Source: Balanoglossus misakiensis (Eukaryota; Animalia; Hemichordata). From it: a stretch of DNA of 64,000 nt. The position numbers and the translations under genes were made by a program. The stretch spans positions 7,889,097 to 7,953,096 of the forward strand of contig CM082598.2 in NCBI GenBank assembly GCA_040954595.2. Reading direction: 5' to 3'. Positions 1 through 64,000 of the stretch are shown piece after piece; position 1 is the stretch's first letter, and each line of letters opens with the position of its first letter. The notes under the pieces were generated by a model that made no database searches, was not told where the DNA came from, and worked only from the letters and a program-made list of their open reading frames with translations.

Positions 1-239
1 TGCTCCCAGCTGGAAACGTCGATTCAATTCGATTCATCATGAATTTGATCCAATTTTCTAAAAACCTAACTTGCGGGCGCTGTTACTTCTCAATGTAAGC
101 AGGTAACGTAACACAAACTGGTCGTTTTTTCATACTTGTGCTATATTTAAGTAGGATGCGTGGCCAACGTTTGGACTTAATTTTTTGTTATTGACATAAT
201 ACCACACGAGCTGATATGACCTAATTTAAAAAAAACTGT

Positions 240-790
240 CCCAAAACTGCCAAACTCAAATATTCAAACATCATCAAAATTGTACAATATCTTACATCAA
301 TCAGTATAAGGAACATGCTTACCGAAGTTCAAAGCAATCTAACAAGTGGTTTCAAGGACAAAAACTTCTGACGAAAAATTGCAACAGTTAGGCCCTACCT
401 CAAGAACATAAATATGCACATTTCAGCAAAATTTTAAGACAACTCACAATTGCTTAACCCTGAAAACATGCCTACCAATTTTCAAAGCAATCTGACAAGC
501 GGTTTCCGAGAAAACGATTTTTGACCAAAAATTGCAAAATTTGGCCCATAATTACAAATATGCAAACTTTGCAACAATTTGAAAAAAAAAACAAAGATCA
601 CCTATAGGAAGCTTTATACTGATTTTTTTTTACAGAAATCGACCAATCACTTTCATAGAAGATGTGGAAAAAATGAAAGTACAAAATTCACGATATAAGG
701 TCAAAACTTATAGAGCTCTGTAATGTTGGCAGAAGATATATGCATACCAATTTTCAAAGAAATCTGACCAGTAGTTTCCAGCTAATGTGT
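240..790 (+). repeat. Fragment of a dispersed repeat (Helentron/HINE-like body with internal subrepeats)
   Basis: Recurrent 'catgcctaccaattttcaaagcaatctgacaagyggttt' subrepeats, also seen at 36500-37100 and in looser form at 45400-45600. Confidence 0.45.
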
Positions 791-1951
791 CCGAGAACAG
801 ACAAAAACAGAGAGCAGAACAGCCAAAGTGAGAGAACAGAATAGCCAAAACTATCAACAGCGCTTAACTCCACATCTGAAAGCAAACCATTTGTTGGAGC
901 GATATTCAGGTCCTAAGAAAACTCAAACTTCAATCAGACAGAACATACTGGTCATCACAATTGCCTTCTGATTGGAATCTGTGCTGGAAAAGCAACAACA
1001 AATACTGATCCTCACCTGAAATCAAAGAGACAGACAAAAGTACTCATTTTATCAGAATATTTATTTTAAGTATGCAAAAATCCTAATATGATATATCTGT
1101 CTACTTATTTATCATGATAGGAAAATTGTTGAAATAAAAATATCAAAGATATTCCTTCCTAATGCTGCATATAATATTTACATACTCTGGCAGTCTTGTA
1201 AGTACAATGAAATGTTAGTCAGAAGCTCTTCTTAAGAACTGAGTAATTCTCAGTACAACAAGCAATATGTGGAAAATACCAACTTAGCATCTGAGGCAAA
1301 ATGAAAGAAATTGAGGAATGGTGTCCCCCCTCCCCTTCAGCACTATACATGATTCTACAGCCTCAGAGGGTCATTCTTCACACACACATAAAATGAATGG
1401 CTGATTACATGAAATATTTTCGAAAGTCAATAAGTGGTCATGAAAGGCTCTTGTTTTTGTTAAAATAAAAAAATATTAGGAAATTCAAGAAAGGTAAAAA
1501 GCAATGTATGTGAATATTGATATTAAAAACATGTGAATTTAATCATTTGGCTACTATGGTCACTGGATAGAAGAGATTAGGACTTTGTTATGACTTTATT
1601 TGCATTTGAATAGTGAAGTTTCCTTTTGACGTTGAACCCCATAGCTGGACGAGAAAATGATCTAAACGTATCATGAACGTTTATTTTGTTGACACCATTC
1701 ATTAATTTACCTTTTTAAGCATATATAAATGCATTATATCTCGATTGTAATTTGAGTGCATTTCGAGTCTATTAAAGTACTTTTCGTCGTACGAGGTCTC
1801 CTTCGCTCCAGTCACTTCCTTATAACAGACTATATTTCTTCACATGCATCTAATAGTTTGATTCTAACATACTTGTCACGGGTGTCGCCGTTCACCACAA
1901 AACACACCAAAATGGTTTAAAGGTTTCACAAGACATAGGCCTATAACATTT

Positions 1952-2275
1952 CTTAACTGAAATTGAAGAGGGACATCATCAGTTCATATGTGTGGCCGGT
2001 CTGGCTACACAGGTGAACTGCTAAATTACACACATGTATGGGAGTTCACCTACAGCAGAATACACCAAAATTCATGCAAGTGAAAAATACAGAAGTACAA
2101 TTGAAGACTTGACAGTTCAGACACCAATTACTTGTGCTGAAATGAGCCAGTAGAATGCACCAATATAAAACGCTTCAAGCTACAGGTAAAGTACAAGGAA
2201 AACTAACCTGAAATTGAACATAGACATCTTCAGTTCATACATGTGGCCGGTCTGGATACAGAGATGAACTGACTA
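1952..2275. repeat. Diverged direct repeat (~70-bp core, ~250-bp spacing)
   Basis: 'ctgaaattgaa...acatc.tcagttcata..tgtggccggtctgg.tacac/gag.tgaactg' occurs at ~1957 and ~2208. Confidence 0.7.
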
Positions 2276-4126
2276 AATATATGCATGGGGTCCTTTTATA
2301 TCAGCAATCTACACTATGGTGGCGCATTAGCTTGAGTTCATTAGTCAAATGAAACATCCTGGTGGTTTGCATATAATTGAGATCAACAAATAGAATGTAA
2401 GTTCTATCATTACTAGAAAGGTGTCCACATGAATAAATGATTAAATGATGACTGCAAAGAATACAGGTGTTACATACATACAGATATTATATATATTCAA
2501 GTGAACAAATGGTTCGGTCCAAATCCATTGTTTCCTGTTGGAAAGTTGGCTGTCTACACAGGGAATTGGGTGAAAGGTGAGAGTGCTAAGAAAAAAGGCC
2601 GATGGTAATTTTCCATTTTTATCTAAATGGAATACATGTTTGGGCTTAATCTTTCTCAATAATGCTGACACACAAAAAGTTAATTGTTTTACCAAACATT
2701 CCTTGAGAGTCGAATGAAGGCACTTGATATTAGCACAGAGACTGATTTTTTCCACACACCACTTTTCTCTTTTCATAGAGCTCCATTCAAATTTTGTACA
2801 CAACAATGTAATGACACTGTCACTACCCAAGCCTAAACTTTCAAATTACAATGTGACATTTCAAAACACTGTTAGACTCCCCAATGAAATATTAACTCTG
2901 GATCAGCATCCCTTCAAATTAGTGATAGCCCTGGGGTGAGTTTCGTTAATTTTGTTATAATGGTGTTATTTAATTGTTTGGCTGTAACAAACATACTACA
3001 TTGAAGTATAAACATGTTATGTCCACACATATGCTGTAGGTTCAGCTTCAATTCAATTTTCATCAATCAAATCATAACAAATTATTCAACAACAAAAAAT
3101 TAACATGAAGAGCTGGTGACTTTGTGGCTTTCACAAGATAAATATATACGTGTGAACATTGCCCCATGCTAGAGTGTAATATTAACACGTCTCATACAAC
3201 CTACAATTCTCTGTATAAAACGAAACACATTCATTATAGCTGGCTTAGTTGGTCCACAGGTAATCTGTAACCAGATAGGCTGACCTGAGCAATCCATGTT
3301 TTTGCAAGTGTTTTATTGTCACTGTTATAGTGTGACTTCTTTGGTGTAATGCTCAACTGAACACAAGAGTATCAGAATTGGACAGATAAATGACCAATAA
3401 CAGAAAGTCTGTGATTGGGTAATACAAATGATAAGTACACAACTGGAAGTTCTGTCAATCAAAGTTCTGTCTATTGCTCTCTTCCCTGAGGGAACTTTAG
3501 AGAGCAACTTTAGAGATATGTTCTCCAGTTTAATGATCAGGCATTAATGAAATATTAGTCTAGTATATAGCTGTATTTTGTCTGCTTTGCCTCCAAAAAC
3601 GTCTAGCGTCCCCTTGAAGTCAATCACAGACTTTGTTTTTCCAATGATTGGTTAAAGGATACATATGTGTGATTAAGGATGGGTACCGTTTTAAATTCAA
3701 ATTAGCCTTGCCATCACTATAATGTTATACCCAATCACCATTCAAGGGAGATGCTAGTTACATCACAATTCCCAGCAAAGGGGTATCGGGCAGGAAAAAA
3801 TACAGCTGCATACTGTACAACTGGACATTTTCGCGGAAGGAAATTTTCGCAATATCGAACTAGGAACTGTTTCACAACGATTAATTTTTAAAATTATGTG
3901 ATAGCTTTGGAATGGATGTGTCTGTATACAGTAAATACTGATGAGAATGATAAATATTACATATCCCCAACACTTGACTGTGTGGAATATTTGAAAATTC
4001 CAGGATACCTTGATAAATTTCTGACATTTCTTTGGGCATCTGGGTTTCAGTTAGTACATAGAAGTTACAATGGTAATGAAGGCATGAACAGTCTCCTGTT
4101 CATTATAGTCAGTTTCCTGTATGAGT

Positions 4127-4386
4127 TTATTGATTCAGAATATCAAAAAATCTCCTGTCATCAGCCAGCAGACTACTACTTGATTGTTGCTGTGTTTGTT
4201 GCATGCTGGGTGCCAAGCCCATCTGAGGTACCTGTGGTCGCGGCCGTGGCTGTTGTCCTAGTAACAGCTGTTGTTGATGTTGTTGTTGTGATAACTGCTG
4301 CTGTTGCTGTTGTTGTTGCCATGTTTGTTGTGTTGCTGTTTTGGTGGTGGAATGGTTGCTTGTGTTCCACTGGCTTGTTGTTGCTG
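4127..4386 (-). pseudogene. MED25: MED25 pseudogene terminal exon (Q-rich, ends ...LLADDRRFFDILNQ*)
   Basis: Acceptor ...caactgcag; phase 1 matches the previous exon; acidic-hydrophobic C-terminus resembles the MED25 end. Confidence 0.7.
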
Positions 4387-5585
4387 CTGCAGTTGAATGC
4401 AAACAAAATGGTTTTCTTTTTAGAGTCACTTCACAGAAGGCAGCAATGTATCAGGAGACAGCTCTCTTTAACGTTCTTCAGATTTGTCAATCAGACTGAA
4501 ACTTAGGGAGGCATAAAGTAAATGTACTTTGGTGAATAGATTTAGGCCACGTCTAAAATATTATGGTTAATTTCAGGACCACATTGACCAATGTTGACCT
4601 CATTAATTATGTACACACCTCATTTTAGGCTAACCAGTAAAGCAAGAAGTCTAGTTTTTGTTGGGCATAGTTCAGTTGAGGATCAACGTTTTTTGACAAA
4701 ATTTTGGGTGACCTCTGGGTGACGTTTGCTCTACTTTTGCCATATCTCAGCATCCACAACAGATAATCCTTGATATTCTGTGGGAATCCTGGGAATTGCT
4801 TGTGCCCCACAAACACTGTTTGCAGCTTTAATTCCCTATGTTATTAGATGTAGGCATTTTGGAAACTGTGTGATCAAAATTCTAAGCAGACTTTGTTAAA
4901 GGGTGACGATCGTCTAACGTGAATGTGCTAAACCAGAGACGCTGGTTACAAAAATTGTATACAGTCAATGTCTTAAGACAGTGTGCTGTCCAAGCAACAG
5001 ACAGGATGGCGGTGACCATAGTCTGTGTTGGAGATTGGGTAAAGACAGCAAACTGGGTGAAAAGAAGAAGTGACAAAACTGAAGTCTATGTATGTGGTGT
5101 GCATGAAATATTGAAGGATAGGAAGGCAGTCCACTATTTGAATGCATTGAACACAATATTTGCAGAACTTTTGGATTGAACATTCTGTTTGTACACGTGA
5201 AATTACACACATGCGCAAAAGACAGTTGTCGGTCTTTTAAACTTTCTACCAGAGGTTATCATCAGTGCTTCCACACTAGTATGACGGAAAAAAATAGTAG
5301 AAATGAAAATAAGACTGAGACAAGATTTGTCTGTAATTTAGGTCTGCTTTGGGCTAATTGTGCATTGAATTTCTTCTGTATGACTTTCTAACTCAATGAG
5401 TCAGGTCCCCAATACATTATAATGATTTTGGGAATAACACAGAACATGTTATTTTGTAACATCAAGAAAGCTCCTTTTATAGAAAAAAACATTTTCTTAT
5501 TCCCCACTTAAAGATTCCCAGGAGTGATATGGGTTTCAGTCATGGGTTTCAAATATTCACTGTACACATTTTTGTGACAACTTAC

Positions 5586-5817
5586 TTGTTGACTAAGTAA
5601 GAGATGTCCGAGTTGTTGGTTGTATATTGGCTGGCTATGCTTGCATTGCTTGTTGCTGTTGGGCTCTCTGTTGTTGTAATCTTTGTAATTGCTGTTGTTA
5701 TTGTCTTCCTGCTATTAGTTGACTTTGTCTGGCATGTTGATCTTGCTGTTGTTTCAATTCAAGTTCTTTTTTTTTCTGTGGCATCTCTAGATTCTTCTGC
5801 AGTGCTTGAATATTCCT
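5586..5817 (-). pseudogene. MED25: MED25 pseudogene Q-rich exon with 3 in-frame stops
   Basis: ttttag|AGG...CAA|gtaag; reads RNIQALQKNLEMPQKKKELELKQQQDQHARQSQLIAGRQ*QQQLQRLQQQRAQQQQAMQA*PANIQPTTRTSLT*ST. Confidence 0.75.
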
Positions 5818-6556
5818 CTAAAAGATCAAACAAAGAAATGTATAAACAGTCAAACATTGCCATCTGTGTCAATCTACCAACAGGTAACTTACTACAGGAG
5901 CTTTAGCCAATTTTCACTTGGGAGATTATTGAAATCAATTTAAAGCTCAGTAACTCCAACTTCGGGTTATTTTCTCAATACTTTTTGGGGTATCAACTGT
6001 GGTTTCTTGTTCCACTTATCATGGAATTAATAATATTCAAATATTTGAAGGGATTAAAAAGTACATACTGTAAACACTTCAGTGCCTTTCACAGGTGCCA
6101 TCAACGCCGCCCGAGCAGCGGCCCTAGGGCGGCGTTAATTTGTAAGTGCCACGTGTGAAAAGGTGAGAGCGGCCCTGCGCCGCTCTTTTTTGGGGACGGT
6201 GTTGAGGGGTGGGACCTGGGTCGGGGCGCCTGACTAACCATCGATTCAAATCACGTGTGAACATTGTAGTGGCGTTCTCACTGGCACGTTTACACCGGTG
6301 CTTCAATGGTGTAGATTTGACACCGACGGAAAAAAACAAGTGAGAAGGCTTTACGCCGGTGTTGCGCCGGTGTTGATTTGTGACGGCGATGGGTGGCGGG
6401 TCAGGGCCAGTGCTGGGCCAGCGCTCCGACGCAAATGTGCAGTGAGAACGCAAAGATTTAAACAAACACCGTTCAAAAGCGCCACCCTGCGACGACCTTT
6501 GCGCATGTTTATGGGGTAACCTATTACCTCGGTCAGTTTCTATTGAGACATCAACA

Positions 6557-6947
6557 ATGACAGACGCAACGTACACACGAGGAAACAACTGGACTGATGA
6601 CGAAGTGCAGATTTTGCTGGCCGTTTGGCGTGACGAACGAGTTCTGAAAATGATGGACAGCACCTCAAGAGACACCGTAGTCTACAGAACGATATCAGAA
6701 AAGGCAGCATCCAAGGGGCTAAAGAGGAGTCAGGAACAGTGCCACTGAAAAATCAAGAGCCTGAAAGCCAAGTTCTAAGAGGTAATGGACAATAACAACA
6801 GGAGCGTTCGAGCTCGGAAATCGATGCCGTTTTTTGACGAATTGAGCGAAATCCTTGGTGATCGACCGGTGGTAAATTCTGACAGAGGCACTATTGCGCA
6901 GAGTATCATCAACAAAGATACAGCTACAACTTCTGAGCAAGAAAATG
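6557..6947 (+). pseudogene. Harbinger Myb/SANT-like (trihelix) DNA-binding protein, exon 1, disrupted
   Basis: NNWTDDEVQILLAVW...VYRTISEK...RSQEQCH*KIKSLKAKF*EV...MPFFDELSEILG; two in-frame stops; gt donor at 6948; no downstream exons recognised. Confidence 0.85.
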
Positions 6948-7843
6948 GTAAGTTGTTTGCGTTTAACAATTTTGTTTTACCTGCTACCTGGGATTGTCTA
7001 CTAGCTGCCCTATAAAGGAAATCTCTAAGGAAATCTCTAAATCCAAGACAGGCACACTTCATATTGATTCTTTAACGTGGTATTTTGTACGTTTTTTCCC
7101 AATAGTTAATTTTGAAATAATTTTGTCAATTTTTCACCATTGTTTTATTAATATATTCATAACATTTCGGGAGATTTAAAGGAGCTACAACCAGACACAT
7201 TTACAAACAACATTTTCATATTTACATAACTTATAAGGAAACAAGCAAAGTGAACTGCAAAGCATGTTTTTGGCTTTCTTTTTGACTGTGTTTTTTTTTC
7301 TTTTTATAATTTCTATTCATGTATTCAAGTGTTAATAATAATAAAACATGTCTTGTGATTTTTTAACATATTTAGTTTCATTGTCGTACTGTGTTGCTCA
7401 GTTGCTGAAACTTTTGAAAAGTCACAGCTTTGTTCTATTTAGACCAAATAAACGTTCGTGGAAAAAATACAAGTGACTTCGTTTTGAAAGCTTTTATTTA
7501 AAAATTGTAAACGTGATTGTTGTACAAAATGATTTCCCAAGTGAGGTAAATTTCCAATTCATTGCACAAACAAGATGACAGATCAAAAGGGCAAAACAAC
7601 AAATGTCAATGACAGATGTGTTTATAAAAAGTCTGTTCCAAATTTCAGCCGATATTTGGCATTACAAGAAAAAGGGAATTACATGGCTCAAATACTTGTA
7701 CACTGAATCTGAAAAAAAAGAAAAATACACATTGCAAAATTAAAAAAAGGACTAACATATAACTGAAAAAGTTACATGTTTAAATGGGCCACAGATGTTT
7801 ATCCTTGCTGTTGGCAAAGTGTGCATCATTGACTATAATTGGC

Positions 7844-9828
7844 CTACAATCGATTGTCCCGAAAATGCTGAACAAGAGCCTGCCTCACACGTGCTGCATT
7901 TCCATCAGCAGCAGCATTCAAATTGGCATTTGACACATCAAACTCCTCTTGGCCATTTAACCACTGGTCATTAAATGGATTGCCATGCCTTTCACACAAG
8001 TTGTGCAGAATGCAACATGATGTAACAATAGCTGGTATCAGGTCAGTCGAACAGTCATTGCGTTTCAGAAGGCACCGCCACCTACCCTTGAGTCGACCAA
8101 GTGCATTTTCAATGACCATTCTGGCCCTGCTTAGTCGCCTGTTGAAGTAGATTTCATCAGCTGTCAGTGAACCTGTGTCTGAGTATGGTTTCATCAGGTG
8201 TTTCTGTAGTGGGTAGGCTGGGTCTCCAAGCAGCATAAGAGGAACCTCTGCACCCCCTATCTGTCTCGTTGTGCCTGGCAGTAGTTGGTTTTCTGTAAGC
8301 TTCTGTTGAAGATTTGAATTGGCATACACGCGGGCATCGTGTGCACTGCCAGGCCAGCCAACACACGTGTCAACAACAGTATTTATCATCTGCAACTGCT
8401 TGTAGTATAACAGAATGAAAACTCTTTCTGTTAAAATAGTCCTTTGCATACTTCTCTGGCGTGACGATTGGGATATGGGAACCATCTATTGTCCCCACAA
8501 CTTGGGGAAAACCCCAGCGCTGTTGGAAAACCGTCAACTACTCTCTGTTAAGGAAAAACAACCAAACAACAATTAATATTTGATGTAGATAAAAAAGCAA
8601 TCTTAGTATCTTGTAATTAGAAATATCATACGATATGTTGCAAAACCTGGCTGTACATAAATCTATCATGTCATTCCATGGTGAAAAATAGAACTGCAAT
8701 ATACTGAAGAAATAAAAGTATAAAGTATAAACAATACCTCTAATTCATTTCCAGTTGGAAATCTAATAACCTCCTGCAAGAATTCTTCATTTATTTCTTG
8801 GCACGTCTCACGAAAAATACTGCAGGTAGTTGATCTGGCTACTCCAAACAGATGCACAATTTGTCTGTATTCACAGTTGGTTGACAGTCTCCATAATGTT
8901 ATTGCAAGTCTCATTTCAACTGTCACTGCCCTTCTCATCCGGGTATCCACACGCTCTAGCCTTCTCCGTAGTCTGGTGCAGATGTACATGAATGTATCAT
9001 GTGTCATTCTATAATGGTGGGAGGAAGAAAAGAAAAAATAGGCAAAGTTCTACAAGTACAACATAGATTTCCAAGGAAAACTATTTTGTAGACAATTTGT
9101 TTTCTATCAAAACTTTGCGCAAGTTCATTATCAGAAATCAAGTCATATAATGCATTCAGTGAAAATTGGATATTGCATGTACATGTACATCATTGCACAA
9201 TAAAGCATACTTTACTTGCACATGTTGCATAGTGTATCCATTAATTTTGCTAGTATTTTTAATCTGCATAGTGTGCATATTGACTTTGCAATTCATCTGC
9301 ACCATGAGATAAAATCGACTTTAGCAGTAACACTAACAATAATGTGCAGTACTTCGAACACTGGGTTAGTTATACAGTAAGACAGACTTCATTGAGTAAT
9401 GCATACTGAAGTGAAAGCCATACATTGCTTTGCCTTTGGATCGAGTCAATATCAAAGCAACTACCTTTACCATTACTCCCAAGTATCTTACAAAGAAATT
9501 TAGTATTATTTAACATACCTGAAGTTTCTAACTAATCGCGGTTATCCCAGGACTGCATTACTATTGTCCGCCACCACTCGTCAGAGCGTTCTTTTGTCCA
9601 GATTGTTCTGATCCCTGGAGTATCTGCATTGTTCAAATGGGTAAGCAGCAAATGCAGGAAACGCATGTTTGGTCGCTGACGTCGTCGAAAAGGCTGAGAT
9701 GTACGTTCAGTACATTCAGTTCTTCTAAAGCATCAAAATGGTCATGAAGACGACGGCGATGTTGTCTAGAACGCATATGCAGGTATAGAAACTGCAGACA
9801 TGTCGCTATAACATCATCGTCCGCCATT
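7844..9828 (-). pseudogene. Harbinger (HARBI1-like) DDE transposase, 3 exons, frameshifted
   Basis: Exons ~9828-9518, ~9010-8737, ~8545-7844. Motifs [93 protein letters not shown]. Frameshifts near 8370 and in exon 1. Confidence 0.9.
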
Positions 9829-12524
9829 TTTGTTTGTTGTCGTGTAGCCAAACAAGTCTGTTGAGGGCGTTTGGGCCAGTGTCATGACCAAAACAAAGGC
9901 CAAAACCATCGTGTGTGGACGCACACAGATTTTGTGGGCTAATCCCCTGTATTTACAAAGAATAAACACTGGCCCTGCACCGGTGTCGAAAAATACAGTG
10001 AGAACAAGACTTGTGACCTTTAGCCTTTGGTAGCATTTGGGTGTATAACATTTCTCTGTTGTTGCTGGCTTATCCGTCAATAAGATAGGTTACATTTATC
10101 TTTAAGGAATTCATAAGTGACTTTGACATAAGACATCTTAACCCTATGACCTTTCATACAATGAGCAGTTGCCAAATTAACTTTCTCTCTGAACATTAAT
10201 GTGACCAATCCAGACCGAACACTAATCCATTCTACTACGCAGAACAACTAATCGCAAAGTAACCCAGGAAGGAAAATGCTGACAAAATCTACACCTATCA
10301 GTAATTTTCAGACATCAAATCTTGTAACTGCATTTGTATTTATACAATTTATTTGAATAATGCCTTTGTGGTTATCTGATGTCAATTATTTAATTGAAGA
10401 GTTGTGTTGGAGTTAACTTGTGTGAATCGCTTGCCTTTCATTCTGACAGTCAATTATATTTTGAGGAAGCGGCTCCCACTTCTAGATTGAAAATATGAAA
10501 TATTTAGAATACAGGTATATGAATTTCTTTTCAATGTACAACAGTATATCACAAGTCATATTTTCACAAGAGGTGGGCCAAACCATACAGGAAACTGTGA
10601 ACAATCATTCAATGCTTTGATATTTGGACTGACAACACCACTCTTTGGCACAATATTCAATTTCAAACATTTTTGAATACTGTAAACGCATTGAATATCG
10701 CATGCATTAAATGTTGCTATTTTGCAATTGGGGCCAGTGAGTGAGCATTTCAAAAGAAATAAAAGTCATTGTTTGTTCCTTGATTTGTGTATCATTTGAT
10801 AACTGCAACCATACACATTCATTGACGAGAAGTGTCAAAACATCCACAGGTCTATTCATTGAATGTGAGCTAGAAACAGAGATGTTACTAGTAGTGTAAT
10901 ACAAAGACAGCAAATAGCAGCCGGGAAATCAAAGACTTGTTTCCTACAAAAAAATCCAGCCATGTCATGTTGCTGGAAAGTCTTTGTACTTCAATAACAA
11001 TGCAGTCCAATTATGAAAGGGAAAGCTATGGATATGTCCTGTTTTAAACATTTGTTTGTACTATTTTGATATTCGCCATGTTAATATCACCACAAGCTAT
11101 ATCCACACTACACACAACTGCAAGTTCACTGGCCTAAAGTCACTTGTGGATGTTGACACTAATACCCATTAAAACTTCCTATCTGGGAACATGTAAATGC
11201 ACACTACAGGAAAACAAACCAATAATTCAGAACACTCTTGTGACAGTCACAGAACTTGTGAATTTTGTTACAAAAAGAGTTATCCTGAAAATTGAAATTC
11301 ACAACCTGACGACCATCACTGATTTTAGTCATGCTACCATCACTGAATGATGAACTCAAACAAAAAATTGCTTAATACGCTGTTAAAAATATCAATGCAA
11401 CAAAAACACAAATGATCGAGTCCTGTCATATATGTACATCAAGCAACATCAACTGAAAGGCTACAGGCAGTATCGTCAATACACAGGTTGTTGTTGCTAT
11501 GCTCAAGGCGTCAATGAATTGGTGGTCACATTTCATTGAACAATGATAGGGCAAGTGCTCACTCACTTCTTCAGTGAATTTCACTGTTTGTTTATCTTAT
11601 CATAAAAACTTGGGCACCGCAGTCCTTTGGACAAAAATATTCATGTGTGGTGATTTAAAATCAATAATGCAAGAAGCAGAATTAATCACAGAATTAACAG
11701 CCTCTGATTGAAAAGTACTAAATGCTTAATATGCCATATGCCGCACACAGAGTGATCACTTTAGTCAATTGGACCGCTGTTCCAAAGGAGTAAAATGATG
11801 GCAACGTTTTAATATTATATTTATTTTACAAACCCCTGCATCTGAGCTTTACTTTAAAGTACTTCCATTTACTAGTAGTACAAGTACACATCAGTTAACA
11901 TTGACAGCTAGGCATGACATCATAGATGTAGGACTTCAAAATTGACATTCTGAACAGTGGGGGCGCTCTATCATAGTGGGTTTTAATGAACATGTGTATT
12001 TAATTTCATCACTCAGATTTGTCCATGGAAACTGTGTATTTTAACATATGCTTATAGTTAATGCATTTGCTGTATCTAGTCATATAACAGTAATACACCA
12101 TACATGTTCTTAACTCAATCAATGTGTGTGTGTAAGTTCAATTTCTGACCACACTCAGATTACCCAAGTTAATGTGACCAACTCTACTGCGAGTATACAG
12201 ACTTCAACTCCAGAAAACTAGTCACCTACAATAATTGAACTGGAACCATATCCAAAACTTGAGTTTGAGATCTTTTATCAAATCAGTTCTCTTTTTAGAA
12301 TTAGAACTCCTATAGAATTTTTGTGACAGAAGAAATAAAGAGATTCCCAGAAAGAATCCCAGTTCCCTTTTTAGAGGTCCAACATTACCATAGAAAACAA
12401 TGGGTTTGGACTGAACCATGGTGGTGAAAGGGTTAAGCCAGAGCATGTATCAAAATACAGTAAAACCTGTCTCAACCGAACCCTGTCTAATCTGGAAACC
12501 TGTCAATTCCAAAGACATACTTAC

Positions 12525-12632
12525 AAATCCTCCAGACATTATTCTGAAGAGAGATCTGTATGCTTCCTGGCTGATATTCATAAACTGGAACTCCACAGTG
12601 CGTGAGTTGCGAAACATGGCACCAAGTGATTG
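12525..12632 (-). pseudogene. MED25: MED25 ACID/PTOV-domain exon (QSLGAMFRNSRTVEFQFMNISQEAYRSLFRIMSGGF)
   Basis: ccccacag|CAA...TTT|gtaagt, 108 bp; matches MED25 LGPLFRNSRMVQFHF...LYRIMGNGF. Confidence 0.9.
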
Positions 12633-14314
12633 CTGTGGGGGGAAAGATTGACACCTATATAACTCACAGCATACAGCTGCATGTATGGTGACATAGACGA
12701 GAAATATATTCCCTAATTGGGCAATGAGTTGCGAAACATGGCACCAAGTGATTGTTGTGGGGGGAAAGATTGACACCTATATAACTCACAGCATACAGCT
12801 GCATGTATGGTGACATAGACGAGAAATATATTCCCTAAGTGGGCAATGAGTTGCGAAACGTGGCACCAAGTGATTGTTGTGGGGGGAAAGATTGACACCT
12901 ATATAACTCACAGCATACAGCTGCATGTATGGTGACATAGACGAGAAATATATTCCCTAAGTGGGCAATGAGTTGCGAAACGTGGCACCAAGTGATTGTT
13001 GTGGGGGGAAAGATTGACACCTATATAACTCACAGCATACAGCTGCATGTATGGTGACATAGACGAGAAATATATTCCCTAAGTGGGCAATGAGTTGTGA
13101 AACGTGGCACCAAGTGATTGTTGTGGGGGGAAAGATTGACACCTATATAACTCACAGCATACAGCTGCATGTATGGTGACATAGACGAGAAATATATTCC
13201 CTAATTGGGCAATGAGTTGCGAAACGTGGCACCAAGTGATTGTTGTGGGGGAAAGATTGACACCTATATAACTCACAGCATACAGCTGCATGTATGGTGA
13301 CATAGACAAGAAATATATTCCCTAAGTGGGCAATGAGTTGTGAAACGTGGCACCAAGTGATTGTTGTGGGGGGAAAGATTGACACCTATATAACTCACAG
13401 CATACAGCTGCATGTATGGTGACATAGACGAGAAATATATTCCTTAAGTGGGCAATGAGTTGCGAAACGTGGCACCAAGTGATTGTTGTGGGGGGAAAGA
13501 TTGACACCTATATAACTCACAGCATACAGCTGCATGTATCGTGACATAGACGAGAAATATATTCCCTATGTAGGCAATGAGTTGCGGAACATGGCACCAA
13601 GTGATTGTTGTGGGGGGAAAGATTGACACCTATATAACTCACAGCATACAGCTGCATGTATGGTGACATAGACGAGAAATATATTCCCTAAGTGGGCAAT
13701 GAGTTGCGAAACGTGGCACCAAGTGATTGTTGTGGGGGGAAAGATTGACACCTATATAACTCACAGCATACAGCTGCATGTATGGTGACATAGACGAGAA
13801 ATATATTCCCTAAGTGGGCAATGAGTTGCGAAACGTGGCACCAAGTGATTGTTGTGGGGGGAAAGATTGACACCTATATAACTCACAGCATACAGCTGCA
13901 TGTATGGTGACATAGACGAGAAATATATTCCCTAAGTAGGCAATGAGTTGTGAAACGTGGCACCAAGTGATTGTTGTGGGGGGGGGGGGAAGATTGACAC
14001 CTATATAACTCACAGCATACAGCTGCATGTATGGTGACATAGATGAGAAATATATTCCCTAAGTGGGCAATGAGTTGCGAAACATGGCACCAAGTGATTG
14101 TTGTGGGGGGGAAGATTGACACCTATATAACTCACAGCATACAGCTGCATGTATGGTGACATAGACGAGAAATATATTCCCTAAGTAGGCAATGAGTTGT
14201 GAAACATGGCACCAAGTGATTGTTGTGGGGGGAAAGATTGACACCTATATAACTCACAGCATACAGCTACATGTATGGTGACATAGACAAGACATATATT
14301 CTCTAAGTGCGCAA
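12603..14314. repeat. Minisatellite, 14 x ~122 bp; unit = intron 3' end + first 30 nt of the MED25 ACID exon
   Basis: Unit starts at 12603, 12725, 12847, 12969, 13091, 13213, 13334, 13456, 13578, 13700, 13822, 13944, 14071, 14193; near-identical, with a variable G-run. Confidence 0.97.
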
Positions 14315-14905
14315 AGTCTATTCCATTGTGTTACTAGTATTTTGTTTGATTTGATTTTGCCAAGTGGATTATAACTTCAGATAGTCAAGTACACACTACC
14401 AGAACTGATTTGATGGTTGAATCATACAATTATATATTCACCTCTTCTTATGCAATGAATTGATGAATACAAAGCGTTGTAGGTCATCTAACATGAGCAT
14501 GTCACTAACAAATTTATCATTGAGTTTCAAATCCCAAGTAACTGTGGACTTATATAGTTTATCTCCCAGATGAAATTTTTTTATCTAAATCTGCTCCCGC
14601 CGTAAGGTTGCTTTGTTAAGACATACAAAGAGAAATTATTGCATTGCATGTACACTGTGTGCCTCTGGATGAAAGACCAATCTGTGTACTTCATCGATGG
14701 GTACTACCACACGTTGTTCTGCCCAGCTCATAATTTGTGTAATGTGTACCCTCCAAAAATACATATGGAAGCACCCTAAAAATCAAATAGTTAAAAGCGC
14801 TGTTTATCATAAAATGCTCACTATCCAACATGATCCAACCACAATAACAGCATTGACCTACAGTCAGTTGTTTTAATTAGTTATTTGTATGTAAGCTGTA
14901 CACAC

Positions 14906-17224
14906 CTCTTGCCATTCCAAGGCTCTATGCCAAACAACACTTTTCTGTTGTTGTTGTTGTTGTTGTGGATCAACTTGCTGCTGGCGAGTCTAACTTGATG
15001 CACTTGAGCTGTAGAGGGCACTGGTATGTTCTGATCCATCGGTAGTGAAGTACTGGTATTAGCCTGTGATAAAACATACAAATCATGACTGTAATTAATT
15101 CTTTAATATCAATCACATGATATGGCCATGTGACCAAAAGCATTGTCATTTCTAGGTGATGGGCAAACAATATTTTGGTATCCCGTGAAATATTTTTCCG
15201 GATGTGTTTATACTTTAGAACCACCAGACAGGTAACATGTATCAGGCATGGTGCCTCAACAGCATCTTGGCATTCGTATGCACAGTAGTCATTTGCACCA
15301 CATTGCTGAAATTGCCCGTCAGCTGGAAATTTGAATGACAACGGAACTGCGTCTGATGTCATTGATATCAAAGAAAATCTTTATCTACTGGTCATCCAAC
15401 GTCCTCAGTTAAGACATCAAGCTGCCATCTTCTGATGTCATGTTAGGTAACAAATTATCCAAATGCAGTTCTATTGAAATACTGAAAAGTGATAAAATGT
15501 AACTTGCCAGGCAAAAGGGATAGATGGGTATTATAACTCAGCTCATAACATAACATACCAATGACTGGTGTTGTACATGTACTTGTGGCTGTGTCAGAGT
15601 TCGAACAACATTGGTGCCAGTGGTGACAGGTGGATTCTTGCTGCCGCTCACATTAGGTACTGTCAGTTGTGTTGACTGCACTCCTGTTCGCATCAATGGC
15701 TGCATACCTGCTGATAAGTAAACACAGTAGTATTTAAACGTCAATAACTCCAACGTTAACTTTGGATATCAGCTGTAATACTTTATTCTACTCTGTAAAA
15801 TATTAAGAATGTACTCAGAGTTTGGTTTCCAAACAAAGCCGTTTTATATAATTATTGATCATCATTGTTATTGTTGAAAAATGAATTCTCGTCTGAGTTC
15901 ATTTAATATTCACAATGGCCATTACTCATGTACATTTTTTGTAGAGAAGATAAAGACTGAACATTTCATAAAGCTATCCATAGCAGAAAAAGAAACTAGG
16001 GTTAATTCCTTCGCTGGAAAATACTGAAAAAAAACAATGTTACTTGGGCTTTAGCAGTAAGCAAAAGTGTCACAAATTTTTACCATGACATTGGTGTATT
16101 ATACCATTGATAGGAGAATATGAAAAGGGGAACTTGAATATTTTTCCCTCAGGTTTTGGCAAAGTATAATCAAACTAATGGTAAATGGCTGCCATGGCAA
16201 CATAACATATAATTATGACAGTCAAATCTGTGTTTGTGGCCACGTCTATGTAGTGGCCACTTTGTTTCAGTTCATGTACATGAACATTGCACATTAACTG
16301 ACCCATCTATAGAGGCCACCTGTCTATAAATGCCAGGTTAGGATGTCCCTTGACTTGCCACCTTAGACAGGTTTGACTGTACCTACCTCGTTGTGGCTTT
16401 GAATCTGTACCTGGCCATCTCTGCTGTGGCTGTGAGTTGATAGGATTCACAACAGCAATTGGTGGTGTCTTACTGAACTGACTAGCATTTGCCATTTGCA
16501 TGACACCTTCTATGGCTTTCAGTGCAGCAGCTGGCACATGCTGGGAAGTCATCTTTGGTGGTGAAGTTGCCTGTCCAAAAAGAGTAACAAACCTAGTTAA
16601 TATAAAGCATTATCAAGGCCAGTATTTAAAACCCCATTTTTAATTCATGACTTCAATTTTTGATTCAATGTTGAGCTTGCAACTCTCAAAGTCCTATTTT
16701 CAACACACATACCCTCATTAGGGCTTATCAACATTAATCTCATTAAAAATTGAAATTGATCACCGAGTCTCTGGCATTATCCAAAAGAGTCTTTGCATTC
16801 ACAGAGTGGGTTTCTAGCAACCAAAACAGAAGTTTTGAATGTGTTTTGAAACAATAGTTTACTGTATAGAAAATGGTAACACAAGGCTATGTGAAACAGT
16901 CATAAAAAGCTTTCAATTCACAGGATGGGTAACTAGAAACAGCTCATTTAAATCACATAGACAACAACTGTACCTGAGTGGACAAAAATTGTCTCATGGG
17001 GATACTTGAAACAGTCACATTGGGTTGTTGTGTCCTGTTTGCTGTGACAGTGGATACTGGTTGGTTTGGTAAACTGGTAGGCTGGGCAAAAGGCATTGAT
17101 GACCTTTGACCTTGGCCCTGCATCTGGGACTGACTCAGTTTCTATTGAGAGGATGACAGATGTTGTGGAGACGGACTTCCAATTTGACTTGGTTGTCCAG
17201 GTGACAGATGACTTGGTGTTGCAC
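14906..17224 (-). pseudogene. MED25: MED25 pseudogene middle exons (17224-16974, 16570-16387, 15707-15559, 15063-14906), low-complexity P/Q/T region into the start of the ACID domain
   Basis: GT-AG boundaries with matching phases 1/0/1/0; last exon ends KSVVWHRALEWQE after a frameshift. Confidence 0.75.
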
Positions 17225-17479
17225 CTGCAATAAAAAGATCTAGTTGATTTATTTATATACTGTAAAACGGGAATTTTCTGTGACAGGAAATGTTCGCATA
17301 TCAAAGGAGACAGCTGTTACGCTACACTTAAATTTTGCATTCTCATATTTCACTAACTGCACCAATATCCTTGACCTTGGCCCTGCATCTGGGTTTGACT
17401 TGGTTGAGTCAGTTTCTGATCACAGAGTGCTACATAACTTTAACTCATATTGTACTGAAGATCAACACGGCAATACTCT

Positions 17480-17950
17480 TAATAATTCGGGGACCAAGCG
17501 CCTTCAGGCGCTTGGTCCTCTTCTGTTATTGCTGGAGTTTTTCTTCTTTCTTCTTGAGTCGTTTTTTTGCTCCCGTTTTTCTCAAAATCGACGTGTCCTA
17601 GGACCTTGAAATTTGGCACGATGGTTGGGGCCCATGAGTACTGGTGCACCTGCCCTTTGAATTTGTAATTAGTCACGTGACTTGGTGGCTATAATCGAGC
17701 GAAATTTTCAAATTGTCCTTATTTGCACGTTAATGGGGGAATGTACATTCTTTTCGCGATTTTTGTAGACCATGTGGCCAAAATCCCCTGTGCCAAATTT
17801 CAAGGTCCTAGGCCACGTCCATTTTGAGAAGAAGATTTTTGTAATATTTTTCGCATTTTTGGTGGGCTGAGGACGGACACTGGGGCATCGGACTTTGACC
17901 GTCATTACGTAATGTTGTGAAGATCTCATTAGCAGGCTACTCACTTCTGG
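17480..17950 (-). mobile_element. Non-autonomous Helitron/Helentron-like element end
   Basis: Terminal hairpin ggaccaagcgcc-ttca-ggcgcttggtcc next to a (ttc)n tract, plus internal inverted 'gtcctagg.ccttgaaatttggcac' repeats. Confidence 0.4.
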
Positions 17951-20345
17951 CGGGTTGCAGTAGTCCTCGGAAAATCGGCTGAAATACGTAAACAGACCAG
18001 TGATTATTTTCCACGGAATGAATTTTGGGATAACACATTATCGGAGTTCAGGCTGTGTTAGGGCGTTTTATTGAATTACGTTGAGTTTGTTAGCTGTTGC
18101 CGTTCAAATGTTTCTATCCAGACCCGGCTACACTGGTTAGCATTCAATGTAATGCGGCAGCGGACTTTGACCCTCAGTCGCTAATGTGGCCGAAATACGT
18201 CAGCAGACCAGTGATTTTCTTGCACGAAGGGAGTATGGTACCAGCAATAATCAGAGATCAGACTTCTTTGCCGTTCAACAGTTCCAACTTCAGTCGTGAC
18301 GTTCCAACTGAACGTTCAGTATGGGGGTTGGCCCGCAGGTGGCCGTGGGGGTTATCAGGTCGCCCGTAATGGCACGCAGCTTCATGCAGCTGTATGGGAC
18401 CAAAATAATACGCCCGATTCGGGGGTCACCTGTGACACCTGCGTAACTCAATTATGTGCATGCGTAATTGTGGAGTCAATGAAAGGGATGCTAGCGTGGT
18501 ATTTGTTGCACATGGATCAATTTGAAGTCCGATTTTCCTGTCAAGTTATGGGCGACCTTATGTGACATTTCACCTACTTTTGCTTAGTGAGCATCCACAG
18601 CAGATGCATGCAGCTTTGGCGATGGGGGTGGGGGGGGGGGCATATACGGATGCGACCATAATGATATACCAAAGGCGGGGTCCCCTGTTGCACCTGCCTA
18701 AGTCATTGATTTTGTACATTTAATTGGACACTAACCAACAGGGCAATATGTGTGGTTTTTGTTCCACAGGGACGAATGTAAGTTTCAGTTTGTTTTTTGT
18801 CCAAATGTATAAGTTGATTTGGATGACCTCTGTCGTACAGTGCCATATCTCAGCCCGTTGTACAGGTGTAGCTTTGGTATTTGGAGGGATGAAACTATCA
18901 TGAAATGTCAAATACTGGGGGATACCTGTGACACCTGCTTGATTCATGAATTACGTGCATACCTAATGGTAAGCAAAGTGAAAGGGCTGCAAATGTAGGA
19001 TTTGTTGCACATGACATAAACAGGAATGAAAACATTTTGTCAGATTTTTGGGTGACCTCAGGTGTCCATTGACCTGCTTTCCATATGTTAGCACGCACAT
19101 CATATATAGCCAGGTGTTTGGAGGGGTAGGGTAGGACCCTCTGCGTCATGAAATGCTAAATTCCTGGGGCCACCTGTAACTTACTCGTGTAACTCATTAT
19201 TATGGCCATATCTAATTTGACAAACCCAAACAGCGAGGATTTTCCGTTGTCTTGAATATGAACCAAATAAGAATCCTATTTTTTGGCCCAATTTTTGGGT
19301 ACTCTCAGCTGACCTTTGAAGTATACTTACTGAAGTACTTACAACGTAGAAGTTCACCTTGGTTGTTGTGTTTGTACTTGTAAGACATCCATTTCGGGTG
19401 GTTGCCAACTTCCCCATATCTCTATATCCAGAGCAAATACAGCCTACGCATTTGAATGGTACAACCCTGAATGGAGTCCAATGGTTATTAACTCTATGCT
19501 TGGGCCCCTTCAATGCTGCTTGCAGCTTTAATTCTACTATATCTCACACTTCACTTGGTGGTGTAATTGTGTGTGGACTTAATTTGACAATGGCTCGTAA
19601 GCAACACTGGAGACTTTATCTGGAGATAAACTTCCAACTGTTGATTTGAGAGGATTTGAGGTCATACTGGAGGTAGATGCAGTAAACATGGTAACTGTTG
19701 ATGCGGGTTTCAGTGGCTGTGTTGTGGTCGTGGTTGTACACACTGAAGTGGTTGCTATGGTCGTAGGTTTCACTATGGCAACCTCTTTTGTATCACCACT
19801 GGACACCGATTTTTCTGAAACACAAAAATTGAGGATTATACAGTTGATGTGAAATTCTGATGTGGAATCACACAATGTCACTAAACTTGTCTTGAACCTG
19901 TACCAGTGTTTCATCCAGGATGTAACCAAGGAAACTAATTGCCCACCTTCCAACAATTTTCAGGAGGATGTGTAATTAATTGGCCAGGCATTGAAATGAT
20001 GGGGAATAATAGGCTGGCTTGTGAAAGTACTGCAACAGAATACACTGCATAACTTGCGACAATAACTTCCATAAGCCTCAGATCGTGTGCAGAGGTCATG
20101 AAGTTCTGTCATATTTAGTATTAGCCAACCAGGAGCGCATAATAATACGTGATGTGTAATAAATATTAATAAATATATTACAACCATTTTATGGAAGTAC
20201 CAATTTAGAGTAATGAAAATCTTAACAAACCACAAAATGATGAATTGGTTGTAAATGACCACATAAACAAGTTATATATTTGACCTGTGAACTTTAGAAT
20301 CTGGATGGTATGATTGCAAATATTTGCATAGCAACAGATACCTAC

Positions 20346-21079
20346 CAGCAAGTTGATAACCTTTGAGAAGTATCATGTGGTGTGGATCAGCCGCATAATC
20401 CTTCATAGGTACCATCTATACTTCACCATATGCTTTGTCGCTAAGTTTTTGGAGTTCAGGCAGTTTGCGGGGTGATATGATTGAGGAATGGACTCCTCTC
20501 TGTCAAAAGACAACATTTGCTAAGAATCAAAATTTGGCAACCACATGTGAAGTCGTAACTGATGCAACAAAAACAATTCAAAATTCAAAACAAAGAGTTT
20601 TTGAGACTTGAGTTGTTGTCATCTTTTTAAAGACATTCCAAACATTGAGCATTCCTCATTTTTACTGAAAATTGAGTTGCCCTCAGCAAATATACAAGTT
20701 CAATTTAATAATCTCATACATACTAGAAAATGTTCCCAAAGTGATGCATTTAGATGTAAAACACATGTCAATCAATCAAAGTTAATTATAAAACCAGAAT
20801 TCAAGAAAATATAGCTGTTCAATGGGGCTTAGTGGAATTGGTCCGCTCAGTACGCTAGTTTGAAAAGATGTGTTGTTTTTTTCATCTTCCCTTGTTAGAT
20901 TGATATGACTATTGTTAGTAGGCAGTGTTGTATAAAATGTTTTACATCGCTTACTTACCTCACCCAACATGGCAGTCAATTGTTCTGCAGTCAATCCACT
21001 GTAATTAATACTATCTTGACTTGGCAAGGGATATGGAGGAGAGTTGCAGATCAATATACAATGTTTCTGTTCTTGTGTG
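20346..21079 (-). pseudogene. MED25: MED25 VWA-domain exons (21079-20959 and 20499-20346)
   Basis: QKHCILICNSPPYPLPSQDSINYSGLTAEQLTAMLGE | RGVHSSIISPRKLPELQKLSDKAYGEV*MVPMKDYAADPHHMILLKGYQLA. Confidence 0.92.
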
Positions 21080-21369
21080 CTGTATGCAAAAAGAAGGGAA
21101 AACAACATTTTATTATTGGCAGTATTGTCAGTCTGTGTTTTTTCTAACCCTTCCACCCCAATTCCCTCTTCAGAGATCTAGTCCATGGGCCAGGACCCGA
21201 TTTTTCATGAATTGGTATCAGAAAGATGGACAAAGCCTCATGTGGTTTTTTGGAAAGGCCTATATCTCTAGATTATAAATTGGGGTGATAGCCCTGCCTA
21301 TCGAGTAGCTTTCTGCATTTTTTCCCTCAAAAACTAATGTAAGAACATAAAAATTTCCGACCCAAATTT

Positions 21370-22470
21370 TGGGGGTAGGGGAACTTTAAATTGCTGTATC
21401 TCCAGCAAAACTAAAGCCAGAACAGTCATTTACCACTCAAATTGTGTGTTTAGAACTCTACCAATATAATATATTTTGGTGGTAATTCGTTTTGAATTGA
21501 GGTCAATAGAGGTCAAAAGGTCATGAAATTTGGGTCATTCTGAAAATTTGTAGTATGACTATTTCTTGAACGATTTTTTTGAACTTAAGTCTTTAAATGT
21601 CATTCAGAAGATAAAATACTCTCCCAGAATGTATTTCAAACCAATAGAAAATCTTATTATTCATTTATGACCAGAAAAACACAAATAAGGAGAAACGACA
21701 GAAAGGCATCCAATTTTCCACTCAGATTTAAGGGTAGGGGAAACTTAAGTTCTTGTAACTCCGGCAAAAATAAACCCAGAACAGTCATCTACCACTCAAA
21801 TTGTGTGTTTTTTAGAACTCTACCAATATAATATATTTTTGGTGGTAATTCGTTTTGAATTAAGGCCAATAGAGGTCAAAAGGTCATGAAATTTGGGTCA
21901 TTCTGAACATTTGTAGTATGACTATTTCTTGAACGATTTTTTTGAACTTATAAGTCTTTAAATGTCATTTAGAAGATACAATACTCTCCCAGAATCTATT
22001 TCAAACCAATAAAAAACCCTATTATTCAATTACGATCAGAAAAACACAAATACAGAGATACGGAAGAATGGCACAAGACTTCAGACCCTGATATTGGGGT
22101 AGGGGAAACTTAAGTAGTTGTAACTCCGGCAAAAATAAAGCCAGAAAAGTCATCTACCTCTCAAATTGTGTGTTTTTTAGCACTCTAGCGATTGTATATG
22201 TATTTGTTGCAATTTTGTTCTGAATTTAGGTCAAAGAGGTCAAAAGATCACAAGATTTGGGTAATTTCGAAAAATTATGGTACGAACATTTCCCGCATTA
22301 ATTTTTTAAACCCAAGTCTTCAAATGTCATTTATGAGATAAAATACTCTACACCATTTTTTTCCCGAACCAATTGAAGATCTTGTTATTCAATTACAATC
22401 AGAAAAAATTAGTAGAGAAACGGGATAATAACAAACAATTTCCCACGGATTTTGGGGTAGGTTTGGCCAT
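21370..22470. repeat. Subterminal ~365-bp tandem repeats (about 3 copies) in the foldback arm; mirrored at ~24580-25680
   Basis: Units begin ggggtaggggaa(a)ct(t)taa at ~21372, ~21731, ~22096, with a partial unit at ~22453. Confidence 0.85.
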
Positions 22471-22780
22471 CTAACAGGTAAGTATACACCCAACTGATCA
22501 TGCACATATGGTGTTTAGGAGAACGGATGTGCAGATTTGTGAACCTTTGCATGCTGCTCATGTGCACTGTACTTGTATGATGATTCCTAACAATACTACG
22601 AGAAGGGGCCATTATAGCATTGTAGCTCTGATTGTGTATTATTGTTGGATACCATTCTACAGTGTACAGGCACAGCAGATGACAAGCCAAGCAAAGGTTC
22701 AAAAATCTGCTTATTTTTTTTTCCTCAACACAATATGAGCATGATTTATTTATATTCAGGTCCAGTATAATAAATAAAAA

Positions 22781-23353
22781 ATGGCAAGCCCATCTTCTAT
22801 TCCACACAAGAGGGCTCGACGGGATTGTTTTCTCGACTGTCATGAATCCGACCATAAAGCAAGCCTCGTTACTCTACAAGATCACACCTCCTGGATAACT
22901 TTGCTGAATACAGCTAACATACAAAAATACAAACCAATTCAGGACCTCGCCATTGGTTTGGGCGAAGGTGAAATTCCTCAGGTGCAGTACCATCGGAAAT
23001 GCCGAAGTCTCTTTACGATGAAAAAGGCTCTTGAATCTATCCTTTCTAAAGAGCAGTCGTCATCAACTGAGGGAACCAATACACTGGAACGTAAAAAAGA
23101 GGTCGAGCATACAAGGGTGTCGGTGTGATCACATTTGCCTATTTTGCTCCACCACCAAGTACATGAAGGGAAGTAGGACAAGAGCTCCTTTAGTTCGTTG
23201 TCAGCAATTGCGTACGGACAACACATTTAGGGAGGCAGCACCAAGAAAAATGACAGTAAAATTCGTGCACTTCTCAGTTTTGAGTTGGTTGCTGCTGAGG
23301 GTCACTATCTTAGTAAGTGTTATATGGACTATACAAGGCCTGATATTCAAGCA
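22781..23353 (+). pseudogene. Academ-type transposase N-terminal fragment (left arm)
   Basis: ATG at 22781; frameshifted fragments MASPSS...YHRKCRSLFTMKK and CLFCSTTKY...LVAAEGHY. Confidence 0.65.
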
Positions 23354-23359
23354 GCGTAA

Positions 23360-24268
23360 GCAGGATTAGAGCAGATGTGGTGATGATACTTTCATGTGAT
23401 TGTTTTTCTGCTGCAAGAAGTTCTTTTCTTACAGCATTGTACTTCAGGTCAACAGTACCTATATCTAGTGATGACGGATATACAAGCACCCTACCATTTA
23501 CATCATTAAAAAAAATCAATGTCCCTTTGAATTCCGTATTTAGCGTATGCTGCAAGTTTTGTTGGTGGAATTGTTAACCTGTTTAACACCAAGTTGGAGC
23601 ATTTTGGTAACTAACTTGTTTGATAGATCAGTCAGGGGAACTACCTCAGGGTTTGTGAACAAATCATTTCTGATAAAAGAAAATAACTCTTCTTGAGCAA
23701 TTTGCAGGACATCCTCATAACTAGTATCTTGATCATGTTGACTTTCATCAACCTCCATATGACTTGAACCTGCTTGAATATCAGGCCTTGTATAGTCCCT
23801 ATAACACTTTCTATGATAGTGACCCTCAGCAGCAACCAACTCACGACTGAGAAGTGCACGAATTTTACTGTCGTTTTTTCTTGTTGCTGCCTCCCTTAAT
23901 GTGTTGTCCGCACGCAATTGCTGACAACGAACTAAAGGAGCTCTTGTCCTACTTCCCTTCATGTACTTGGTGGTGGAGCAAAATAGGCAAATGTGATCAC
24001 ACCGAGACCCCTGTATGCTCGACCTCTTTTTTACGTTCCAGTGTATTGGTTCCCTCAGTTGATGACGACTGCTCTTTAGAAAGGATAGATTCAAGAGCCT
24101 TTTTCATCGTAAAGAGACTTCGGCATTTCCGATGGTACTGCACCTGAGGAATTTCACCTTCGCCCAAACCAATGGCGAGGTCCTGAATTGGTTTGTATTT
24201 TTGTATGTTAGCTGTATTCAGCAAAGTTATCCAGGAGGCGTGATCTTGTAGAGTGACGAGGCCATTTT
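23360..24268 (-). pseudogene. Academ-type transposase N-terminal fragment (right arm, extends further)
   Basis: Same fragments plus ...ELFSFIRNDLF...LNTEFKGTLIFF...VLVYPSSL; frameshifted. Confidence 0.65.
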
Positions 24269-26920
24269 TTTATTTATTATACTGGACCTGAATATAAATA
24301 GATCATGCTCATATTGTGTTGAGGAAAAAAAATAAGCAGATTTTTGAACCTTTGCTTGGCTTGTCATCTGCTGTGCCTGTACACTGTAGGATGGTATCCA
24401 ACAATAATACACAATCAGAGCTACAATGCTATAATGGCCCCTTCTCGTAGTATTGTTAGGAATCATCATACAAGTACAGTGCACATGAGCAGCATGCAAA
24501 GGTTCACAAATTTGCACATCCGTTCTCCTAAATACCATATGTGCATGATCAGTTGGGTGTATACTTACCTGTTAGATGGCCAAACCTACCCCAAAATCCG
24601 TGGGAAATTGTTTGTTATTATCCCGTTTCTCTACTAATTTTTTTTCTGATTGTAATTGAATAATAAGGTCTTCAATTGGTCTGAAAAAAAATCGTGTAGA
24701 GTATTTTATCTCATAAATGACATTTGAAGACTTGGGTTTAAAAAATTAATGCGGGAAATGTTCGTACCATAATTTTTCGAAATTACCCAAATCTTGTGAT
24801 CTTTTGACCTCTTTGACCTAATTTCAAAACAAAATTGCAACAAATACATATACAATAGCTAGAGTGCTAAAAAACACACAATTTGAGAGGTAGATGACTT
24901 TTCTGGCTTTATTTTTGCCGGAGTTACAACAACTTAAGTTTCCCCTACCCCAATATCAGGGTCTGAAGTCTTGTGCCATTCTTCCGTATCTCTGTATTTG
25001 TGTTTTTCTGATCGTAATTGAATAATAGGGTTTTTTATTGGTTTGAAATAGATTCTGGGAGAGTATTGTATCTTCTAAATGACATTTAAAGACTTATAAG
25101 TTCAAAAAAATCGTTCAAGAAATAGTCATACTACAAATGTTCAGAATGACCCAAATTTCATGACCTTTTGACCTCTATTGACCTTAATTCAAAACGAATT
25201 ACCACCAAAATATATTATATTGGTAGAGTTCTAAAAAAAACACAATTTGAGTGGTAGATGACTGTTCTGGGTTTATTTTTGCCGGAGTTACAAGAACTTA
25301 AGTTTCCCCTACCCTTAAATCTGAGTGGAAAATTGGATGTCTTTCTGTCGTTTCTCTTTATTTGTGTTTTTCTGGTCATAAATGAATAATAAGGTTTTCT
25401 ATTGGTTTGAAATAGATTCTGGGAAAGTATTTTATCTTGTAAATGACATTTGAAGACTTAAGTTAAAAAAAATCGTTCAAGAAATAGTCATACTACAAAT
25501 TTTCAGAATGACCCAAATTTCATGACCTTTTGACCTCTATTGACCTCAATTCAAAACGAATTACCACCAAAATATATTATATTGGTAGAGTTCTAAAAAA
25601 CACACAATTTGAGTGGTAAATGACTGTTCTGGCTTTAGTTTTGCTGGAGTTACAGCAATTTAAAGTTCCCCTACCCCCAAAATTTGGGTCGGAAATTTTT
25701 ATGTTCTTACATTAGTTTTTGAGGGAAAAAATGCAGAAAGCTACTCGATAGGCAGGGCTATCACCGCAATTTATAATCTAGAGATATAGGCCTTTCCAAA
25801 AAACCATGTGAGGCTTTGTCCATCTTTCTGATACCAAATTCCTGTCTGGCCCATGGACTAATCCAACCTTATCATAGAAAACAATGCTGTTGGACTGAAC
25901 CATAGTGATGATCAGGGTAATGTAACCAGGGTTCCCCAGTCATTTTGTTAGCATTCCTCATGGTATCATCAATGCAGTCATATTAATGGTAAGACAGGTG
26001 TTACATGGGGTTCCAAAATCACTTATTCATGCTCCCCAACAATAGCCAAAATACTGTGTTATCCAAATTCTTATTTCCCACCTGTTACAACTTACAAAGT
26101 ATCTGTCACAGTCATTTTATGCTCTTTTAGTATTTAGGATCTATTATCGATGATATAATCACCCCTGATCATATATAGACTAGATTGCATGTATAGCTCA
26201 ACAGAATAATATTGAAGGTCAGAATGCTTTTGATGAGGAAACAACACACCAACTGCGAGATTATATCTTCTTCAGAAAATACAATCATTTTTATGTTAGT
26301 CAAGATACATTGCAACTGGTGTATTGTTCTCTCATCAAAAGCATTTTGACCTTCTATATTACTGTAAAACGGATTATTTTCGTTACAGGAAATTTTTGCG
26401 ATATTTAAAGAGGCAACTGCTATGCGAGGATTAATTTTCATGTTCTTGTATGTCACTGCATCTTTATCTCCGAAAAACATTTTACGCAACTTTTTATTTT
26501 CACATTTTGTTGGCTCTCGCGTATTTCGCAAAAATTAATTGCTTGCGAAAATAACCCGTTTTACACACAGGTGCAAGCTTTCTCTTATTGTGAGTATGGC
26601 AGAGAAAGTTTTTGGCTGCTGTAAAAATTCTCTGACAAAGACAGAAGGATTATGAAACTGAAAATGTTGATAATACAGTGAAACCTGTCAATGCAGACAT
26701 CTCTCTAATCAGGACACCTCTCTTTTAAGGAAAGATTGTTCAAGACAAGAGTAATGGTTTGAAGAGAATATTACATGTACATTTCTGTTAAAGGGACAAA
26801 GTCTCTCTCTCGCTGCCCTTTTTAGGTCCCATTGGTAAAGGCCTATATCCCATGCAGGGTTGGCGCTAGACTTTGCAGTTTTTTCGTGCAGTGCGCGCAA
26901 CGGGTATAATTTATTTACGT

Positions 26921-27454
26921 TGTTACAGTAGACAAAACCGGGAGCACACAATGGAGAATGTGGTTCAACAACAGAATATTTAATTAAACAACTAGCCTTC
27001 TAAAATCAAAAGTCACACAAAAGAAAATGTTCACTGCGTGTTTTTACCCTGCTCGGTCGAGGAGTTACCGAGTCCACAAAAGTCCTGGCCGAACTCAGGG
27101 CACAGAAGTCCGTTGCTGACCAAGTCCGTCATTCACAGAAGCCAGTTGCTCACACATAATCCGTTGCTCATGAAGTCGGTTGCTCACAGAATCCAGCCCA
27201 GCTAGGTAAATTCCTAATTCCCAAGGCGATGTGGAGCTGGAGCTACGACAGCTATGTGCTCCTCCGAGTCAGTGTTGAGAAGTGTGCCTCGTGGTTGTTG
27301 TGAGAAGGCCTTTTATATGGGTGACCATCTGGTTATTTCTAATATTTAAATGAACTAGTTGAAAAGGCAGGGCCTTTTGTTATGCAAAGAAAAGCTACCC
27401 CTCTCTCGACCAAGCAACTAAACAGGGTGTGTCGTAACACCCCCCCCCCCCCTT
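26921..27454 (-). mobile_element. 3' LTR (519 bp) plus polypurine tract of an LTR retrotransposon; no gag/pol seen
   Basis: TGTTAC...GTAACA (26921-27439), abutting C-run = G-rich PPT on the minus strand; minus-strand TATA (ccatataaaagg, ~27315) and ATTAAA (~26980). Confidence 0.75.
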
Positions 27455-28363
27455 GGAAAAAGTTTGAATACAATGAAAACTTCAAAAAATACAAAGTTGA
27501 ATATCACAAAGTACATGTAGTAGGGAGTTCAATGCAAAATTTTAAATTCATTTTAGCTTCATTGCAGTATAAACATTTTGAAGTATAATGTGAGAGAAAC
27601 AAAACAAAACAAAAATTTTCAAAATCCGTCAAGTAGTTGAATTATGTCAATTTAAATGTTGCGAAAAAGGGGCTTTTTTGTGAAATTTTGCCGAAAAAAT
27701 GGGAAAAAACTGCAAAATCATCATTTTTAGAGATGCCAAATTTCAATTATATTCATTAAAAATCCATTTTTGTGGTTAAATCTACTAGAAAGTTTATTTT
27801 CTTCAAATTTTTGCAATGTTACATGTTCAATTGTGACATCACATTTTAGAAATCCATCTTCAAAGTTCAAAAATACTTCATTGGACTTAGTTTTTACACG
27901 CACGGCACCATGGGAAAATTACAAAATCTGTCGATTTCAAAAGTTTGTATCTCCAAAACTATGTACATAATCCTGATGAAATTTTCTGTGAAAACTGACA
28001 TGTACCTGTTCTCTTAGTTTGTTAAATCATAGATCTATAAGTACTTGTAGTATTACATTTAATCCAGCTTGAAAATCACAAAAAAATCACTTTTGACTGA
28101 TTATGCTATGGATGCTAGATAAGGTTGTTTAATCTCAAGGTTTTGTCAAATTCTCACGGCTATTCAAAAACTTTGTGACAAATATTGTTGAAAGTTGGTA
28201 AGCATTTAATTACATTATGAGATGTATTAATTCCACTATTAATTTGGCATGAGAATGAGTTATTGATAAATACATGCAGAATAAACATTACAACATATAC
28301 ACAATCCGGAAAAGGAACACACTAGTTCAGTACAATATAGTACATTATATTATTCTTAGCGGC

Positions 28364-31300
28364 TCAAAAATACTGACGTTTAAACTGTTTGTACATGTTC
28401 TCTACTTCAGTTACATCTTTGACTGACCAGGCACGAAGCAAGGAGTCTTTTGGTTCTATGTCAATTTCTCTTAAGATAAATTTTGAGTCAATATTCGAAA
28501 CATCTGCTCGTGTTGGCCATTTAAATGAATTTGTACCTGTTCGAGACAGAAAGGTTGTTGTGACATTTTGACTTCCATCAGGATTTAAGTTAATATCTTT
28601 GATTTCACCTGCAAACCAACAATTTTCATAAGCTACAGCAATGTACATTCCAGCTTGTAATTGTCTCTGTACACCAAATTTCTGTACTTTCCTTTTTCTT
28701 GTTCTTTTTGATGTCTTTTTGAAGTTTTTCTTGTTAAGTGCCTGTTCAGTCTCAACTTTCTTTTTTCTTAAAGTATCATTTATCTCTTTGACGAAGTCTG
28801 GTAATTCACTGTTGTTTGCATGCATTATAGTTTTTAAGTTCTCTGTCAGTTGCTTAACAGTGAGTTTTCGTCCACTGTCTTGCCACTTAGACAGCTTTTT
28901 ATTTGGTAGACTATCTTTAAGGAGGGTTACTCTGTACATAATTTGGTCTTTAAGGGCCTTTGTTTGTTCGCTTAGTTTCATTTCTTGCAGCTTCCTATCT
29001 ACCTCAGGCTCATCTTCCCAAACCCCCCACTTATTTACAATTCTCTGCTCTAACTGGTGTCTTTTCTGCTGTTTTCTCTGTTTCTGCTTTTGTTTTTTTT
29101 CCATTCTTGATTTCTGTAATTCAAGTCTCTTCTTAATAAGATCTTTACTGTGCATGTATTCTCTTATTTTTCTTTTTGGTGCTTGCTTACGAGCTATCCG
29201 CAAATATTTCATTTTGATATGTTGTGGCAGCTTATGAAGATAAGCAGAAGTTTTATTTCTGCTGAAACAAATGACACCAGCCTTGGCTACTCTACTCTTT
29301 TGTGGTGCATGTCTAATCTGTCTGTCAAGGTCAGAGAAATCACTTTCTGATCGTATATTGGTCAGTGGTGCACTTTGAACCAGCTCGCACAGAATCTCAG
29401 ATGATTGACTCTCTAGCCCACCAGGGAGTTGGTTACCAAGCTGCCTTTCAATAACAGGTAGCATTGACTTGCAAAATGTTTGCAATGCATCCAATGTTAG
29501 CAAATCAAAATGCGTGTCTCGTTCTGTTGGAAACAGATTGGAATACAATTCATCTTTAGTGATGGTTGTGTCTGACAAGTAGAAGGTTTCATTCAGTAGG
29601 GGTGTTGCATCTGATGAATTATCAGCTAGGCAAGTTTTCAATTCTAACCAATGAACATTCATGTCATAATAATGTATATCCTTTCTTTCTAACAGTCGCA
29701 TTAGAGGACCAGTGATTAGTTTAGATATTATTCCAAGAGCTCTACATTCGGCCATCACAATGGATTCATCCAAAATTGCTTGAACATGACATATCAACTT
29801 ATTTGTTGACCCACAACGCCCAGACTTCAAGAAGTCAGAAATATGGTGTCTGTGATGATACACAGCAGCACCTTGATGAAAAGCAACATTGAATCTATTA
29901 TGTTCAAATGCTATTAAATACTGATTTTCTTTCACTTCATTCATATATGGGGCAAAATCAGTGTAAACACCTGATTTTTGACAACCAGAGTCAGTGAAGC
30001 CTTTGCTGGTTTGATATAACAGCGCAAAACAGTGTGACTGATTACCAAATGTTGACTTTTCTGTTTTCATCTGACTCCTGTGTTCATTTTCAAAGATTCC
30101 ACATGCTGTGCTCACTGCTGTAGCCATGTTACTTAAAACATGCATACCACATAGAAGATGGTTTACTTTTGTCATTTCCGATTTCTCATCATCACTTAAT
30201 TTATCCCAGTTTTCCTCAATGACTGGTAATAAAGTTTCTCTCAGTTCTTCCAATTTGCTCTTGTATTTTCTATTTACAACATGACGATCACTCATAATGT
30301 TTTTACTACGAAGGAGGAGTTGTGCATATATAGAAAATTTATCATTATCATCCTCAGCAATGGCTTCACTGAGCTCCTGAAATGTTAGTATTGTAGCATT
30401 CATGTAGTCATCGGCACTGCCACGCAAAAGTTCTTGAAATCCAAGAGATAGCGAGGATTTGTTTGGAAGTGTCACTTGCAGACCAGCATAGTCAATGAAT
30501 TTCTTTCTTGTGCCATCACTATGGAGGGTATTGTATTTTTCCTGTTCTAATATTTCTGTAGCAGCTTGGGCCTGTGCAACAACCAGTGCTTCTACCTGCA
30601 ACATTGATGTCAGTGATTTGCTTGGCAATCGTCCAACATCAATGTTCAGGAGATTTTTGATTACAGATTTCACAACTGATGTGCAGTTATCCACTGAAAC
30701 ATTATGTGATAGCAGATCATAATAGATCTGGCTTAATGTATCTGTGTATTTTCCATTTTCAAATGTTTTTATCTGATTGTCACTCATCATCTCTGTTACT
30801 CTTTCATGCAGTTCCTGGTTTTCATTTTCCAACTGCCTAACTTGATCCCTGGCTTCTCTTAATTCTATGGACTCTTGTTTATCTGCAGACTGGGCTTTCC
30901 TTTTCCAGTAACTTTTATTCTTTTGCAGATTAGTCTTTTCTTTTACTATTTGATGCAACTTTACTTTCAATTTCTCTGCTTCCTTTGTCATTAAATTCAT
31001 ATAACGTACTTGATCATCAATCACTTTCTTGTGTACTTGAATTTGGTGTTCCATCTTTGATATTTTCTCATCTCTTCTTTTTAGTTTCTTTGTTACATTT
31101 CTTGGTGCTAATGATGCCAGTTTTTCTTTGAGTTGTCTGATATCAATGATCTTCTTATTATACTTCAACTTCAGCTTATCTAGTTCTTTCATCTTCTCTA
31201 ACACTTCCAGCTTCTCTGAGCTAATTCTTCCATAGCTTCACCCAACATACTTATTTCTTGGTAACTGTCTATCAGACTGTTTGTCAAATTTCCCATCATC

Positions 31301-32028
31301 TTGTTTATATCTATGTTATCAGTGTCATGTTCACTTTCATGTTCAGTATTGTTACTGGTGTGTGATACACTGGCAGACACCTGATGCTGTGGCAGTTTGT
31401 ATAGTTGGTTCACAAAACTCTCAAGTTCACTTTGATGATTATTCATTTTCAGTTTCAAGTATTTATCGTGGAATCTTGTCCACTGTCGAGTAATTGCAGC
31501 TGGACTAAGTGCTGTTTCTACTTTCAATGACATAAACTGTCTCAGCCATTTCAAGGCATGATCCCAAGGAAGGTGGTGTGTGACAAGAACATTTCTCAAT
31601 TCCAGTATATGCTTGATTTGAAGGTTAATAGTGTTGTCCTGGCTATCTGAGAAACTGCAAGTGAGCAAAACCTGCTTGGTGATATTATTCTCACTGAAAA
31701 AATCTGACAACTTCCTCTCTGCCTGGCCTGAAATAATGGTGCTGAGTATTCCGTCTTCATTTCCTTCTCTTTCACCTTTCTCTACTCTCTTCCTAACTTG
31801 CCTTGTTAAATTACTTATTTTTGCTGGCAAAATGATGTCAGGATCAAACAGTTTAATGATGTGAGGTAAAGCCTGTTGAATATTAATTCAGGTTGCCTGC
31901 AGCCCATCGTGTAAACTTAGATACAGGTTGTAGGTCAGTGGAACCTCACAATTAATATCAGCTAAAGTCTTCTGTCCTGTCACTAAGCTGTCGAGATTGT
32001 CCCTTATCTTAAGTAGTACTGTTTCCAT
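28364..32028 (-). pseudogene. Large (~1,220-codon) DDE transposase, hAT-like with CxxH insertion domain; one nonsense codon and one frameshift
   Basis: ATG 32028 (METVLLK), in-frame TGA at 31888-90, 1-nt frameshift near 31217 joins the 946-aa ORF. Coiled coil, then TLHSDGTRK (D), NIMSDRH (D), CGMH (CxxH), TNIRSESDFSDLD (E), and a C-terminal Tudor/SH3-like GMYIAVAY...WF.G...FKWP segment. TIRs not resolved. Confidence 0.75.
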
Positions 32029-33324
32029 ATTTCTAATGGGGGAAAAATACAAGGTGACTGAATTTTTAAATAATTCTATGTCACTGACTAAGAACCCCAA
32101 GGAAATTATATTGAAAGACTCAAAAACCTACTTTGTGATCTTAAAAAAATGACCCCCAAAATAAAAATAAAATTTGTTCAGTACGAATTTATCCCAGGAG
32201 AGGGCTAAATACAATAAAAGAGAAATATGAACGAATGCAAAGGGGAAAAGCAAGACTAGACTGCTGACATGAGAAGGAAAAAAAATGCTGTCATGGCAAC
32301 ACCGAGCTCGCTCACCAGCTGACACTTTTGTATGCATCAACGAAAATTTACTTCAAAGCTTTGAAAACACGTCTATTTTTATTATGCTTGCAAAATTAAT
32401 AGAAGATATGTCCCTCATAACAAGCTAAATTTGGTATCGCAACATAACAAAAAGTATCGCGTTGACATCAGTGCCGTAAATATAAAAATGACAGTTCACC
32501 ATTCACTCACACTACATGAAATGATAAACAAGTTTGAACTTTTTCATCGCCGAAAAATCCATTCAAATACAATCATGCTTTGAAATTTAGCATTTTATGA
32601 CCTGTAGATGCAAGTTTCTATCAAACTTTTCCGTGTTTTTCGTAATTCTGTACATTTACAGCATAGAAAATGCCGAGCGCAAAAAAAAGATCGCGTCAAC
32701 ATGTTTGTTGATATCCCGTTCGGCCATCTTGACCTAGTTTCGGCGGGTAATTCCCCGCGACCGCACTGACACGGAAATTTATTGCCGGTAAAAAACGGTG
32801 AGCTCGTCAGTAAAATATCATTCCCCTAATTTTTAAAACAACATGAAACGATAAAAATCCTGGATATATGCGTTTATGAATTTTACATACCGTATTTACG
32901 AAAGAAAAAACTTGACAAAACCTTTGACCCGCGCTGATGAATATATAGTAGCAGTGATTTCTTATGAAACTCGTATCATATTATAGCTTGTTTTATTGGC
33001 TATAATTTGGTGTACTGTTGAAAGACTTTCAACGATTGGCTCATCCTTTGCTTTTCCGTTTTCCGTCCGCCACCCCTCACTTTTTAGGGCCATGCGCACA
33101 AGAGACGGCACATTGGGGGTCATCGGCGATATTTTCCAGGGGGAGTACTAATCATGCATTGACCGTACAGAAGTTTTCACATGTTCTATTGAGCGAGAAT
33201 GACTCTGCTTCATTATTTAGCATAAAATTATTATTGTACGACGCCAAAAAATTGAAAAACGGCGACTTTAAAATCTCCAAAAATTTACTGTGGGGGAGAG
33301 TTCGAACGGCCGCCATATTGGATT

Positions 33325-33560
33325 CTGTATGTATGTATGGATGGATGTATGGATGTATGTCCGTCCACATCAAAAACTTGAAAACCACTGCGTGTATCAC
33401 CTTGATATTTGGTGTGCAGATGCAGGCTGGGCTGTAGATGGGAGTTTGTTCAAATGAAGTTGTCGTTGCCAAAATACACAAATTAGCTGGAAAAATGTGA
33501 ATTTAGTCAAAACTCAGTAACTCAAGAACTACTGGTCAGATTGCTTTGCGAAGTAGTGTG
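33325..33560 (-). mobile_element. Helentron/HINE-like non-autonomous repeat fragment
   Basis: Reverse-complement match to 37050-37250; (gtat/ggat)n microsatellite end. Confidence 0.6.
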
Positions 33561-33990
33561 TATTTACTTTATTGAGTTGTTTATATACACAGCAAATTCC
33601 TGAATGATTACATAACTGGCTAAGTTTTAAAGAGGCCAGCTGTTCTATTTAGTGTATGTATAGTACATATGCTATTGGCAGCTTATGGGTCAGTCAGTGC
33701 TTGCCCATTGATCTCTTGCTATGTGTGTGTGTGTGTGTCTGTCTGTCTGTCTGTATATCGCCATGTACTCCGGTGTAGACTTTTTCTTGTGTATTCCCTC
33801 AATGGGACCACTGTGTCCTTGACGCGATTTTTATTATGTTTGATACAAGAGACATTTTATATTAATGTACATGTGTATATGTAGTTAATGAACGTTCAAC
33901 CATACACAATTTCCATCCCACTTGAATGATATGAGCATAAAAACTCGCATAAAATGAATAAATGATAGAGACCGATTATCGGCGTGTGTT

Positions 33991-34763
33991 CAGGCCTCGA
34001 AAATTTTTTCACAAATTCACTTGCCACAGGGCAAGTGACTTTACAATTTCACTTGTCCTTCAGAAAATTACACTTGCCCTTCAATTTGACAATTTTTTCA
34101 TATCCATACAGTATGTGTATTTCGGCGTGCATGTGCAATACTGCAATATTGGCCTTTGAAAAATTAATAAGAATTTCCAAGCTAAAAAGTGGCAATATGT
34201 CAAAAAATTCTATAAATCCAAGACATATTTGAATTGAAAAATAAAATGCCCCTCCTTGAATGGGCATGTGAGTGACCCTTTGATGTAAGCATGCAATAGG
34301 AATAATACTGTCTTAACCCAGTCTAAATCCAGAAATATGCAGTGAAATCTATATTGAAACTCCCATCAGAAGATGTCTTTTCAACAAAACCTAGGACTGC
34401 TGATACCTATGGTGGCGATCAGTCAGTTTCAGCATGGTTTCAGAAGCAGCTGTTTAAGCATAGGCCCTAGTCTCATAGGCCATCAGCATGTTACAATGTT
34501 GTAGGTAAAAACTAAAATGTATCTAAGTCAAACGCGTCCGCGTCCGTAAACTAAGTTTGCAACTTTGTAGATAAAGGTCGTAAGGTCATCCATTGTACTT
34601 GGCAGACGGTACAAGTAATCACCATGGTGTAAACCACGATCTCGCACGTTTAGTACAGGGTAAAGGTCACTTGCCCGTCGGACAAAAGACTTTTATTTTT
34701 CACTTGTCCGGGCTAAAAATACACTTGCCACGGGCGTCGGGCGATAGGAATTATCTAGGCCTG
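33991..34763. mobile_element. hAT-type MITE
   Basis: CAGGCCT...AGGCCTG termini, 'cacttgcc' subterminal repeats, imperfect 8-bp flanks (cgtgtgtt / agtgtttt). Confidence 0.55.
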
Positions 34764-35137
34764 AGTGTTTTTTTATCACTCTGGTGGCTACAAGCAGGGT
34801 TGAAGTTGTGTGTGGTGAAACATTGATTCACTATATATCCACATGTAGAATAACAGAAATGGTGCCCTGTAACAAACCTAATTCATGGAAAAGGGGCAGC
34901 GAAAGAGACAAATTTTCCCCGTAAGGACACCTCTCTATTAAGGACACATTTTGTGGTCCCAGAGGTGTCCTTCCTAGGCAGGTTTCAATGTACTTCACAC
35001 GTTAGTTGTACTCAACTGTCTGTATGGAATCATTCCCTGATTGACATGGTGAGCTTTACAAAAACAGATAAACTACCAAAAAAGTCAGGGCCATATGTAG
35101 AGAATGATCTTGAAACTCAGAATATTACCATAATTAC

Positions 35138-35236
35138 CTTGAATATCGTAAACTCTTCATATTGTCAAATAACTGCAATGCAGTACTCACACCTTCAGAA
35201 ATCATACCATATTTCTCACCTGCTCCTGACAACAAT
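35138..35236 (-). pseudogene. MED25: Most 5' recognisable MED25 exon ([32 protein letters not shown])
   Basis: tttcag|A...AG|gtaatt; matches MED25 [30 protein letters not shown]; phase 2 fits the exon at 21079. Confidence 0.88.
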
Positions 35237-35397
35237 CTGAAATACAACAACAATCATTTAACAAAAGGTGTATGTAAACAGCGTCTACTCTGATTGTAGA
35301 CAGATTTGATTAAACATTTTATGAAACATTTAAAGGTAGGAACGTCTAATAAAAGCAAGTGAGTCAAAAGTCAAAAAGAGCGACTTTATCCCTTTAA

Positions 35398-35482
35398 CCC
35401 TTTCACCCCAAGTTCCTTCTATACAGGTCGAACCTTTTAATGGAAATCAATGGGATTGGACTGAACCTTGGTTGTGAAAGGG
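35398..35482. mobile_element. piggyBac-type MITE (85 bp)
   Basis: TTAA|CCCTTTCAC...GTGAAAGGG|TTAA; relatives at ~12360-12435 and the split copy 21145-21178/25861-25920. Confidence 0.75.
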
Positions 35483-36499
35483 TTAATGGGCTTCCATAAT
35501 TAGTGTTCTTTAAAAATAGAGGGTGGTACTTAGGGGTTATTACACTAAATTTGGTGAGAACACTAGAAAGTGGCAAATACAGGCTCTGCATGTATGATAA
35601 TAAAGACAATTACCCTTCTGCTTTAGAATCATCACCATTAAGCTATATTGCTTGTATCCGCATCAGTTTATCATCTTTTGCTAATGCATAACACGACTGT
35701 TGTGTACTCTTTGAATGGAGGCTGATTAAATCGGTGTGACACCCATTTGAAATGACACTAAATAACACAAAACTACAATTTGTGTGTGCGCAAATATTTT
35801 GTCACAGTTGTGTGACATGCGCACACAAAAAAATCCATTGAAAGATAACAGCGGGCGAGGCTATCTGGGGCGCCTTGTCAAGGTTGGCCGGTCAGGCGCC
35901 CTGTACACATGTACGCGTACGCGCGCTTGTATGCTGTAGCAGGACGCACAATGATGTACGTGCGGTAACCTAGGCCACAAACTTTACACGTGTCAGGGCT
36001 ATAATTTATGCACACAGAAGGCATTAGATATAACAAAGCAAGTAGGGCTTCTGGGTCATTTTCCTTGATGCTATAACACAAGAATTCCACACCTTGTCTG
36101 TACTAATGCATATCGGGGGGGGGGGACCACTTGCAACAAGATCTCTTTCATGATGTTTATGTACTTTATTCGCTACATTGTAAATAATTTTTTTTTGTTG
36201 GGCCATCTAGACATGAAGGGAGAACTCATTCAAGTATGTTTATCTGAAAGCCTGCTTGTCTATCGCTATTTTGTTGCACGTAATTCAAATACAATTTCCC
36301 GAAAAAAAATTTGGCTCTTTGCGTGCACTGCACGTAAAAAATAAAATATCAAACGCAAGCCCTGTAGAAATTCCAAATTACTATGATATGATTCCATAAT
36401 AATTCTAAAGAAGCCAATCCCATTAACTTAGAACTCAAATTTAGAGAAATCAGCCATACAGTGTACACTTTCTGAGAAATATAATTTTTTATCAAAATT

Positions 36500-37296
36500 G
36501 GTAAATATACCCCCAAAATACAAGACATTGCCCCCACAAAACATTGACACTTTCATCATAGGTTTTGTAAATCATCATGACAACTCACCATGGAACCTTC
36601 AAATCAAATTTCAAAGCAATGGGGTAGAGAGTTCTGAGAAAGAGTTTTGACCAAAAATGGCAAAAATCACCCCAAAAATATACTATTGAATTCTACAAGT
36701 TGATTTGACAAACACACATCTCTATGCCTACCAAATTTCAAAGCAATCTGACAAGTGGTTTTACAGAAAAAAAATTGATCAAAAAGGCAAAATTTGCACC
36801 AAAATTATAAATTTGCAAATTTTGCAGCAATTTAAACAAAACTTTGATAACTCACATCACCTATATGAATACCCATACTAAATTTCAAAGAAGTCAGATC
36901 ATCAATTCCAGAAAAGTAGATTTTTTACCAAAAATGTGGAAAAAGACAAAAAAATGCATAAATTATAGAACATTAAAACTATTAGTTCAAAACACACACA
37001 ACTGTGTGAGGTTATTATAAGGTACATGCATACCAATTTTCAAATCAATATGACCAGTGGTTGTTGAGTTTCTGAGTTTTGGGCAAATTTACGTTTTTCC
37101 CAACTAATTTGCATATTTTTGGCAATGATAACTTCATTTGAACAAACTCCCATCTACAGCCCTGCCTGCATCTGCACACCAAATATCGAGGTTATATGCG
37201 CAGCGGTTTTCAAGTTTTTGATGTGAACGGACATACATCCATACAGACGCAACCAATCTCATAAGGTCCCACTAGTATATACAAATGGGACCTAAT
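36500..37296 (+). mobile_element. Helentron/HINE-like non-autonomous element
   Basis: Subrepeated body, acggacatacatccatacagac tract, terminal stem ggtccca...tgggacc. Confidence 0.55.
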
Positions 37297-38484
37297 GATA
37301 TTTGGGTGCAACTTGTAGACTGCATCATATATATATTGTTTCGTCGCCCAAATTGTGTGTGTGTGTGGGGGGGGGGGGTGTTCCCAATGTGCCCTTCCTA
37401 TGATATCTGCAATAATTGTAGCCTAGATGGGATGATTGATCAAGCCCGTCAGCGATCAACCAGCCCACCAAAGCTATAATTATTGCACCTAATCCTATGA
37501 TAGCTGGATCCATAGGGTAAACTGTACAAAACAAATAAGTGTCAGTATAAAATGTGGTAACTTTTGGCGTTTGTTTCTTCCCAGTTGAATTTCGACATCG
37601 CAAAGTGATTTCAGATGTCAGTTTATATTTATAATAACATTGCTGCCACTAAGAAATATGAATGAAGTTGCACAGTTCATATAAACATTACACCACTGGC
37701 AACTGTGCTATATCATGCCACTTTTATGACCCCTTTTGACCTCTACATCCTGGCTTTTTGTCGGTGTGAGTATACAATTTCGAGTTTACCAACCATGCTA
37801 TTGAATCAATGCACTTTTTCTCATCCTTGAACAAAACTGGTGAACATTGCCTGTTAGAAAACGTTAGCTGTTCAACACTGAATGATGAATGATGTCATAC
37901 CTCAAACCACCAGGATGTAAGGTCACACAGGGGTCATGAAAGAGGCCTGTAAGATACTATTGTTCTCTGCCCACTTTCTAACCCTGTTGTCACTACCAGC
38001 AGCAGGAATGGGACAGGGGTCCAGGCTATATCTATAGGACTGTTTGCTAACATCATGTGTGTTTACTTGAGTAAGTTGGGTACTATAAAAGGAATTGTCA
38101 CTATTACTGTAGGGGGAGACATGAGTCTACCTGGTTGATTTATATTTTACATGTTGTGCTTAGATTAATAGAAATAATTTGGGCATGGTTACTTAGGAAC
38201 ACTTCCATAACTAGTCTGCATTTTGCCTCTGCCAAATAGTAAAGAAAAAACACCAGAGAATAGGCAGAGTAGAAACTAAACTGCACTCTCCTAAATATAA
38301 AATGGTTTACCCCTAAGTCTAATGTGATGCATAGTGTGATTCAATTTGTGTCAATAACATTGCAACCACATCAGTGTTCAGTGAAAACAGTATGTGACAT
38401 ACTTTTCCACCTGACCAAATCTATTAGAAACACATTTTTTAAAGAAATTGTTTTAAAGGGGCAGCTGCTATGACATTTGGGATT

Positions 38485-38920
38485 AATAGAATCTCACACT
38501 CCCAAGGGATATTTCTCACAGGAGTTGGGGATTTTCTGTCCCACACGAGCCTGCGGCTCGTGTGGGACAAAATATCCCCGACGAGTGTGAGAAATATGAT
38601 CCCAGGTCCTTGGTGTGTGAGATTATATTTCTCACACGGTCACAAATTAGCCAAATTCGTTAAAACATTGAATAAATGTCGTCTGGGGGCACGTTATAGT
38701 TCTGTGCCAGTAATACACATCGCGCCATTGGATAACATTTAGTGTGCGAAGAGAAAGAACTCTTTGTCAACCAATCAGCGCTCGCGTCATATACAGCTTT
38801 CGATTCAGTGAGAGTGTGAGAATAATAGAATCTCACACTCCCAAGGACCTGAGATCGTATTTCTCACACTCGTCGGGGATATCCTATCCCACACTCCCAG
38901 CGGCCAGGAGTGTGAGAAAT
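38485..38920. repeat. Small repeat element with direct and inverted modules (unclassified, possibly Crypton-derived)
   Basis: 'taatagaatctcacactcccaagg' at 38485 and 38823; hairpin tcccacacgagc-ctgcg-gctcgtgtggga; inverted gagtgtgaga motifs. Confidence 0.5.
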
Positions 38921-38926
38921 TAAATA

Positions 38927-39103
38927 CAGTAAAACCTGTCTGAACCGAACACTGAAGGCACTGAAGAAATTGTTCAGTTTACAGACATTTCCAGTTTGTA
39001 AAGGTTCTTTTTACATGTGATTCTATGTCGAAGGGACTGAAAAGGTGTTCAGTATAGACAGGTTTCCAGATTAGACAGGGTTTGGTTTTGACAGGTTTTA
39101 CTG
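38927..39103. mobile_element. pogo/Tigger-like MITE
   Basis: TA|CAGTAAAACCTGTC...GACAGGTTTTACTG; a related fragment lies at ~12457-12510. Confidence 0.7.
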
Positions 39104-40198
39104 AAGGTTGAAAATTAATTCTATGTGGCCACTGAAGATTCTTGTGCTACTCCCAACAATATGTTGAAACCCACAATTTATGTATAAAATACCATCCACT
39201 AAATATTTAAATCATGTCACCAAAAACATTTTACTCTAAATAAATAAATATATTCTATAAAAACATATTTTTTAGACATGTTGCATATTTACGTAACAGT
39301 AGTAAAAAACTGTGAATGATAACATTACACATTCACGGGCTATGTTGACAAGTGAAGTATAAATGGGTATATTAACATGCTGTTTGGAGTAGAACAAGAA
39401 ATTCCCATTGATACTCAGAACAAAAATATATGTTCATCAATTAAAGCCAAAAGTTACAGCTAATGTCCCGTTAAGTGCATCACCCACTTTGGACAGCCAT
39501 TGTAATTCAGAAAACTTCTGGAGCAGTGAATAAATCCTACTATACCTAGTCTATCAGAAGTTTTTTTCATTATAAAAATCGAGCTAGTTGCTTTAAAAAA
39601 AAATGAGACACTACTTTGCACAATAGTTATGAGAGCTTGCATTCACACAGATTTGAGACAGACATCTCAAAGCGTTAACAAAAAAACATAGAGAATACTG
39701 TTTTTGCGAAGGTAATTTAAATTGCTTGTTACATGATAGTAGTGAAAACAACGGTGACATTGAAGTAACCGAAATGTTCTCCTATATCAAGCTTTCAGAG
39801 ATAATTAACAGAGAAATGTTTATTTCAAAAAGTGAATGTCTTATTTTTTAGCTTATACAGTCACAATATGTAATAGAGGGACTGTGAGATAGTGCACTGG
39901 TTTGGCTGTTGTTTCACTACAGATTTTTGTGGTGGGGGTCACGAATGGGTCTATGATGGGGGAAACCAGAATAGAACCCCCCCCACCCTCCCCCTAGCTG
40001 TGTTTCCATAGAGATAATGTAGTACTAAATGTGACATTATTATATGACTCTGAAGGTCACATAGCTCTGCGTACAGGTCTGTGTGTTCCCGGCTGTATGC
40101 AGAGCTAAAGGTCACACAGAGAAACCACACGACAGAGATCTCACCATCTCAAAAAGCTGACTCTGAAAAGCATGTAAAAAGAAGTAAGACTGACTTAC

Positions 40199-40248
40199 CT
40201 GCAAGGAGGACCTGTGTCACACATCTCTGCCCGCCAAGGTCTTGTCAT
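40199..40248 (-). other. Candidate first coding exon (MTRPWRAEMCDTGPPCR) in a CpG-rich region; not MED25-like
   Basis: ATG at 40248, consensus donor CAG|gtaagt at 40199, phase 2; CpG-rich 40200-40860 looks promoter-like. Confidence 0.3.
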
Positions 40249-41054
40249 TGACCCTGGCGATGTCTGTCATGTAGTCTTGCTCCAGGTCCAAGACTATAGA
40301 ACGTCCTGTGGACGCGATGTTAATCACACTGGCGGCGCGTTGTACTGTTCCTTTCCTTTATCGACAGGCACAGCGACTGCCATAAAGCCATGTCATCACC
40401 GAACTCTCATCATATCTGATATACTTCCCTTGCCGGTCGGGGCAACACCGACGTCACGATAAAACGTCGTAGGTTCCGTGGCAACACCGTAGCTACAGCC
40501 TGATCTGAGTGACGGCAACTGATCCAGGATCTCAATCACTCACCCGGCTCTGTCAGTGTCATGGCTCTCTCTCTCAACTACGGTGCGACCTGTGATGACG
40601 ACCACCTCGCAAAGTTCTGCCAAGCGCCGCCGCGTCCCATGTAGAAAGGTTGCGAAACCCTTTGAAAACACTGCCAAGAATGCTCCATTATCCGAAATAT
40701 ATATGTTCTTTCACTGACGTCTCCACTCATGAGAAATTTAAAAAAGGGGCGTAACACGCTGTTGTAAAAGATCAGCTGATTCGCGACCAAAACATTCACG
40801 ATTGACCCTTGACCTAGGATAGTCCTGTACCCTCGATCCAGCGCCAGCTAAGTTGGCGTTGTTAAAATAATTATTAGGTAAACAGCCATCACTATAAGCT
40901 ATAGATGTAATTCAGTAAACCAAAATCTTTAAAAATATATGTTGTCAAGAACAATTTATAGACCAAGGCCATGGCCAGAGGTACATCCGAAAAATACCAA
41001 CTGTACATGGTTATTCTTACATAACCTTTGACCCCGATTTGTAAACAGTGCCGC

Positions 41055-42885
41055 ATGTTTGGAGTATCGCTCTTAGAAATTGAGATTCACCTGATGCAGT
41101 GGTTTAAAACCGATGGTGGCAAAGAAGTTTTCCGCGAACATGAAAACAACACATCTGCAAAAATGAAGGTATTGTAATACTGATATATTAAACGCACAAC
41201 TTAGAATATGTGCCATTTTGGCCACGTGCAGATTGCAGGCACCAATGTAATAGCTCTGCTTGGCAGAGCTGTGTGTCCTTACAGCGTCACTCCTGTATAT
41301 GAGCGAGACGCTGGGCGATCTCTTTTACAGTTATTTTCAACATCGACAAACATCAACGAGGAATGCCATATTATTTTTTTAAAAATAATATTTATTATCA
41401 TCATCATCATCATCATGATTCCAGCTATTAATTTACAGTACACGTTGTTGTCTTTTGCCAGAAAGGAATGCATTTCTCATATCACCTTACAAACTGCCAG
41501 AAATCCAAACAACACCTTTATGACAAAGCCTACAATGAAATGGTGGATGGTACAAATCAAAGATTATGTGACTGCATGATCCTCTCAAAGGATATTAATT
41601 TGCTGGGAGGGTGAATGTCTGTTGCTAAGCAACCAATGATGTGGGAGTGAAAATCTTTGTGATTTCTCAAAATGTAACTATTATTCTACATTAATATTTC
41701 CGTCAATTGGTTTTCAAGCATAATATATACACAACACAACACATTATATTGATATACCATGCCTAAAATATGAAATGGAAAAAATGCAATCAAATGAGTG
41801 GCCAAGCAAAGTTTTCAAAATTTTCCATTTAATTAACATTTTGTAATAGTTTATATACTTTAGGCTGACTGTTGGTTGATTCTGTCTGTCTTAAACATTC
41901 AAGGAAAATTTGTTTGTAAAGTCATTTCAATGCCTGTCTATTAAAGCCTGTATAGCTGCCAAATTTCACATTTTTCCACAATAAAATACTTCAAATATAT
42001 TCCCTATCCTCTAAATCCTCAACTTAAGCCATATGACTTGCATTTGTATCAGTTTGTCATCTTTTGGCGACGCATACCACGATAGCTGCGTACTGTTTGT
42101 ATAGAGGCTGATTAAATCGGTGCGGCACCATTTTAATACAAAAGTGTTCAAATTGCAACATGCAGTCATAATCGGGCATCGATAAGGTGTTCATGTATAC
42201 CTAAGTAAGCTTATTTAGATGGACTAATTAAAGTTGGAAATTAATGCTAAAAAGTGGTAGCTCTAGAGGCTTTCATTTCCACATCTTGCTGACAATAGAT
42301 GTAGATGTATTTGAAATATGTGCTTTGATTGGATTATATGACATGGATTTATTTGAAGGGTGTGTTTGGATTAGATTATGTGACCATTGGATTTTGGATT
42401 TGTGTTCAAGAAGTGTTTGGAAATATTGAAGGGATCTGATGAAAAATGTTCAGGCAATTATTTTACCTTGGTCTGGAGTTTTAAAAAGGGTGCGTGATTT
42501 TCATGTTGTTTGGGTATTGATACTATGTTCACTTCCAGTTCTATATTTGCAAATTGAGATATGTTTAAAATGTCCAGTATTCAGCTTATCAACTCTACCA
42601 GTATTTTCATTAATAACAATAAAATTTATGCGTTTATTGTTTGTGTAATTTGGATTATTAAGTCAAATGAGGGACAGTTCTTAATGTACACCTTGTAATG
42701 AATCAATCAACGACATAATAGATAGGTGAATATTTTTCCTCTATTTTGATGTGAACTTTGCTCAATCCTTTTTATCATTTCAACAGGAGATGAGACTTCA
42801 AGATGTCTGCAAAGATTTCAATGAGAGTGTATCAAATAAACCGGAAAAGCTCAACCAGAAAAGTGTGTATGATGACAGCAGCTGA
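41055..42885 (+). CDS. Possible 2-exon 70-aa ORF of unknown function (41055-41168, 42787-42885)
   Basis: AAG|gtattg donor and polypyrimidine-caacag acceptor join in phase 0; no recognisable domain. Confidence 0.25.
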
Positions 42886-44694
42886 TCACAGTCCCCAATA
42901 TATCCTTTGATGTCAATCTCTTGAAGTCACCTGTGCAAATTTAGCTGCAGTGACCAATTGGAGAGTTGACTTCTAGCAAATCACAGATTTTCAGTGGATG
43001 GCCATGGAAAATCAATGCCATTATACTGTCATTCAAAGCCACAGACTAAAACACACCATTTTACCATATATGGACATATGTAAATAAGGGGTGACTTTAT
43101 TTCAGAACTTGGGCTTTTGAAAATGACACACAAAATGCTCGCATTTTGGGCAATATATGCCATTTTTTTGCATTATTTTCATGAGTTTACTTTCAAACTA
43201 GGATTGGTTCATATATATGACCTAACTGATGGGTATCTACAAAACATATCATCAACCCCTGATTGTGATTGTATATTTAGATAATTAACAGGTGCGGCAC
43301 ATGTTTATTCAGTTGTCTGATGCAAGAGTACACAACTATCACGGTATCTGCACATGGGTGTTAGAAACTCCACAAATTCAAAATGGTATCACCTGTGGAC
43401 TTCAGATTAGAAAAAGATTGAAATACAAAATGTATGTTGTTGAATGAAATACGTGTAAAAAGTGGCAGCTATTGGAGCTTTAAAAGGGATCTGACTTTGC
43501 AAAGTTCTCTACTCCAAACACATGTAACTTTGTTTCTACTTAATTTATTTCTCTTGGTACAGCCAAAATTACCACAGCTTGACAGCTGGAAAGCAAAATT
43601 CATCTCAACATGTAATTCCTAAATGAGATTAATGTACAAGAGTGTTGTGTCATTTCAAAACATACATGTATTTCTGTTGTAAAAAGGATGCATTGAAATC
43701 ATGTACATGCCATTACAGAATTTTCAACCATTAGTCCTCAATTCTTACAAGAATATATTTCCTAATTGACATTTACCGTGTACATGGTGTAAGTGCTTTG
43801 TTTTTCATTGAAATATTGATCAGGGATTTGTATAATTTGTGTTGCATAACACAGATTACAAGGTGGAGTTTTGATGAAACTAATATCCATTTGGGAAAAG
43901 CATGTTGGTGAAAATATCCCAGCTGTCTTTTAGAGAATGTAAATCAGAGCAAAGTCTGTCAATTGTCTGTTTTATTTTTTGAAGTTATGGAAATTATGTA
44001 AAGAGCAATTTCAAACACAAGTGATTAAAAAAGGAGACTGTGATTACTTAAAGAGGATTAACAATTCTGGCTCATTTCATGTGTCGAGTTCAGAGTGGTA
44101 AAATCTCATGCAAAGCGTGTAATTACTGAAGTTATTTGTAACACACACTGAAAGAACTTTGTCAACTTGACTGAATTTCTGAGAAGATTCCTGTGATTTA
44201 TACTGTTGAACAAGCAAAAGGGTAGAACATATAGAGGCAGTTTTGTTTAAATTTGCACAATGAGGAGGCTTTCCCTTTCGTGACCTTCAGTATGCAAATT
44301 ACTTCAGCGCCTGGGTTTCAAATTATGCCTTTAAGTATGTATCCGTATGTGCCTCAAATAGTGTTTGAGAAAAATTATAGTCCTCCAAATTTTTAATTCT
44401 TTGACATGTTAAAGTGTGTGAGGTTTATTTTGGGATACAAAGAAGAAAAAAATGATCACTATCTTATTTTCATAAAGCAATGACAACTTTAATGGGACAT
44501 GAGTCGTAACTTATTAATTTTCCAGTTCTGTGTTTCATCTGCAGAATCTTGTTTAACTAAATGTACAGACTTGCTAGCAATATAGCTTCAGACTCATACT
44601 TGACTGCGTTGTGACACACCGATTTAAATTTGACTTTTGACACATTATTTTTAAAATTTCTGTTGCACTTTTTATTTTCAGAGAATAACAAATG

Positions 44695-44880
44695 TATCAT
44701 GGTTTGTACACTTCCAGAAAATACTTTGAAACACTGAAATCTATTCAATGGAAGAACCTAAATAAATGTCATTTCAAAAAAACTCATCTACACATCTATC
44801 GTGATTTGTACACTTCCAGAAAATACTTTGAAACACTGAAATCTATTCAATGGAAGAACCTCAACAAATGTCATTTAAAA
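44695..44880. repeat. Tandem duplication, ~103 bp x 2
   Basis: 'tttgtacacttccagaaaatactttgaaacactgaaatctattcaatggaagaacct' at ~44703 and ~44806. Confidence 0.9.
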
Positions 44881-45379
44881 GCTCAACTACTCCTGTAAAA
44901 CTACTGAAAAAAACTCAGCAGTCCATTGAATTTTGAGTGACCTTTTCTATTTTTCAGTTGTATTTAGCTGACTACAATTAGGATGTGTAATTCAATTAGA
45001 TGTTATTTTTTGGTTGTTTCAATAACATAGATGTTGTATCATGACGTTTGCAGTGTTCTGACAATATATTATTGAAAACCTGGTTGCATGAGTAAGATAG
45101 TCTGGAGATCAATGCTGAGCTCTCTTTTCACTTGAATGAAAATGTCAGCTTTTTCGGAATCGGCCTACATTACAATTATTTCTTATCACAAATTCCTGTG
45201 CTTGTCACATGTTTTATCGATGGTACTCAAAACAAGCGTTGGTCAAAAGTGCTCCGCTGATTTTAACAGTGTAACATGGGCAATGATATGAATACCCTAG
45301 GTTTTAATTCATAATAGTTGTATTCTATTGTACAAAACCAAACATAGACATCACAAGTATTTTTCCAAATTCAGCTTGA

Positions 45380-46792
45380 TTCATTGTGCTGATCAAATCA
45401 AAATTAGCAAAATCAGGTAGGGACACCATAACACACATTCCTACCAAATTTCAGCTCCATCGTATATGTAGTTAGGGAGAAGAAGTTTTTTACCAAAAAT
45501 TCTATTTTTAGATCTGATTTGCATATCCATGACCCCATCAAATCCAAATTAAAAAGTCAGGCACACATTCCAACCAAATTTCAGTTAAATATGCCAAGTT
45601 GATTTAAAGTGAACCGACACCTTCCTTGTAGAGAGATTCTAATAAAATCTTTGTGAAAAACATGAGTGATTTGCGTCATTTTTATTCACTTTCACTTATC
45701 GCGCAGCAGCGTAGCGTCGATCTCGATATGCAGTGTGACGTCACCAACTACGCACCAGTAGCAGACGCCACCGTGCGCACGCTAACGTACACAGACAGTT
45801 GACATGGCTGGCTCCCTCGCAAGTGGGAGCAAAAACAGAGTTGGCAAAAACACGGTGAAAGGTTTTATAAGAGTTCCCGACCCTTCGGTGGACAGTCAAA
45901 ATGCAAATCGACCTGAAAAATGGGTGTCAAACATTGGCATATTATTTCGGTGCTTTTTGCTGAGACAGATGATACTTTTGCTTCGTACAAAAATCCGACG
46001 ATATCTTCGTTTGAAAACTCAATATCGCGTGGTCGTTTTTGTCTTTGGAAATGGTTTTGCGATGCATTCACAGCTTGGGTACGCGACAAAAACAGTGTTC
46101 ACTAGTAGGCCTATTTCCGCCACACTACTTTCTTCCGATCAGAGTTTTGATTTACAGTGCCAAAAATTCGGTTTCGTCATATGGTGATCAAAGGAAATCA
46201 GGAGCCCCGGCTGTTTCGACAATTTTTGCTGTGTAGTTTTTTTTTTTTTTTTTTGCAATATGCTTCACGATATAGGGCCTAGTTGAACACGAACATTTCC
46301 GAAGCAAAAGTATCATCTGTCTCAGCAATAAGCACCGAAATAATATGCCAATGTTTGACACCCATTTTTCAGGTCGATTTGCATTTTGACTGTCCACCGA
46401 AGGGTCGGGAACTCTTATAAAACCTTTCACCGTGTTTTTGCCAACTCTGTTTTTGCTCCCACTTGCGAGGGAGCCAGCCATGTCAACTGTCTGTGTACGT
46501 TAGCGTGCGCACGGTGGCGTCTGCTACTGGTGCGTAGTTGGTGATGTCACACTGCATATCGAGATCGACGCTACGCTGCTGCGCGATAAGTGAAAGTGAA
46601 TAAAAACGACGCAAATCACTCATGTTTTTCACAAAGATTTTATTAGAATCTCTCTACAAGGAAGGTGTCGGTTCACTTTAAAGAAGAAGATTGAAATACC
46701 AAAAGTTGACGAACGACGGATGGATGATGGACGGACACTTATCAACCTACTGCTACAGCTCGGCTGACACAAGTGACAGCAGACCTACAAAA
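45380..46792 (+). mobile_element. HINE-like element interrupted by the Kolobok-type MITE
   Basis: 'cctaccaaatttcag...gaagaag' body before the TTAA; gacgaacgacggatggatgatggacggac tract and stem after it. Confidence 0.45.
45608..46677. mobile_element. Kolobok-type palindromic MITE with ~378-bp near-perfect TIRs
   Basis: TTAA|AGTGAACCGACACC...GGTGTCGGTTCACT|TTAA; arms 45608-~45985 and ~46300-46677 differ at only a few positions; each arm contains the same ORF start MAGSLASGSKNR. Confidence 0.85.
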
Positions 46793-47829
46793 ACTGTCTG
46801 AGGCATTGTCAGACTGGTTAGGGAGTCGTCATGATTTATGGCCTTCATCACGGATACCACAACAGCCTTCCATTTCGTGACTCGCCAAGAAGAAATCAAA
46901 GACCGTTGATAACACATCAAAATGCGTTGCCCTACTCTCCTTCATTAGAAATTGCAACTTTGAAATTTCACATTGGATCCATGTCTTCTCTTAAGTAGTT
47001 GGGGCAATAAAATCAAAATTTCCGCAAACAGTGTTATCCCCCCCCCCCCTCTGCGGACAGTGTTATCCTCCCCTCTCCCTGGGGCATATTACAACCCCTG
47101 ATGCTTAAAGGAATTTAAAATAAATACATAAAGAGTTGGCTCGATGAACTGTACTGCGATATTGTCTGTACATTTCTTCTTTTTCATTTTAAATACAAAT
47201 AAGGTGACCATCAATACAAGGTGGAAATTTGAGTTTGCAATGATGGAAGTGGTTGTGAAGATGTGTCATCAAGTGTGTCGCAGTCAGCCCGAACGCAGGT
47301 CAGCAATTTCACTGTAATTGCCAAGGTTTCTAGTTCTGGTGACGCCCTCAACGTTCTGTCATACACGCAACTGAAAGTGGCATGCGAAAGTCCCGCGCTT
47401 GTTTAATGCCAAGTTAACAAGCAAGGACGGCAGTTGAATGACTCAAATTGATAAAATGGCCAAAATCACATCTGAACTACACATCTGTGTGGTTTTTTGT
47501 TGGAAAAACATGTTTTCTTTGCAGAAAATAGCGACTTACAGAATGACCCCAGAACAACTAAAATCAAAACATGCCGTACTTCAGGGTTTTTACGGACTGC
47601 CGCACTTTTATTTAAAAAGAATTTTTAAGTTTAGATATAATTTTCACTAAAATCGATATATTGTGTAACAAAATTAAAACAAATCACGATGCAACCCCCA
47701 GAGGTCTTCGCTCAAGCGCTCGATCCTTTTAAATTCAGCCCGGATGGTGACGCAACAGCCTCAGTGTAGCTCATAGCTGTGCACGTAATTGTATGGAAAG
47801 CCATAACTGCCTTAAGTGAACTGAACTCA

Positions 47830-49072
47830 TGTTCTCTTGTGTATTTAACATGTTGTCTTGTACATTTAATATGTTGTCTTGTGCATTTCATATATGGTCC
47901 TGTGCATTTAACATGTTGTCTTGTGCATTTCATATATGGTCCTGCGCATTTAACATATTGTCTTGTGCATTTTATATTGTCTTGTGCATTTAACATGTTT
48001 TCTTGTGCATTTATGTATGCTGTCTTGTACATTTAACATGTTGTCCTGTGCATTTCTATATGTTGTCTTGTCCATTCATATACGTTGTCTTGTGCATTTC
48101 TATATGTTGTTGTGTGACTTTAATATGTTGTCCTGTTCATTTCTATATGTTGTCTTATTTATATACGTTGTCTTGTGCATTTCTATATGTTGTTGTGTGA
48201 CTTTAATATGTTGTCCTGTTCATTTCTATATGTTGTCTTGTTTATTTATATACGTTGTCTTGTGCATTTCTATATGTTGTCTTGTCCATTCATATATGTT
48301 GTGGTGTGCCTTTAACATGTTGTCCTGTTCATTTTTATATGTTGTCTTGTCCATTCATATACGTTGTCTTGTCCATTCATATATGTTGTGGTGTGCCTTT
48401 AACATGTTGTCCTGTTTATTTCTATATGTTGTCTTGTCCATTCATATATGTTGTGGTGTGCCTTTAACATGTTTTCCTGTGCATTTCTATATGTTGTCTT
48501 GTCCATTCATATACGTTGTCTTGTCCATTCATATTGGTTGTCTTGTCCATTCCTAGACATTGTCTTGTGCATTTCTATATGTTGGTGTGCCTTTAACATG
48601 TTTTCCTGTTCATTTCTATATGTTGTCGTGTGCCTTTAACATGTTGTCCTGTTCGTTTCTATATGTTGTCTTGTCCATTCATATACATTGTCTTGTGCAT
48701 TTCTATATGTTGTCTTGTCCATTCATATACGTTGTCTTGTCCATTCATATACATTGTCTTGTACATTTCTATATGTTTTCGTGTGCCTTTTACATGTTGT
48801 CCTGTTCATTTCTATATGTTGTCTTGTTTATTTATATACGTTGTCTTGTGCATTTCTATATGTTGTCTTGTCCATTTATATATGTTGTCCTGTTCATTTC
48901 TATATGTTGTCTTGTTTATTTATATACGTTGTCCTGTTCATTTCTATATGTTGTCTTGTCCATTTATATATGTTGTCTTGTGCATTTCTATATGTTGTCT
49001 TGTCCATTTATATACGTTGTCTTGTCCATTCATATTGGTTGTCTTGTCCATTCATATACGTTGTCTTGTGCT
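47830..49072 (+). repeat. Left subterminal array of ~21-bp units (~59 units)
   Basis: Variants of tgtgcatttaacatgttgtct / tgtgcatttctatatgttgtct / tgtccattcatatacgttgtct. Confidence 0.95.
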
Positions 49073-49183
49073 TGTGGTGTTTTATAATGATTATCAAAGT
49101 ATATACCATAATGCAACAGTATGAGCATGCTCAGTAGATTTTTACATAATAACACGCAAGAAAGATAGCGTTGAAGAGGTATC

Positions 49184-50542
49184 ATGGCATCTATGAGAGA
49201 CATTCTAGAAAGTCTACAAATGGGGAATCTCAGTGACAACTTTGAGAGTGAAAAGGTAACACCAGAATTAGTGTGTAAACTTTCTGTGCCAGAACTGGAG
49301 GAGCTTGGTCTTCAAAACAGGGCAGACATGATGGCATTACGTATTGCGTGCACCACAAGTGGAGGGGAAACTCCAACAAAAGCCCATGGATTATATGGTG
49401 GTGCTCCAGAATTTGTCATTCCCAAATGCATCTTAGAACATTTTTTTGATGAAGGATTCACAGTTACTGAAGTGGCATCTATGTTATCTGTTTCGGAGCG
49501 TACTATTTACCGCAGAATGATGCATTATGGGCTGAGTAAGATGAATTTCTCTGATATCTCTGATGGTGACCTGGATGATAATGTACAGCAACTGACAGTG
49601 GAATTCCCTTATTGTGGTGAAAATATGATCAAGTATATGTTGCAAGAAAAGGGAATTAAAGTCCAACGGATGAGGCTCCGTGATAGTATCCACAGGGTAG
49701 ATGCTGAGGGTGTTAATTCCAGAAGAAAAGGTCGTTTACAAAGACGTGTCTACAATGTGAAGGGACCAAATCACTTATGGCATATTGATACCAACCATAA
49801 GTTAATTAGATGGCATTTTGTGATATTTGGGGGCATTGATGGCTTCAGTAGACTACCTGTCATCCTATCCTGCAGCAACAACAATAAGGCACCCACATTG
49901 CTGGAATACTTCAAGTCCGGTGTTGAGAATTTTGGTCTTCCCAGTCGTGTAAGGTCTGACATGGGTCGTGAAAATATACTGATAGCTGAGTATATGATTG
50001 AGAGACGGGGACCCAACAGGGGAAGCATGATTACAGGCAAAAGTGTGCATAATCAGAGGATTGAACGATTATGGAAAGATGTGTATGAAGGTGTTCTGAG
50101 CCTTTACTACCAACTATTTTACTTCATGGAAGAAAGAGGTGTACTTGACCCACTGAATGTACTGCACATTGCAGCTCTTCACTATGTGTTCATGCCTAAA
50201 ATAAATGAAAAGTTAGAAATCTGGAGGAAAGCTTGGGCTCGACATCGTATGCGTACAACAAAGACATCACCTCTGCGTTTGTGGATATCTGGACAGATGA
50301 ATGATCCAGTTGGTATTGATGACTCTGACATTGGTTTGTATGGAGTAGAGGGTGTCATCAATGATGATTCAGAGGAGACAGACTCGCGACCAATCATCGA
50401 GCCACCATCATTTCAAATGGGTCAACAGTGTATGGATGCACTATCTCAGCACATATTACCAAACTGGACATCAGACAACTATGGCATTGACATTTATAAT
50501 ATAGCAGTTCAAATCATACAGGACAATGCTGATCAAAATTAG
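49184..50542 (+). CDS. IS3EU DDE transposase (452 aa): N-terminal SAM-like domain, HTH, integrase core
   Basis: Intact single ORF. SAM-like [38 protein letters not shown]; [22 protein letters not shown]; catalytic [20 protein letters not shown]. Confidence 0.93.
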
Positions 50543-51337
50543 TCAATAATTTTCAAAGTGCTTAAGTCGCACATATTTGACGGATTAAAAGAAATGACAA
50601 TACTTTCAATTTTACTGATCATGTGGATTTTTGGTTTCTCATTTGTATGTACATGTATAATGACAATCTGTAAAAAATATAGGGGTCACCACGCTTGTTA
50701 TCGAAATACAAGGCCGCGAATTTAGTCCCTAATGCTACGGAAAAAGATGAATACATGCAGTTTTTCAGTTTGTTCTGTGCATACATCATTAAGAGCATTT
50801 GTACACAGAGCAGTAAAAGTTTTAAATAATATACCTTCACAGGCGAAACTGTCCCAAATACTTTTGTTTCACTCATTTCACTCTTTCCGATACTATTGTT
50901 TTTTCTTATTACAGTCTCTAATGAATATGCTATCATTTCTTCACATTTGGGAATAAAACAGCTTTAAGTACACATTTTTAATAGAGAACAATGACAACTT
51001 TATTGACCATTAAATCATGACCGATAAAAGAAACTGAACATCTCAGACAGTAAACATTTACCAACAGCTAACAGCTACTTCTAGAAGCTCTACAGATTCT
51101 ACTATATTGTATTATATTCTTTCTACTTTAGACTGATATTGATTTTCATCTGTCAGCCAAATCAGTATTACCGGTAAGATGTATGTTTAATAGATTAAAA
51201 TGAAATAACATGATACATACCATGGTCACACTGGTAAAAATGTGAAACGTTTCATATGGGGTCACACATACACCATTAAGACGTTTCAGAAACATCTCAG
51301 ATCAAATACTGGCGTAAATTATGCGTAAACGGTTTAA

Positions 51338-51683
51338 AGGGACAAAGTCTCTCTCTCGCTGCCCTATTCCCATTTAATTATGTTTAATACAAGACACTGT
51401 TTATGTTAATGTAGTAAATGTGGATATATAATCAACGTTCAACCACACACACCTTCCATCTCACTTGTAGACACGAGAGTGAAAAAAACTCGCCAAATGA
51501 ATAATTGTTCTCAACCATTTTTTTCATTTTGAGCGAGTTTTTACTCTCATATCATACAAGCAGAATGGAAGGTGTGTGTGGTTGAACAGTCATTCACTAC
51601 ATATACACATGTATATTAACATAAACAGTGTCTTGTATCAAACATAATGCAAACAGGGCAGTGAGAGAGATAGGCCGTGCACA
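51338..51683. mobile_element. Kolobok-type palindromic MITE in the intergenic region of the IS3EU element
   Basis: TTAA|AGGGACAAAGTC..., internally palindromic, ends ...gcaca|TTAA. Confidence 0.7.
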
Positions 51684-52001
51684 TTAATAAAAAAATGGTG
51701 TCAAGGACACTGTGGTCCCATTTGAGGATTACGCAGAAATAGGTAAGTATACACCAGATGATCAAAAGGTGTAACCTCACACATGGTAAAATTTGAGACA
51801 CTATTTGTGAACACAGGGTAAAATTTGCCTATGGTAAACAGAGAACATTAATCCTTACAGTTTCCTTGTGTCCACATAAGCAAAGTTTATGTATAGGCGC
51901 TGAGCCTCGGGGGGGGGGGGGGGGGGGGGGGGGGCATAGACAATGGGTTGAGGAGAGGTGTTAATCCTTACACTGGCTCAGGTCTGAGAAATGAGTGCAT
52001 A

Positions 52002-55000
52002 TCAAACATTACCAAAAAACCTATTGGAAAAAGCTAAATCATACAATGCAAACAATTGTGCTGCCGATGGTAATGGATGTGCAGCTGTTGGTCTCGGCAA
52101 TGATAATAAATTTATACATGTGTTTGCAGTCGGCAAAAACGACTGCTGCACGGGAACAAATGTTATTGCCGGACTTATGCAGAAACCGAGCACTGGCTCT
52201 TCTTCAGCCCCTGTCACAAACTGGAGGATATCAGTAAGAGTGACAGATCCTCTTCTCCCACCTGAAACAGATTAAAGACAAGAGTATAAAAACTCACCAA
52301 AATAAATAATCGGTCTCTACCATTTATTCATTTTGGGCAAATTTTTACTCTCATATCATACAAGCGGAATGGAAGGTGTGGTTAAGGTTGAACGTTGATT
52401 CACTATATATCCACATGTACATTAACATAAACGGTATCTTGTATCAAACATAATAAATAGGAAAAGGACCGGGAGAGAGACTATTGTCCCTTTAATGATT
52501 ATGATTGGGGATAGGATACATATGATACACAGCTAAAGATTGACAGACCTGCACCAGGTCTGTCACATGCATACCTGACAGGACAGGTCTGCTGCAGGTC
52601 TGAGAGGACATAATACATGGTGCAGGTCTAACAGGTCTGACCCGCACCAGGTCTGATCCAGCAGACTGCTGCAGGTTTGCGTCCATATCGCTGCACATGA
52701 CCTGTTGGTCAGACATGCACCAGACCTGGTAAAATTTAGTTGTGTTGTACCCATGGAATGTTAATTTTCAAAAGCAGTTTCTGTATACATATAATTCAAA
52801 CTGTCACTAAAGTGCAAAAGACAGGTGGCAATGAATTGATTAGGGTGCAGTACAAGTAATTGAGATATCTGGCTCAAATTTGTCACAATGCAAGCTGTCG
52901 TATTGCTCTTTTAAATTAAGTGTGTCTCTGAATTTCTTGGAAGATTTTGTCATAAAAATAATTTTAGAAGGTTTAAATATCCAAGACAACCTTTGGAAAA
53001 TCATGACTAAAGCTTGTACTCACACAAATTTGTGGCATTGCAACACAACATAGGCAAAAACTTACTTTTGAAGCATTATGCAAATTACCTTTCATGTGAT
53101 AGTCATGTAAACAATGGTGACAGTCTGGTAACCACAATTTCCCCTATATATAGTTTTTTTTAGCAAATATATAATTTATGGGGGTTCTGAGCTCATTAAC
53201 CATTAAGGAATTGTTAGATTAAAAATGTCAATACATGTACTTGAGTTTTGAGATTCTAGCAAGACATACGAAAACGAGTCTGAGGGTGAGCATGTACTGT
53301 GCACACAGACCGAGATTACACGTTCGGTGACTGATAAGTTTATTAATATCCATACACTTTCTCGTTCCATGACGCGAACAACCTGCCATGCGTTGTTGAC
53401 CCTCCGCCTTGTTTTGAACTATTCTCACGCCTTGTTCGAGAATCTCGTTCCGGATCTCAAAAACAGAGTATTCCTTGTACTGCACCCAATCCTAACGATG
53501 CCAAGTCAGTTGAAAGGGGTTTGATTTCCAGTGTGCGTAGAATTCTGGCACCCAGGCCTGTTAGGCTGCCAAATTTGCAAAATTTAATCTTGGATATGCA
53601 GGAAACACAACACAACACATCCATATACAATCAAAATGTTCAACTTACTTGCGACTTCACGTAGGTATTTGATAAATACTGCATACACTTCACCCTCAAA
53701 GCGTCTGTTATTAGAACCTGCATCTGCGAACTCCGGTACCAGTAGGGATTTGATTTTATTCATCGTCAATGTACTGGCTGTATTTTGTTGGAATAGGTAT
53801 TGAAACACAGGTAGGTCCAAACATAACTGGTAATGCAAAGAAAACCAATGATGACATAGTCCTTGCTGCTTCAATGTTGTTAAAATCTATGGTACTCCAT
53901 TATTATTATTATTGAAAAATAATGATGACTTTGTACATAACAATTGTACACAGATCATCACAGATCAAATGCCATTATTAACAAATAATTTCATACCAAG
54001 TTTAGATGACAATAATCTAAGAATTGGCATTCCAGTACAACTGAATTGTGACACATTTAGTCATTTGTTTTCTGAAGTAACATTTGGAAATATTGCAATG
54101 TGCATCAGAGCAAATTACTAGGGTATTACTGATAGATATGGCAGAGGAAATCTTCCTGTTTCAGTGGACCTACCTGATATATCCCTAAAGTGCTCAATCC
54201 ATCCTTCAGCTTCATGATACATAATGGTATCTCTTCACCTTCAGAACCTTTAAACAACCATCGTAGTACATCTTCACTCAAAAACTGAGCTAGCTTTCCG
54301 TTCTGTATCATACTTAGAGCTGTAAGAAAAACTTATTATCATTACTCGTTTTATCTTTAAAGAAAGAATTACAGGAGTTTTACCATACCATCCTAACCCT
54401 AATCTGCTCCTTGCAGTCATATATTTCTGTGAATATGGAAAGGCTTTTATTTTTAGACTTGAGGTGTTCGGCACCCCGAAATCGCTGACTTCTGAACATT
54501 TAATCTTGGGAATAAAAATTGGAGGTCAACCTGCTAGATTTTTGGAAAAAGCACCCTCTATCTAGCACCTCTTTAAAGGGACAAAGTCTCTCTCTCGCTG
54601 CCCTTTTTCCATTACCTTTTTTGCTAGTCTTTGTAGATCTTTGTGAAACGGCTTCACAAAGAAGTTTTTTTGGAAGGTCATCATATTTTTTACCATTATA
54701 GAATCTTGTTCAGTATGATAATCACATATCAATACAACTATGGTATTAAATTAAACACAGATTTGCCTAAAAATCTACTTTTATGTAATTTTTTACCATT
54801 TCTAGATAAACTTTTTTAAACCTGGTAGATCCTTGTTTGAAATATATGAAATCAATTTAAGGGGGGAAAATGGTGGGTCACCGCGCAAATTGTTGAGACA
54901 CAGGAAGTACGTAAAACATGGCTTTCAGGCTGTAATCTGATTGGCCTGACCACAACATGAGGTTCAATGGGGAGCTTCTATGGGAGTTGGTCAGATGTAG

Positions 55001-58000
55001 TGTGAGGCAACAGCATAAGAATACTGTACTGCAAAGCAAAAGATGTTGCCTTACCCTACATCTGATTTGAATCAGATTGGGTGATCACATGACCGAGGTA
55101 ACAAGGTCATGTGCCAAATCAATCCCCATATTCGGTCTATATCTTTATTACATGCCTTGCCGACAATATATATTCATGATAACTTGTATTTACAAGTAAA
55201 AAAATAAATTATAAATGTCATTTTCGTGATATCAAGAGGGAAAACAACAATTTTATCAAAACACTAAGCTTTAAAGTGTATGAATTATTATTTAATTGAA
55301 AGTGAAGTGGATCCCTGGGTGTTTCAGTTTCTGTACCGATCAACCATCATACATGAATAATCTGGTGCAGTTTTTGGAAAATATTGCTATTTCATCATTT
55401 GCAACGTACGATGTTGTATGGATTGAATTTTAATGTGTTCAGAAATAAATTATTGTAAAAGCAAAAGTGAATCACTTTTTTTCGTTTGGTTTCATGTCGA
55501 AAACAGTTCCAGGTCATCTTGCCGGCCAGTGATGATTTTGCAGCCCGCTACGTCATGAAACGTTTGATATACGAGGCATTGTAATAAAGTTAGCATTTGA
55601 CATGTACTTGTCAGGAACTGATTCTCTACCGTTGAAAACACACTTGGCCATGATGAGGCTATAAAATCTTACCTATAATTATTCCTACTGTGGTGTAGTC
55701 CTCATGAAGGTGCTCTTTTAAGGTGTCGAAATATTTTTCTTTCATTTCTCTCATAATCAATGCGAAGAATTCTTTTCTTGGTCCTCCATAATCCTTTGCT
55801 TGCTAATGAACACAGAGAAAAATAGTGTGAAATTGTTATATAAAGACATGAAGCATATGCTCAAAACATGACAAAGTTACTCATCCTGTGACCAGTTTGA
55901 GTTTTCTGCAAATATAGAGATAGTTTGGAGCACTGCACATGCACCATCCAAGCGAACAGGAAGTAGCATTTTTCTCAGGTTACACATCCAATATAGGGTA
56001 TTTTCAGCTCTCGTACATGGCTAAATAGAGTGTCATTTTTGGTCAAGTTCATAACCAAATGCAGCCAAGATGTTCAGTCAATGTCATGGCTGCCGGCGAG
56101 CATGAAAAGTTCAGAATCCCCGAAAATTTGGGCCTAACCATTCTGCAGTCATCTCTGGTTTCTGCAATGTTACTCCAGAATATTTATGATTTCAGTTGGC
56201 TGTATTCAAATCTATTGTACAGTGTCTTTTAGAGGATCCATTTTTCCTTCATATAAATATTAAATATTCTCATTGAACAATTAGTTGACAAAATGCCAGC
56301 ATTGTATATAATGCACAATGGGGGACAATGTGGACGCTCGTTCTATGCATCACACATGGTGCTAGTAGGTGGGTAGCAGGTAGGAGGAAGTTTCGTTAGA
56401 AGAGATTAATCACATCACTTCTGGGGTCAATTTAAAATAGGTAAAATAGTTAAGGTTCAAAGACAAGTAATTGATCCTCTTAATCTAAAAATTATGTTGC
56501 TTAATAAGCTCAGAAGTCAGAACCCCATCAAAAGCCTACCACAGACATGCAATTTGCATAACCTTTAATAAATCAATTTGCCCAATGGTTTGTTTTAATG
56601 CTTTGAGGTATCACGCTCAAATTTGCGGGAAAGCAAGCTGTCACAATGCTTTTTCCAAAGTGTGTCTCATATTTTTTATATCTTGGTTATTTTAGTGTTA
56701 AATGATCTTAAAGTTTGTTAATCATAACATTTGTTTTAGAAGATTAAAAAAAATCTGAGACACACTTCAGTCAAGCATTATGACAACTTGTTACCACAAC
56801 AATTTCAGGCACATTTAGTTGTTGTTGCAATAATATGCAAATTACTTGTCATGTGACAGCTATGTAAACAATGGTGATTCAGTGGAATCAAAGATAAGCC
56901 CAAAGCTAGTTTTCTCCACTTCTATCCCTGATAAATTGATACATATATGTTGCTAAATTTCATAAATACAAGAAATCCTACATTGTACTTTCATTGAACA
57001 CATCACTCTGAAATATCCAACAAAGTTAGACTTACCTCTCCATAAAAATCAACTTCCAAAGTTGTACACAGCTCCTTCACAGATAATGTTGTTATCTCAT
57101 CAAATCCAGTTTGGAGAACTAACAACCTGTCAACAGTTATGGAAGTGGTTCTACCCTCAACATGCTGACTTGTGGACTTCAACTCTAATGGTCTGCCTGT
57201 CATTACTACTGACTGGTAAAATCGCAGAATTTCAACTGGATTTGTGACTGCATTCTCCTTGCAATATTTCACGGTTCTCTGTACAGCATCATTTACCCAT
57301 AACATGCCATCTTCAATCTCTGGTTCACTATCAATACCATCTCCAATTCCAAATATACTGCCTGAATTATCTTCATTATTCCTGGTCTGAAAGTAAACAA
57401 ATCATTGTAATGAGTTTAATGACACATGACAAATACAAAGTATTTAAACGTTCCCCTTTTCAGGTAGGCCTAAATCCTGTCATGTTCTGATTACAGTATC
57501 ATAGGTGTTAAAGCAAATACTAGTACATGAATAAATTATCCAAATATAAGGTTCAACCATATACAAGTTCTCTTGTTGGTGGGACCATAGCAGACTTATG
57601 TCACAATTACGAACACAATTGAGCATATTAATTTAAATAATAACACATGTTATAATATACACCATGCTAATACTGTGTCGTGATTTGCCAGAATCCGTCA
57701 CGTGATAGGAAAAGAGTATCAACTATGAATCCCTAGGTAAATAGCAGAAAAAATATAAACCGGTCACGTGACCAACGTGAGTGAGGTTTATTATAAAACA
57801 CCTATGGCCTGACGTCCGTGAAGTTGGCCTCATCCTCAGCTTGAAAGGTCACGCGAATATGAGGATGAGGATGAGGCCAACTTCACGAATGCTGGGCCTG
57901 GGCTATATTCGGGCCATTGCAGCCGTTTTTACCCCCTAGTGACTGTGAGTTACCATTTTTTTAAAATTATTATTATTATCATTATTTAAACGGTGTTTTC

Positions 58001-60174
58001 TCCAGGATGTTGAGAGAAGGGGGGAATGTCCCCTCTTAGTCCAAAATTATTGGGGGATTTGGTCAAAGTAGGGGGGAATCATGATTTGCATAATTTATGT
58101 TAATTAGGTAAATTTCAAGGAATAACAATTTTGAACGTTATCTTACTAACTGCCTTCATTCCAGCAACTTATGAAGTGCTGGGCTTGCCAGCGTAGGTAG
58201 TAGGTACTGTGCAATCTCGTGTGACCTGAGCTACGTAGTGATAGCGAGACAGAATTACAACATTTTACATGTTAACATGTGACATCTAAACAGTTACAGA
58301 TTTTTACTACTTTAAATTAGTAGATTTTGCAGAGGAAGACACCAGCTTGCATGACTTTCAGGGCATGTAATTTAAAAAAGGCCGGAGAGCAGAAAATAAC
58401 TCCTGAAATTAATTACACAAGTGGTAGGAGAGTGACTAACTGCTCCCCTGGCAAGGAGAGTGAAATGAATAAAATAAATGCAACTGGAAAAACAAGTGTC
58501 TTTCTTTAAAACTATACCTGGGAAAAATTTTCTTGTTTGATTTTAAAAGTTTCAGTTTTTTTAGCTGTCAAAATATTATATTGTGAAACTATTAATAGTG
58601 AAATAAATTGAAGTGGTATATTCCTTCAGATTTCTGCCTACACTTCCCCATCTGTGGCTAGGCACACTACTCAAATAAATAGTCACTGTACATATTGAAT
58701 GACTTTCCTTCCAAAGTAAGAAAACAGGTCTTGGAAAACTGATACATTCTTGATAATCGCCATGGCATGAATGCAGTTCTTTTAATTTGCATAAAATTGT
58801 TACATTCTGCCAACCCAATTTCAAATGTCTCCATAACAACAAGATCACTTGAGTGTGTGCTCTAAACTTAGACAGTGTCCAGACAGAGCTCTTTGGCTGT
58901 TCCAACAATTGCACACTATAGCCCTTGGAGCTAAATTACACGTAATTGAATGTGAAAGTCAAGACATTTACAACATAGTATTTGGGGGTGGGAAGTTAAA
59001 ATGTATAGGCCAGCACGCAGTGTTATCGGCCGTTTTCCCAGTGTTTAGACTGACAGTGCATGCTATGGAGGCATGGACGCGCATGTACTGGCCGTCTGGG
59101 CTGCTCACGAAGGGGCGATTGTCGCCCCCTGAACTTGTTACAAGGGGCGCTTCAAGTGGGGGGAATCGCGCAATCGCGCGTCCCGGAGAAAACACCAGAA
59201 TCATACCCCTCAGCAATTTCGATCCCCGTTAGAAACAGAACAAGATGATTAAAACTTACATGATCCTGTTCAGCATTTTCAGTCAGATCAACAACCATAT
59301 TGTTCGGAATTTCTTGCGGTGTATCTCGATGTTCAATAGGTCCGAGAGGAAGCTCTGGGTCTTCATCCGACTCCGATTGAAGAACTGGCAAACACCAGTC
59401 GATATGACTGCGTAATTTGTCAATCGTGAACTCTGTGTTGCAACCTCGGCACTTTTCTTTCAGACTCGTCCCATGGCTGGTTTGTTCTGTTTCTGTGACG
59501 TTCAGATTTTTTTTAATAGGGCGCAAGTATAATTTGGCTTGAGAGCCGACATGGCGCTTTAGCTCCTCGACGCTCCAAGAACATGTTACCGTTTGCAAAT
59601 TTCGGCAGTTGCCAGTGCAATGCATGATTTCGAAACCTCCGCATTCACTTAATTGTGGATATTCCGCCTTGATTTTGTTGGCAACATCTTCCTCATCATC
59701 GTGGCAGAAAAAAATCATCTTACGTTCCCCAAGTCCCGCCTTGTTAAGAACTAGCTTTTCAGCAACTGTTGGAATTCTCTGTTGAAGGCGATCAGCCACA
59801 CACAAGACACGGACTGTCCATGTCCGGGCCTTTTTGGCGGTTTTCTTACCTCGACCAACAGTACCAGACGGGGCACCAGCCCGCCCACGCCCACCATTGC
59901 CTCTGGCGGGGATAAATAACATGTCTCTTTCAGAGCGTACGGTCTCAGAGAGTCTTCCATAGTTGCTAGAAGATGCAGATGCTTGATCCATGTCTTCACG
60001 GGCGACAGCACGTGAACACTTCTTTCGCAGATCATGCCGGTGTCCCATGGTCTCTACCCCCAATCTTATGAGTTCACGATCAGTGAGCGATTCTACAGTT
60101 TCCGGGGAAATGCGTTCTTGCAAAAAATTTGGTATCAGAGTTGACAATGACATAGAACGCAAAATTTCCTCCAT
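52002..60174 (-). CDS. Transposon-encoded HECT E3 ubiquitin ligase-like protein, 659 aa, 6 exons (SAM, ubiquitin-like, UBZ finger, SIM, HECT)
   Basis: Exons 60174-59260, 57386-57036, 55802-55673, 54319-54174, 53826-53649, 52261-52002; all GT-AG with consistent phases, total 1980 nt, no internal stop. HECT motifs VDFYGEQAKDYGGPRKEFF, GIIIALSM, LKDGLSTLG, ILQFVTG, FLPTANTCINLLSLP (catalytic Cys), and C-terminal FFGNV* with the -4 Phe. Confidence 0.9.
52280..52491. mobile_element. Truncated Kolobok-type MITE (right half) in the last intron of the HECT gene
   Basis: Ends gagagagactattgtccct|TTAA; homologous to 51338-51683. Confidence 0.65.
52528..52744. mobile_element. Small palindromic MITE (CAC termini, EnSpm/CACTA-like) in a HECT intron
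   Basis: CACAGCTAAA...TTTAGTTGTG with many cagacctg/caggtctg subrepeats. Confidence 0.5.
52860..56880. repeat. Two diverged copies of a ~270-bp repeat in HECT introns (52860-53130, 56610-56880)
   Basis: Shared gctcaaatttg...gcaagctgtc...atgcaaattac...catgtga...atgtaaacaatggtga. Confidence 0.6.
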
Positions 60175-60414
60175 GATGATGATGACAGGATACAATGTCC
60201 CTGTGCGAACACGCGTGCTTGTCTTAGTGCTACAGATTTTCCCTCTCTTTTTCACCGGATGTACATTGTAAATGTATCAAATATTTTGGGAGACTGCAGG
60301 CCACAGTCTATTTATAGCTGTGAAAACAAAACTGTTCCGCCAGGGGGAGGATACCGCCCTCCCGGAACAGCTTGATCTTCTTCTAATGAAGTTAATCTTC
60401 TTCTAATGAAGTTA

Positions 60415-61520
60415 AATGCACCACACAACATGTACAAAACCACAGGACAACATATAGAAATGCACAAGACAACGTATATGAATGGACAAGACAACATATA
60501 GAAATGCACAAGACAATGTATATGAATGGACAAGACAACATATAGAAACGAACAGGACAACATGTTAAAGGCACACGACAACATATAGAAATGAACAGGA
60601 AAACATGTTAAAGGCACACCAACATATAGAAATGCACAATGTCTAGGAATGGACAAGACAACCAATATGAATGGACAAGACAACATATATGAATGGACAA
60701 GACAACATATAGAAATGAACAGGACAACATGTTAAAGGCACACGAAAACATATAGAAATGTACAAGACAATGTATATGAATGGACAAGACAACGTATATG
60801 AATGGACAAGACAACATATAGAAATGAACAGGACAACATATTAAAGTCACACGACAACATATAGAAATGCGCAAGACAGCATATAGAAATGCACAGGAAA
60901 ACATATTAAAGGCACACCACAACATATATGAATGGACAAGATAACATATAGAAATGAACAGGACAACATGTTAAAGGCACACGAAAACATATAGAAATGT
61001 ACAAGACAGTGTATATGAATGGACAAGACAACATATAGAAATGAACAGGACAACATATTAAAGGCACACCACAACATATATGAATGGACAAGACAACATA
61101 TAGAAATGCACAAGACAACGTATATGAATGGACAAGACAACATATAGAAATGCACAGGACAACATGTTAAATGTACAAGACAGCGTGTATGAATGCACAA
61201 GACAACATGTTAAATGGACAGGACAGCATACATAAATGCACAAGAAAACATGTTAAATGCACAAGACAATATGAAATGCACAAGACAACATGTTAAATGC
61301 GCAGGACCATATATGAAATGCACAAGACAACATGTTAAATGCACAGGACCATATATGAAATGCACAAGACAACATGTTAAATGCACAGGACCATATATGA
61401 AATGCACAAGAAAACATGTTAAATGCACAGGACCATATATGAAATGCACGAGAAAACATGTTAAATGCACAAGAAAACATGTTAAATGTACAAGACAACA
61501 TGTTAAATGCACAAGAGAAC
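60415..61520 (-). repeat. Right subterminal array of ~21-bp units (~52 units), inverted relative to the left array
   Basis: Reverse-complement variants: agacaacatgttaaatgcaca, agacaacatatagaaatgcaca, agacaacgtatatgaatggaca. Confidence 0.95.
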
Positions 61521-62284
61521 ATGAGTTCAGTTCACTTAAGGCAGTTATGGCTTTCCATATAATTGGCCGGGTTGTATCGTCGACGTCGAACTGTTGCTCT
61601 ACAGAATCTGCAATAATCAAATTTGCATTGTGTCGAAATTGGCTAGCACTTTCGCTGTGTTTTAGCGTATAAATCTTGTACTGCCCCTATCCCCCCGTAT
61701 TGATCAGTTTGTGGAGAGTGAAAGGCTAAGTCACAGGGGGGCCTAGTTGAGGATTTCCCTCGTACCACCATAGACGGTCAGTCTGTGTTATGTGTAACAG
61801 AATCCTGATCAGAAATTGCAAAAGCTTGTTATCAATAAACACAACTTCAATCATTTCTGTACGTTTGACACTATTCTCAAGTCTTCAAAATATGAATCAC
61901 TGTGGCAATCAAGATGTGCCGCGGACATACCTGCATGTACACAGTGTCCGTAGCTCTGCATGGCAGCTGGGGCTTTGTGTGTACGTCTGCGGTAATAAGA
62001 CACGCAGCCCCGCCAAGCAGAGCTAACAGTGCCCGTAGCACTCGACCGTAGCATCGGCAATAATGCACTGAAAATTGACATTGCAAATCGTAGAAATATA
62101 TGTGTAGGAGCAGAGTCATGCACAGTTTTACAGTCAGATACGCTAATTTATTTATTTTATTATAAAAAAAAACTTCTAAAATATCCAAGAAAGTATAGCT
62201 AAGTTTCATGATCACTGGACAAAACAAATCGCGCAGTCTACATTGTGTACACTGGGTGCCCCTGCACGATTCGTGGAAGTCGAG

Positions 62285-62622
62285 CCACGTCACGGGAAAG
62301 TGCATGGTTCACAAGAAAGTGCCACACTTTTTTATATAACTTGCTAAACTGTTCAAATTTTGCCCAGCGTTAGACTGATAACCTAACTCGCGATGTAAAA
62401 ATTGTCGGGCAACCTTAAATTTTTCTTGAGATACAGATAGGTAAACTTGAAAAATGTCACAACAAGTCACGTTCACTGGAAAATGAAGGGTTCACGAGAA
62501 AGTGCAACACTTTTATATAAAACGTCCGGAACACTTCAAATTTCACACAGCTTTAAACTGATAAATTACCTAACTTGCGGTGTGAAGATTATCATGCAAC
62601 CTCCAATATTTTTGAGATACGG
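62285..62622. repeat. Diverged tandem duplication (~180 bp x 2), likely subterminal repeats of another element
   Basis: 'cacgt(t)cac.ggaaa.tg.a.ggttcac.agaaagtgc.acactttt.atataa...tgagatac.g' occurs twice. Confidence 0.65.
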
Positions 62623-64000
62623 GCTGGTATACTTTCATTCTCGGTCGATCGTGGGAAACATGTCCACAGCCAAATCCCACCATGCTTAGTATGTCTGCCA
62701 ATATGTCTGTTTGATTCTAGTTTTATCAATAGTGTTGTCATTTCAAGGTAAATATTCTGTAATCGGACAAAATCGCACGTGTTTTCGGATGATTAGCGCA
62801 ACAACATAAATAACCTACCATTTTGAAAATAGTCACGTGACTTTTTCCTATAAACCCCCTCATAGTTGGGTAGTTGCGTTAGGGCTGCAGTTATGTAACA
62901 TTGACACAGAGGAAATGAGGGTGATAAAATCAAAGCTCCTGGTGTGTCTTCTTTACTTGTCTTGTTACTATGCGCGTAACTGTTTTGGAGCGAAGTCAAG
63001 ATTGACATGGATAACTAGTATGCAAAAGAGTTGCAAAAATGGAGAGGTCAAATAAAGATAGATCATAGCTGCATATTGCCATGACGCACATTATAGTAAA
63101 GATGGACAGCCAGTAAAGATGTAGCCACGTTGGGCTGGTGCAGCTTGTGAGATGTCTTGCACGTCTTGCGATTTTCTAGGCATGTGTTCTCGAGATAATA
63201 TATCCTTCGAAAAACTTAGTTAAAGTAACTTGTGCTCAAGTGATAATGGCCACAAGATATTACATTTGAACTAACTGTGTCATTTTAATTTAAGATAGGG
63301 AATGACGCAGGGGTTACTTTTTCAAAAAATCCGGCTCATGAAATAGATTCTCTAAACTCACAACCAGTTTGACTCCCCTGTTTTCTGAATTTGTTCAAAC
63401 CAGCCACATTCACAGTGCCCATCACATTTGATCTTGTGATGTGACCAACATCTTTTCCAAGTTAAATATGGCAACAGACTACACTGATCTACAAATATCA
63501 GAGGTCGCTACTGCTAAGGGAGATTACAAGTTGGTCATAATATACATCAGGGTCACAAACACTTAGCTTATATAATAGTTCAATTGATTTAGTATAAATC
63601 TCAACATTGTCCAATGTTTTTGATACAGTTGACATTTTAATTTCCAGCTATTTCAATTATTCATATCAAGAGCCACTGCCTCTTTAATTGATATACATGT
63701 ACATTATTTCATATCTTTGCCAATCACACTTGGATGAATATACTGATTTACATGTCAAAATGTTGAAAATTCAATTTCACGAAATCAGAAGGGGTTATCT
63801 GTTGCTCCTTAGGAAATGTGTTGATGGTGTTATTTCTTCACACACTGGGCCCTTCGAACATTCAAAATGCTGACCGAGGAAACATTTGTCTTGTTAACAG
63901 AATAACAATTTACGCATTTCACATTATCGAATACAGTTGACCATGCAAGTTTCCATTTATTTATTTATTACAAAACAATGAGATAGAACACAATATACAT

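Follow-up and report, generated by a model that had tools for sequence, protein, structure and literature searches.

A HECT-type ubiquitin ligase without the canonical E2-binding small N-lobe subdomain is encoded by a gene of the hemichordate Balanoglossus misakiensis, as profile alignment and a structural model of a relative confirm for the exon 4 junction at which this subdomain would be expected. The gene was found in a 64,000-nucleotide stretch of contig CM082598.2 (assembly GCA_040954595.2), the whole of which is referred to here as the window, and it is carried by a complete DNA transposon. The small N-lobe subdomain of HECT ligases is, in the passages of the source drawn upon, the site at which E2 is bound (PMC3077247).

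The ligase gene comprises six exons (60174-52002, minus strand), all introns are of the GT-AG type, and the spliced frame is open over 659 amino acids:

59260 to 60174, minus strand: exon 1, amino acids 1-305, with a SAM domain, a ubiquitin-fold domain (about 115-225) and a C2HC zinc finger (237-261)
57036 to 57386, minus strand: exon 2, amino acids 306-422, linker and beginning of the HECT N-lobe
55673 to 55802, minus strand: exon 3, amino acids 423-466, GGPRKEFF helix and a beta-hairpin 13-17 amino acids shorter
54174 to 54319, minus strand: exon 4 (146 nt), amino acids 466-514, directly joined N-lobe helices with Cys499 at the junction
53649 to 53826, minus strand: exon 5, amino acids 515-574, hinge and beginning of the C-lobe
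52002 to 52261, minus strand: exon 6, amino acids 574-659, C-lobe with the catalytic Cys622 (52118-52116) and a Phe at position -4 (Phe656)

In exon 1, the Pfam profiles SAM_1 and SAM_2 score above their cut-offs, and zf_C2HC_14 scores just below its own (23.8 bits, cut-off 25). The HECT profile PF00632 matches at 34.9 bits against a cut-off of 23.9 (E 1.7e-8), which, together with the presence of Cys622, upholds the intact C-lobe described by a previous, sequence-only reading. Two RefSeq models from the hemichordate Ptychodera flava match the ligase, one (P0003) aligning over residues 1-659 at 45.7% identity and a second, shorter one showing 69% over the HECT core; the gene model is therefore sound.

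The two N-lobe helices in question lie within one exon (54319-54174, minus strand, between an AG acceptor and a GT donor) with no intron between them, just as had been read from the sequence, and nine residues (K489-P497) part them, close to the ten or so that had been estimated. The profile of the 116-member family aligns to E6AP (1C4Z) at chain positions 10-126, where the chain number plus 494 gives the residue number (fixed by the catalytic C326 = C820), and places the first helix at chain 114-126, immediately before the small subdomain. The second helix corresponds to the E6AP helix after chain ~208, by way of residue 503 of the relative P0008, which matches position 157 of the Pfam HECT profile, and of the AREL1 237-248 segment, the exact register being read by hand; a profile of C-terminal fragments gave a PDB alignment that still fell short of this helix. 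From Gly473 of the QNG motif to Gly506 there are 33 residues in the window protein versus about 110 in E6AP, and the stretch lost by alignment, some 75-80 residues, equates to approximately E6AP 621-700, including T656 and F690. According to the relevant passages of PMC8635412, T656 and F690 (E2 interface) and F665 (ubiquitin exosite) all fall within this stretch. The GG motif and the catalytic Cys are correspondingly 195 residues apart, compared with 276 in E6AP, 281 in Pub2 and 287 in AREL1 (the latter three hand-counted from alignments). Profile alignment to E6AP also shows the hairpin that follows the GGPRKEFF helix to be shortened, through a further and lesser loss of 13-17 residues. At the junction left by the E2 subdomain stands Cys499 (54221-54219, minus strand); a Cys occupies this position in 82 of 116 family rows and is absent from the other 34.

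Structural prediction was carried out on two relatives standing in for the window protein, P0020 (50% identical over the HECT domain) and P0003. In the P0020 model (pLDDT 89, pTM 0.83), seven residues link helix 198-204 to helix 212-222, the whole block having a pLDDT of 93-98, so that the absence of the small subdomain first proposed from sequence is reproduced by a predicted HECT fold in which both helices are joined. When this model was compared with 48,161 chains, the matches at Z >= 8 consisted solely of 19 HECT entries, with HECT structures at Z 15-21; UBR5 ranked first (Z 21.3, rmsd 3.3, 273 aligned), and for the ligation complex Rsp5-Ub-Sna3 the value was Z 19.5 (rmsd 3.4, 263 aligned, model 68-371 against chain 433-806). 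The bilobed HECT fold with its large N-lobe subdomain is present in the P0020 model and agrees with the alignment of the family profile to E6AP chain 10-126. In the model of full-length P0003 (pLDDT 81, pTM 0.54), disordered linkers connect the SAM, ubiquitin-fold, zinc-finger and HECT domains, which together with the low pTM suggests that the ubiquitin-like domain has no fixed place on the HECT. Its middle domain has a ubiquitin fold, at Z 7.2-7.6 to the TBK1 ULD and UFM1 (UFM1 Z 7.4). Relocation of the small subdomain was considered and rejected.

The sequence-only reading had treated the trait as belonging to one gene and had missed the element around it; the trait is instead family-wide and the gene transposon-borne. 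A search for a full E2-binding subdomain, by alignment and in the P0020 model, found none: in 111 of 116 aligned relatives the junction measures 20-36 residues, and the remaining five are gapped at an anchor, in a set that was collected by similarity to a short-form query and so shows the size of the family, not the absence of long forms. Among 53 relatives in which both motifs were found, 49 have a GG-to-Cys distance of 188-217 residues, and the other four are shorter still (139-156). The family forms 126 clusters at 50% identity (E <= 1e-30), and its named members come from corals, bivalve molluscs, a crinoid and a hemichordate. Across 42 long relatives, the ubiquitin-like domain is present in 40 (by a profile built from the same proteins), SAM in 32 (missing from 10) and the zinc finger in 19. 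Word-based homologue searches, which are weak, gave no match for exon 2 or for the ubiquitin-like region, an Atlas search with the latter returned only unnamed clusters with scores under 0.9, and viral contigs yielded no relatives of the ligase or of the transposase. A more divergent lineage (L022:1-885 and L032:2-697) also lacks the first junction helix and keeps the catalytic Cys; L022 has a convergent transposase. Elsewhere among the loci, an ORF at L001:5953-6474 (minus strand) resembles a DIRS-type tyrosine recombinase by eye.

Metagenome and transcript-like sequences bear on the reality of the junction. In five of 67 metagenome loci the GG-to-Cys region runs in one stop-free frame of 192-203 residues, and two of these five adjoin a transposase gene; the exon borders are identical in 10 of 11 intron-bearing loci examined; and a 2,580-nt Logan contig encodes a complete relative of 664 aa (75-93% identity to loci with introns) and is most simply a spliced transcript, the alternative being an intronless copy. 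No HECT match was found in 21 ORFs from introns and exon flanks. Because the junction lies within one exon, these ORFs lack a HECT match and the five loci are single-frame, no hidden exon is to be expected; a missed exon was ruled out by the in-exon junction, the recurrent exon borders and the intronless genomic copies.

Conservation of the active site points to function. Among the 82 rows that reach across it, 70 retain the catalytic Cys, nine are gapped and three have changed, and a Phe or Tyr occupies position -4 in 62 of 69. Residues equivalent to E6AP R506, E539 and E550, which presumably have a catalytic role, are kept in 91 of 104, 101 of 109 and 103 of 111 rows, respectively. The donor-ubiquitin face beside the Cys is likewise retained, Ile623, Asn624 and Leu626 standing for E6AP F821, N822 and L824. 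For dN/dS, 1,230 locus pairs sharing 60 or more codons were examined; synonymous sites were unsaturated in 29 of them, and these usable pairs, which are not independent of one another, all gave values below 1 (0.07-0.79). This purifying selection, with the conserved Cys, -4 aromatic and N-lobe residues, argues against decay and for function, and the joint conservation of active-site residues from the N-lobe, C-lobe and tail argues for catalysis. Judged from these sequence patterns, the ligase is probably catalytically active.

The gene resides in an element whose parts are as follows:

47786 to 47791, plus strand: left copy of the target-site duplication (TSD), TAATTG, 6 bp
47792 to 61559, no strand assigned: complete IS3EU/GingerRoot-type DNA transposon of 13,768 bp (~13.8 kb), with ends TATGG..CCATA
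47792 to 49071, plus strand: left terminal inverted repeat (TIR), mostly a 22-bp minisatellite (57.6 copies)
49184 to 50542, plus strand: intact transposase of 452 aa, with a SAM-like N-terminal domain, an HTH and an rva_4 integrase core
60414 to 61559, minus strand: right TIR, with a 22-bp minisatellite (51.8 copies)
61560 to 61565, plus strand: right copy of the TSD, TAATTG, 6 bp

The two TIRs, each ~1.2 kb, are identical over their outermost 50 nt and 90% identical over 1,112 aligned columns. The transposase (PF24764, E 4.8e-77) carries the catalytic triad D202-D259-E294, that is, DD34E. In the parts of three papers drawn upon, IS3EU/GingerRoot elements are marked by TAYGG..CCRTA ends, long TIRs, a 6-bp TSD and an integrase-type transposase, and in fungal members the second gene, facing the transposase, is an alpha-kinase (PMC10045372, PMC12730594, PMC6839031). 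The element in the window has TAYGG..CCRTA termini, TIRs of more than 30 bp, a 6-bp TSD and an integrase-type DDE transposase, and by its ends, TIRs, TSD and transposase type it is classed as IS3EU/GingerRoot. Unlike the fungal elements with alpha-kinase, its second gene, convergent with the transposase, is the HECT ligase; a survey of the ORFs of the element found no third gene. The arrangement recurs: of 16 loci, several of them close relatives, in which the sequence continues for 1.5 kb or more past the end of the ligase, 13 have a convergent transposase there.

The SAM domains of the transposase (49184-49360, plus strand) and of the ligase (60174-60010, minus strand) are homologous (35% over 54 aa, E 3e-9). 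The homologous SAM start of the transposase is also found in L021, L027 and L047, and the transposases of L001, L011 and L012 have a different N-terminus; because of these three and of the SAM domain missing from 10 of the 42 long relatives, SAM pairing is not universal.

Other features were noted in the window. A short dispersed repeat occurs at 34814-34918 outside the element, at 51580-51684 between the two genes and at 52386-52490 in intron 5, and is probably a small non-autonomous element. A hairpin-like element of ~4.6 kb (21212-25837) has arms that are 97-99% complementary, with reading frames broken in both. At 28364-31887 (minus strand), an ORF of 229 aa abuts one of 957 aa in another frame; neither has a Pfam match, and by eye the two may represent a DDE-transposase-like gene. 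Harbinger-type transposase fragments lie at 7844-9049 (minus strand; DDE_Tnp_4, E 2.4e-25), and a tandem array with a 122-bp unit and ~14-15 copies, many of them 97-99% alike, at 12481-14405.

Single changes on the lost surface of E6AP, T656I and F690C, are described as causing loss of function in the part of PMC8635412 consulted, and loss of the whole subdomain is for this reason expected to cripple ordinary loading. Our favoured reading, with about even odds, is an active ligase that bypasses the canonical dock when it is loaded in cis from a host E2~ubiquitin. On this proposal, the host E2~ubiquitin would be held mainly through its ubiquitin and through the ligase's own ubiquitin-like domain, and ubiquitin would pass to Cys622; the ubiquitin-like domain, the most constant companion of the HECT (40 of 42 long relatives), would be the best candidate for a loading helper. 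Sections of earlier work describe weak binding of ubiquitin in trans by the E6AP C-lobe (KD 400 uM; PMC6463701) and describe Parkin as taking most of its E2~Ub binding energy from ubiquitin (PMC5264512). The likeness to Parkin and other RBR ligases is one of working, a catalytic-cysteine module fed by an E2~Ub held largely through ubiquitin, as far as the same portion of that source goes (PMC5264512); the folds are unrelated, and in RBR ligases RING1 binds the E2. Charging through the zinc finger (UBZ), one of the routes offered by the sequence-only reading, was excluded as a general route, the finger being present in just 19 of 42 long relatives. Full-length G2E3-like HECTs carry a similar ubiquitin-like domain; on that footing, the domain would not have arisen as a replacement for the dock. 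As the exosite Phe (NEDD4 F707 = E6AP F665) falls in the lost stretch, we infer that the products would be few-ubiquitin modifications rather than processive chains. The ligase might reach the element's own transposase through the matching SAM domains and modify it, a target that we regard as possible, though with somewhat less than even confidence.

Loading in trans, in which E2~ubiquitin would be delivered to the Cys of an active enzyme by an adaptor, by the transposase complex or by a RING or HECT ligase of the host, is unlikely. It would suit a HECT left without an E2 surface and with its catalytic residues conserved, and non-RING E2-binding elements are known, according to the passages used of PMC5264512 and PMC5095918; however, the element lacks a third gene, and one host partner would have to suit corals, molluscs, echinoderms and hemichordates alike. 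It is improbable that the Cys is loaded with another modifier (SUMO, NEDD8 or UFM1), directly from E1, or by relay via Cys499. The junction Cys shared by 82 rows and a middle domain as near to UFM1 as to any ubiquitin fold speak for such schemes, but Cys499 is missing in 34 rows and starts an amphipathic helix, so that it may be structural, a Z of 7 indicates only a beta-grasp fold, and the donor surface of the C-lobe looks ubiquitin-like.

The decoy or dead enzyme that had also been suggested from sequence is disfavoured by the retention of the catalytic Cys in 70 of 82 rows and by purifying selection. Such a protein would be a non-catalytic binder or scaffold of the ubiquitin or proteasome pathway with a structural Cys, consistent with the loss of both E2 dock and exosite and with the loss of function of E6AP E2-interface mutants; yet just three of the 73 rows without a gap show a changed Cys, residues of the N-lobe and of the tail that lie far apart and come together only in the active site are jointly conserved, and an E2 decoy would be expected to retain its E2 site, not to lose it, making this reading quite improbable. 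The reading as an error of annotation that overlooked an exon, or as a dead, decaying passenger copy with a deletion of its own, could appeal to a gene model drawn from genomic sequence, but is barely credible against the in-exon junction, the shared borders in 10 of 11 loci, the intronless copies, the 126 clusters and purifying selection; the last two also ruled out single-copy decay.

Returning to the active ligase loaded in cis, its relation to described enzymes can be set out. With canonical HECT E3s (E6AP/UBE3A, the NEDD4 family, AREL1, UBR5 and TRIP12) it shares the bilobed fold, the GG..EFF motif, the catalytic TC motif and the -4 aromatic; unlike them, it is 80-90 residues shorter from GG to Cys, has a shortened beta-hairpin and is without the small N-lobe subdomain, which provides their E2 site and part of their ubiquitin exosite. 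Among Atlas models of other families, those of chordate G2E3 and Neuralized-HECT proteins come nearest (TM by query 0.68 and 0.79); the ligase differs from these proteins in having SAM, ubiquitin-like and zinc-finger domains in place of the PHD/RING or Neuralized domain and in being transposon-borne. The HECT of G2E3 is of near full length. Some family members are named "G2/M phase-specific E3-like" in databases. The PHD/RING profiles PHD_G2E3 and zf-HC5HC2H had no match in exon 1 of the window or in 60 relatives, and G2E3 orthology was ruled out by this lack of PHD/RING zinc fingers.

A literature search, with Repbase entries, subscription papers and supplements outside its scope, turned up no publication that describes a HECT carried by IS3EU elements, and one with subscription papers and supplements outside its scope found none on a Cys-intact HECT without the small N-lobe subdomain. 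A term search of the main text of the GingerRoot paper returned neither "HECT" nor "ubiquitin", and the portions of two HECT family surveys covered by term search mention neither transposons nor truncated HECTs (PMC11353290; PMC2837046).

Taken as a whole, the broadest form of the proposal is rather doubtful and is put forward tentatively: a widespread class of active, transposon-borne HECTs that dispense with the dock, that would be charged by a route new to HECTs (a ubiquitin-fold domain that presents the E2 in the manner of an E1, or a relay between two cysteines) and that would modify their own transposase via SAM-SAM pairing, controlling transposition. Accounts of HECT catalysis treat E2 docking at the small N-lobe subdomain as an invariable step, and a large natural family in which this subdomain is lost and the active site conserved offers a ready test of whether E2 docking can be bypassed; the minimal HECT of ~325 residues may also serve as a tool. 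Many invertebrate genes labelled "G2E3-like" prove to be transposon genes, and the finding suggests that a DNA transposon can have a ubiquitin enzyme among its working parts.
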